A stretch of 64,000 nucleotides of DNA from Podarcis muralis (taxonomy: Eukaryota). This document shows, one piece after another, positions 1 to 64,000 of the stretch; position 1 is the first letter of the stretch, and every line of letters starts with the position of its first letter. Location: contig NC_135655.1 in the NCBI RefSeq assembly GCF_964188315.1, forward strand, positions 32,054,001-32,118,000. Reading direction: 5' to 3'. The notes under the pieces were generated by a model. It saw nothing but the letters and a program-made list of their open reading frames with translations, was not told the DNA's origin and ran no database searches. The position numbers and the translations under genes are program-made.

Positions 1-603
1 CACCCACATCATTGTCATCTCTCTCAAATCCTATTGCCAACACTATGGAACACCTGAGTTTACTGGACAACCACATCCCTGGTAATACCACTCTTATCAC
101 TGCGGTTGAATTGGAGCGTTTTGTCAGTCTTCGCTCACTCGCCTTGGATTTCTGTGATTTTACAGCAGAAATGGCAAGAGTCCTGGCTGATAGTAACCAT
201 GTGCCTTTGCATCGACTGTCTCTTCTGGTCCACAATATTTCCGTAATGCACAAGTCCCTGGAAAATATGCCAGAAGACGAAGACTGGAAGGCACTGACAC
301 GCAACAGCACTAATCTTCGGGTCTATATAATGGCTTTTGATATCAAGAGCGATGACATGCTAAGGATTCTTAAACCCAGTATCCCACTGGAGAGGATTCA
401 CTTCGACAGCTACATCACTTGCGTTTCAGGAGCTGTTGTTGATCTCATATCTAGGCAGTATGATAAGTTCCTCACTCATTTCATACTAATGAATGATGTG
501 ATAGATATGTCTGGCTTCCCAGATCTCAGCGACAACCGAACCGAAGACCCATTGGTTTTATTGGCCTGGAGGTGCACAAGGCTCTCTCTTCTGGCAGTGC
601 ATG
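1..603 (+). CDS. FBXO33: F-box protein 33, penultimate coding exon (5' part outside window)
   Basis: Open frame from base 3 (PTSLSSLSNPIANTMEHLSLLDNHIPGN...DPLVLLAWRCTRLSLLAVH) matches FBXO33 as I recall it; phase-1 donor G|gtaggc at 603/604. Confidence 0.95.
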
Positions 604-1349
604 GTAGGCAATTACATAGGGGCAAAACACTGCTAGTTTAGAAACCTACACATTCATATGGGTATGGGTATGCCCTAGAGATTTCCCACTCAAGTATTTT
701 TCTCCAGGTTTTGGGAGAATTCCCAAAGTGTTGGGTGTTGGGGCAGGGAATAAATTGTGCTTTGGCTTCAGGCTAGGATACGCTGTGCATTATCAACATG
801 ATTATATGGTGGGAAACTGTTACTACCTTCAGAACACAAGACTCACAGTTGCCAAAAAACAACAACCCAACAACCCTTAATTGGTAGGAAAATAAGTTCC
901 TGCACTGTTGGATTGTCCTCACTTTAGTCAGGCATTACTGGCTTCCCCGTCAAAGTTGTATTACACCCGACATATTTTACGATTATTGGCTCCTTTAACG
1001 CAAGCCTTTATGCTACATACATACCATGCTGCAAAACTACCAAGAAATACCATGAGACATTTCCTTACACAGCTACCCAGAATTATTGGGGAAGGAAAAA
1101 CAGGCAGCTCTGCAAAAATTAAATACAAAAAGAAGCAGCAGCAATATTCACTTTTTTAATTAACCGAGTAAGTAAACTGACCAATTACTGGGGTGATTTC
1201 TTGAAAAGAACCTCATTAGGAAAATTGCTAAATAGGGAGACGTTAGCTGTGAGGCTGTAAAATATTAAATTACCTTTGGGGTAGGGTGGGGAGGGAGAGG
1301 GAAGAAAGACAAAGTCCTAAAAATTAGTAATTGCTTTTTTGTGTTTCAG

Positions 1350-1621
1350 GTTATACTGTTTGGGCTCACAACCTGATTGCCATTGCTCGTCTTCGTGGCT
1401 CTGATTTGAAAGTGCTTGAAGTCACAGAAGAAAGCATTGATTTTGACCAAGGTGAATTGGCCGATCAAGATGTGGATCCGGTGCACAATCTCATTGAGCA
1501 GGTATCCCTTGGATTGGGCCGACCTTGGCACGCAGTCATGGACATAGAATTACTCAGTGTCTTTACTGAGCCAACTCGTCATTTTTACAGAGAAATGCAA
1601 AGCTTCAGTGAAGGCATTTAG
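1350..1621 (+). CDS. FBXO33: F-box protein 33, last coding exon
   Basis: Acceptor tttttgtgtttcag|GT, phase-compatible; GYTVWAHNLIAIARLRGSDLKVLEV...EMQSFSEGI, TAG 1619-1621. Confidence 0.95.
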
Positions 1622-2550
1622 TTCTCTTTATTTACAGTTCCTGTGGTTACATATGCAAGTAGGGTCCTATTATGTTTTTCAGTAGTGTGAATTAACCCCT
1701 CTTGTGCTGTGTTTAATCAGTATTAGCTATATAGAATTATGTATGTATATTCTACTTCTTGATCAAAGAACGTAGTCGGGTATTGGTTTAGAAGCTGAAA
1801 GTGGCAACGTTTAGGGCTTTCACGGTTAATGGACTTGTCTACAAAAAAAAAAAAAAGGAAAAAAAGCAAAACTCAGATGTGGCTGAAGGTTGTCTGAGGT
1901 TGCCGGCTAACTTTCTTTTTGTACTGAGTAACTCTGCAACTTCACTGATTTTACTATTGTCGGAGTTTTTGTGCTCAGGAGCCAAAAATCTTTTTACTAT
2001 CCATAGCCCAGTGGTTTTGAATGCAGTCATTGTCATGTAAACTAGTAGCATGCTACTTAAAGCTTTTTTTTTTTTTTTTTAAAGAGAGAAAAATCAGGAC
2101 TATCCAATACCATTTACTGTAAACCTTTGCTTTGATTTCATGTACAATATCTGGAGCATGAAATATTGCCACTCTGCAATCTCCTCCTTAAATATGAAGC
2201 AGTTGTCTCTTGCACAGTATAGCTTCTTCAGATGCTTACCTGACTCTGAAAGCTATCAATCGTAGTTTCATTGTAAAATTAATTGTAGCTTCTTTTTCTT
2301 GTGGTCTGTCAGCTTCTCCGTACAAGTTAGCTTTGGGCCCAGATTTAAAAAGAAACGTCAAGTCTCTACACTCCGATGGGGTAAAACCATAATGATTTAA
2401 AGATATAAATTTAAGTCTACTTTGCTTGCAAACAAACATTAGTCGTGAAATCCCTAGCAACTAAGTCACTGGATTTTCTCTGTCAGCGCCTGTGTCAGCT
2501 GCCAAAGAATAGATTTAAAACGAAGAAGTGCCCACATGCTGGCAGGGACA

Positions 2551-2718
2551 NNNNNNNNNNNNNNNNNNNNNNNNNNNNNNNNNNNNNNNNNNNNNNNNNN
2601 NNNNNNNNNNNNNNNNNNNNNNNNNNNNNNNNNNNNNNNNNNNNNNNNNNNNNNNNNNNNNNNNNNNNNNNNNNNNNNNNNNNNNNNNNNNNNNNNNNNN
2701 NNNNNNNNNNNNNNNNNN
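2551..2718. other. Assembly gap (N run) in FBXO33 3' UTR region
   Basis: 168 N. Confidence 1.
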
Positions 2719-2818
2719 TACAAACCTTGTTCTATCACAGGTATGAGCTGCTATGATGCATGAAGAACATTCCATGAAGTATGTTTTAAAATCTTGTTAT
2801 ATCTGAGAGGCTTTAAAA

Positions 2819-3190
2819 NNNNNNNNNNNNNNNNNNNNNNNNNNNNNNNNNNNNNNNNNNNNNNNNNNNNNNNNNNNNNNNNNNNNNNNNNNNNNNNNNN
2901 NNNNNNNNNNNNNNNNNNNNNNNNNNNNNNNNNNNNNNNNNNNNNNNNNNNNNNNNNNNNNNNNNNNNNNNNNNNNNNNNNNNNNNNNNNNNNNNNNNNN
3001 NNNNNNNNNNNNNNNNNNNNNNNNNNNNNNNNNNNNNNNNNNNNNNNNNNNNNNNNNNNNNNNNNNNNNNNNNNNNNNNNNNNNNNNNNNNNNNNNNNNN
3101 NNNNNNNNNNNNNNNNNNNNNNNNNNNNNNNNNNNNNNNNNNNNNNNNNNNNNNNNNNNNNNNNNNNNNNNNNNNNNNNNNNNNNNNNNN
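2819..3190. other. Assembly gap (N run) in FBXO33 3' UTR region
   Basis: 372 N. Confidence 1.
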
Positions 3191-3351
3191 GGCACAGTGT
3201 GTGTGAATGCCAGATGTGGTGAGATTTTATCTTATAAATGTGATCAGACTAAAGTATCTCCTGACAGAAATTGTAAGGAAACCAGCTGAGTGTTTGACTT
3301 GATGACTGATGTTGTATGGTTTATGTTAAATGTATATTCTTTTAATCAATG

Positions 3352-3357
3352 AATAAA
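3352..3357 (+). terminator. Likely FBXO33 polyadenylation signal
   Basis: AATAAA after a long AU-rich 3' UTR. Confidence 0.65.
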
Positions 3358-5689
3358 GCATTAAAATTGATCATGGAAAAATATTTTATTATATCAGCAT
3401 GGTAGTTTTAGCACTGAACAAATCACACTTTTCGTTGAAAACTATCTTGCTTGTTTCCACTGTTTAAATCCAGAAAGCCTTGAGTTCTGAAGTAAGTCAG
3501 ACATTTATTTGGCTAATGCTTTATGAACAATTTTTTTTAGGAAACCAAGCTAAGTAGAAGACCGGACCAGCTATCATAATTTGATATTGTTTGCTTAAAC
3601 TGGCAGAATAAATCTTTAAAAGTGTAGAATATGGAACGCCCAAATCCCTCCCGTAGCAAATGCTTATATCAAAATTGAATGTGTTCTAAAACAGCAACAA
3701 CTGTGTAGTACTTATATCCATGTCCCACTATTAAATAGACTGTGAACACTTACCATGCCTTTGGCTTTACATGTTATCTATTTATTCTTATTGCTCTACT
3801 TTCTGGGTGACTATACGGTAGATGGACAAACAGCAGCTTGTTCTGTGTGATAAAATTACATTTCCCCCCTTGAAATCTGTTACTAGTTCCTTCATGTTAT
3901 ACAGTTCAACACAACACACACACAGGGGTGGCTAATGTGGTATCTTCCCATAACAACTGACATCAACCCTGAACATGGGGCAGGCATCCTGGGTGGGACT
4001 GATGGGAGCTGTAGTTCAGTAACTGATGAGCCACAGGTTTGCAATCCCTGCACCTAGGATACAACCCAGCAAAAGCTAAGTGTTTGTACATACCCTTGAT
4101 ATCAGTACAAGAGTCAACCACACACTTAACTGCTCTTGTGAGATCAACTTAACTAAGGGGTTAACAGAGAGTTACAAGCAAACACATGGATCTGAGAACT
4201 GGATCCTGTCTTTGAACTCCGCAGAAGGAAAACCTACTTGGAGAGTGACTAGGAATGGGCAATCAGCCACTTCCAGCTGCTTCTGCACACTAAAATTCCC
4301 CTGCCTTCCAAAGCAGCTTTTCTTTGCTTTGGGACCTCAGCTATGCATGTGTAATGTGTAGCTAACCCTTCAAAATGTTTGACTTGTGGGCCACATGGCA
4401 TAGGTAGATCATGATGTTAGAAGTAAATTAGCACTTACCTGTATTGGCAACTGGCAGAACCAGCTTCCCTTGAAGTTTTTCATTCTTAATGGTTAATGAA
4501 TGGTCCCTAAGCCTATGTAACTTGCAGAAAAGTATGGAAATGTGCAAGTTGAAGCAAAGATGTTCTAATAGCCTGCTTTTGGTGCAACACAGGAAAAACC
4601 CCACTAAAGCTGTTAACCAGCTGTGGTGTCTGAGGCAGGTGCACTTGTAACACATGGATGAGGGGAGGGAAAGTCAAATTGTGAGATATTGAATGCAAGG
4701 CACCTTGCAAAGAGTTGTATTCAATCAAATCCTACTTGAGTTCATTAAGTTAAGCATGTCCATTAACTTCAGTGAGAGTAGAACTACTGTTGAGTACTAT
4801 CTAATCTTTCAAATAGTGGACGAGAAACGAAAAACAGCAATTAAGACTTCAGCATACACCATCCTTTCAACAAAAACACAATGTCTTCAGTGTCCATTTA
4901 AAAGCCAAGACAGACAGAGCCACTTGCACCTCATAATGAAGAGAACTCTAAAAGTGTGAAACGACCCAAAGGTTCCAGGATAGATTCAGTATTGAAATTG
5001 GTTAAAAGAATTTATAATCGGAATAGTAGGATAGATCATAACATACATATCTCTGGTGTCAAAAGACCAGCATACCCAGGTGCATCTTCAGCATATTGGA
5101 AATGAAGGTACTACATGCACCTCTCTGGGGAGGGAATTCCACAGGAAACGGGCTGCCACCTGCCAAACAATGCTACCAGGAGGACCCCCTCATGCAAGAG
5201 GTCTGTAGGGCAGTCTTTCAGGTATTTGGAACCCAAATAGTTTAAGACTAATCAACACTAATGACATTGGCATCCATCCGTCTCTCAACAATGAGTGCAG
5301 TTCCAAGGGGTGAAGTCAAACCACAGCATTAGCAACACAGAAATTACCTCCCCAGGGCACAAGCCTAGGCAGTGTGTATGAAGGTCCTGGGCTATCCAAG
5401 CGACAAGACCCTCCCTTTGGCTTTGCTGATGTGGTCCAAAAAAACAGAAATAGGTTTGGCCCTAACGTGGCTGCACAAGTTGATGGAAGGAAGCAGACAA
5501 GACGCCATCCAACCATCTGGATTTGTGTAGGGTTTACTCCTTAGCCTTTTCCTCACCCAAAGATGTCACACAAGGCAGTAGAGGTTTAGGGTCGATGTTT
5601 TCTCCATGGGTTTACCCACGCAGGTTGATGAGCCCTATCTGCCCCTGACTTCCCAATACACTAATGTGGGCACCTTGAATCGGGCCTAG

Positions 5690-5900
5690 AAGCTAGCAAC
5701 CAGGGCAGCTTTTGTAGAACATAGCCTCACGTTGCAATAATCTGATCTGGAAGAGACCAGAGGATGGAGTAGTGGCCAAGTAATCTCTGTCAAAGGGTCT
5801 TAACTGGCAAACCAGCTGAAGCTGGAAAAAGGCACTCCTCCTAACTACCAAAGCCATCTGAGTCTTCAGTGACAGTGCTGGATCCAGGAACGCTGCCACC
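5690..5900 (-). mobile_element. L2 LINE ORF2 fragment, degenerate
   Basis: Translation FLDPALSLKTQMALVVRRSAFFQLQLVCQLRPFDRDYLAT resembles the L2 region C-terminal to RT. Confidence 0.7.
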
Positions 5901-6028
5901 CCTGCTCAAAGGACAGACCTGCTTTTCCCAGGTGAGTGCAACCCCATCTATAACAGGCCACCTCCCTACCTAATACCTGTGAATTCAGACCAATAGCAGT
6001 GGCTACGTAGGAGGTGTAACTTCTAAAG

Positions 6029-6164
6029 CAGGGTCTCCCAAACGTTGGTCTCCAGCTGTTCTTGGCCTACAACTCCCATCATCCCTAGCTAGCAGGACTA
6101 GTAGTCCAGGATGATGGGAACCCTAGTCCAAAAACAGCTGGAGACCCAAGTTTGGGAAACCCTG
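6029..6164. mobile_element. Palindromic hAT MITE
   Basis: TIRs cagggtctcccaaac / gtttgggaaaccctg; 8-bp TSD ttctaaag / ttctaaac. Confidence 0.85.
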
Positions 6165-6419
6165 TTCTAAACCCATGTGCTCTACCCTTAGAAAACAAAA
6201 AAACAGAGATACTTGTTTCACTGAAGAGTCAAAATACCAACAATTATTAAATCCATTTAATTTTTTTCACATTGCCTTTTGTTACAAGTATTCTCTTCAC
6301 ATGCAATTATTTTCTATGAGACCAAAACAACGGGAGAGTTCTTACATGGTACAAATTTTTACATCTCCTAGATATGCAAATTAAAAATAATTTAGTTACT
6401 GCTGTACAATGAAAATCCA

Positions 6420-6425
6420 TTTATT
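6420..6425 (-). terminator. Likely MIA2/cTAGE5 polyadenylation signal
   Basis: AATAAA on - strand about 150 nt after the stop codon. Confidence 0.6.
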
Positions 6426-6577
6426 CACAGTTAGACCATTATTTACAGGGCACTCTCCTGAGAATTATCCTATTAAGCTTCAATTTGAGCAATAATACAG
6501 TCAGTTAAGTAACAATAGCTACTTAACAGCAAATTACTGAGTTGAGAGGAAAAGGATAGAGCTAGTTCAAAATAGAG

Positions 6578-6741
6578 TCAAGTTTCTTGTTGTGATTCTT
6601 GAGGAGTTGCAGAAGATGCAGTTGACGGATGTGTTAACTCAGCAGGCATTTCATTTCTGCTCTCAGGTGGCAGTGGTGGAAAAAACCCAGCCCTTGGAGG
6701 CGGGTATTGAGAATAAGGCCTCACGGGAAATGGACCTCTCA
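6578..6741 (-). CDS. MIA2: MIA2/cTAGE5 exon 29 (last; proline-rich domain)
   Basis: ctctttgaacag|TG; (M)RGPFPVRPYSQYPPPRAGFFPPLPP...PQESQQET, TGA 6580-6578; 164 nt. Confidence 0.93.
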
Positions 6742-8222
6742 CTGTTCAAAGAGAATGATCAAAACCCGTTTGGGTTAGTATTCAGAATGCAGCTACTTTC
6801 TTACAGATTTGACACTGAATACTCACAAACACGCACACATTAAAATCAACAGTAGCCGTAACCCATAAGCAAGAATAAAGGAAGACATTAGAAAGCTCAA
6901 CAATACAAGTTCATGATGCCTATAACCATGGAAGATGTTTGCCTTCCATGGTGAAGGCAAATGTTAACAGTTAATACTTAAATAATGCCCATTGAGGTAT
7001 CCAGGAGCATCCATGTGCAAGTGGGACAGAATTTTCCTTGTACAACAGGATTCTCCTCACCTCTGCAGGCCCCACATGTGCCCAACACTTGCTTGGAAGC
7101 ATAGAGGGAACTCAGGGAAGGGAGCTGCAGGAGGAGAAAAAGAGGGGGAAGTCCTGTTGTGTAAGGGAAATGTTGCTCATGTGATGTGGGGTTCAACGAC
7201 TATCTGTTGCCATGGCCAACTTCATAAGAGAAGCTATGGCATCTAGACTGCCTAACTCACGGGCCCCTTTGCCGTGGAAGCTTCCGCTAGCACTGGTCTC
7301 TTCATCTGACAAGAGAAGTAGAGTAGCACTTGGTGCAGAGAATTTCCAAATTTATTTATTCTACAAAATGTATATCCTGCCCTTCTTAACACATCTGCAT
7401 CATTCAGAGTGGTTTACAATTAACCGGGAATGAAAACCGGCTCGGATGCTAGGAGCATTCTAAAATGAAAGTCAACCTTATAGAAATAATTTGTCCAGCA
7501 GCAACCATATAATAAAACTGGTTGTTGTTTCAACCCAATGTTTTAATCAATCATCACAAAGCAGTTAAGAGGGCCCAAACGGGCCTCACCAGGTAGGGTA
7601 TTTTAAAACCTGGGTGCAGCTGCTGAGAAAGGCTTGTTAGGTTTTCTAACAATAGCTTACGAGGTAAAGTTTAATCATATCTTCCACTAAAAGTAGTTAT
7701 TAATTCCCTTAACGCAGCTTTGAACTTGGGAAAATGTCCATTAAAAGTTATTGAGCACCATCAGCAAGTTAGCAAGACCCGTTCAGGCATTCACCTCCAA
7801 CATAAAAAAGAGATTTCCCCAACCTGATGCCTTCCAGGTATCTAGAGAGGACCAGAGTTGTATATGCTAGCCTCTTCTTCCACCTCTCTACTAGCTGCAG
7901 AACTTTACAGACTGAGTGGGAAGGTCTGGAGGGGGAATCTTCATGTACTCAGCTGATTGCAGATTCCCGTCCACATGGAGGAGTCTATGTGAAGAGTCTT
8001 CCTTCCTACCTTCCCACTCCATGAAGCTGATGGGAACAGAGACACTGGGAGCAGGTTTCCTCTCTCGACTAACTTAAGCCCATTAATTTCAGTGGAACTT
8101 GGGTGCAATTCATTTTTCCTGGGTTGTGCCTCAAGTTATTGCGGTTTCCAAACGTTTCCCCGTGAAATGCATTTCATTATTTATTTTAGGGGGGAAATAA
8201 TGTAAGAGCAGCAAGAACCTAC

Positions 8223-8451
8223 TTGGCATAAGAGGACGTGGCAGACCAGCAAAATCCCTTGGGAAATATTCTCGAGGTCCATATCCGCTAGGAGGCACTG
8301 GTGGAAAGGGAGGGCCTCTTCTCATGAAAGGCCCCCTTGGGTCCATTGGCATTAGAGGAGCTCGCAGTAAGGGCAGTGGCGGCGGCACAATTCCAGGCCC
8401 AAAGCCTCCATTGTCAGGTGCATGAGACTGATCCGAGGCATTGAGCGTATT
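8223..8451 (-). CDS. MIA2: MIA2/cTAGE5 exon 28 (proline-rich)
   Basis: ttcctcgcag|AAT; NTLNASDQ...RGPFMRRGPPFPPVPP...PLMP; A|gtaggt; 229 nt. Confidence 0.93.
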
Positions 8452-8975
8452 CTGCGAGGAAAGGGAAGTGGGCAAGTTAAGATTTAGAAAGAAGCTCGTG
8501 CCGCTTTTTCAAGCCACTGAGAAACTTGTCAAAGCACGTAAGCCCGAAAAGAAGCTATGATTTACAAGCTCCAAAGAGGGCAGATCAAAGCAGAAGCCCA
8601 ATCCAAATCAGGAATGTGGGCTAACAGGACTGAGATGGAGCCAAACTCAAAGGCTACAAGTAGGAAGTTCATTAAAGCAAGACACAACATCACCCCTGTG
8701 CTGAAAAGCTAGTCCACTCATTTCCAACTACCTTTCTTTTCGGTCCTTTCATCTTTCTTGCTCTTGCAGGTTGTAAATAAATTCAGTCGTGAAACTATTA
8801 TTTTAGCTAACATGTCTTCAGTAATTGAAAATGCCCACAAGGTAATAAATAATGCTGCAGCAAAATACATGCTGTGTAAAATCAATTTAAAGAACTGTCA
8901 AATTCAGCAGAAACTTGGCAAACCTTTTTCGCACCAAATGAAATTGATCTTCTCAGTCTTTTGTCTGTTACTTAC

Positions 8976-9049
8976 ACTGTCATTGGGATGATCTCTTATT
9001 CCATTTCCACTTAAGTCTGTTCCTGAGTTATTCTCAGATGCTTGTCCAT
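8976..9049 (-). CDS. MIA2: MIA2/cTAGE5 exon 27
   Basis: cacttccag|AT; DGQASENNSGTDLSGNGIRDHPNDS; |gtaagt; 74 nt. Confidence 0.88.
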
Positions 9050-9877
9050 CTGGAAGTGGGGGGAAATAGCCAACAAGCACTTTAGCATTAAGTAGTCCCA
9101 AAACAGCTTTCCTCCAAAGAACAGATGGGTGTGGAAATGTATGTTTTTGCACATTTACTAAACAGAGGTGTTGACTGTATTGATACTTTTGTGCCCTTCA
9201 AAAAACAAAACAAATAGTGCCATTCCCGCTCACAACCAGTTTGAACTATTGTTTTTCCTACTGAAGTTAAATAAATGACAAGGCTGCTGTATAGATTTAC
9301 TAGACGATCATTTCAGGGAAGAAAATTTATCTTTTCAAAACAACCAGTGTGTAAACACCAAAGGCATTGTTTAAACGCTGTGCTGGTTGTAGAGAACAAG
9401 GTCTGTTTCAAAGTCTAAATCAATGTTTTACTGATCTTGGGTCAAATGTCTTAGATGAAAGGCTTTTTGCTTTCAGCATGAATTCAGGTTATTCCTTCCC
9501 ACATGTGACCACAGATGCTGAATGGAGATAAAGGAATGATGTGACTTATGGTAAGCAAAGCATAGCTGTCCAGTTAACACAGAGAAAGTGCAGAAGTTTC
9601 TTAAACTTTATTGCTGCCTCTTTTTTTTTTTTTTTTTGTATCACAAACATGGATTACTGCTTGGTATTACAAACAGCAAAGAACATTAATTTCAAAATAC
9701 CAAAGTCATTACTGGCATTCTTTGATATGCTACGAACAAGAGAACAGAAAGTGCTCTGAGTGTTTGGATTTCAAGCTCTTTGGGCTTTAGTTCTGAGCAG
9801 AAAAGGATTATTTACTGCTGCAGCCAAATTTGGTAATGAACTCCTTTATTTGGGCACTAAAAGAAAGCAGTTCCTAC

Positions 9878-10006
9878 CTGCTTTATCAAATGAAGGCATG
9901 CTATAACTTCTTAGTTCTGCTGGTCCTGAAAGTCTTCCTGAGTTTGGATGACTGGGATAAAATCTTTCTGGTCTTCGAGGAAGAGATTGCTCATTATACA
10001 GCTGAC
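9878..10006 (-). CDS. MIA2: MIA2/cTAGE5 exon 26
   Basis: [43 protein letters not shown]; G|gtagga; 129 nt. Confidence 0.92.
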
Positions 10007-10400
10007 CTACCATTCAATAAAAAAGTGCAATTTATTCAGTAGATTTTATTAGAATCACTCAATGATGGCTTATCAACAACTTATATCTTCTATTCCTTGT
10101 GTTATGGAATATGCAAACTAAAGGACATGGGGCGATAGCTAGCTAAACCTAGTAGCTGATGGAAATCTCACATCTATCCCATTTACCAAGGTCGATCAAC
10201 TATACAATATGGTCTTGGAATCTTTAAGCAGTTATCAGACTCATATATATCATACGTATGCTGCTATCCCTTAGGTACAACATCAAACACTTGAACCTAA
10301 AAAGCCCTGTTACAGATAGATAGCCGTGTTGGTCTGCCATAGTCAAAACAAAAAAAAATCCTTCCAGTAGCACCTTAAAGACCAACTAAGTTAGTTCTTG

Positions 10401-10438
10401 GTATGAGCTTTCGTGTGCATGCACACTTCTTCAGATAC
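10401..10438 (-). ncRNA. Minimal type I hammerhead ribozyme motif (Penelope pLTR), sense to MIA2
   Basis: GUAU-CUGAAGA-A-GUGUGCAUGCACAC-GAAA-GC-UC-AUAC: full core, helix I GUAU/AUAC, palindromic helices II and III. Confidence 0.7.
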
Positions 10439-10846
10439 ACTGAAACAGAAGTTGCCAGATCCTTCTATATAGTGAGAAGGTGGGGAGGGGTATTACTCAG
10501 AAGGGTGGTGGGAATGGGTGATTGGCAGATAGCTGTGATGAGCCTGTTGACGACTCTTAACGACTGCAATAGATCTTACAGGAAATTGCAACTCATTACC
10601 AAACTTAAAACCATGGAGAGACCTGGTCTGAACAAAGACATTGGATTCTTATCTCATTATACATGACAAAGCCATTTTTCACCTTCTCACCCCTTGCTTT
10701 TTCCTGTAAGACCTATTGCAGTCGTTAAGAGGAGTCAACAGGCTCATCACAGCTATCTGCCAATCACCCATTCTCACCACCCTTCTGAGTAATACCCCTC
10801 CCCACCTTCTCACTATATAGAAGGATCTGGCAACTTCTGTTTCAGT

Positions 10847-10884
10847 GTATCTGAAGAAGTGTGCATGCACACGAAAGCTCATAC
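10847..10884 (+). ncRNA. Minimal type I hammerhead ribozyme motif (Penelope pLTR)
   Basis: gtat ctgaaga a gtgtgcatgcacac gaaa gc tc atac; predicted cleavage after C10880. Confidence 0.7.
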
Positions 10885-11075
10885 CAAGAACTAACTTAGT
10901 TGGTCTTTAAGGTGCTACTGGAAGGAATTTTTTTTGTTTTGACTAAAAAGCCCTGGCAATGATCCCTCCAGAGGTCACAGCACAGTTCAAAACAAAAGGG
11001 AGCTCAGCAGTATTTCATTTTGTAATTGCCATTAAAATAGAAAATGTCCAAGAATGATGGGCTGTGTTTAGTTAC

Positions 11076-11234
11076 CTGGAGGCGGGGGCATTATCCTGTG
11101 ATCTCTATCCCATGGAGGTGACAAAGATCCAGTGTCAGAAGGTGGTCTGTGGGGATCAGATAACCTGTCAGAATGCAACTCTCCTCTTTCATTACTAACT
11201 TCATACATGCCAGCATTCCCCGGTCCTCTTGATC
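11076..11234 (-). CDS. MIA2: MIA2/cTAGE5 exon 25
   Basis: [19 protein letters not shown]...[27 protein letters not shown]; G|gtaact; 159 nt. Confidence 0.93.
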
Positions 11235-12680
11235 CTAATTGAACAAGTTACAATGGATTCAGTCACTTGAGACATCCGTCATTGCAGTTTTCACCGAGTA
11301 CCAAACCACGAGATCCCAACACATTGAAAGGTGGTAGAATAACACACATGGCTCCCTTGGTGAATTTCAGTCTTGTGCTCTTTTTCCAGGAGGGGTGCAA
11401 CTGTTCAGTCAGTCAAAAGTACAGTAAATACTCAGAGACAGCTGCTTTGAAAGAGGGTGGAAGGAACCCTGAAACAAAGTCTACATTATATTCTGATTCC
11501 TCTCACTGGGCAAAGGGAGGAAAAAGAATGTTAGAAGTCTTTTCATCAACCTCATCAGTGTTGGCAACATCTTGGCAGAGATTCCTCCTCCCTCAGAGCC
11601 CAATTCTGCTTCCTCTTCCCCAAGCAATTTGATCAAACCCATCAAATGCAACGTTCTCCCCTCTCTTAAATCTCTAATATTTAAAGTAAGAAGACAGCTG
11701 GAAAAGATTAGAGAATTTTTTTCCCATTTAGAAGAATAAATGAGAAAACACGCTTTAAACCAGTAGGGCAATATTTTGAACTACTGTACATTAAAGCGTT
11801 TTCATTTCTAATTATTCAAGCTGTTGAGAAGCTTTTAAGGTCTGACTCACTCTGTGGCTCATAAGTACTGATTTATGTTGGTCTATCACCTATTTTGTTA
11901 TACTTGTACTGGCTCTGAGTTTATCTGAGTATAGTTGCACTTTCAAGTCAGCAAATTGACATATTTCCTCCATCCTCTCCAACAAAAGCCAGAACAAAAA
12001 GAAACAGCTCCTGAGATTATTCACCACATGCTGTCAATACATATCAGTTAAAAACAAAATTATTTTGTTTTTTTCTGTTGAGATCAACAGCCTAAAATAC
12101 AAATAGACTCAAATATTCTTGCTACAATGATATAAAAGGCCTACTCTTTCAAACTCCCTTTCTTGAATCTGAAAGATTCACTTTTAGTAGCTAGATGGAT
12201 GAGCAGTGTTGGTTTAAAAAATTAAGAGTAAAGTAGGTGTTTTTTTAAAGCTTTTATTCTGTTTTTGTTTTGCGTTGGACACCCATCTACTGTAATGAGC
12301 TGCAGAAACTAGGGGAAATAGACTGTTCCACAAATGGATGGACAGCACTAGGGGAAGCACAGATAGTTTCATGATATTCACAAAAAGCACTAGTAGGTGC
12401 TGTTAAGAATCCTTCCATGAGCAGAATACATCTTTCACATGTAAAAGAGCATTTTTAGATCCAACACACTGGTTTTTGGAACATAGAGTCATAATGGTAC
12501 TGTATACTTCTGCTTCCTGACCTGTATGCTAGAGTGCATTTATATGGATAATTTAAGCTTACTCTTAACCGGGTTCTTTTTAGTATACTTTTACAGATAG
12601 ATCCATTACCAAGAAAGGAGGGATAGACTAAGAGGAGAGAGAATCCATGAAAGTTAAGTTTTCAAATTTAAGAATTGTAC

Positions 12681-12812
12681 CTCTTCCTCCTCCACCACCT
12701 GGAAGCACAGGTGAAAATCTTAAGGGGCCCTCCAATAAGGTTGGAGGGGAAAGAAAAGCTCTTGTTTCAGATGAAGGTCTGCCCATTGGTGAGGGTCCAT
12801 ATGGGGAGTGCT
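12681..12812 (-). CDS. MIA2: MIA2/cTAGE5 exon 24
   Basis: [44 protein letters not shown]; 132 nt. Confidence 0.95.
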
Positions 12813-13174
12813 CTGGAACAGTTAAAACAAAATACTAAAATTCACAGGTTAGAGTTAATGGGCTGACATAATAGTTCATTTCTCACCTAGGTTTAAAACT
12901 AATTTGGGACAAAAGAAAAGTCAACCTCTTGGCTTCATTATCAGTCATGGAATTAAAAAAAAAAGTCATTTTAAATAATTTTCAAATGCTCTACAGATTG
13001 TTAATAGGAACAAAAATTACAATGGGAATCAAAATACTATATGCTGTTGCTGCTACAGGTCAATGAAATAAAAATGATCCCTGCATGAATAAAGACCAGC
13101 TATGTTTTCATACATAAATGGAGTCATGATCTCTTTACACTTCAACAAGATGCACATTTTAAAAAGTACTGTAC

Positions 13175-13257
13175 CTCTGCCAAATGCCCTAACTGGCATA
13201 TCAAGAGCATAAGGATCCTTTTCCAAACGATCAAATTTAAATTCTGCTTCTGTTAAT
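13175..13257 (-). CDS. MIA2: MIA2/cTAGE5 exon 23
   Basis: LTEAEFKFDRLEKDPYALDMPVRAFGR; 83 nt, phase 2 to 1. Confidence 0.93.
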
Positions 13258-13424
13258 CTAAAGGAAAGAAGAACATGTTAATAAACTAACCTCTTTCCTA
13301 TTTTTTTCTAGAACTCAACTTTTCAACTGTTGAAAAAGGTAAAAATCAGTTAATGAAATAGATTACAGGCATTAATTGTTAAATCAGAAAGTTAAATCCG
13401 GAGTTTGGGAGTACATTGTCAGTA

Positions 13425-13633
13425 CAGTCATACCTTGGGTTACAGACGCTTCAGGTTGCACACCGCACCAAACCTGGAAGTACCGGAACGGGTTACTTCT
13501 GGGTTGCAGCACTCGCGTGTGCACAGAAGCACTAAATCACGCATTGCGCATAAGCGCCAAATCGCGACCCGCGCATGCACAGACGTGGTGCTGCGGGTTG
13601 CAAAAGTGCCTCCCACACGAATCACGTCCACTG
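13425..13633. mobile_element. Tc1/mariner-type MITE, right TIR partly deleted
   Basis: TA|cagtcataccttggg ... ccactg|TA; related to 16663-16891. Confidence 0.65.
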
Positions 13634-13800
13634 TAATATGCTGATGACACATATGTGCATATGTATCAATTTTTATTTTTCCAGAAAACCCACATAACTG
13701 ATCACTGGTGTCACATAGTAACTGAACAACGGCACATTGTTCAGTGACAACAGTACGTCAACAAAATCAAGTTCTTCAGTATGTACATTTTTATGCTTAC

Positions 13801-13868
13801 TTTTGTCTACTGTATGCATTTTCTTCTCTTATATCACTGAGGTGCCTTTCAGCTGCCCGCGCTGCCAG
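13801..13868 (-). CDS. MIA2: MIA2/cTAGE5 exon 22
   Basis: LAARAAERHLSDIREENAYSRQ(K); AA|gtaagc; 68 nt. Confidence 0.93.
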
Positions 13869-14424
13869 CTTTAAAAATAAAAGTTCTTGTTAAATACTGC
13901 TATTCCTTAAAGCACAAGAAATATTTCCAGTTGAAAGTTCGAACACTGTTATCTATTATCGTAGAACAGCAGTCTATTAGAAAGCCTATGAAACAGCTTA
14001 AATGATACTAAAAGTGAAGTACCCCTCTCCTGTTGTGAGCAAAGACCATAATGCAAGACTGCTGATTTCAATGCAGTTTGCAGCTGCTGGACCACTGTGA
14101 CTCTATCAAGGGTCTGGGTGTAAACCTGCTTTTAAATACTCTGATCTTTCTTATTCACTAGCAATTTGAATCAATGAGTACTAACAGACAAAGAAGCTAT
14201 GGAATACTGATGGCCATAAAAGTTGGAGATTAATTAGCATGCTCCTTAGATGGAGTAGCTACTAAAATGTCACCCTCTCTGACACCCACAACTTACACAG
14301 AGACGGTGCTGTTGAGCTGGTGAAAACAAACTATGAGTAGCCAACATGTTGCCCTCCATGTGGAAGTCTACAATATCCACCAGCCCATCAGAATGGCCAA
14401 CAGGGCTGGGATGATGGGTAGTGC

Positions 14425-14672
14425 AGAAGAAGAGTTTGGATTTGATATCCCGCTTTATCACTACCCGAAGGAGTCTCAAAGCGGCTAACATTCTCCTTTC
14501 CCTTCCTCCCCCACAACAAACACTCTGTGAGGTGAGTGGGGCTGAGAGACTTCAGAGAAGTGTGACTGGCCCAAGGTCACCCAGCAGCTGAATGTGGAGG
14601 AGCGGGGAAGCGAACCCGGTTCACCAGATTACGAGTCTCCCGCTCTTAACCACTACACCACACTGGCTCTCT
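14425..14672 (-). mobile_element. tRNA-derived SINE (Squam3/Ther1-like)
   Basis: Head gccagtgtggtgtagtggttaagagc, B-box-like gggttcgcttccc, core gtgaccttgggccagtcac, (TTC)n tail. Confidence 0.8.
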
Positions 14673-14695
14673 GTGTAGTCTAACAACAACTAGAA

Positions 14696-14915
14696 GTAAA
14701 ATAAGAAAATTCCTTCCAGTAGCACCTTAGAGACCAACTAAGTTTGTTATTGGTATGAGCTTTCATGTGCATGTGCACTTCTTCAGATACCAACAGCTGT
14801 CCATGCACACGAAAGCTCATACTAATAACAAACTTAGTTGGTCTCTAAGGTGCTACTGGAAGGAAATTTTTTATTTTGTTTTGACTATGGCAAACCAACA
14901 CGGCTACCTACCTGT
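14696..14915 (+). mobile_element. Highly truncated Penelope pLTR palindrome
   Basis: Same pLTR sequence as 10310-10942; ~75-bp inverted arms; 8-bp direct repeat aactagaa (14688-14695, 14916-14923). Confidence 0.8.
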
Positions 14916-15671
14916 AACTAGAACATCTAGAAGTGTACCAAGTCTAGCAGGATTGGTACAGATCAAACTAATGGGAGGAATTCAAGGTTGCGCTCTTCTG
15001 ATCGTTCCATCAGGGCAAGCAGTTTGGCTTGCCAGATGGAACGATCCCCAGGAACCATTCCAGTTCTCCCACCTGCCACCCAAGCCAGTTTGAAGGGGTG
15101 CAGAGTCTCTGTGCAAGGGCTTCACTAATTGAATCCCACCCAACGGTTGTTGAGCAAGCCCTCAATACTAGCTGGGACATTTTCCCTTCCCATCTGTTTT
15201 AGCGGTCCATGCCAATTCAAGCTCTGGAGGAAGCTTTCAGATGGACAAGCCTTGGATTCCGTTTGTGTGAATCTCTTGATAAAACTGGAGTGCCTTATAA
15301 GGGGAAAGAGAGGGGTGGGGTTTATTTTTTGTCGTGTGTGAAAGATGGGTTTTGCAATCACATTTTGTGCTCCATTACTGCAATGTTATCAGAGGACAGA
15401 CTGTTTTATTCTTAGATAAGAGCCGCAAGAACAGCCAAAATATTTATTAAAATGGCATTGAAACAAGGCCAAAAGAGTGTTGCAAAATCAAACATTTTAA
15501 AATTGGCATTGGGTTTGGAAGGATTTATTTTTACAAGAAGGGATTTACTGTTACTATAAAAAAAAGATTCCATAAGACATTGAGGAAACTGGGCACAGCA
15601 TCCATGGGCTCATATTGATATAGTCTTTTCCTGCCATAAGCTTGTACTTTTTGAGGTAAATTAGATTTATC

Positions 15672-15848
15672 CAGTGCTTTTTTCCCTGGGAGGATGCAAG
15701 GGTATGCATACCCCTAAACATTTTGTGAATCTTTATCATTTTGTCCATTTGCTGTATTTATTTCCCCTGATTTGAACTATAAAATGGAGATTTCCTTGAG
15801 TCAAAATGAGAGTACCCCTAAACATTTTTCTTAAGGAACAAAGCACTG
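15672..15848. mobile_element. hAT MITE (cagtgctttttt TIR family), copy 1
   Basis: TSD gatttatc / gatttacc; near-identical to 18011-18175. Confidence 0.85.
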
Positions 15849-16506
15849 GATTTACCCCACCTATTTTTTACTGGTACTGATGAAAAGGAGTATTTTTATG
15901 GTCCTACAATTCTGAATCAAGGGGCATGGGAAGCTCCCCCCCCCCTTTCTCCATTCTTCTTCTGCCCTGAAAGAGTTCCTTCTGAAATGCATTGCAGAGT
16001 GGCTTTTCTCCAAACACAACTTGAACTGCCACAAATTCTGCCACTGAACAGCACACAGAGCCCTGCAGCTGATCCTACAACTGAGCAATAGCACCAGACT
16101 TTATCAGAGGAGACAGAAAATACTTATTTAAAGAGAGCATGTTTAAAAGGCCCTATAAAATATAATTTAAAAATCCTATTGGGGAGCTGGTGGTCAGTAA
16201 ATGAATAAGATAACAAACGGGGTGGGGAAGCAGCATCCAGGTGCACATCTGGATTTATAGCAGCTCACAGAAAACCTTCAAAATAACTTTTGTCAATTTA
16301 CCCAGCATAAGGAGTTCAAAGGAGCAGTCTAACAGTTGTTTTGGGACAGCTGCAGAGCAAGGGGCAAATGAGTGTATTAGAAAGATCCAGGTGAATCTCT
16401 CAAAAGCAGAATACTAATAGTTTAAAATAATAAAAATGCCCTGGCCCCTTTTGAAAGCATCACACTTTTCAGAAAGGCTGGGAAGTTTTTAGCATTTGCA
16501 ACTTAC

Positions 16507-16542
16507 CCAGTTATCGTGAGCTTTCTGCTCATGGGACTTAAC
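16507..16542 (-). CDS. MIA2: MIA2/cTAGE5 exon 21
   Basis: ttttaacag|VKSHEQKAHDNW|gtaagt; 36 nt. Confidence 0.93.
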
Positions 16543-16662
16543 CTGTTAAAAGAGAATTCCACATTAGTTCAGAGGTGCAGAATTCAAATCACAGTCTGAA
16601 AGGCAAGATGCATTTTTTTCAATTCCAAAGAGCCACGCTAGCACATGACCTGTGGGAAAGTA

Positions 16663-16891
16663 CAGTTATACCTCGGGTTGAAGTAACTTCGGGTTGAATA
16701 TTTTCAGGTTCTGCTCTGCAGCGCGCGTGACTTCCGGGTTTCGCCGCTTGCGCATGTGCAGACGCTCAAAACGACATCACATGCATGTGCAGAAGCGGCA
16801 AATCGCAACCCGTGCAGATGCAGGTTGCGTTTGCTTCAGGATGTGAACATGGCTCCAGAACGGATCCTGTTCGCATCCAGAGGTACCACTG
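16663..16891. mobile_element. Tc1/mariner-type MITE
   Basis: TA|cagttatacctc ... gaggtaccactg|TA. Confidence 0.8.
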
Positions 16892-18010
16892 TATATGGCA
16901 ATTCACCTTCTCTCCACACCCACCTTCTATTAATCTCTCTCCTTTCCCCACTCCATAATGTTTATCTCTGTTGTGCCTCCATTCCACAGGTCCCTCTGCC
17001 TTCCTCAATACTGTTTTTCTCTCACGTTGCTCTTGCTTGCTCACTCCTCCTCTCATTTCCCACATTTTTTCCTGCGGTTTCTTCTCTTATCTCTACTTCT
17101 TTCTTGCCAAGTTCATCCACAACAGCAAACAAGGTCATTGTTTTTTACGTTCCCAGGATTTTCCCCCAATGAAAGTGTCTCGGGCACAAGAGAGGAATGC
17201 CATCTGGACAGATACTAGCATGCCTCTGTTTCTCAGCTGCGTGCCTCAGAAACCAAAGAGGAGGAAGAGGAAAGTGCATGCATTGACACAAGAATTCCCC
17301 CATCCCACTCCTATTCATGCTGAGCTTAGGTGGGCCTTAGATGTCTCCACAAGGGGCTGAGAGAGGGCTGGCAAATGATCTGGCATGCTTTTGATCAAAT
17401 ATAAACTAACATCTTGAGTACTTAAATACATAGCACTGGTTGGGTTCACACATGGTTTGAAGTTGGCTTATTTAGAAACTAAAACAGCTTGTTTTAAACC
17501 AGGAAATGTGGTTCGTATGTAACGCTAAGCTACGACTAAACTCAGCAGAGGTACTCCTCCTGTAGAAAGAAAATGATGCCAAATGCAAAAAGGAGCAAAG
17601 CACAAACAGAAATTTTCCTTTGCTGCCGTGACTCAAAGATGAGCCATGTCTGCAAAGGTGGAATGTTCCTTCACAGCCACTGCTTCAGTTGAAAAGCCGT
17701 ACCTGCGAAGGAAGGAAGGGGAGTTCACTTGATGTGCTTTTGTGTTGCATCACCTGATGTCATGGGCCATCGTGGACTGACATATGGGCAACCCCATCCA
17801 CCTATCAAAATGGCCCACAGAGGTGGAGAAGTTTTGGATCTAGCCCACTGGATACATTCCTCGCCTGTGGTCAAAGTCAATAAACCTTTAAAGGTGAGAG
17901 ATGCTGCATTTAAGATATATGTTATTAATAAAAATAATAACAACAAAGGACTCAATCTGCTATACACTTGTCTGGGAGCAAATTTAATTGAACTGAATTT
18001 TACTTCTGAG

Positions 18011-18175
18011 CAGTGCTTTTTTCTGGGGGGACGAATGTACCCCTAAACATTTTGTGAATCTTTGTACTTTTGTCCATTTACTGTATTAATTTCCCCCAAT
18101 TTGAATTACAAAACAGTGATTTTCTTGAGTCAAAATGAGAGTACCCCTAAACATTTTTAAAGAAAAAAAGGACTG
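18011..18175. mobile_element. hAT MITE (cagtgctttttt TIR family), copy 2
   Basis: Perfect 8-bp TSD cttctgag (18003-18010, 18176-18183). Confidence 0.88.
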
Positions 18176-18313
18176 CTTCTGAGTAAACATGCTTAGGATC
18201 ATGCTATAATGCTGAAATCCTAAGCAAGCATACTTTGAAGTAAACCCAACTGAAATCAGTCATGGTAAACATAGCACTTGTACTAATTTAGAAAACAATA
18301 TATATATAAATAC

Positions 18314-18374
18314 CAGATTCTCATAAGAGTGAACTGTTTTTTTCAGTTCTTCTTCTAGTTCTTCTGCTCGTTGT
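18314..18374 (-). CDS. MIA2: MIA2/cTAGE5 exon 20
   Basis: (R)QRAEELEEELKKTVHSYENL; 61 nt. Confidence 0.92.
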
Positions 18375-19777
18375 CTGTAATGGAATTATACAAGGATAAT
18401 TTTGCACACCAGATATTATCACAACACCTTAAGTAACATTGAAAAGTATGTCATTAAAAAAAAAAAGCAACAACCCCAAACCTAATCTAACTGGGAGCCC
18501 TACTGAAGCAGAAGGCAGAGCACCAGTTAGGCAAGAACAGATAGCCTTTGAAGCAGATTGGAACCTGCCTGCAGAACTATTCCCTTTTGTCAAGCTGCCT
18601 GCAAAATTCTGTTGTTGTGAAAGAGACAAAACTGGAATTGAATGGGGTCTCTTCCAATTGAAGCTTAGCAGCCTACATTGATTTACAAGGCCCTGTAAGG
18701 TTGGGGGAGGGTATTAACCTGGCTGTGTCGAACCAAAGGCAAATTGTTCCAGAAGCTCTGCAAATGTCATCTTGGTAGTCAAGATAACCCCACAATTAAC
18801 TGGCAGCTGTAGCAATGAGCTCATATATGTTTATATTCACTTGTTTTCTCATAAGCTAATTTGCTTGCTATGATGCTATCCTTATCTGTGGGCTTGGAGT
18901 GCTGGGTTCTGGGCCCAGAAAGGGCAACTATCTGTAAGACTTGGGCATTGCCAACTATGCCCTCATCTGGTCAGGTGGAGTGATGGGAAGTCCTGGCCGA
19001 GAAACGTATGCTGCTTTGTCTATAAAGCATGTATGAATGTTTGTGTGGGTGCAGACAGCCATCTCCTTACTTCAGTGTCAATCCCATAAAGGCTGGGAGA
19101 CCTAGCAGGCTGATTTGCTGTTAAGTCTGCACCTTTCTTTTAATAAAGCACTAGAACTGACCATTCTGACGGTTTTGACATCCTTCTTTGGCATCTCTGC
19201 ACCCAACCACTCCCACAAGCCCTTGTTTAGAACACTGATGCAGAAGGACCTCCTCCACTGATGCAGAAGGGACACTAGAATATCTAGCACCTTAAAAAGG
19301 GGATAACCTATCCAGTCAATCTGGTGACTGTCAAGACCCACAAGCTCTGCAAGGCTACCTTAAAGCTGCCTGCCCCTTAGGGGAAGTTCTGGGTGGGTTT
19401 GGGAAAAGCATGAGCAGTTTCGTAACAGGGCTTTCCTGGCTCCTTAGGATGAAGGGATCATCTAGAATTGAGGTGGGATGGGACACAGTGGGCTCCAGAA
19501 GGATGGAGGAAAGCAGCAAAATCTGGTGAATTGCCTTTCTACTCAAGGAAGATACATTCAGATCCAAGCCTCTGATAACCACTCTCTCCACCCAAAACAC
19601 TATGAGAAGGGGCTTGAGTCAGTTGTGATTACTGTAATGGGGCTTCACTGACTTGATTAGAGGTACTACTCCATACGACTCCTCTGATTTTTCAAAAGTT
19701 TCAAGATGCTAGGTCTAATTCTCCACTGAATTTTGTTCATTCAACAGAGGAAAATACCAAATGAAATCCATAGTTAC

Positions 19778-19879
19778 CGATAACGGTTCACTTCTTCAGC
19801 AGCATGACTGATTGTCTCATCAACTTTGGAAAGCTTTTCTTCTTTCTGTAAACGGTCTTTTTCTTCTACAGTTAATTTC
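19778..19879 (-). CDS. MIA2: MIA2/cTAGE5 exon 19
   Basis: (R)[33 protein letters not shown]; 102 nt. Confidence 0.94.
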
Positions 19880-20859
19880 CTTTGAAAAATAAAAGAAACA
19901 AAGCCTTTCATTAGCCACGACTCAACTGTTTTCTAGTCATCTTAAGAAAACATCCACAAAAAGCTGAAGCTCATTTCAAAAAACAAACACTGACACGTAC
20001 AGTAACTTCCATTTGCCCTAGTAGCCTGATCCTTAATTATAAGCAGCGTAAGCAACAATAAAAATGGTGTTAAAATCCTCAATACATTAAAGGTTGTGCC
20101 ACCCTGTGCATACTTAGAGGGCTTCTCAAGGTGTGAATCAGCTAAGAATCCCTGTCAGTAGAAGTCCTGTGCAAATGGGGCTTCTGCCTGCCCCCCCCCC
20201 ATGCAAATTGGCTAGGGATGGAGACAACATTGCATGTGGGTAGGAGAGGAGAGATCATTCCATCTGGCAAGCTGCAACACATGAGCAGACAGAATGTTCA
20301 ACACAGCACCACCCTCACTGAGAGTTCAGAGCAAACATGCATAGGACTGGGCTATAGCAGAACTTGCCAAATTTATTCCTTGAAGGTTGCAGCAGTAGCT
20401 TTGAAAAATGATTTGTGAAGAACTTGCCGGTAAATATCTGCTAACAATAGTAACTTGTCCCCAAGAGAAATTTAGTACTGATGAAGTGCTAGCACCCCCG
20501 TGATCAAAATGATCAGGGGATAGGCCAACTCCAATCTCTCTCACCACCAAAGAAACACAAATGAACAGCAGAGAACCTGCACGAGCAACGCTGACACCAA
20601 ATCCTACATACATTAAGCAAAATAGAAACATTGCCACCCAACCCCAACCCCACCCATCTTCCCCCCCCCCTCCACCCCTTAATTCCCCCTAACGTCTCAA
20701 CAGATGAAACTGATTTGTAAAAATGTTACATGGAAAAAATACGAGAGACATTACACATACTTCTGTAAAACAAGAAAATCTTTAATTTAAAAAAAAATGA
20801 TCAGGGGATCTTAAGATAAAAGAATGAAATCAAGGAAGAATCCAAAAGAGGAAATACTC

Positions 20860-21260
20860 AAGTTATGGGTGACTTCAACTAGCATCATGCAGACTGGCTA
20901 CATATGTGTTCCAGCCATGACAAAGCGGTAAATTATCTAGATATCCTAAATGACTGTGTCATGGAACCAACCAGAGGGACAGCAAGCCTGGACTTTTATC
21001 TTGAGTGGTGCACAGAACTTGGTACAAGATGTAAGTGTTGCAAGCCAGTTAAGTGAAGTAGCCATAGTGCTATTCATGCACATACATGAAAATGGCCAAT
21101 TGCCAAGAAAATCCAGCACAGTCACATTTGGCTATGAAAGAGGAAACACCCCCAAAATGAGGGGATTGGTAAAAAGGAAGTTGAAAGAAAAGGTCAAGAG
21201 GGTCACATCAATCCAAAGTGTTTGGGAGTTGTTTAAAAACACGGTATTAGAAACCATATG
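20860..21260 (+). mobile_element. CR1 LINE ORF2 endonuclease-region fragment, degenerate
   Basis: MGDFN.., EPTRGTASLD.., KMRGLVKRKLKEKVKRV..WELFKNTVLE motifs with stops and frameshifts. Confidence 0.8.
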
Positions 21261-21424
21261 AAGTAGTAAGCAAATAGACCAAGAAGTGGCAGCAAGGTCC
21301 CAGTGCCAAGACAAGGGTATAATTGTTGAAGAAACATGGCAGGCTCAAGTTACATATAACATCATTTTTCTGTTATCTAAACAAAGATTCATGTATCAAG
21401 CAACAAATCGACCACTACCAATAC

Positions 21425-21563
21425 CTGTGAAGGTTCATTTCATTTTCTTGATATAGCTCAGTCATGACTTTAAGCTTTTGCTGAAGCTTCTGAACTTCGC
21501 TTTCAAAGTGTGTATTTTCAGAATGCAACGTGACATGTTCCTTTTGTAGATTTTCAATGCGTT
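21425..21563 (-). CDS. MIA2: MIA2/cTAGE5 exon 18
   Basis: [46 protein letters not shown]; 139 nt. Confidence 0.95.
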
Positions 21564-22260
21564 CTGTCACAAGAGTTAATTACAATTAACTGATATGTTA
21601 AACCCATACGATAAAGGAAACAAATATTGAAGACTGAATACAGTATTCTAATGCTGAAAAGAAAAATGATTTCTGAAGGAGTTTGGAAGAGATGTAAAAC
21701 CTCATTATGTCCCTGTACAATAACTCCAGTCACTTTGAAAAATGCTTTGAAATCTCACTAAAAGGATACATTTCCCCCCTCCCCTTTCACATGTATTTGT
21801 GGACCAAATTTTGTTTTGATTTCCTTCACAGGACAAATATGTTTGGACCAAATGGGCTGAGGCGCAGACAGGAGGGAAATAAGGCACAGGACAGCTTTAC
21901 CATAGCTAAATAGAATCCTTTTTAATACTAATACCACACGTCAGCATCAACAGTTTCCCAGCTAACAAGCCCCGCATCTCAATCTACTAAGATAATGGCA
22001 ATGTAATGCATAGAAATCCAGGTTTGGGGTTTTGTTTTTGGTGTCTTCTTTGGTGTCTTGTAAAAACTGAATTCTTCGTTTTAATGGTTTTTTTCCAAGA
22101 TACCTTATACTTCAGTGAACCCTGATCATTTAAGAGATTTCTAATTATCTTTACAGCTTCATTCAGTTAAAAGTAAAGATTTTCCTAAAACATTAATGGA
22201 AAACAGCTTTCTTCTTCCTTTTAAAAAAATAATAATTAAAAATCAAGAATTCATCATTAC

Positions 22261-22351
22261 CTGCAAGTTCCTCTTTTGCTTTGTTTTCATCTGTTAGCTT
22301 TGAACAGATTTGATTTACTTCTGATTCCATAGATTTTAGACAAGCATTTAG
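22261..22351 (-). CDS. MIA2: MIA2/cTAGE5 exon 17
   Basis: LNACLKSMESEVNQICSKLTDENKAKEELA; 91 nt. Confidence 0.93.
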
Positions 22352-23502
22352 CTATATCAAGGAAAAAAGATAAATTATTTCAAATCGTAATTGCAAAAGA
22401 AGCTACTGATGTACATTTGCACTTCTAAAACAAACCTTTATCTAGTTCTGGATCACTTTCTGGCTGCAATGCTTATTTATGTATTTGATTTTTTCCCCCA
22501 CCCCACCATTCCACCAAACCACAACAGAAGCTGGTTTCACAAAGTATATCATTAAAACAGCCATTTAAAATAAATATAACAATCACATCACTACATTACA
22601 CTAAGAATATATCACAGCAAAAACAGTAGGTACCTAAAGGGAGGTTGTGCACCCATTGTTAAAGCAACAGTGGGACCACACACACCCTCCCAAAATGATG
22701 TGCCCTCATCTGATGGGAGTGCACACACACAACCAGAGACTTTTCCTGCACAAATGTTATTGCTGCTCTTCCCTCTTCAAGCATCTCCTGGTTCTAAAAA
22801 ACAGCAGAGCAGGGGATGGCAGGGATTGGACCAGCCTGCCCCTCGCCTGAACAGCCTCTTTCTCTGCTTCCAACGTGTTCTGCACCCCCACTTCTGTCTC
22901 TGACTCCTCCAACCCTTCTTCTCCTCTTCCCCCTGCCCTGGCTCCTTTCTCACAGGTGGCACCAAACACCATAAATCACTGGGGAGCCTTGCTCCTGGGT
23001 CAGTCTCCAACCCCCTTGCCTCCATCACACACACATCAGAGCCCTGCCAATCCCTGGCAATAGTTAAGCAATAGCAGCACCCCACTGCATCACATATACT
23101 AAAGAGGCACACCATTAAACTAATTCTTTGGCTTGAATCCAGAGTTCTTATGAGCAGGACTCCGCTCATAGGCTGCTTCTGCTGGCGGAGGCAACTTTCA
23201 GCAATTCCTCCTTCTCCCAGCAGCCCCTCTGGGACAGTGCGTGAGGTGGTGCAGTAGATAGCAGAAATTGAAAAATTACAGTAGTTAAAGTGGTCTCTCT
23301 TCCTTTGTCCAGTTAGTTGGAACTCAGCCCACTTCATGCATGGAAGAAACTCTTCCATTCACAAAAGGGCAACTCTGGATCCTATCATTCCAAAAAAGCT
23401 TGCAGATATTTTCTATTGAATTTTTTTTTAATTGCTTTATTTTTCCCCCAAAAAAGTTTTTATAAACCAGTAAAGAAAATAATCACAGTATTAGTGTATT
23501 AC

Positions 23503-23549
23503 CTTCGCAGCATAAATCAACTTCTTTACAGTTCGTTTTTCCTGATCAT
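23503..23549 (-). CDS. MIA2: MIA2/cTAGE5 exon 16
   Basis: DDQEKRTVKKLIYAAK; 47 nt. Confidence 0.92.
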
Positions 23550-24248
23550 CTGGTTTAAGGGAAATGAAGAGAAGGTGAAAAAACCCAACAAATCATAGAA
23601 AACTTTTTCTTTTGTTATTTATTTATAAAACACAGTGTTGTTTTTTAAGTGGGAAAGATTTCTTTTGCCCAAGTTTTAAAAACAGTTGTATTGTTTGTAA
23701 AAAGCAGTGAGTTCAAGAGGGAGGGGATAGGGACATTATTCATCTAACAATGCTTTACAGAAGCAGTTTTTCTGAAATGTGTTTGAAATGTGTAATCAAT
23801 CCAATGCGAGAATTACACTCCTCAGGCTTAATTAAGTTCCTTGACCTTTTCATGTGGGCTGCTTATCCTCAGGCTAAGGACAAGAACGAGCAGTGGTTGT
23901 CAGACCAGTTTGTGCTTTGCCAAGTTAACCTGGGGTTAGAGTCTCAACAACTTGGATTGTCTTTTTCTAAATTTTTTGTTTTTTAACTTCAGGGGTTACA
24001 TTGAGCAGTAGGATGCAGCACACAGAAATCTAGCATATGTCAACATAAAGCTTTGGTGAAAATCCACTTTATGCACTGAATGCAACAGGCTATTGCCTAT
24101 TAATACCTATGCCATAGATTTTGATTAATTCCTTGTGTGTAGTTGATTCACACATATTAAGGAGGAGAACAGGTGACAATTCTAGAATTTGAAAATGAAA
24201 TCATTTCTCTTTTCCTTCCCTTTCCGTAGGAAATGAATAATGATTTAC

Positions 24249-24372
24249 CCAAGTGCTCCCCATTTTCTGTTTCAGTCTTTATATCATTATCCCAATGGTT
24301 GTCTTCAGCAGCAGCATGTTCATCTAATGTACAGCTCCAGTCTTTCATCTTCAACAAGCACTCGGTCAGTGA
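24249..24372 (-). CDS. MIA2: MIA2/cTAGE5 exon 15
   Basis: SLTECLLKMKDWSCTLDEH...ETENGEHL; G|gtaaat; 124 nt. Confidence 0.93.
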
Positions 24373-24454
24373 CTATAGCATATTTATAAAACAAGATGCA
24401 CAAATGAGTCCTTGGCTCTTCACAACGCAAATTCATGATTTTATTCATTTCATA

Positions 24455-24811
24455 AAGGTAAAGGGTAAAGGGACCCCTGACCATTAGGTCCAGTTGCGGA
24501 CGACTCTGGGGTTGCGGCACTCATCTCACTTTATTGGCCGAGGGAGCTGGTGTACAGCTTCCGGGTCATGTGGCCAGCATGACTAAGCCACTTCTGGCGA
24601 ACCAGAGCAGTGCACGGAAACGCCGTTTACCTTTCCGCCAGAGCGGTACCTATTTATCTACTTGCACTTTGACGTGCTTTCGAACTGCTAGGTTGGCAGG
24701 AGCTGGGACCGAGCAACAGGAGCTCACCCCATCGCGGGGATTCGAACCGCCGACCTTCCAATCGGCAAGTCCTAGGCTCTGTGGTTTAACCCACAGCGCC
24801 ACCCACGTCCC
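24455..24811 (-). mobile_element. Sauria SINE, full length
   Basis: tRNA-like head with A/B boxes, (ACCTTT)n tail; 12-bp TSD attcatttcata. Confidence 0.92.
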
Positions 24812-25770
24812 AATTCATTTCATATATATTCAATAAACCTATTGAATGTTTAACAGTATTTTCATATCAAGTGTTTTACAGGAATAGTTCCTGTTCTATG
24901 TGGACTACTTCTAAGAGAAAAACTTTTACAACAGCATGCATTACTGTGGTAGCTAGACCTCTTGCAAACTCAATACAAGTAGAATTCCAGAACCCCAAGT
25001 AAAGTTGCAGGCAGGTTTTCTCTCTATCCAGCACTGCAAATCTGTATCTGACCACTAGCTTCCTTGGTCTCTGAAAAAGCCACCTGAACCTCCACTAAAG
25101 CTATTTGGAAATTGCCCTTTGAGGAATTTGGAGGGATGTGGATAGATGCCTAAAGAAATCAGTGAACTATTATGGCCCTAGTTTTCTGCCTAGGCCTTTT
25201 CTCCCATTCACTTACACAAATGGAATGCTTGATATGAGAGGAGGGAAGACTCCAAGAAGTTTAAGCAGATAACCCTACATCTCAGCCTTAGCAAAAGGGC
25301 TTAGCAACTTGCCAAACATACCAGTCTACCATGCTCCCTCCTAGAGCTTTGCACCAGTGACTCCCATAGGAATCAATGAAGCTATGAGGCAACCACAGTT
25401 CCAAGCAGTGTTATCAATGCCTGAGGGACGCATGTGTATCTGTCCAAATATTCCCAAAGGGAGGAGTGAAAGCTGTTGTTGAGTGGCAGGATTTTGAAGC
25501 ACACCAAGCAATACTTTGGGGGTAGGATGGAGGGAGGGAATTATATACATAATAAAATTGGTTCTCTTGCAACTCTTGGAATTTCCCCCTTCTTTCTCTC
25601 TCTCCCCCCCCCCCCCTAGAATTCAAGAGCCCTTCCTACTGTTTTAAAATGTGACGCAGTTTTCCCATGATAGAGCCCCAAAATAAATAACAAATTTCCT
25701 CCTGTGTGCCAGGTGACATTAGGCATGCACAGAATTCACACATCTATATGAATAAAGTAAAGCAAGAGCG

Positions 25771-25960
25771 GCAGCCAGCGTGTAGTGGTTAAAGTGTTAG
25801 ACTAAGACCTGGGAAACCAGGTTTCAAACCCCCATTCGGTCATGAAAGTCACTGAGTGACCTTGGGCCGGTCCCTGCCTTTCGGCCTAATCTACTTCACA
25901 GGGTTGTTGTAGGAGAACCATCCTTTGAGAAAAAAGTTGGGATATAAATATAAGAAATAA
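25771..25960 (+). mobile_element. Older Squam3/Ther1-like SINE
   Basis: gccagcgtgtagtggttaaagtgttagactaagacctgg head, gtgaccttgggcc core, A-rich tail. Confidence 0.7.
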
Positions 25961-25974
25961 ATCTTTAATTTTAC

Positions 25975-26097
25975 CTTGACTTGACTTTCTTTGTTTTTAA
26001 GAGTCTCCTCCATACCTGCTTTTGAGGTTTCTAACATTTTTGCTTGTTCCTTTAACTCACTTAATTGTTCACTCTGTCCTTCAGCTTCTTTTAAGAG
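25975..26097 (-). CDS. MIA2: MIA2/cTAGE5 exon 14
   Basis: LLKEAEGQSEQLSELKEQAKMLETSKAGMEETLKNKESQVK; 123 nt. Confidence 0.93.
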
Positions 26098-26968
26098 CTG
26101 GAAACAAAAGTTAGAAAGTTCAGTACTTAATTTATACCAACCAGTTATTAGAATTTCATAATATTTAATTCTAAAAGGTCTGACCTAAATTCTTAACATT
26201 ACATACAGCAAAATTCATTGAGCTGAATATTTTGTATTTTAACTGACATTTCATATGTTCTAATTTTTGACAGCTGTTCTTTTGCTATACATGAAATTTA
26301 AAATCATTTTTATTGAACTTTTTCTGTTTAAAAAAACATGGGAATATATAAGGTTGCATCCAATTGCGTCTTGCACACTAATAAAAGACTTTTTGATCCG
26401 ACAGGACCTTCCATCAGTGGAACAGGAAGGGAGGCAATTTTTCAAACCTGCCCTGCGAAATCTGCTTCAGAATGGTTGGGTGGTGGTGGGAAGCCCTTAG
26501 AATAGTGTAAGAGGGCAGAAGGGGTCTGCAGGGAGGAAGGGAAATCAACAAAATTGCCTTCCTTCCCATTCCGCTGATGGAAGGTTCTACTGGAGCAAAG
26601 AACTTCCCATCAGCTTGAGAGACACAACACGATATAACCCAGAATGTTCTAGCAAATATAGAACTAGAGATTTAAAGCATAAAACCTGACTAAGTGGAAC
26701 AAGTCCAGCTTTCATGTTACCAGAACGCAACCCAAGCCCATGATTTATCATCCCCAAGCTGGAAATATGAGGTGGATCCAATCTGCGGCGAGACAAGTTA
26801 TTAAAAGCTGACTGAGACAGTAGCTCAGAAATACTGTCCTGACATTGTCCCAGGCACATCAATCTAGAAAAGTCTCTATAGGGAAGACAAAGAGAGAGTT
26901 CTGAAGGAAACACACCCTCCAAGACCAAAGAGCATCCAACCACTCTGATGGCAAGGTAGCAATTGAAC

Positions 26969-26991
26969 CACACACACACACACACACACCA
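26969..26991. repeat. (CA)n microsatellite
   Basis: About 11 CA units. Confidence 0.9.
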
Positions 26992-27270
26992 CCGCCAAAA
27001 GGCCTGAGTCTTAATAAATGCACCGAAATGCCAAGCAGCTTGGAACATCAAACCACTCATAGAAGTTGCAACTGATTTACCCCATGGAAGGCAAAGTCGC
27101 AAAAATTATAGCAGTCTGTGGACTATCACCCTTTCCTTCCAACTTTCATTAAACTACATAATAATTTAAACCGGAGCCTTAACAATATTTATAGTCAAAA
27201 ATTATTCTAAAGTGAGGATACAGTGTTCCTAAAAGGCACTCTATAAAAGTACACAGTGTAAATAATATAC

Positions 27271-27375
27271 CTGTTTTTCACTTTCATGAAGTTGGTTGTT
27301 TTCAGCTATTGCATCTTGGACAGATGTTTTCAGTCTCTCTCTGTTGATCTCATATACTTTTAATGTGGACTTGGC
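27271..27375 (-). CDS. MIA2: MIA2/cTAGE5 exon 13
   Basis: AKSTLKVYEINRERLKTSVQDAIAENNQLHESEKQ; 105 nt. Confidence 0.93.
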
Positions 27376-27521
27376 CTAAGTGAAATAAAGCACAGTGAAG
27401 CTCCTAATATAAATATATACATAGAAGTATAATATAATAGATAATATATTTATATAATATATATCTAAATATCCATATATATCTATATATCTATATACCA
27501 GTACATCTAGATATCTATTAT

Positions 27522-27580
27522 ATTACATTACATTACATTACATTACATTACATTACATTACATTACATTACATTACATTA
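27522..27580. repeat. (ATTAC)n pentanucleotide microsatellite in an AT-rich tract
   Basis: About 12 perfect units. Confidence 0.95.
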
Positions 27581-28476
27581 TTATATTATATTATAAGTAT
27601 ATACATAGAATCACATTTACATTTTTTGTTATTTCTATCAATTCCTTTTGGCATTAGTCTTGTTACAATCCAATCCTAATACCATATCATAAAATTATGT
27701 TCCACTGAGTGATACTAAGATATATTGTGGATGAGGGCACAGAGATATATAACTATGTTCACAGAACCCACCTTTCCCCTGCCGAACACACACATGCTCT
27801 CCAAAATAAACAACAGGTACAAATCTTTCTGCTCATCTTGCAATCCTGTGAATCTGGGGCATAGATGCATACAATCCCAGCATCCCACCTTCAGCAGCAG
27901 TAAATTATATATATCATAGGCATGTGATCTGTGCACCAAAAACCTCTCAGTGGTCTGGGGTTCTAAAGCTGTGAGTCATTCATTTAACTTTGCATGCTGA
28001 TTTTTGAAAGATATTTTAATGAAAAATAAAATAAGCAAGCAGGGCTTTCTCCACTGACTAATATGACAATACACAGTTCCACCTGTCAAACAGCACTAGT
28101 GACGCTGTGTGTACACCCTGTGTTCTAAGTGACAACAATGGAACCTGGTTGCCAATGGCACAGCAGCAGCTTGTGGAGGTCCCCCCAACCGCACCCCCCC
28201 CATTGACATCACTGCTGTATAACGGCTCTGGAGAACGTACAAGGCAAAAGATAACTTTGGCTTAAATTATTTGCAATGTTGAAATAAATAAAAAGTCCTG
28301 AATTCTTTAATGGCAAACCAAGAGGAATTCAATTTGTTTACAAGAAAGAAATGTCTAAACAGAGCAGACATAAAGAACTTGTGTTCAAGACTAATGAAAA
28401 ATGTTGACAGTGGGGTCCAAGATTTTGCTGTGGTGCATGATGAAACATTTACATTAATATCTAAAGATTGGCTTAC

Positions 28477-28548
28477 TTCAGCTACTTGCATTTGAATAGA
28501 CTTTGCTTCATTTTCTAAGGATTCCATTCTTCTCCGTATTTCAATCAA
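28477..28548 (-). CDS. MIA2: MIA2/cTAGE5 exon 12
   Basis: LIEIRRRMESLENEAKSIQMQVAE|gtaagc; 72 nt. Confidence 0.93.
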
Positions 28549-29243
28549 CTACAAAGACAGTAAAATAAATTTATATAAAACACTCTGGTTAATACTGCCT
28601 TGTCAAAACAACTGTGAACAAACACTGTATTGAATTAGATTTAAATACTGTATTTCTCAAGGGATCACCTGCGACCATTTTATTTTATTTTCATTTATTT
28701 TCAGCTCTCATTGATAGGAAACTATATAGATTGCAATAAAATAGAAGTGACACTCTTTGACTTAATCTAGCCAGGCTACAAAGAAAGAGTTGGGAGTGCA
28801 TTCTAGGTGTTGTCACAATTCTTTCTTTGAAATTGACAAGTGCACAGCCCCTCCCATTTGTCAAAGTGCCCATGTGGCTATTGGGGCATTTCTCCACCCC
28901 TGTTCCCCACCCCTGTTATAAAAGATGCTTTAGAAAGTTGATTAAATAACTTCCAAAAGTCAACTGGCTCTATCTACTGTGCCCCAAAGGCAAATGTCTC
29001 ATTCTCTATGAAGGTATTCTATGCACATTTGTCAAGAAAACATTCAATTCTATTAGCTTTGTGATAATGCTTTCATACTGAAAGATCTTCTACCCTTATA
29101 CATTCATCTAAACAAACAACCCTGGCACATGGAAACAGGAAGTCCAATTAACTGTAGTCCACATATGATTCTCACAGAATGCTGAATACATGGGAGAAAA
29201 GTCCCACTGAATTCAACTGGACTTTTTCCGATGTTCAGGAATT

Positions 29244-29598
29244 GGGTAAAGGTAAAGGGACCCCTGACCATTAGGTCCAGTCATGACCGACTCTGCGGTT
29301 GCAGCGCTCATCTCGCTTTACTGGCTGAGGGAGCCGGCGTACAGCTTCTGGGTCATGTGGCCAGCATGACTAAGCCACTTCTGGAGAACCAGAGCAGCAC
29401 ATGGAAACGCCATTTACCTTCCTACCGGAGCGGTACCTATTTATCTACTTGCACTTTGATGTGCTTTCGAACTGCTAGGTTGGCAGAAGCAGGGACCAAG
29501 CAATAGGAGCTCACCAGGTTGCGGGGATTCAAACCCCCGACCTTCTGATCAGCAAGTCCTAGGCTCTGTGGTCTAACCCACAGCGCCACGCGCATCCC
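29244..29598 (-). mobile_element. Sauria SINE, full length
   Basis: 12-bp TSD tgttcaggaatt (29232-29243, 29599-29610). Confidence 0.92.
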
Positions 29599-30246
29599 TG
29601 TTCAGGAATTAGCTACAGTTAATTAAAATGGCAATAAATCATCCTCGGATGAGCAAAACACACACAGAGAGTAAGATGCAGAAATAGAGATAGCCGCATT
29701 TCAAGAACCAACATTGGGTTCAGGGGTTGCAAATATGGTGGTACATGTGCCATGTGCCCTCTACGGTCTTACTTGGAACCCACAGGGCTCCCACCCTGCT
29801 GCTGAAATTAGGCTTGAAAGAAGTGTTCTATTGCAGCCAAAAGAATAGGCTGCAGTGTGCATTTGTTTGCAATGTGATGCCCACTGCAGTTTCTCTGGTT
29901 TACAAGTGTGTCCTTGGAACCAAAAATGTTGGCAACCCTTGCTGTACATAATTAAATTCAAACAGTGCTGCCTCCAGGACACACTGAAAAAATGTGGATC
30001 AGTCTGATAAAGAAACAATACATTTAACATATTTGGAATATGAAGTACAAAGTGTTTTTGATCAAAAGCCACAGGAGCAATTGACCTTCAATGACTTAAT
30101 GTTATTCTTAAAAAAAAAAAAAAGCAAATAGAGAGGAGATGAGGACAGGATATTCTAATTTTAATGCAGATAAATTACACTATCTGATTTCTCTTTGAAG
30201 GCCAAACTTTCTGCCTGAGAAAGACCGCTTTGAACAAAAGACATAC

Positions 30247-30357
30247 CAAGTCATCCTGCTCTGATCGTTTGGATTTCTCTTCTTTAAGTTCTTTTTCTAA
30301 ACATTCTATGTCACTCTTGAGTGCAGAGTTCGAGCTGCTCAGTTCTTCATATGCTGC
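30247..30357 (-). CDS. MIA2: MIA2/cTAGE5 exon 11
   Basis: AAYEELSSSNSALKSDIECLEKELKEEKSKRSEQDDL; 111 nt. Confidence 0.94.
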
Positions 30358-30765
30358 CTAAAATGATCAAGTTTTGAAAGATAACAGGAAGACATTTATA
30401 GTAAGGTTAATCAAGAATTAAGCAGTAGCTACTGAGCACTTTTAACTTTAATTATGTATTGTAGAAACAGTAAGAGCAGCTCCACAGACCAGGCTACATT
30501 GGATGTGTTCATTATACTTAATTTTAATGCACTAAAAATTAAATGCCTAGGTCAAGGATGTACAAAATCAAATTATTCAACCTGCATAAATCATACAAAT
30601 TAGTTAGCACAATCTACTTCATTTTACATACTTGAACCTACTTCTGCCAGCCTTGCATGGATAAAAGAGCCTATGCAGAGTATGACATCCCACATTTTCT
30701 ACGTTGTTGAGAAACAATGTACATTTCTACATTTTGTTGAGCTTATCTGCACAGATAGGGTTAAA

Positions 30766-31128
30766 GGTAAAAGGTAAAGGTACCCCTGCCCGTACAGGCC
30801 AGTCTTGACAGACTCTAGGGTTGTGCGCCCATCTCACTTAAGAGGCCGGGGGCCAGCGCTGTCCGGAGACACTTCCGGGTCACGTGGCCAGCGTGACAAA
30901 GCTGCATCTGGCGAGCCAGAGCCGCACACGGAAACACCGTTTACCTTCCCGCTAGTAAGCGGTCCCTATTTATCTACTTGCACCTGGAGGTGCTTTCGAA
31001 CTGCTAGGTTGGCAGGCGCTGGGACCGAACAACGGGAGCGCACCCCGCCGCGGGGATTCGAACCGCCGACCTTTGGATCAGCAAGCCCTAGGCGCTGAGG
31101 CTTTTACCCACAGCGCCACCCGCGTCCC
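30766..31128 (-). mobile_element. Sauria SINE, divergent subfamily
   Basis: 14-bp TSD cagatagggttaaa; 3' half differs systematically from the other copies. Confidence 0.9.
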
Positions 31129-31645
31129 CAGATAGGGTTAAAAGCCTTTAAAAATGAAATGTGAGATTACCAATATTCCAGATTCTGCACTTGTACAGTA
31201 AAATCCTAACTTAATGCCTTGTGACTGGACACAATAGCCAACAAAAAGCAGCGAGTTAGTATACATACACGTCATAAACAACAACAAAAACCTACCTAGT
31301 GCTGCAGTTCAATGCTTACTTATTTGAAAGTGAGCCCCACTTACTTACACAGTTGGAATACTGAACAAACATGCACAGGATCAGGTGGTAAAGTATATTC
31401 TATTTTATAACATATATTTTACAGATGCTCATTCATTTATGTTCCTTAAAATGTGGAATTATGATGAAGATAATTAGCAGGATTAGAAATAGTATTATTT
31501 TTGAATGTTTAATCTTTATTCTTTTTCTTACATTGACTCCTTTTTGTTGTTGTTTTTAAGCCAAATAGAGGTTTATATTAAAATATGAAGTGGTATATAA
31601 ATAAAATGAATATTATACAAGTATTTTTCCCAGTTCAACTTTTAC

Positions 31646-31717
31646 CTTCATGCTTGATGTACTGGCTGACCCTTGCAGAAGACTGGCATCATTTAGGGAG
31701 TTTTCTAACTCTTCATA
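31646..31717 (-). CDS. MIA2: MIA2/cTAGE5 exon 10
   Basis: YEELENSLNDASLLQGSASTSSMK|gtaaaa; 72 nt. Confidence 0.88.
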
Positions 31718-31938
31718 CTAAAATGAAAATCCCATGTTAGAATTAAAATAAAGGAAATCAGACAACCTATGGCTGTGCTCCTCAAACTCCTCTGCTAGCA
31801 AAAGCTCCACACATTTCAGCTTTATAATTATCAGACTTGTCAAGAACTAGGCTAAACAAGGTGTTCCAAATAGTAGTATGGGAGCCCAGAGAGGGACAAT
31901 TCCTAGCAGAATTCTCAGGAAAACAAGGTTCTATAAGC

Positions 31939-32160
31939 CAGGGGTTCCCAAACTGCAGTGCATGGACCATCAGTGGTCCATGAGCTTCACTCAGATGGTC
32001 TGTGACATGTCTATAAAAAATCAATTTAAAATCCTACAGCACCTAGCACAGTGCAATACCATTGCTACCACAGACAGAAAAATGATTACGGTAAGTAGCC
32101 TGCCAAGACCCTCTGCAATTTTTAAGTGGTCCATGGCAGGGGGAAGTTTGGGAAGTACTG
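31939..32160. mobile_element. Degenerate hAT (Charlie-like) MITE
   Basis: TIRs caggggttcccaaact / agtttgggaagtactg; TSD only 5/8. Confidence 0.6.
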
Positions 32161-32738
32161 CTCTATGACTTGGTACCAATGAACTCTTTTCTCCTAGCAT
32201 GGTTATCACCCTTTTGCTGTGGGTGATCTAGGCATCTTTGCACATTATAGCATTTCTGTTGCAGGCATATTGCATGGTTAATGGTTTCAGAACAAGCCTG
32301 GATATTAAGTCAGTTTCCACTATGGCTCACTATCTTGGCTTGTTCCATAACCGTTAGCCATATTTTCCTGGTTCAGACTCAACAGGAAACTTGGTTAAAA
32401 TAAAGCTTTCTGGTTGGTTGGTTGGTTGGTTGATTGGTTGGTTTTCTCACTCATACAAAGGAAGAAGCAAAGCAGGTGTATGTGTAGCCAAAATACTCAT
32501 TCATCATCTGAATGCAGCTCCTCTGTAACGAGGTTGGGCAAGTGCATTGGAATAAGAAATGGTAATTGAAGGGAAATGAAGGAAAAAAACTTCCAGGTAC
32601 ACACACATTCATTAAGCCAAATCGATATAAAAATAAAATAAAATAAAATATGGAAATCTATATTCTAGTATTTAAAAAATTTGGGCAGAAGCAATAACTC
32701 TAAGCATTTAAGCTTTGAAGGGAAACAGTAACCATTAC

Positions 32739-32827
32739 CTCTTTTTTGCAGAGACTGAGTTTTTCTAGTACTTTACATTTGTCTTCAACTAGTTCAGCAA
32801 CTTTACTGGCAAGCTGTTTCTCTCTTC
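32739..32827 (-). CDS. MIA2: MIA2/cTAGE5 exon 9
   Basis: GREKQLASKVAELVEDKCKVLEKLSLCKKE; 89 nt. Confidence 0.94.
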
Positions 32828-32931
32828 CTAAAAAGAGGAAGAGCTATATGTGGTAACCTTTAACGGAGAGAAAACGGTTTCAACTCAATTCTGCAGCTAA
32901 ACTCAACTCACAGACAAAAAATTGAACTTAC

Positions 32932-32953
32932 CTACATAAAGTCTACTTCTAAT
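32932..32953 (-). CDS. MIA2: MIA2/cTAGE5 exon 8 (22-nt micro-exon)
   Basis: ctcttcttttgcag|IRSRLYV-G|gtaagt; needed for phase. Confidence 0.92.
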
Positions 32954-33794
32954 CTGCAAAAGAAGAGCAAATATTGCAGTTTGTTTACAGCATAGATGGG
33001 ATTGAGGCTCAGTTTTCAATATTAAGGGAAATTTAGAGTAGCATAGTCAACAAAGTAGATTCCCAGTGCCAGAGCAAACGTAGCATCAGGGCTCTCTTAA
33101 AATCAATTAAAAGATCAAAAATAGGCAAGCAACTTGCAGAATCACACACTTCCTCCCCACACTTCCCCATTAATCACAGTTAAATGATACATCATGATAT
33201 TAACAACGGTTAAAGCTAACTTCATTTGCCACATAAACAGGATTCTCAGAATATGGAGCTAGTTCATAATTCTGCATGGGGAACTTAATTAGCCTTAACA
33301 GACTGCTAATGTTACTGCAGTCGTATATCTTAACTGGGGATAAACAAGACTGCTCTCTGGAAGGAGCATGCAATCACATAGGCTATTTGTATCTCAGTGT
33401 ATACACAGCTGGCCCTTTTCTCAACATGAAAGTTAGCTCACCTGCAAACTCTCACAAGCGATAGCATTAAAAATGCCAAAAGGCAAAACTACAAAGCAAA
33501 AAATAACAAAATTGCAAAAGTAAAGGACCTACTAGACTAGAGTGTTTATGTGGCACTTAAGCAGTTTAGCACTCTACGGATGCAACATTCTCCACCTTTC
33601 ACTACCACAGAAAGAATGTAGTGGTCAAGGGAGCCGTGGACTCAAAAAGGTTGAAAACCTCTGCCACAATCCATTCCCCATCATTATGTCTGCCAATGAC
33701 TCAAAGTAACAGCTTGTGAATGGAGTGGACCCTTTGCATAACTTTGACATTCAAGTGCTTCCTACTACATTCTTTCTGCACTTCATGCAAAAAA

Positions 33795-34032
33795 AGTGGT
33801 ACCTCGGGTTACAAACGCTTCGGGTTACAAACACTTTGGGTTACAAACTATGCTAACCTGGAAGTAGAACCTCAGGTTGAGAACTTTGCCCCAGGATGAG
33901 AATGAAAATTGTGCTGGTGGTGCGCCGGCAGTGGGAGGCCCCATTAGCAAAAGCATGCCTCAGGTTAAGAACAGTTTTGGGTTAAGAACAGACCTCCGGA
34001 ATGAATTAAGTTCGTAACCGGAGGTACCACTG
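33795..34032. mobile_element. Tc1/mariner-type MITE
   Basis: agtggtacctcgggttaca ... gaggtaccactg|TA; same family as 54611-54836. Confidence 0.8.
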
Positions 34033-34765
34033 TACTGTGGTAATCAGTCACTGCCTGTGAAATAGTACAGGAAGACTATTGTCTTAGATCTAAAAGCTTT
34101 TTAAAAATCAATCTAGATTGAATGGATGTGGAACTTCAGAACCCAATAATGTAGTCAAAAAATAAAGGTATTCCTAATTTAATAGATTCAAATGTTGTTT
34201 CATCATCTTGCTGATGAAAAATACACACAAAATCTCATGCAAATTAAAGTTTCCATAATGTTTCTTCAAGCTACAAGGAAACATCAGAGCAATAAACTAA
34301 TATCTTTAAAAAGATGGGAGTCAGGGAGAGGCCAAATGGACAAAAATAAAGAATACTAGTTCAAGGAGAAAATTAGATAGTTACATCATCAGGGACAGCA
34401 GTTTGCACTACTGAGTATAATTTAGTAATTCTTCAAAATTTATTCTGAAACTGTAACCTATATAGTCTTGAATATTTCAAAGAAAGCCAATTTATTAAAA
34501 CTGAAATACTGCAAATATAAACTATTAAAATAAATGCAACTGAACATGGAGATGGATTTTGTTTAATTTGCTTTTCCAACACCAAGTTGAAATATGAAGT
34601 TGCCAAAATACAGACAAGTATTTAATTCTACAGCTAAAATCCAAAGCCCCATCACAGGAGAAGTCTGGAAGAATGTTACATAGGATTCTCAAAATACAAA
34701 TGAATATTTTAAAAGCAATCCAACAAGTTTGATAAAACTCTGTATAACTCATACTGAATACTTAC

Positions 34766-34897
34766 TGACTGATAACTCCTACACATCAGAAGTAAGATAG
34801 TAAAAATGGCAACAACTGCACCACAAATCACCATTTCCCATGGAAAGCCATAAAGATCTGGACCAGGTTTCATATTTTCAGGCAATGCTGCAAGAAC
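34766..34897 (-). CDS. MIA2: MIA2/cTAGE5 exon 7 (shared transmembrane exon)
   Basis: VLAALPENMKPGPDLYGFPWEMVICGAVVAIFTILLLMCRSYQS; phase 0/0; 132 nt. Confidence 0.96.
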
Positions 34898-36456
34898 CTT
34901 AAAACAAAAATGAACAAAACAAGCTTTTCCCCCAACAATTAAGAGCAAGGTGTTAACATAAACTGTGTATATTTGATCAGGCTAATTCAGCGTTATTTCA
35001 AAACACAATTGATAAAACATTTTTGCAAGACAGAAATCAATACAATAGAAAAGTTGAAAGGGGGAAAGAGAAGAATGTCTCATCATAAGCAAACTCCACA
35101 GTTTAGTGCTTCAGTCTTTTATGTTTACTTTTTTAGAACTGATATAGACACTTATCAGAAGCCCTGTATTTAATCTGGAGATTTCATTTATTTAACACTA
35201 TTGTTCAACAGAAGACAAGAGTGATGTTCTTGATAGTATTGTATGCACACTTCTAAATAAGACAGATAGTGTGCTATCCAATGTTTGCTTACTTTGGGTT
35301 GCTTTTTTTAGGAAACCCCAAAAGTTGATGCTCATAAAGGAAGGAAAAATTATTAATAGAACTATGAACACTTGTTAGCAAGAGTTCAGTGCCTCTCTCC
35401 ATATAGGACAAAACTGCTAAACAGCAAATGACAGAAAACAGACTTATAATATAAGGCAGTGTCAAAGATTTGGTTGACTAGATGAAATCAATATATGAAA
35501 CAAAGACCTTGCTTCCGCACACTGCTTCTTGGTTCCATCTCACTGTCCTTCTAGAATTGCCAAATCACAATGTTGTAGTGACAGCAGGAGCTACAACTTG
35601 CAGAGCTCCCTTTACATAAAATTCTTAAAAGGAACAGTAGCCCTGTCAGACTCTATAGACTAGGAATAGAGAACCTGTGGCCCTCCAGTTTTCATGGACT
35701 CCCAACTTTATCATCCTTGACCATTGACCATGCTAGCCTGATCAACATCCGGAGGGCCCCAGGTTCCTCATCCCTGATCTAGATTCTAAGGTATTTATAT
35801 AGCCAGTGACTTTTTGGAACACAGTACCTATCCCTTCAAATCTCCATCATTTTTCTAATCCGTCCTATTTTCCATCCCATGTGAATTTTTCTTTGACTCC
35901 ATTTCTTCATGTCTCAATAATCAGGTTTCATCAGATTCCTGCTTTTAAGGCTACTGCCTAGTGTCACACTTTCCCTTTAGATACCCCACCTTTTGGCCAA
36001 TCCTCTTAGTACTCAACTTACAGGCCATTCTGACATTATGCATTGTGATTTCTTCACAGCCTCCTTCTGCTTTTTTGTTATTTAGCTCACCCGCCACGTA
36101 TACACTTTTTTCTCAGTCTATTAACTGCACTCTACCCTTAAATTTCCAGAAGAATTAGACTGTTATAGCAAAAACAACAAAGTATGGCATAAACTTTCAC
36201 ATCTCATGAAGTGCACTATGGCCCATGAAAGGTTATGCCCAGTAAAGGAAAAGGGCAGAAGTGTCACAAGACTCTTTATCGTAACTCTATCACTCAGCCA
36301 CCTTATTTCTGGGATCCTTGAATCTTAGCTTTACTATCGCCACATCTACAGCTGCCCTGCAAAACTGTGCACCTGCATTTTAAACCCAACCTAACAGGTA
36401 ATTTCCCCCACTCTCATTTTGATCCCTCAAACACTGGACTATTCATGAACATTTTC

Positions 36457-36636
36457 TGTGGAACGCCCTCCCACCAGATGTCAAAGAGAACTACCAGACT
36501 TTTAGAAGACATCTGAAGGCAGCCCTGTTTAGGAAAGCTTTTAATGTTTGATGTATCACAGTATTTTAATATTCTTTTGGAAGCCGCCCAGAGTGGCTGG
36601 GGAAACCCAGCCAGATGGGTGGGGTATAAATAATAA

Positions 36637-36677
<41 letters not shown>
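36457..36677 (+). mobile_element. L2 LINE 3' end with (TTA)n tail
   Basis: WNALPPDVK..FRRHLKAALFR coding remnant, gccgcccagagtggctgggg 3' UTR, microsatellite tail. Confidence 0.75.
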
Positions 36678-36680
<3 letters not shown>

Positions 36681-38299
36681 GCCTCACACCAGCTTGACTA
36701 ATCTGTATCAGAAACTTCACCACCACATACATAATGCAGAGCAGATCTTTCCATGCTATTCTTCCATCTTCAACACAAGATGAGGTTTTTAAAACCAAAC
36801 TGGGCTCTTGAGCAATCCTTGGTTCAGAATTGGCTGTTCTTGTATTGGCATGGTAGCCTATTCATTTCTCCCAGATGAGAAGCAATTTATCGGTTTCCCT
36901 TCTCAACTTTTTATTTCACAGCCTAAACCAGTAAAAGCATAGATGTTCAAAACTATGACTTGCCACATTAACACTCTGAGAAAATGTAGCGATGATTTAC
37001 ACAACCATTTTTCATATGAATATATTCCTCCTCCTCCACCCCGCCCCATGATTTTGGTGTGGCATCCAGTCTTGTGAATGTTCCCTAAAGTTCCTTGAAC
37101 TCATCATGTCCTGGAAAACTTTTGAAAAACAGACTGAGTTAAGACACAAGGAGTTTATTTATCTTCATTGCCTTTCTTCCATCATGTAGCTCCCAAGCAG
37201 TCATGCATCCAGTTGGCATCAAGGCTTTTGAAGAAACATGCACAAGACTGAACAAAACATCAAAATATAAAAGGATAAAATACATACAGAGAGAGAAAAG
37301 AACTTGTGGTGAATTTATAAAGTGAAAAACCATGGTTGTCTGAATGACTGTTACGTACACAACATACAAACCCAGTTTTACCAATATATCAAATCAGTTT
37401 GTTATTACTACAAGTAATACTAAGCATTCTTTTGTGCACAAGTGAGTTACAATCCTTATCTCAGGTATGGCAAAGATATGGCCTTCCAGATGTTGCTGGT
37501 CTACAACTTGGGCAATTACTGAACACAACAGCTGGGCTGATGATAGCTGGATTCCAACAACATCTGAAGGGCCACAGTTTCCCCATCCCTGCCTCAATTA
37601 TTTCATTCTGACAACAAACTTACCGTATGAGATAGGTTAGTGCACTGTCTAACATCACTCTGTTCTATGGTCAAGTGAAACCCAGGTCTTGAACTTGGGC
37701 CTCACCATCTCTCAGACACAACACTATGAACTGATCCACACATGCAAGTCTCATCACACAATAGCTGGCATGAATTGCTTCTACCAAAAAACATAGTATT
37801 TGAGGCTGGTTTGATTCAAGGTACCTGATTTATAAAGGTTGCTACATAGAGGCAAATCAAAGACTGAGAAATATGCACATGTGAATTCAACCTATAGTAT
37901 TCTTACAGAAGCAAACAGGATACAAGAGAGAGGCACAGACTACATTAGAGAGCCACCTTGAGTTTTATAGCAGACACCTCTTTCCTTCTTCCAGACAGAG
38001 ACCCGCCTATCCTTTTAAGAAACAGGTGACAGATAAAATACAGCTTTGGAACTAAACTGAAGCAATGAGAAAGCTCCACCTGAAGGTCAGCCTCTCACAG
38101 CTCTTAACAGCACAGGAACTTATCAGAAAAAAAGGTGGCAACCTACTTGGCTTAAGTCAATGGTTGCATTCCTACCACCATCTACCCACGGTGCACAGCC
38201 ACCTGTGAAACATTATGCCAGCCTGGAGGCATTTTGTCATTACAGGGCTTCATCTGAACCTGGACTTTGTCCTAGAAAGGGCTTTTAATAACCAGGAGC

Positions 38300-39010
38300 A
38301 CTTGAAGCAACACGGCCGTGCCTCTGAGCATGTGCAGGGCGCAGTCCCCCCCGCCTCTTGAGTACCGCAGCCTAGACGGGCGTGACAGTGAGATGGGCGC
38401 AACGGGGGGGGGGAGTAGGCTTTGGGCCCCTCTCTCGTCACAAGGCAAGCAAAGGCGGCATCCCAGCCGGGGGCAACGCAGAGCTGCAGAGCCCCGGCAA
38501 AGGCCGACGACTCCACGCCCCCCCCCCCGGCGCCCTGCCCTTCCCCGCACTCACGCTCTCCAAGGCCAGCCCGCAGTAGCGCCGAGCGCCGTCCCGCCAA
38601 CCCAGCCCGAGGCCTCCGGCCACGGCCTCCACGGCGTCCTCCGGGCTGCCCCCCGCAACGGCGGCGTCGCTGGCAGCAGCCATCTTTGCTGCAGCAACTG
38701 CGGCTCGGCTCAGGGGGGCCGAGCGGCAACCGGCAGCACCGCCCACACCGCCTCTTCCTGTCCTGGGCGCCCGCCCGGCCAACGGGACGCACCACCGGCA
38801 GCCTCGGAGGGGGGAGCCGGGAGAAACCATGGCCGGAGGGGAGGGAGAGTCGGGCGCCGCAAAAGGAGGACACCGCCGTCGCGAAAGGGTTTTCTTTAAA
38901 AAAGGGGGGGGAGAGGGGGGAAGGAGGAGAGACGGCAGCGCTGCCGGGGAAGGAGAGGCTGTTTCGGTGTTGGGGCAGGAGGCCGCATAGGCATTTCAGT
39001 CGCCCCCACT
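38300..39010 (-). promoter_or_regulatory. CpG island / promoter of the cTAGE5 isoform
   Basis: Very GC- and CpG-rich segment around the alternative first exon in otherwise AT-rich DNA. Confidence 0.85.
38555..38683 (-). CDS. CTAGE5: cTAGE5 alternative first coding exon
   Basis: gcaaagATGG context; MAAASDAAVAGGSPEDAVEAVAGGLGLGWRDGARRYCGLALES|gtgagt, phase 0 onto exon 7; RYCGLALE resembles human PYLGLLLE. Confidence 0.85.
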
Positions 39011-39509
39011 GTACGGCAGTAGGAAGCACCCACTCCCCTGTATTTTTCTGCATGTTCGCAAAGGGCAAAATAAATGATCCAGCCCCGAGGAGGCTACAAA
39101 CCAACTCCAAGCAGCGACCTGAATGACACAGAGCAAGCAATCCCTATGCAGTCATCTTCCGTGTCTGCTCATGTTGCTCTTGTAAAGGGCGGTGGTGCAA
39201 GTTAGTTAATTTGGTGAGACAGAAAAATGCCAAAGAAGACAGTTGCATTTTTCTCTCCGGCCAAAGTCAAATCAGTCTCTTGGCTTTTAAACCGGTGCAA
39301 GTTATTGCAGAGTATACTGCAACATATGCAAAGGGCACTGGAGAGCTTTCAACAATATGCGATAGTTGAGGGGGTTAAGGGCTTGCAACAGGGTCCTTGG
39401 ACGAGATGAGGCATGCTACAAGCATATCCCTAATTTAATCTGTGGAAGACTGAAGGATATGGACTATTAGTATAAACTAATTGCAGCCCTAAACAGGTAA
39501 GGAGTAAGA

Positions 39510-39930
39510 ACACAAGAAGAGCCTGCTGGATCAGATCATTGGCCACCTAGGTCCGGCTTCCTGTTCTCACAAGGGCCCGCTAAATGCCTGTGGGAAATCA
39601 GGAGCAGATTTCTGCCTCCATCTGCGAATGAAGAACACAACCTTTGGCTAATTAAACAATCTATGGCCTTTTAAACTGGGGGGGGGGAGGTATTGTTTTT
39701 GTTAGGGTGTTCTGTATGTTTATGTTTTTATATTGTAAACAGCCCTGGGATCCTAGAGTGAAGGGTAGTATAGAAATTTAATAAATAATGGTAGCCATTG
39801 ATAGCCCTCTCCTCCATGAATTTGCCTAATCCTCTCTTAAAGCCATCAAGTTGGTGGCCATCACTGCCTCCTTGGGGAGCAAGTTCCATAGTCTGACTAT
39901 GCTCTGCATAGTTTTACCTGTCTTAAATCT
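39510..39930 (-). mobile_element. Degenerate CR1 3' region with an embedded L2-like tail
   Basis: gcctgctggatcag..., ctaatcctctcttaaagccatc...gagcaagttccatag motifs typical of CR1 3' ends. Confidence 0.5.
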
Positions 39931-42256
39931 TCCAACAAACTCAGTGCTTCTAAGCATATACAGTACTGTACAGAATTGTGCTACATGTCTTAGGTCTCAT
40001 GGGGTAAAAATCTTTACAAGCAGGGACCAAACATGTAGCTGCTCCCTATGGGATAAGATATGGGGTGGAATAATAAGCTCCCCAATAAAACATTCTGGCC
40101 CTGGAGTAAAGAACACTGATATTTTTAAGTAGAGTCATGTAGGGAACTAGTTTGTGCTGAAACGTATCTTCTTTCAATAGTACACACTTACCGGTATTTT
40201 TACAAAGTCAATATAACTAGTTTGAAACTTGTATCTCTGCTTCTCAGACTACTGATAAATTATAAATCATTGCCTTATTTAAATGCAGATTGAGCAATCA
40301 TGAATTAGCAGCAGACAAGCAGAACCACGTTATGATACAGGTTTATGACAGTGCATGCAACCAGTGTAACAAGTCCCTGCTTTAAGTCTTGTGTCCCAGT
40401 AGGAAATTATATTCAAGATCTTTTTACTTCACCAACTGCTCCATTCTAAACACATTGAGGCCACAGTCCAACATCACACTGAATTCAGTGGCGTAATGAC
40501 ATATGTCTTGAGTAAATTGTTATACTGGGCAGTAAGAATTTGACACTATGCTCATGTGTTGAGCAGATGAAGCGCAAAGCATTCAGCATTGAGCAAGTTG
40601 ACCCTTGTTCTTTTTCTCCATTACTGAGGCAGCCTTCGGCTCTGCTGCTGTGTGGTGCTAAAGAAAAAACTATTTGCTACACAGGAGTATTGTACAAAGA
40701 GGGTGTGCCCCACCCCCACCCCGGAAAAGCTAGAAAGTGGGGGACAGCTGCTATCAGGCAAGCTCTTTCCTTTGTGGTTTCATGTTTCAAAAACACAGCT
40801 GAGAGTGTGGCAAACAAACAGATTCCCTTGTCCATTTAGCAAAAATGGTACTGCCACTGTATTTGTATTGCACAAGCCTTTGCACCACAACAGCTATGGG
40901 TGTGGGGAGGAGAACAGGATTGAACTGCCTTTGGGGTTATTATAATTAAGGAATCCATCTCCAAGTATTGTGTTTAAAATAGGGTTTAGTCTTTGGGGCC
41001 TTCTTTCATAAGAATATAAGTGACTATGATGCTCAATCTTACATAAATGAAAATAAATTTTGGTTGACTACTACTTTTGAGAAAAATATTTTCTTGTTTT
41101 CCTAGTAAGATGATAGGGACCTATATTCAGAGGAGCTTCTAACACTGTAATACAGAAGGAAAACAATGCCCAAGCAACTTGTGCTGCTTGTTCTCTGCAT
41201 ATGTTTCTATGTGCCCATAGCCTAGTTTTCACATCTTCCCGCCTTTTGTGCAATGTCTAAAGGCGGGAAGGGGAACCTGCAGCCCTCCAGATGAGGCTGA
41301 CTCCAGCTCTCATGTGCCCCAGGTAGCATGGCCAATGGTCAGGAATTATGGAAGTTATGGGAGCAACATCTGGAGAGCCACATGTTCCTCATCCTTGATC
41401 TTGAAGCCATTCTGAAAGTAGGTCACCCCACAAGGGCTGAAGCTACAGACCCTTAATACAGATTACCCTTTTTTGTAAACTTGAGGGGAAATTATATTTA
41501 TGGGAACTTTAAGCAGTATTAGCATAAAGATGACAATTAACTCCAATAACAATTATAGCATTGTGTTTCAATCTGGGAGCATTTTAAGTAACACTGTATT
41601 CAAGCATGTGCTTTTTCTCTTCAAACAGATAAGAATGCACAGTTTGTTGTTAAGAATCCTAGAATCCTTGGGATAATATTCCTTGTTTTGTAGTACTTGC
41701 AGTTCTTAGCAGAAACACCGAAGCAGGCGAAAACTGCAAAGATTACAGGGGAAATAAATTAAGCTAATAGCGTGTGGGTGGGGGCCAAGGAAGAAAAGGA
41801 AAATATCCTACTCTGGAAAATTATATTTATGTCTAGGAGTATGAAACAGGAGACATTTTGATTAACTCTAATAACAATTTCTTCCGTAGATTCTTACATT
41901 AAATTGGTATAGGCTATTTGCACCTCAGAGTATAAACAGCTGGCTCTTTACTTCAATGTGAAAATTAGCTTGATACCTGGGTGTCATAACCTGGGACAAC
42001 CGTGAATGTCATGACCTAGGAACTATTCCGAAAACATTAGGAATAAGTTAAGAAGCTCAGCTGCCAACTCTCACAAGTCATAGTATTCAAAATGTCAAAA
42101 GACAAAACTACAAAGCAAAAAAGAAATAAAAAGGCAGCAGTAAAAGATCTACCAGACTGGAGTGTCTATGTGGCACTAAAAAGTCTGGCACGCTAAAGAT
42201 ACAACATTCCCCACCTTTCACTATCGTTAAAAGTTTAACTACCTTTAAAAACTTAC

Positions 42257-42277
42257 CTCTTCCTCTGCTCTTTCCAT
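42257..42277 (-). CDS. Candidate additional first coding exon (MERAEEE) of a cTAGE5-type isoform
   Basis: ATG GAA AGA GCA GAG GAA GAG|gtaagt, strong phase-0 donor; in-frame TAA directly before the ATG. Confidence 0.45.
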
Positions 42278-42974
42278 TTACAAACCAAGTATAGTAATCA
42301 CATAAAAGTTACGTTTAAAAATCTGTAAGAATAATTAAATTAGCTCTAGTTTCCTAGTTGTTTATCCAGATAACAAGAGCTCCCAGTAGCTTATGTTTCC
42401 AAATGGGAAAGAGATCCTGCTTTGACATGTATGCGTTTAAGGAAGGGGTGCAAAAGGGAGGTTAATGACAAGCAACTTTCTTCCAGTATAGTATTACAGT
42501 AGTCAGGTCCTTGTGAAATATCAGATTAGTCGCAGCAAGTATTTAAAAGGTATTGCTAAACAGATGCTTAGGTAACACTTTTTCTTTTCTTTTTTTACAA
42601 GTACGGTATAAGACTCAGCTGAAAATATTACCTTATCAGACTCACAAACGACAAGACCTGAAAGCTGGACTTTAAAGGAAATACAATACATATATGCTAC
42701 CTGTATGGCAGCGCTGGTTTCTTATTAATTTCTATTTTCTCATGTAATTGTCGTATACTTGTATTTAATACTAAGGCAACTTCAATTAACTAAATATGGA
42801 TAAATTTGCAAGATGCAGCATACATAAAACACAAGTTGAATTGAACTTGGTGGGTCTTATGTCCAAGTAAGCATGTTTCAGTTCAGCCTGTCAAGTCATT
42901 CTTCAGAACATACACTTTTAATCTCTTACGGTTAAATTTTAAGGAACCCCGGATAAGAGTTATTTATTCCATTA

Positions 42975-43353
42975 GGTAAAGGTAAAGGACCTCTGGACGG
43001 TTAAGTCCAGTCAAAGGCGACTATGGGGTTGCAGCGCTCATCTCGCTTTCAGGCCGAGGGAGCTGGCATTTGTCCACAGGCAGTTTTCCGGGTCATGTGG
43101 CCAGCATGACTAAACCGATTCTGGCAACGGAGGACCATGATAAGTTCCAGAGCGCACAGAAATGCTGTTTAACTTCCCGCCACAGCGGTGCCTATTTATC
43201 TACTTGCAGTGGTGTGCTTTCAAACTGCTAGGTTGGCAGGAGCTGGGATAGAGCAACGGAAGCTCACCCCATTGTGGGGATTCAGACCACCAATCTTCCA
43301 ATTAGCAAACCCAAGAGGCTCCATGGTTTAGACCACAGCGCCACCTGTGCCCC
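42975..43353 (-). mobile_element. Sauria SINE, full length, older
   Basis: 14-bp TSD tatttattccatta (42961-42974, 43354-43367). Confidence 0.9.
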
Positions 43354-43483
43354 TATTTATTCCATTAATGTATGATGAAGCTGCTGCAGCTAGAAAGATT
43401 CTGAAATTTTAGAGTCCTCTTATTTCTGTCAGGCAGTTAAAGCTTGTGCATTTTCACCAACTCTGTCTGAATCACCACATTTT

Positions 43484-43484
43484 A

Positions 43485-43524
<40 letters not shown>

Positions 43525-43718
43525 TTTATTTATATCCCGCCTCCCCAGCCGAAGCTGGGCTCAGGGCGGCTAACAGCAATCAAAATAGTCCGACATTCTA
43601 AAAACATTCATTATAAAATTAATTAAATCAAATTAAAATCAAATTAATGGCAACCATCAAGCAAAATTCTGTGCAGAAAGAATGCCGATTGCCAGAGGAG
43701 GGGGTCAGGCTGCGCCCT
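43484..43718 (-). mobile_element. L2-type LINE 3' end with (TTA)n tail
   Basis: (AAT)n followed by tttatatcccgcctccccagccgaagctgggctcagggcggct. Confidence 0.65.
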
Positions 43719-43895
43719 GCCCATTCTATTTCTATTTTCTATTTGCATTTCTATTCTATTTTCTATTTCTATTTGCATAAATTTCTATCATATCAAAATG
43801 ACTGAGGATAGCTACAATATAGTCTTCTTTCATTTGACCTATACACTAATAGCTCTGTGATACAGGTGAGGCTGAGGGATACCAACTTGTGCAAG

Positions 43896-44666
43896 CAGAG
43901 CCATCTTTCCCATAGGGCTTAGTGGCTCGTTGTGCCAGGGCGCAGCCTCTCAGGGGCGACCCAGTGAGTGAGGGAGCTGCGCGGCTTTGCCAGTGGCCTC
44001 CCCTTTCCCTGCATGCTGCCAGCTGCGCCACACCATCCATCTTTCCTTCCTACCCTCATCGGCCCGCCCCCCTCTGTGGGCGGCCGCATTGGCGCTGCTG
44101 CTTGTGCTGCTCCCACAAGCGCGCGGCGGTGGTGCGGGCGGTGGTGGATGAGAAGCCACTCCCCGACTCTGAGGCAGTGGCCGAGGACAGGCCGCTGCCT
44201 CCTCTGCCTCCTCTCCCTCAGCCGCAGGAATCCCCTCAGCCACCACCCACCGAGCAGCTGTCATTGTCGTCGTCTGAGGGAGCGGTGGTGGTGGGAGTGG
44301 CTCCCAAGGGGCCTCCTCCGTGTCACCGGTGCCCACCACTCCACCACCACTCCCCGGGGCACAGGCAGCAGCGTGGCAACCGCCTCCTGTTCCTTGGGCC
44401 ACTGGGCAGCAGCTAGAGTGCCAGCAGCGGGCTTTCGTCAGGCAGTGGAGGAGGAGATGCCCTGGAGCCTCAGAAGCGAGCGTGGGGTTCTGGCGGTCTG
44501 GCCAGCCACACCGCGTCCACCACATCAGCAGTGTTTTCTGAAGGTGGTGGCTCCCAGAGCTATGAGGTGGTCCGCGAGTTGGGCCCCAAGTTCTAAATTC
44601 TGGAAAAGGGAGGGGCACTAGAGGGATTTTTGCACAATGGTGCCGGATATGCTTAAGACAGCCCTG
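43896..44666. mobile_element. GC-rich non-autonomous hAT element
   Basis: TIRs cagagccatctt / aagacagccctg; perfect 8-bp TSD tgtgcaag (43888-43895, 44667-44674). Confidence 0.8.
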
Positions 44667-45859
44667 TGTGCAAGGGCACACTGATTAGCTTCAGAGTTGA
44701 GCACAGATTTCAGCCAGACCTCTCCCATCAAAACTCATCGCTCTTGCCTTTTACAAAAGAGTGATAACTCTGTGGGCTCTCAAGAAGCTTTTAGGCTTCA
44801 CACAAGATAATTAATTCCATTCTACCTAGAAAATAAAGTGATGAGCCAAGGATGACATGTCATCTGCTGCTTCCTCATGTCATCTACTGCAAGGGGTTCC
44901 TAGTGTTTTAGCCAGGAGACCTACACAAAGAATCTGCTCGTGTTACAAGGCTCAGAACAAATTTAAAATGTGATGCAAAAAGCACATACTCCTACATATG
45001 TATGCAAATATGAAATGCCTCCCTAGGAGGCACTGTGCACTCTTGTATGCATTGATATGAGAATTCAGGAGGCTCAATACAACACTATTGCCGACCTTAA
45101 AAGCACATTTTCCACTCAAAGAATTAAGGGCACTCTAGTTCTTTACAATTAGATCTTTATCCCTTCTACCCACTGCAGGCCAAATTTAACAGGGAGATAA
45201 GGAACGGTTCTTAGTGATATCACAGGAGTCAGTAGAGATGGAAGGACCTGTCCATTTCAGTTCTCTCAGTTTCTAATTTTTTCAGTATTAAATTTAGTCC
45301 TACACATTTCTGCAGTGATTTGCAATTCTTTAAAAACAAACCTCATAAAAACACATCAGCATTTCAGTGCAAATCTCTCTTAATACACATATTATTGTAT
45401 GTAGCTTTGACTAATAATATTCATTTCTGCAAGCATTTTCTCCTAATATAATGTATTTTGTTTATAATGCATTCAGTTTTAAGGACACCTTTACCCCAAT
45501 ATATGCATTTTTGCACACATTACTTGCCCAGACACCTGCATCACAAAATCCAGATAAGTGCGAATTTGAAAGGATGGCTGCATTTCAGTTCTCATATTGT
45601 TTCAGAAAGTGTGAATTTGATAGACCCTCCTTTAAATGCAAGCTGAATCAAATTTCTCCCCCATCTGAACTTGCAAACATTCATAACTTCCGTCCATTCC
45701 TACTTTAGATCAGGTTCAGTGCTATTTGAAAACTACAGGGAAGTGACGGGAGTGAACTAGCAAATGCAAACTTAGGAGGAACGTCAAATAGAATGTTTTC
45801 AAAGCTGTAACTAGTGCATTTTTATGATTATTGTAGAAATACAAAGTAAATACACGTAC

Positions 45860-45954
45860 CTTTTTACTGGTAGATGCCATCACTGAAAATACAGGTGTTA
45901 TAATGGCACAGAAGTCATTCAAATGCAGGATTATCTGAAATAGCCATTCTCTTT
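45860..45954 (-). CDS. MIA2: MIA2 (TALI) exon 6, putative intramembrane helix
   Basis: Long pyrimidine tract ...gaaacag|AA; EREWLFQIILHLNDFCAIITPVFSVMASTSKK|gtacgt; 95 nt, phase 1 to 0. Confidence 0.85.
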
Positions 45955-46058
45955 CTGTTTCATGAAAAAGTAGAGGAAGAGAGAATGAGTATTACAATAT
46001 ATCTTCTTTACAGAATACTATATGTAATTACAGTTTTTAGATTAATCATATTCCTTAC

Positions 46059-46286
46059 CATTACTGATAGTATAGTTATGAGTCACTAGATTGTTCTCTG
46101 ATAATTTTCTTTTTGAATTTGGCTGATGTTGACTATTTTTGGCTGAAGTATGTATTCTCTTCTCTGTATTTATTGGAGGCACATTATTTGCTTCTGTATG
46201 TTGGCCACTGTTAGGTTCTTTATCCAAATTCAAGTGATGTTTTTCTTTAGGATGATCGTCAGATAATTTTCCATTATTGGTCATAC
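46059..46286 (-). CDS. MIA2: MIA2 (TALI) exon 5
   Basis: ttatttgtag|GT ATG ACC; GMTNNGKLSDD...HNYTISN; G|gtaagg; 228 nt, phase 1/1. Confidence 0.8.
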
Positions 46287-47272
46287 CTACAAATAATTGT
46301 AAAAGTGGTATCATGTTTATTTCCACCTGATTATCCATTTTTTACCTGCATGTCAATACCCAGGATCCCTATTCATATCTCATTGTCAATTCAACCATTA
46401 AAGTTCTCTTGTACCACAGTCTCCCAACTTACAATTAGAAATATTAAAATCAGGGAATACACCACCACATCAAAGCATGGCTAATGAAATGAGTCAAGGA
46501 AGCTCTTGGAGGCTAGAAAGGTTCCTACATAAACCTTAAGTATTGTATGAATAAGGAGGGGGGAAAGGAAACACAAATATTGGCAAAAGAAATGCAAGCA
46601 GAAAATAAGGAAGAAAAAAAGCATTGGATCGCATCCCTGAAATTATTAAGACTGACAATATAAAATTACTGCATTTAAATGTGTTAGAAGCAGGAAACTG
46701 GCTAGGGTGGAGATGCATACAAGCATGACTGATGGAATTTGAACCTGATCACTTCTGGAAGCCTTTTTATATCAATTTATTAATGTGTCAAGGAATATGT
46801 TATATTTTCCATTGTTGTACTGAAGATGAAAATTTAAATATGACTTTTCCTTATATAATAATCATATTTAGTAAACTGCAATGGACTAAAATCCAGATAT
46901 GTAAGCAACAACCAAAAAGCCTTTTGTTAATAGCCCTACCAAACATGTATCTTCTGAGATACTATTGTTGCTGTGGGGCTGTTGCATCCTTCCAGCACCC
47001 AGCTATTTATTCTGCTGATAGAAAATGAATGATTCTTTTTTTTTGTATTTTCGGTTCTATATTATATTTCCTGACAAAGCACAATACAACTTGGTATTAT
47101 CCTGCTGTTGTGTAAGCTTATAATGGGCATCAGCTTCTATAGTTCATTTTATACTGGGGAAAAAATCACATCATCCCATCGGTCAGACATTTTGCTTTTT
47201 TTAAATAAAAAAGCAAAGTGCGATATTGTTCTTGCTTTGTTAGCTTTTATTATCAAAACAGTGGTCTGGTAC

Positions 47273-50200
47273 CTGATTCTGCCTTTTGAATTTCACATTT
47301 GTTTCTGATGTCCAGCACAAGACTGTGCAGTTCTGGAAGTAAATTCACTTTATCCTTCAAACATTTTTCATGTCCACTGTTTAATTTATTTTCATGTTCC
47401 ACCAAAGTAGTCACTTCTTTCATTTCCCTGAGAATATCTTCACATGGAAAAGTGGTGATATCACGGCGAAGTTTCTCAAACTCTTGCTCTAGTAGCTGCA
47501 GTTCATGCCTTTCACACATATTTGCTTCAAGTGTCCTTTTAGACTCCTCAACAAACTTGAAATAAAGTTCCTGTAATCCACTGAAGGAAGTGGCTTCTTT
47601 CAGGTCCAACTCTGTATCAGCTGTTAATTGACCATTTTGAACTATTGTCTCCTGATTTGCAGATCTGTCATACTTTTGGTTGTAATTTTTTGAGTCTGCA
47701 GCGACAGATTTTTCCTGGATGTTGCTGTATCTTTCCTCTGGGCCCGGAGATCCCTCATCCATAATTTTAAAATTATCTAAATACCTGATAGCTTTTGTGC
47801 TCTGAACTTCACCTTTGTCTTGTTCAAAGTCACTTCTCACTACATCAGCCTCCTGCCTCTTTGTCTTAATCTGTGTTCCAATAATATTTCTACCATCTTC
47901 ATATTTTTTAGAGTCTTCATCGTCCTTATTTTTAAATGGCTCTCCAAGAAGCCGTGATAGTTTACCAGAAATGTTACTCCCGACACCTCCTTTCTCTGTC
48001 TTGTCACTTGTGCAATCTATATTCTTGCATCTTAGTTTTTTCTCACTATCTTTACCCGTTTTGCCTTTTTCTTGACTATCTCTTGCATGCCCAGAATAAG
48101 CTACTTTCTCTGCATGGTTTAGATTTTTAGGAAAAGGAGAATTTAAGTCATGTGCAAATGTTTCATCATGATGATCTTTAGCTAAATGGTGTGTGTCCAT
48201 GCCATCTTTAGCATGTGGAGGGATAGGGTCCATATAATCATCCACAGGCTGAAGATGATGTGATAAATGTTTGCTAGGATTAATATTATTATCTGGATTA
48301 GATGTATCACGTCGCACTTCTAAGTGCTCGATTGGATTTTCACTGGCAGGACTTGTTCCAACTACAGTATATTGTTTCTGAGGTAAACTATTAAAGTCAG
48401 TTGTCGCTAAACCGTCTTTAGGTTTTATGTCAGTTATCTCTGAAGTTGTGCATGCTATCTGTTTCTGATACTCGGGTTTAGTTTCTTCAGTATTTGGAAT
48501 GATATCTATTTTTTTATGCTGAGCTGAGATTCTAAGCTTCTTCACTTCTAAATCTGCAGTTAAATGTTGCTTTCTATCATGTCCCTTCTGACTTATACAC
48601 TTTTTGTCAGGTACTAAGCTCATAATATTGGTACTCTGACAGTCAAGGTAGGAAGATGATACTTGTTCACCTTTTAACTCTTCTTTATCTTCATTCTGAT
48701 GTGTCAGACTTGCACACATTTGAGGTGAGTGAATACTTTTCTTGGGAAAAGTGCCCGAGGAGCTAGGATAAGGAAATACACTTTGCCCTTGCTGATCTAT
48801 TAATGAAGCATCACTAACTTGAGCACTATCTAAATGTTCTTCTATTGCTTTTGAGTTTTGTTCCTCTTCAACACCTTTTTCTCCTATCTGCACTTGTGGG
48901 CCCTGAAAGCCTTTCTTCTGCACACCGTAGGCGACAGAATCATAATTCGGTATGCGGCTGCTGTCCCCGGAAATCTCCTTTTCACTTTGAAACACTTCCT
49001 CAGACAGTGGAGATGGTCCTTGATTACTTGATGTATTTTGCTCATTGTGTCCTTGTTTGCCTTCACTAAGTTCTGAGATATGCTGTGAAAAATGCATTTG
49101 TTCTTTTGCACTTTCTTGAGAAAACAAATTCTTGTCTACCTTAGTAATTACACTTTGGTTCATCTCATCTTCAGCACTGGGGTTGATATGAAAATAATCT
49201 TGGATGGCACGAGAGGGGACACTTTCTATATTTTTAACATCAGGAAGTTTCTTTTCATCATGAGAATCTATAACATTATCTGCCCTTATATTGTTGCTTA
49301 TACGTTTTTTTGAATGTAAATGTGGCACTGGATCTGAAACTTGTATTCCTTTCATAACATCTGTATAACCTATGACAGGAGTATGACTACTCCCATTCAA
49401 AACTTTTGAGACTAAACAATTATTTTTATTAACATTGTATTTGCTAGATTTGGAATCTTTGTTAATAGCCTTATACTGTTGTTGTGGTGGTCTTCTTACA
49501 CTGTATGTTAATTCTGGTGCTTCATGTTGTTCTGTTAAAAATGGATTCTGATTTTTTGTATTAAATTCTCCGCTCCCTTGGATAACTGTCCTATCTTCAT
49601 CAAGAGGTATCTTATCTTCGCCTGGAATGTTCTTTGATTTGGAAAAACTATCTGAATGTTCATTCAACTCCTCAGAAAATAGTGCTTGTTCAACATTATC
49701 TGGACTGATTGCTTTCCCATCATGTGGCTCATCTTCTCCTAGGATAGATTTTTCATAGGAATATGTTTCACTAATATAATCCTTTCGCTCTGCCAAATCA
49801 GCTAGCTTTTGTAGCTCTAAAGAAGACTGTTTGGCCTCTAAGTTATGGACATTGTTTTTATCTTCTATATTGGAATGGCCCTGTGTGTCCAAAGGTCTTC
49901 CATACAATTTTTTTCCTGTACATTGACCATTGACCTGGTGTTCTAACTCTATAGATTTTACTGACAGAGGATGTGGTGTATTATCTTTCGCTAGTTGTTC
50001 ACCCTGTCTTTTTCCTCTACTTTCTTCACTACATTTTACTGCTAAAGAAGACAGCAAAACATTTCCCTGGGTAGTATCAGCATCTCTGTTTTCTGGCACC
50101 TTTTCAGTAATATTCTTATTTTCTAGTAATTCTTCTTTGCCTATTTGTAGTACTTCCTCACTCTTTTTAAATTGGGTGCTTTCCTCACTAGACTTTAGAT

Positions 50201-51701
50201 TATTGTGTGCATGCTGAGCATTATTGGTTCCTTCAGATATAAAACTCTTATAATTCAGTACACTTGTAAAATAACTAACAGAAAATAAAGATTTCTGGTT
50301 TTTAGGACCCTCATGATTTTCTTCCTTTGCAGTACCTTGACCTATACTATATGATAACTCATCTACAACTGATTCCTGTGGACTCTCAACAGTTACATAC
50401 TCATGCCCTGGTTGATTATCTGATGTAACCCTATTATAATCAATCAAACTGTTATACATACTTTCATACCAACCTGACTGGTCATTTGTTCTTTCTGACT
50501 CCTTTGTTACAGCTTTAATTTTACTGTTTTCCATAACTTGATTGTCTGGTATTGAATCCTGTTCTGCATAGGGAGACTTAAGTCCTTTATCACCAAGCAA
50601 AGGTGATGGACTTGCTGCATCCTTTACGTCTGCATGCTCATCTGCTAACTGCGCATCAGAATCTGTTTTTCTAACATGTATGCCTGGGGCTTCTTGGACA
50701 TATTTTTCTTTCACTTGTTCTTCGTAAAGAGTAGGTTCAGCTGCTTGCTTTGGGGTTTCTTGAACAATTTTTTCTTCGTCTCGTTCTTCATAGGGCATCA
50801 GTCTGCCTGTTTGCTTTCTCAAGCCATCGTCCGTTAAGCTTGATTCTTCACTTGGATGCTGTTCTTCATCTTGATCTGCTTCTCCTCCACCTGCAAGCTT
50901 TTCTTTGTCTGCATTTTCTTCAGCGTAACGAAAAGGCAAAATATTACTGAATTCCAGATCAAACCAGCTTGATTCAGTTTGTTCGGAATTGCTATGTTCT
51001 TTTATTCCTTCTGACGCGGTAGAACTGCCATGGTGGCCGGCATTGCCAGCAATGGTGGAGCTGTCGTGGATTTCTGGATCATTTTCTTTGTACAGCAGAT
51101 CAAGTTCTGATTTGTCACTTCCAAGATGCATCAAATCTGCGAAAGTACTTTTAAACCAGCTGGAGCCTTGTGGTGCTGTTTCACCCTCTTCGTTTAATTT
51201 TTTAAAGCCACTATCATCAGTTATTGCTATTTTCCTGCGCCTGAATGTAACTTCTTCTGTTTTCTGTGATATTTTTCTGACCGCCTCCTCATTTTCATTA
51301 CTTCCCAAGCCAAGCCAGCCAACAAAACCAGACACAGTCCAGGCCGACTGAGTTGGGACAGCTTGCGGAGTCTGACTAATTTGGTCTTCTTCCGGAGTAG
51401 TCTCATCTTGTCTGGTCTCCCTGTCGCTGAGTTCTGTATCACCATAGCTTGTAGTTTCCAGCGTATGCAGGTCTTTGTATTTACTGTCAGATTCATGACT
51501 GTCAGGAAATTGTTCTTTATATTCATTTGGGTAAGAAATACCTCCAAGTTTCAAGGCTTCATCTTCAGGCATTTCAAATTTGGTGTCTTTTTCTTCTGAG
51601 TACGGAGGTATATATTCATTTTCTTTGTCATAATGATTAAGTATGCTGTCTTCATTTTCAAAAACGTATTCCCCTCCATCAATACAAAGGAAATCAGTTT
51701 C
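47273..51701 (-). CDS. MIA2: MIA2 (TALI) exon 4, long form (4429 nt; luminal acidic linker plus helical region)
   Basis: tatttttag|GAA ACT GAT TTC CTT TGT (ETDFLC); 1476 uninterrupted codons; donor G|gtacca. Internal in-phase donor at 50474/50473. Confidence 0.85.
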
Positions 51702-52371
51702 CTAAAAATAAGCAAGTGTCTGAAGTTAATACGCTACTACCCATTTAATACAACTCTACTATTTGTTAACATTATATCATTATGAATATTTTTTAAAAGC
51801 ATGCAAATGTTCCAACAGGGAAATTATGAAATAATTAAGTTGTTAAATAATTGTGAAATGTACATTCTCTTTAAAATTTAACACAAGGAATATTTAAAAC
51901 AGAGCAACTTTATTAATCATTTTTATGAGACCAAGATGAGTAGTTCATGCATTTGAAAGAGTTCTTTAGAACATGTTTTACACACATGCAAATGTATATT
52001 CTTATGCATATTTGTTGGAAGCGGCAGTGATAGATGTTAAGTTGTGAGTGAACAAATCAGACGACACAGCGATTCTTCAAACAGCTCTTGTTTGTTCACA
52101 GGCCCAGAACAGAACTGGACTGAAGAGTTCAGCCAACCTGCTTATATAGAGCTCAACTACAAAGCAACAGTAACAACTTTCTATCCAATCACTGAACGTC
52201 ACTTTCAATTCCTTATTTGCATATGTGGACCTGAGTGAAAACTATCTACAGTACCCCCCTGCTGGCCCAGGGTGAGTAAATAACAATAGACACTTAAAAG
52301 ACTCTGGGGACACAGGCCTTTGCGTAGAGATGGGCAAGTCTCTCAATTTTGGTTTCTCCCAAGTTTCTGTT

Positions 52372-52488
52372 CTTGGAGTTTTTAAAGCAGAGGTTAGATG
52401 GGCATCTGTCATGGAAGCTTTAGTTGAGATGCATTGTAGGAGGTTGGGCTAGATGACCCTCAGGGTCTCTTCCAACTCTAAGATTCTA
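52372..52488 (+). mobile_element. CR1 3' terminal fragment
   Basis: ggagttttttaaagcagaggttagatgg...ccaactctaagattcta tail. Confidence 0.7.
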
Positions 52489-52564
52489 TAACAAGTTTAA
52501 TACATACATTCATATATACATTTCCACAACCAAATATCTCCATTTTGATATTACTTTAATTTAC

Positions 52565-52651
52565 CTTAGTTGGCAGTTCTACTTCTTTTGTAATAAAAGT
52601 TTCTTCAATCCAGACTGCATCCACTGGGAAATATCCAAATTCTGCACCTTT
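52565..52651 (-). CDS. MIA2: MIA2 exon 3 (SH3-like MIA domain)
   Basis: KGAEFGYFPVDAVWIEETFITKEVELPTK; 87 nt. Confidence 0.95.
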
Positions 52652-54158
52652 CTATAAAATTAAACATGTAGCTTTTTATTATAAAAGAAATGGGGTTTTG
52701 TACTTAAAATTGACATACAACAAATACAATTGTGAGAAGAATCTCTGCACTTATTTCAATTAAGTCTGGATAAAAAAAACAAACTTATCTCAGAAAATTT
52801 TCTCTCCCGCTTCATAAAAATACACAAAGTAATAGTACTTTTAATGTTATTATTTTGCACATTATTAAAAGTACTCTTGTACATTACAATAACCAGCCAT
52901 TAATTGCTGTTTGGGCCCTACTGGGTACAATAATGGCCTTATCTTGTTCCACAATGTCTCTAGCAAATATTCCCAGTTAATTTATTAGGAAACAGGGATA
53001 TGACCTAGTTGCTTGGCTAATAAAAAAGCACAGGAATGTTCTTGTTTACATAGACCGATGTAATGTAATAGTGAGTGCCTACACTTAATGTGAAATTACA
53101 TCTCTGGAAGGAAATGTTCAAATAAACGATTATGGTTTATGCCAAGAGGATTTAAAAGGATTACACTGCTTGCCACAATATTAACATCACTTTGAAATCT
53201 TACCTAGGGCACAATTTATTAACAGTAGGAAACAAATAAGTAACATATTGCCCCCTGCCCCACCAAGGGAGAGTTATAAACCACACACACAGTTATATAT
53301 TGCATTACTGTGTTGTATTATATTAATGCCAAAAGATTATGAATACCTGTAACATTTGTTAATGGCACTATGTGATGAAGCACTCACTCCGGTGGCAAAG
53401 TGGACCACAGATTTGAGTGACTTATTTTTCTCACATGCTGATCCTGCTAGTTCATGAGAACTACCACTGATTTTGTAAAGACAACATGGCCTGATTCAGA
53501 GTGCTGACCACCCATAAACTGTGAGGTGTGGAAACACTGTACAGTTTTTATTCATGGAAACAAATACTTTGTCTAAATTCTAGGAACCTTCCTTACCCAG
53601 AAACTTCCTTTGCTGCAAAAGGGGGGTGGGGCTTATGGCTCGCATAGATCTTGATAAGTTTGCTCTCAGGGTTACAGCAGCCAAATCTACAGAGCAATCT
53701 TTTTCATGCACTGCAGGGCAGCAGGGGGTGTTCCCTTTGGATCGACACCATTTCAGAATAAAATTATTGAAGAAAAGTATAATTTTCCCTGCAGCTAAAT
53801 GCATGCTGAATTTTCTACCTGTGAAAGTGGTATCATAACTTACCTCTGAAACGTTTGTGAAACTTACCTGGCTAGCATTTTTAAATGTCTCAACATATTC
53901 ATGGAAAAGTGTCTAGCCCACTGAAAAACCACTTATGAATAACCACTGCTTATTTTCTATAAAAAGGTGCCGGTACTCACCATGAAGTTGTTACAGTGAG
54001 TGCCACACTTTTAACCAGTGCTTTTCTTCTGGACAAAAATGGTGCTGTTATTGTGTACTCTTGAGTACCCCAGGAAAAAAACACTGAATAACCAATCTGT
54101 TGATATAAGTGAATTCTGATTGCTCATAAGAGAAATAGTTGCCTTTTGAAATACTTAC

Positions 54159-54292
54159 ACTTCCTGCCCACAAGTCCTCCCTTTTCCTGGAGAGTTTGGA
54201 GTATACGATTATCTCTTCGCCAGTTTTGAAGTTCAAATAGCGGCAGTCAGGTCCTATGTAGTCTTTAATGGCTAGCACTCTGCTCATGAAAG
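54159..54292 (-). CDS. MIA2: MIA2 exon 2 (SH3-like MIA domain)
   Basis: TFMSRVLAIKDYIGPDCRYLNFKTGEEIIVYSKLSRKREDLWAGS|gtaagt; 134 nt. Confidence 0.96.
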
Positions 54293-54430
54293 CTGCATGT
54301 ATGTAAAAAACAGAGGAAACTTAAGCAAAGTTAATCAAATGTAGTCTGGATTTGATCTTATACATGTGGCTTCAGACAGTCATAGAATCATAGAATTGTA
54401 GAGTTGGGACCACGGGGATCATGTACTGTA

Positions 54431-54870
54431 CAGTGATACCTTGTTTTACAACCATAATCCATTCCGGAGGTCCAGTTGTAAACCAAAACAGGTTGTAACC
54501 CAAGGTGCGCTTTCGCCAATAGGGCCTCCCCCCCAAATAAAGGGTTGTAATCCCCAAAAAAGGGACACACACGTCAGGGTTTGGCGTGGTTGTAATCCAA
54601 AACGGTTGTAGAGTGGTACTTCGGGTTACATACGCTTCAGGTTACAGACTCCACTAACCCAGAAATATTACCTCGGGTTAAGAACTTTGCTTCAGGATGA
54701 GAACAGAAATCGTGCTCCAGCGGTGCAGCTGCAGCAGGAGGACCCATTAGCTAAAGTGGTGCTTCAGGTTAAGAACAGTTTCGTGTTAAGAACGGACCTC
54801 TGGAACGAATTAAGTACTTAACCTGAGGTACCACTGTAATCCAAAATGATTGCAAACCAAGGTACCACTG
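54431..54870. mobile_element. Tc1/mariner-type MITE (outer)
   Basis: TA|cagtgataccttgttttacaac ... ttgcaaaccaaggtaccactg|TA. Confidence 0.85.
54611..54836. mobile_element. Tc1/mariner-type MITE (inner, nested)
   Basis: TA|gagtggtacttcgggtta ... taacctgaggtaccactg|TA inside the outer MITE. Confidence 0.85.
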
Positions 54871-55237
54871 TAGTTCAATCCCTTGCAATGCAGGTATCTT
54901 TCACCCAAAGTGTGCCTTGAACACGACCTTGAAATTAAGAGCCTCATGATCTACCGACGGACCTATCCCAGCTGTCCTAAAGTTTAAAATCTACTCTCCT
55001 CCCGAATAATATGTTGCCACATGCAAAAATCACAGTACATGTCCGAAACACACTGGCATTGCATTTACATTATTTGTGTACATTAGATATCCTCTTGTCC
55101 TAGAAGATGGGGGGAATTTCACCTCACTTTAAATGAAATGTTTTACCACTTACTACAGAAACAACAAAATCCTGTACACATTTTTTCAGAAATGGTTAGT
55201 CTCACTATGCAATTCTTAAAATAAACGAACAAACTTA

Positions 55238-55739
55238 GAATCATAGAGTTGGAATAGACCACAAGGGCCATCGAGTCCAACCCCCTGCCAAGCAGGAAAC
55301 GCCATCAGAGCACTCCTGACATATGGTTGTCAAGCCTCTGCTTAAAGACCTCCAAAGAAGGAGACTCCACCACACTCCTTGGCAGCAAATTCCACTGTCG
55401 AACAGCTCTTACTGTCAGGAAGTTCTTCCTAATGTTTAGGTGGAATCTTCTTTCTTGTAGTTTGGATCCATTGCTCCGTGTCCGCTTCTCTGGAGCAGCA
55501 GAAAACAACCTTTCTCCCTCCTCTATATGACATCCTTTTATATATTTGAACATGGCTATCATATCACCCCTTAACCTCCTCTTCTCCAGGCTAAACATGC
55601 CCAGCTCCCTTAGCCGTTCCTAATAAGGCATCGTTTCCAGGCCTTTGACCATTTTGGTTGCCCTCTTCTGGACACGTTCCAGTTTGTCAGTGTCCTTCTT
55701 GAACTGTGGTGCCCAGAACTGGACACAGTACTCCAGGTG
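55238..55739 (-). mobile_element. CR1 LINE 3' fragment, young
   Basis: [23 protein letters not shown]...[29 protein letters not shown]; ctctatgattcta tail; possible 7-bp flanking repeat aaactta. Confidence 0.92.
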
Positions 55740-56152
55740 AAACTTAAATTAATTGTTTGCGCTGAGTAGCGTTTGGTTAGAATTTCCTCTAATGGTATCC
55801 TAAATAAGTTTAATGTTTGTATATGAATACACATTCTTCTTGTCTTTTTTTCTACTACACATGCGTTTCAGCACGCAGTTTTAGTTTTCCAGTTCCACAA
55901 AAACGCACCTAGAGCACACACTATGAATTCTGCGAACTGAATTTTTTCTTCATTTTACGACGAATGCTAAGCGAGAAACACATTATGGAGTAATTAGAAA
56001 TACATTCCAAAATAGATTTTAACAAGACTGCTAAACTAAATTTGGGGGCGCTGGGCAGATTTTTGCAACCAGGCAGAGCATATGCTAAAGACGGTCCTGT
56101 GCATAAATCATGCCCAGGAACACTGTAATAGACAAGTCCTACACATCTGCAC

Positions 56153-56502
56153 GGGACGCGGGAGGCGCTGTGGGTTAAACCACAGAGCCTAGGACTTGCC
56201 GATCAGAAGGTCAGCGGTTCGAATCCCCACGACGGGGTGAGCTCCCGTTGCTCAGTCCCAGCTCCTGCCAACCTAGCAGTTCGAAAGCACGTCAAAGTGC
56301 AAGTAGATAAATAGGTGCCGCTCCGGAGGGAAGGTAAACGGCGTTTCCGTGCGCTGCTCTGGTTCGCCAGAAGTGGCTTAGTCATACTGGCCACATGACC
56401 CGGACGCTGTACCCCGGCTCCCTCGGCCAATAAAGCGAGATGAGCACCGCAACCCCAGAGTTGGTCACGACTGGACCTAATGGTCAGGGGTCCCTTTACC
56501 TT
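56153..56502 (+). mobile_element. Sauria SINE, full length
   Basis: gggacgcgggaggcgctgtgg head, ggttcgaatcc B box, acctttacctt tail; 13-bp TSD tacacatctgcac. Confidence 0.92.
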
Positions 56503-57252
56503 TACACATCTGCACAAACACTCCACCTCACAGTCCTATTGACGAGCATTTCACTAGTATATAACATTAACAGGCAGCACAGTCCTATGCATGTTCTCTC
56601 AGAGACAAGGCCATTGTATTCAATGAGTCTTGCTTCTTGTATATACAACTGCAGCCTTAGCCGCAATCCGAAGCGTTCTTAACTTGGGTTGGGAGTAAGA
56701 CTCATTGAACTCACCCAGTGGCACTTCCTTCTGAGGAAATATACAGGAGATAGTGCTACAAACAGTGCAGTTTTAAGGCAAGGTACAAAAGCAATAAGAT
56801 TTCACAAGGTGCTAAGAAAAATAGAAAGACAACCGAATCAACCCAAATATATGGTATAGATTTAGTAGAACACTAGTAATTTGTATACATAACTAAAATA
56901 GAAATACTGTAAATATTAATCAGGCCCTTTTGGAAAGTAAGAGATTTTGAATAAGCACAGGGACAATTCTGACGAAAACTAGGCCCCTGTTTTGATAACA
57001 AGCTTTTCTACTGAACTTTGCCCTTTTACATATGCTACAACACCATTCCACCAAATGGCTTCCCATAAAGCATTTGTCTGTTGTTGAAAATATACAGGTT
57101 AATCATGCATAAAGCTAATATTTTGCAAACATTTCTTGAAGTATATATTGCATTTTCAAAAAAATTTCTTGCTTTGTTTTGTTTTACAGATTTTGACGAC
57201 ACTTAAATTAGTTTCAAAGAAGCTTACTTAAAGCAAAAGCCCTTATACTTAC

Positions 57253-57367
57253 TTTCGCATTCTGGATCGCCACACTTTTTGTGGCCTGACAACAACTTTG
57301 TGCTCTTGGTGATAGTTAGCAATGAAAAGATCAAAAACAAAATTCTGATTTCCCAAATCGGCAGCAT
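57253..57367 (-). CDS. MIA2: MIA2 exon 1 (signal peptide)
   Basis: MLPIWEIRILFLIFSLLTITKSTKLLSGHKKCGDPECE-A|gtaagt; KKCGDxEC is the MIA-family signature; 115 nt. Confidence 0.93.
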
Positions 57368-57521
57368 CCTAAACGGTTAAAAAAAGCTGATCCCTGACAG
57401 AATAAAAAAGAAAAAACGGATTGTGTCTTGGCAATAGAAGTCTGAAACATCATTCACCCCCCTCCATTTAGTTAATATATATGTATTTTAAATCTTTTTG
57501 GTTCCATTTTCCTTCTACCTC

Positions 57522-57597
57522 CAAAGTCCACTTGCATAAATGCCCTTTCAACAAGCTGCTCAGTGAACTGTCCTGATTAAGTGGCTTAATGATTAAC
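57522..57597 (-). promoter_or_regulatory. Putative hepatic promoter module of MIA2 (HNF4, C/EBP, HNF1 motifs)
   Basis: CAAAGTCCA 57522-57530; TTGCATAA 57532-57539; CTTAATGATTAAC 57585-57597 (12/13 to GTTAATNATTAAC). Confidence 0.6.
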
Positions 57598-58281
57598 TGT
57601 GTGTGACAATATGGACTTGGAATTTGAAATGAAAAAGGCGCTTTCAGTCAAACTACAGACTATAGATGTACCAATAGCCTCATTTGCATCAGCAAGTTAT
57701 TGGAGCGCTTTGTGGAACTTTAGATGCAATGTAGAGAAAGATGTAATATGAATTAACAGGCAATACTACAGAATATTCCAAAACCCTGATGTTCTGTTAC
57801 TGCTGCTTTAAATTTTGCTCAGAGTATGTTTTTAGTGATCTTAATAACACAATTTTGTGTTTTTATTATTGTTGCTGATTGTACTTTGTATGTGGCCACA
57901 GTATTTGGTATTGTGCATTACCCTGGGATCACTCTGATGAAGAGCAGCCAATAAATTTAACAAACAAATAAACAATTGCAGGTCTACATTTTATTTCACC
58001 TTATAAATCAGAGATGGAGCACCTATGGCCCTCCCTACCTCCCACCATCGCTCATCATTGGCAACTTGGCCTATAAACATCCGGAGGGCCACAGGTTCCT
58101 TATACTAATGCATTATATATTCTACAAGGGTTGCAGCAGGCTTGTGAGATACTGGACATGGAAAAGTGCCTTATATGGTACAAAATTCTTCCATTTGTAT
58201 CACACTCTTGTTTCCATGAGCTCATGATGGTGTACACAGCTATCTAATTTTATCATCACAATAATCCAGTGAGGTTAATTA

Positions 58282-59348
58282 CCGTATTTTTCCCTCTATA
58301 ACACGCAGATTTTTTCTTCTAAAAAGGAAGGGGAAATGTCTGTGTGTGTTATAGAGCGAATGTGTGGTCCCTGGAGCAGAAAAATCAGGCAAAAATCAAA
58401 TCGCGCTTCACGGAGAAGGGAAACATGAAAAGAGGAAGTGGCTGCTTTCCTGCATTCTACCTCAGGGTCTTACTGCCCACCCTCCTCTGTTTCGTTGCTG
58501 TGTTTGCTGAAACGGAACAAAGAGCAGGGAAAGCCCCTCCCCTCCAGGCAAGCAGAGGGGAAAGTGTCCTCTCTGTGCTCCGTCTCTGTGCTCTGGTACT
58601 GCTGGGGGAGAAGGAGGGGGGGGGAGGGAGAGAGAGAGGGAGGGAGGGAGGGAGGGAGAGAGAGAGAGAGCGAGAGAGAGAGAGATATGGCTGGCTTGGG
58701 TGGGGGGAAACTTTTGCCTTTCTTTCCTCCCTCCCGTTAAATCCCTCTCCTGCATTCTTAGCCAGCTGCTTCTCTGCACACCCCTCTCATGTCCCTTCTT
58801 TGTTTTTCCTTCGCTCCCCACTTAAAATGTGGTTACAAAGCATAGATCCACATGGATCCTCAGGATCTTTGCATTGGGTCACCCCAAATTCACCATCAGA
58901 TCACATAGCATGTCCATGGCTACAGCCTGCACCAAAAAAATCACGAACCCACTGTTGCCTGGGGCTGCAATGGTGCAAAAATGTCGTTACAAAGCATGGA
59001 TCCACAGGGATTCTCAGGATCTTTGCATTGGGTCACCCCAAATTCACCATCAGATAACATAGCATGTCCATGGCTACAGCCTGCACCAAAAAAATCACGC
59101 ACCCACTGTTGCCTGAGGCTGCAATGGTGCAAAAACGTGGTTACAAAGCATGGATACACAGGAATTCTCAGGATTTTTGCATTGGGTCACCCCAAATTCA
59201 CCATCAGATCACATGTCTGTGGCCACAGCATGAAGCACAAAAATGATACATCCACTGTTTCATTCAGAATGTTTTTTCCCTTGTTTTCCTCCTCTAAAAA
59301 CGATGTGCGTGTTATGGTCAGGTGTGTGTTATAGAGCGAAAAATACGG
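58282..59348. mobile_element. TA-flanked non-autonomous DNA transposon (Tc1/mariner/pogo superfamily)
   Basis: TIRs ccgtatttttccctctataacac / gtgttatagagcgaaaaatacgg; TA on both sides. Confidence 0.85.
58827..59214. repeat. 154-bp tandem repeat, 2.5 copies, inside the transposon
   Basis: Units start at 58827, 58981 and 59135. Confidence 0.92.
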
Positions 59349-60434
59349 TAGGTAACTTGGCTATAGTTACCCAGTGAGCTCAACAACTGAATAGTGATTT
59401 GAAACCAAATATCATTGACCCAAGTCCATCAGCCTATCCAACAGATATTTCCTTTTGTGTCTTACAGCCTTCATTTGGAAGGTAGCCTATGTTCAATCAA
59501 GCTTATTGCCAAGTAAGGCTTGCTGCTTTCATGTGGTGTATCTCAGCTTCTTATTCTTCGCTCTCATCTGTTACCTGTCTGGTCTTCTCACTTCAACTGC
59601 CTTTTCCTAACTCCTTTTCATCCAAGGTTCTTTTTCCCTCCCATTTATATCTTCCCTCTCATTGGTCAACCCAAATGTTCTATTACAGACTGCCCATCCA
59701 GCATACAGGCATTGCACTAGTAGATCAAGAAAAAGTAGTGTTGCTTGCTCTGAGCACCACATTGTAATTTCAGGTTTCCTTTATTATCCCATATAACGTA
59801 ATAATGATATTGTTGGTGCCAAGGGGGGGCGGGGAAATACTATAGTATAGAAAAGAGAATTCCTGGATTCCAAAATCCAAGTTTAGAGCAATTACTTTTT
59901 GGTGAGACAACCCCAGCAGATTTAAATTCACAAAATATGCAGCATGGAAATAAAGGCTTTAAAACATGTCCCCTTAAAAAGTTTTCCCAGCATAGGAAGA
60001 AGGCCACATATTGGGTAATTTAAAAAATGGTTTACTTACAAATTCTTCAAAGGTCAGATTCGTGTGCTTCAGAAAAGTTGCAGAGGCAGTAAAACTTGGC
60101 TTCCTTACAAAGTGGTGAAAGTTTCTAGATGATTTGTATAGGAGCTCAAGAATGGCTGATGAGAGCTATGCGGTTGAGCTGGAACAACCAGTTCAAACCT
60201 CTTCACACAGAGAGCTTCTTAGGGAGACTGCAGGAGAACAAAAACTTTATTACCTAGTTCCTCCCAAGGTGAGCGGAAGTGGACATAGCTAAGCCTGGCA
60301 GGTCAGCTTACTCTATGGTCTTAACCCCCTTCATGCATTAATTTGACTTAAATATATTGACTATATGAGGCTGCTTATCTCTCAAAAGTGCTGATGCTGT
60401 CTACTCAGTTAATGTTGAATCACCTCAGCAAATA

Positions 60435-60607
60435 ACATAGGAAGCTGCTGTACGTTTAACCAGCCCATGGACCCATTTAGCTCAGCATTGTCTACATCAT
60501 TTGGCATCAACTACCGAAGGTTTCAGACAAGGGATCTCTCCCAGTCCCACTTAAAGTTGCTGGGGCCTTCTGCATGCAGAGATGCTCTGCCACTGAACGG
60601 CATCCCT
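60435..60607 (-). mobile_element. Degenerate tRNA-derived SINE with CR1-like tail
   Basis: Head remnant ttcagtggcagagcatctctgcatgcagaagg; tail gcagcttcctatgt. Confidence 0.5.
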
Positions 60608-61856
60608 TCTTTTTGATGAAACATGTTGGGCAATTTAGGTTGCCACACACTCAGCTTGGAGCAAGTTCCAATGGGACTTTTGAGTACGTATGCATAAAAC
60701 CAAACTGATAATCTTCTTTAAAAAAATAATTAACCTGGAGGTTCATATCTCCTCTTTCTTTATTTTTGGGCATTTTTGTTGCTGCTATTCTTCCCTTTTC
60801 CTTCTGCACTTAACCTCCCCGCCCCCCCCCCAAAAAACACTAGTTTGCCCTCTTATAAAATGGCCATTTAATTGTCAATGGAAAGTTTCACATTGGCCCT
60901 TGTTGATTTGCATTTTGTTCCTATTTGTTTACCTTGATTATTTAAAACCTAAAATTTGTAAAGGCACTGTGGTACACATGGTACATAGTGGAACATAGAG
61001 AGATGCTTCTTAGGGGCATCTTCAGAGCTCTTTCCTTCTGCTGGAGATTAATTATAATCCAAGCATCTTCCAAAAGAGAAATTTTATTAGGGTTGGATAC
61101 TTTCAACAAAAAGAGCACCCAGTCCCTGGGACATTAAAAAGATTTTTAGCTTCGAAAAAGAGCAAAGCATTGCACCACCCAAACAACTGTCTTTCCAAAC
61201 CTATCAACTGATAATGTCTCCTTAGACATAAAGATATCTGAACCAGGACTAAACTTTAATGTGATTTAACTGGGAGGGTGTTATGTTAAATTGCTTTATC
61301 CTCTTGGGAATATGAAGTGTAATACCAATGTTTAAAGCAGAAACAAGACTACCTTTTGTGAAATGTTCTTCTTAGCCTTCTAATGCTTGCTTGTTGCATT
61401 TTACGCCCATTCTCTTTGAATCATATTTGAATTTGTCACCAGTCCCATGCTGCAGAACACTCTTCCAGTAGTTTCCACAAGCATCCTTTGACTTTTAGAT
61501 CTCTTGAAGATCTTGAAGATCTTTTTATTCTAACAGATATTTGCAGCTGTTCAATTTTTATCTTCATTAACCAGTCAAATTAATGATTATCCCTATTTTT
61601 ATTTATACTCTTTAAAATGGCATCTTTTAACTGTAAACCATATTGATATTTTATATGGCAGTATAGAATTTTATAAATAAATTGCATCTCCTTTAGTAGT
61701 GTGGTTCCCTTTTGGTTCCTTCTCAAATTGTTGCTCCTCTCAGTATCTCCACCTCTAACTGGAACCTGGCTGCCTCATCTGAATGCTTTCATGGCTGTTA
61801 CCCTGAACATCAAGATTACTATTATTACAATATTAGCATAGTCAGCTTATGACATA

Positions 61857-62177
61857 CCGTATTGGCCTGAATATAAGCCGCACCTGAATATAAGTTGCAC
61901 CTTTAAAATTGGAGGGGGGAGAAGAAAAAATACCCGAACATAAGCCACTCCTCTCCTAGCTGCTCCTGGCTGCATACTGGGCGGCGGCGGGGGGGGGCAC
62001 ACGCTGCATTGCCAGCGGCCTTTCCCCTTCCTCACTCTCTCCCTTCCTGGCCTTGGGAGAGAGGACACACCTGGCGCTGTTTGCCCCAAACTCCTGGCTG
62101 CATGAATATAAGCTGCACTTTTAACTTTTCAGTCGGAATTTGGGGGGAAAGTGCGGCTTATATTCGGGCCAATATGG
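61857..62177. mobile_element. TA-flanked MITE (ccgtatt TIR family)
   Basis: TIRs ccgtattggcctgaatataagccgcac / gtgcggcttatattcgggccaatatgg; TA TSD. Confidence 0.88.
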
Positions 62178-62262
62178 TATCTTCTCAGATATCGTCACTG
62201 GCTACCAATTTGTTACTATGCCAACTTCAATGTGTTACCATTAGTACATAAACACTCAACAG

Positions 62263-62619
62263 CAGGGGTCCCCAAACTAAGGCCCGCGGGCCGGATAAAG
62301 GCCCAAGGGACTCGTTTATCTGGCCCGCGGCGACCCCTGCCGCCCACTGCCCACTTTTACCGGTGCTGCGCTGCACGGCTGTACACTTCCGGGTCAGAGG
62401 AGCACTGGAAATAGCTTGTGCGCATGCGCAAGACTTATTTCCGGTGCACATCCGGGTTGGAGGAGGCCCGTGCACATGCGCGCAAGCTATTTCTGGTGCT
62501 CCTCTGACCCAAAGTGCGCCGGAAATAGTGTGCGCGCACGTGTATGGGCACACGCTCCCCTGCCCTGCGATCGGCGCTGGAGACACCGGCCCAAGGCACG
62601 GTAAGTTTGCTGCCCCCTG
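62263..62619. mobile_element. hAT (Charlie-group) non-autonomous element
   Basis: caggggtccccaaactaaggcccgcgggcc ... agtttgctgccccctg; perfect 8-bp TSD ctcaacag. Confidence 0.9.
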
Positions 62620-63020
62620 CTCAACAGCTTAGGACCAGTTTAGTTGAAGGATCACCTTACTCCATATATGGCCATGCATCCACCTTGATCTGTGGGACTG
62701 CTTTTACAAGTGTCAAATGTCTTTTCCCTACTTGTAAGGAATCCGTCTTCCAGCACTGCAGCACTAACACTCTGGAACTTTCTGCCTATTGATATCAGGC
62801 AGGTGCCTTCACTCTTTATCATTTGTGACACTTGCTAAAAGCTTTGTGTGGGCAAATCCTATCCAGGTATGCAAAGCTGACATGAATTTTAATATGTAAT
62901 TTTATAATGTGTAATTTAACTGCTAACTTTATTATTTAACTTTTATTTATACCAGGCTAACACTAACCTACCATAGTGGCCTGTTTTAAGAACACTAAGC
63001 AGTTTGCCAACTTAATACTG

Positions 63021-63381
63021 GTAGGTAAAGGACCCCTGGATGGTTAAGTCCAGTCAAAGGTGACTATGAAGTTGCGGCACTCATCGTGCTTTCAGGCCAA
63101 GGGAGCCGGTGTTTGTCCACAGACAGCTTTCCAGGTCATGTGGCCAGCATGACTAAACTGCTTCTGGCGCAACCAAACCCAGTGACAAAAACCAGAGCGC
63201 ACGGAAATGCAGTTTACCTTCCCACCGGAGCGGTACCTTTTTATCTACTTGCACTGGCATGCTTTCGAACTGCTAGGTGGCAGGAGCTGCGACAGAGCAA
63301 CGGGAGCTCACCCCATTGTAGGCATTTGAACCGCCAACCTTCTGATCGGCAAGCCCAAGAAGCTCAATGGTTTAGACCACA
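63021..63381 (-). mobile_element. Sauria SINE, head-eroded
   Basis: Same family as the other copies; first ~15 nt of the head missing; no clear TSD. Confidence 0.85.
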
Positions 63382-64000
63382 GTTGGGTGCATAGCTACTG
63401 AGGCCAATAGTGTCTTTTCCTATCTACCCTTTCCCCGTTGCAAATTAAGACGTAGAACAAAATGACTCAAGTGCTCTTGGATTCCATCAGCCCATCTACT
63501 GAGTCATCTGCAGCCAGTACTTTTAAAAAGGAATTTTTGCTGGGTGGCTGGTGAAAACAAGCTCAAAAGGGCACTTCACACAAATCCTTCGCCAGCCCAG
63601 TTCAGGATTACATTCCATACACAAATCCACATTGTTAGGTGTGAGAGACTACTTTAAATGTTTTTAAGGGGTACCTAAGTACAAGTTGAGATTTCTGTTC
63701 TTTCCAATGTATGTTTATGGCTGGGAATGGGGATTCCAATTTGTGTCGGACCATTTGGTTTTGGTAGGTGAACGACAAGTATAAAAAAAACTTTTCATTA
63801 AACAAACAGTAAATGCAGAATACAGAAAATAGTATATAAAGCTACCTTTATTTAGACTTTTACAGAACAAGCCAATGAATACACTTGTAGGAAGTTTAAA
63901 AACAGTATGTCATTTTTTTACACCAACTATATTGCCATCGACTTGCTTTAGATGTTACAGAAATTCCAAGTTTTGAATCCACTTTCCTCAATCAACAGGT

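Follow-up and report, generated by a model that had tools for sequence, protein, structure and literature searches.

A giant coding exon with two same-phase 5′ splice sites in lizard MIA2 points to short and long forms of TALI in sauropsids

Does the MIA2/TALI gene of Podarcis muralis encode its product, a receptor for bulky lipoprotein cargo at ER exit sites, with one luminal arm or with two arms of different length? The initial annotation of the locus proposed that 1067 codons of exon 4 are an optional extension, and this proposal was followed up in the window, i.e., the whole 64,000-nt stretch of contig NC_135655.1 that was analyzed. The identity of the gene as MIA2/TALI, also taken from that annotation, was borne out by 93–94% identity to the NCBI-named MIA2 of P. 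raffonei and by a colinear tblastn match to it over approximately 25 exons (57367..6581). Among the matches listed, all named homologues were MIA2 or cTAGE5, and none was MIA3. Exons 1–3 of the window match residues 1–112 of P. raffonei MIA2 (P0001) at 87–97%, and Pfam SH3_2 was assigned to residues 44–98 of that protein (E 2e-8); the gene encodes a signal sequence and an SH3-like (MOTH) domain. In medaka and human, six TALI-specific exons are followed by a cTAGE5-specific first exon or promoter and then by shared exons (PMC12702677, PMC4862334). The window has six exons ahead of an intron of 11 kb (45857 to 34900), in which a 68% GC island is located at 44000–44499. No match to PNN was found within the window, the sequence of which extends 6.6 kb beyond exon 1 on the upstream side; Pinin-MIA2 fusion models in turtle and crane suggest PNN adjacency in other species.

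The anatomy of exon 4 and its surroundings is given below (a slash within a sequence marks a splice boundary).
47273..51701, minus strand: MIA2/TALI exon 4, long form, 4429 nt (1476 codons + 1 nt); acceptor, frame, and distal donor read directly
50474..51701, minus strand: proximal part of exon 4, 1228 nt (409 codons + 1 nt), common to all TALI isoforms
50468..50476, minus strand: internal donor CAG/GTTGGT, phase 1, last exon base 50474, intron from 50473
47273..50473, minus strand: optional extension, 3201 nt (1067 codons), identified by open frame, RNA contigs, and in-frame indels
47267..47275, minus strand: distal donor CAG/GTACCA, phase 1, last exon base 47273
46287..47272, minus strand: intron 4 as defined by the distal donor, 986 nt, depth 0 in both RNA runs
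47228..47237, minus strand: intronic element AAGCAAGAAC, ~36–45 nt downstream of the distal donor, kept from lizards to a crocodilian-like contig
46059..46286, minus strand: exon 5, (G)MTNNGKLSDDHPKEK..., with an acceptor common to both donors

The exon-4 acceptor reads tttttag/G at 51702/51701, and residues 113–1588 of P. raffonei MIA2 (P0001) match 51701..47271 (tblastn). When the frame was re-read from 51701 to 47274, 0 stops were found, as expected from the earlier description of exon 4 as a single open frame of 4429 nt. The internal donor lies in the context gac cag tca g/gt tgg tat and the distal donor in gca gaa tca g/gt acc; the exon-5 acceptor tttgtag/GT ATG ACC at 46286 continues either of them as ...S/G MTNN. 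Two canonical GT donors, both in phase 1, are therefore served by one acceptor, and the part between them is a multiple of three (3201 nt = 3 × 1067). Re-reading of the phases and of the 50474/50473 boundary agreed with the earlier assignment of the internal donor as a phase-1 site fitting exon 5. The intronic element AAGCAAGAAC may have a role in splicing.

When the internal site at 50474 is used, 3201 coding nt are lost along with intron 4, giving a TALI of 1416 aa; use of the distal site at 47273 retains 1067 more codons and gives a predicted product of ~2483 aa. These sizes, proposed in the initial annotation and compared here with P. raffonei isoforms, are consistent with the 1416 and 2482 aa of that species, as exon 4 of the window is net 3 nt longer than that of P. 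raffonei. Matching isoforms are already among the automatic RefSeq models: the NCBI models of P. raffonei comprise isoforms X7 (1416 aa, P0055), X1 (2482 aa), and X5 (2235 aa), and in isoform X7 the proximal exon-4 part closes at ...TNDQS/G.

The joints 50474>46286 and 47273>46286, which the initial annotation had proposed to look for, were both recovered in contigs of spliced RNA from two runs (RNA runs X1 and X2) belonging to different studies; these are de Bruijn contigs, not raw reads, with 20–24 unique letters on the short side of the joint. In RNA run X1, the depth was 13 for the long and 6.4 for the short joint (ratio 2.0), and in RNA run X2 it was 9.8 and 26.6, respectively (ratio 0.37). 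In the latter run, the two depths add up to 36.4 versus 35.5 in the contig just upstream of the branch. The extension itself is covered by 3252-nt contigs at depths of 13 (X1) and 9.8 (X2). Because exon 3–4 and 5–6 joints are also present in the RNA contigs, these represent spliced mRNA, and they run unbroken from exon 3 via the internal donor region into the extension. As both donors are used in RNA, the extension is optional, in line with the earlier claim of a short and an approximately 1000 aa longer form. The raw-read runs X23 and X24 contained 0 reads on the locus and hence were no test of either donor. Two loose ends in RNA run X2, at 50546 and 50695, are non-GT and of low depth and continue into sequence absent from the window; they were discounted as chimeras or unresolved variants.

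The presence of both joints could also result from stochastic competition of two suboptimal sites without any regulation, with only one isoform being functional. Such a mixture would fit the finding that GTTGGT and GTACCA are both off consensus. It is at odds with the approximately five-fold difference in the long:short ratio between the runs and with the retention of both the internal donor and the long frame since the squamate-archosaur split. Such retention would be surprising if one of the two products were dispensable. An unregulated mixture is therefore regarded as unlikely, and donor choice may instead be regulated between tissues or states.

A second alternative is that the extension is intron-like retained noise, its frame being fortuitous or the relic of a recent exon loss. 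None of its 1067 codons is an in-frame stop; the other five frames contain 48–141 stops, and in 1000 shuffles the count averaged 80 and never fell below 57. In comparison with P. raffonei, 3 indels were found in 3.2 kb of the extension (3, 3, and 9 nt), all in frame, and 7 in 1 kb of intron 4 (1, 33, 8, 1, 1, 1, and 1 nt), mostly out of frame; nucleotide divergence was 2.85% in the extension and 4.3% in intron 4. An in-frame 3-nt indel polymorphism was observed at 49477 in the RNA contigs. Thus, the frame of the extension is protected by selection, and the earlier argument from the stop-free run of 1067 codons is upheld by the 0 stops versus a shuffle mean of 80 and by indels that are exclusively in frame. 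The dN/dS versus P. raffonei was 0.69 over the whole extension, with lower values in its first 150 codons (0.48) and its last 150 (0.36); the value of 0.82 in the middle indicates weak amino-acid constraint. Within the species, pN/pS was ~0.8 (7 synonymous and 23 nonsynonymous differences). These values near 0.8, together with the lack of recognized domains in the extension, are what retained noise would give. Against this stand a stop count of zero where no shuffle had fewer than 57, indels in frame only, ends conserved at dN/dS 0.36–0.48, and frames of 1636–1830 codons in snake, turtle, a crocodilian-like contig, and other squamates. The noise reading is strongly disfavored, and we consider it highly improbable.

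The open exon-4 frame comprises 1732 codons in Candoia (snake), 1806 in Mauremys (turtle), 1830 in the crocodilian-like contig, 1636–1661 in two further squamate contigs, and about 741 in bird. For snake, turtle, the crocodilian-like contig, and other squamates, identity amounted to 31–43%. Eight loci, the window and seven others (four squamate, two turtle, and one crocodilian-like), have an identical internal donor CCAGTCAG/GTTGGTAT, and the distal AG/GTAC is kept in loci L001–L004. In translation, the donor context ...QS/GWY... also recurs in birds. Pairs of short and read-through isoforms were found in birds and reptiles, with the turtle read-through past the internal donor giving GWYENIY. 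Among the matches listed, none of which was mammalian, homologues of the extension occurred only in sauropsid MIA2; a second homologue search listed at least 120 sauropsid clusters, a third, aimed at the junction, listed turtles only, and a text search for GWYENIY gave no match. On comparison of these sequences, the two-donor layout is common to squamates, turtles, crocodilians, and birds. The earlier view of an internal donor inside a longer ancestral exon holds within Sauropsida, where donor and long downstream frame were present in all sampled lineages. As to breaks in orthologous extensions, which if frequent were named at the outset as evidence to the contrary, long frames are open in squamates, Candoia, and Mauremys, and a frameshift lies ~81 codons into the extension in the Sceloporus assembly. 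According to the initial annotation, human exon 4 ends at the homologous S/G and the short human MIA2 reads into GWYENIY, which the turtle read-through of the same sequence makes plausible.

In several Gnomon models (Sceloporus X1, Candoia X1, Mauremys X1, and Gavialis X3) the initial Met lies within the extension, as would be expected if the extension served mainly transcripts starting within exon 4 that encode proteins lacking a signal peptide and an SH3 domain. The genomic sequences of Candoia and Mauremys show an uninterrupted frame from the beginning of exon 4, so that the truncated starts in these two are modeling choices; their explanation as broken ORFs was rejected for the same two genera on account of the open genomic frames. 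In addition, the RNA contigs of the window join exon 3 to the extension, and a luminal arm without a signal peptide would be topologically senseless. Internal starts as the main purpose of the extension are accordingly very unlikely. Exon 4 of lizard MIA2 is very probably a giant coding exon with two competing same-phase 5′ splice sites that give long and short TALI mRNAs in a conserved layout. We read the internal site as a real, ancient, and regulated-looking alternative 5′ splice site.

Two sites within the extension may allow for its partial inclusion.
49738..49748, minus strand: internal acceptor atctatcctag/GA, exon resumes at 49738, in frame with the internal donor, intact in the window
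47437..47450, minus strand: candidate internal acceptor ttttccatgtgaag/AT, exon would resume at 47437, proposed from window sequence and homology
P. raffonei isoform X5 (2235 aa; P0003) makes use of the first, joining ...DQS/G to EDEPHDG; this splice was not seen in the contigs of RNA runs X1 and X2. In Rhineura, splicing to the site homologous to the second retains just the last ~60 aa, and a similar tail-only inclusion was found in Lepidochelys and Paroedura isoforms; P0056, P0075, and P0032 contain the module tail only.

What would the long form add to the receptor? Two parts of the extension stood out.
50382..50474, minus strand: start of the extension, GWYESMYNSLIDYNRVTSDNQPGHE, conserved in the alignment of squamates, turtle, crocodile, and birds
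47277..47588, minus strand: C-terminal module of the extension (alignment A2), four conserved cysteines, predicted three-helix bundle
In the long form, ~1000 residues would be added to the ER-luminal arm that lies between the membrane and the SH3-like (MOTH) cargo domain. A motif scan placed three S-x-W-F-type motifs in the proximal exon-4 part, with their first residues at 119, 180, and 244. The added arm would open with a further Trp-containing motif, the GWYESMYNSLIDYNRVTSDNQPGHE region being a fourth S-x-W-[FTY] copy whose first residue, S409, immediately precedes the internal donor. From there the arm would continue as a fast-evolving spacer, polar and probably disordered like most of the extension; no tandem repeats were found. 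It would close with the four-cysteine module just before exons 5 and 6, near the membrane segments. This C-terminal module is predicted to form a three-helix bundle, with helices at 65–85, 91–110, and 126–168 in the AlphaFold model and pLDDT values of mostly 84–92 within helices. The extension matched no Pfam family, an ESM Atlas look-up of the module returned only generic coiled-coil look-alikes with low recognition, and Foldseek against Swiss-Prot models gave generic helical bundles only (E > 0.1; no significant fold match). The long arm may alter the reach of the receptor or its binding of cargo or partners in the ER lumen.

Human TALI comprises 1412 aa according to the initial annotation, compared with 1416 aa for the short lizard isoform. 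Mammalian TALI, a fusion isoform of MIA2 exons 1–6 and cTAGE5, has the same order of elements as the lizard protein: signal peptide, SH3-like/MOTH domain, acidic luminal region, membrane segments, coiled coils, and a proline-rich tail (PMC4862334); the lizard and other sauropsids differ in having an additional form, with 1067 extra luminal residues in the lizard derived from the same exon. TALI has been described as lacking a luminal coiled coil (Santos et al. 2016, PMC4862334), whereas the long isoform bears the predicted helical four-cysteine module. The long isoform of TANGO1/MIA3, the paralogous ER-exit-site receptor, has a long luminal arm and a luminal coiled coil between SH3-like domain and membrane (PMC4862334), and in domain order the long lizard TALI is closer to it than mammalian TALI is. 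A phmmer search of the extension (1.8 billion representatives) gave no similarity to MIA3. Short secreted MIA2 and read-through forms, such as a 664-aa SH3 protein of Crocodylus (P0017), read through the same donor into GWY(E/K/T)NIY...; these database models stop within the extension, whereas the lizard frame extends as far as the distal donor and is there joined again to the membrane-anchored part. With exitrons, as with alternative 5′ splice sites in large coding exons, a coding stretch that is a multiple of 3 and has GT-AG ends is kept or removed. As in the exitron class, the donor nucleotides of the lizard also encode conserved residues (Gly-Trp). Unlike an exitron, the main event in the lizard joins an alternative donor to the usual acceptor downstream; only the P. 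raffonei X5 model, in which donor and acceptor are both internal, contains a true exitron. With 3.2 kb, the optional segment is unusually long for the exitron/alternative-donor class. In literature searches, no description of a long TALI isoform was found; it is a new form of a known receptor, visible in database models.

A joint reading of these likenesses is that the long isoform is the ancestral amniote TALI and its module the counterpart of the luminal coiled coil of TANGO1. A regulated arm switch would then have been kept in egg-laying amniotes for yolk VLDL/vitellogenin, and mammals would have fixed the internal donor, with the remainder decaying into intron 4. We consider this reading speculative and rather doubtful as a whole. 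If true, a switch of the arm by ~1000–1400 residues would allow the ER-exit machinery to adjust to lipoprotein cargo of very large size.

TALI and TANGO1 export cargo too large for ordinary COPII vesicles, and the way in which their luminal parts select cargo has yet to be settled (Santos et al. 2016, PMC4862334). In every sauropsid lineage sampled, a conserved, alternatively spliced arm of 400–1400 residues is present, the ends of which are under stronger constraint. The splice-site nucleotides double as codons, with GGT-TGG encoding Gly-Trp and at the same time forming G/GTTGG, a coincidence kept since the squamate-archosaur split. The locus thus provides a natural experiment, in which a long spacer and an additional predicted folded module are present in one version of the receptor and absent from the other. 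As the receptor is made in both forms, a comparison of cargo export between the isoforms is directly testable.

Exon 4, when translated, was 93–94% identical to the P. raffonei "melanoma inhibitory activity protein 2 isoform X1" (NCBI, 2482 aa) and 89–90% identical to the Zootoca model. By tblastn, the P. raffonei isoform mapped colinearly onto approximately 25 exons between 57367 and 6581, and the encoded protein carries an SH3-like domain at its N-terminus. Upstream of an 11-kb intron with a 68% GC island lie six exons, an arrangement compatible with the layout in the literature, in which six TALI-specific exons come before a cTAGE5-specific start (PMC12702677; PMC4862334). The island is located at 44000–44499, between exon 6 (ending at 45857) and the next exon (34900), and is probably a cTAGE5-type internal promoter or first exon.

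The open frame of exon 4 comprises 1476 codons from 51701 to the distal donor, and the following splice sites were read from the sequence.

Splice sites of exon 4 and the exon 5 acceptor
51701, minus strand: exon 4 begins, acceptor tttttag/
50474/50473, minus strand: internal donor gac cag tca g/gt tgg tat, a second GT donor within exon 4
47273/47272, minus strand: distal donor tca g/gtacca, ending the exon 4 open frame
46286, minus strand: exon 5 acceptor tttgtag/GT ATG ACC

Each donor leaves one base of a Gly codon and is thus in phase 1, and the exon 5 acceptor is phase-compatible with both. The optional extension between them (3201 nt, 1067 codons) contains no in-frame stop, while 48–141 stops occur in its remaining five frames, and shuffled versions (n = 1000) had 80 on average and never fewer than 57. 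The exon 4 coordinates, lengths, and phases of the initial annotation proved correct on re-reading of the sequence.

The use of the two donors was analyzed in k = 31 graph contigs from two RNA runs of different studies, X1 (2019) and X2 (2025), of unspecified tissue; the shorter flank of each joint in these contigs spans 20–24 unique letters. That the extension is optional, as initially claimed, was confirmed by the presence of both joints in both runs: the long joint (47273>46286) had depths of 13 in X1 and 9.8 in X2, the short joint (50474>46286) of 6.4 and 26.6, respectively. Intron 4 had zero depth in both runs and the contigs reach into exons 3 and 6, indicating spliced mRNA. In X2, the depths of the long and short branches amounted to 36.4 versus 35.5 in the contig directly upstream of the branch. 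From the joint depths, the long form accounts for approximately two-thirds of the transcripts in X1 and one-quarter in X2; the choice between the donors may be regulated. Two raw-read RNA runs gave 0 reads at the MIA2 locus. Two X2 contigs of low depth (4.8 and 5.7) depart from exon 4 at the non-GT positions 50546 and 50695 and continue into sequence absent from the window; they may represent chimeras, structural variants, or something else.

Independent support for the use of both donors comes from the NCBI isoform models of P. raffonei (labels unrelated to the RNA runs). Isoform X7 (1416 aa) joins ...TNDQS/G to MTNN, isoform X1 retains the entire extension, and isoform X5 (2235 aa) joins the internal donor to an acceptor inside the extension. 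The window retains this acceptor (tcctag/GA) unaltered, and its use would restart the exon at 49738.

A phmmer search with the extension against 1.8 billion representatives matched 18 proteins; all named matches were sauropsid MIA2/cTAGE5 or pinin-MIA2 fusion models, and none was from a mammal, amphibian, or fish or was an MIA3. Genomic exon 4, translated in frame, is open for 1732 codons in the snake Candoia, 1806 in the turtle Mauremys, 1830 in a crocodilian-like contig, 1636 and 1661 in two further squamate contigs, and 741 in a bird. Frequent frameshifts, named initially as evidence against the reading, were not found among the exon 4 frames read: a single one, in Sceloporus undulatus (L005:17531–18253), lies approximately 81 codons past the internal donor, is followed by 1260 open codons, and may reflect either an error in the assembly or a real, young lesion. 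No differences in the donor context CCAGTCAG/GTTGGTAT separate the window from P. raffonei, Sceloporus, the crocodilian-like contig, two other squamate contigs, or Mauremys, where it occurs twice. Among protein isoforms of squamates, turtles, crocodiles, and birds, short forms with ...QS/ at the end have counterparts that read through with GWY(E/K/T)(S/N)(M/I)Y.... Some species keep just the last ~60–90 extension residues via another internal acceptor, a site whose homologue the window also contains. Judged from donor and open frame in squamates, turtle, crocodilian-like contig, and bird, the proposed ancestral long exon with internal donor is borne out for Sauropsida only. According to the initial annotation, human TALI has 1412 aa, its exon 4 ends ...SLS/D, and short human MIA2 reads into GWYENIY; the turtle read-through is exactly GWYENIY, which makes the human one plausible.

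In the Mauremys mutica extension, the donor motif CAG/GTTGGTATGAAAAT recurs once together with its flanking coding sequence (L006:13522 and L006:14746; ~44–48% amino acid identity), an internal duplication of ~1.2 kb with a second potential internal donor, and the crocodilian-like ORF shows a similar weak internal echo. In intron 4, AAGCAAGAAC (47228–47237, ~36–45 nt into the intron) is common to lacertids, two other squamate contigs, and the crocodilian-like contig, and is a possible intronic splicing element.

Divergence between the window and the P. raffonei locus
Proximal exon 4: 3.26% of nucleotides; no indels; dN/dS 0.43
Extension, whole: 2.85%; indels of 3, 3, and 9 nt; dN/dS 0.69
Extension, first 150 codons: dN/dS 0.48
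Extension, middle: dN/dS 0.82
Extension, last 150 codons: dN/dS 0.36
Intron 4: 4.3%; indels of 1, 33, 8, 1, 1, 1, and 1 nt

The RNA individuals differ from the window by 7 synonymous and 23 nonsynonymous changes (pN/pS ~0.8). Taken together, indels, dN/dS, and polymorphism indicate that the frame and both ends of the extension are protected. With dN/dS of 0.36–0.48 at the ends and exclusively frame-keeping indels versus P. raffonei, the claim that the stop-free frame reflects selection held; the middle resembles a spacer under loose constraint. At 49477, an X2 contig is 3 nt shorter than the window through an in-frame deletion, a frame-keeping length polymorphism within the extension.

The extension opens with the motif S-x-W-[FTY]-x3-[FY]-x2-[LIM]... 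in its fourth copy, whose first residue, S409, lies immediately before the internal donor.

Motif copies in exon 4 (window start; exon 4 residue)
SAWTVSGFVGWLGLG: 51345; 119
SSWFKSTFADLMHLG: 51162; 180
SSWFDLEFSNILPFR: 50970; 244
SGWYESMYNSLIDYN: 50475; 409

With three copies in proximal exon 4, the TALI luminal region has three in the short isoform versus four in the long one; we know of no described function for this Trp-containing motif. The extension is polar (GRAVY −1.0), and neither repeats nor a Pfam family were found in it. It terminates in a module (47277–47588) with four conserved cysteines; this module is conserved across taxa ranging from lizards to crocodilians, and AlphaFold predicted for it three helices (helix pLDDT mostly 84–92); the predicted module had no significant structural neighbours.

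No description of a two-donor exon or a long-arm TALI was found in the papers searched; the optional-arm TALI is a variant form of a receptor already known, and automatic annotation has modelled its isoforms. A luminal coiled coil is present in TANGO1 and absent from TALI (Santos et al., PMC4862334); according to the structure prediction, the long TALI isoform would gain a helical luminal module at the equivalent position. Within the giant coding exon 4, the internal donor is a real and ancient alternative 5′ splice site. Depending on whether it is used, TALI lacks or carries a long luminal arm, for which we infer a functional role.
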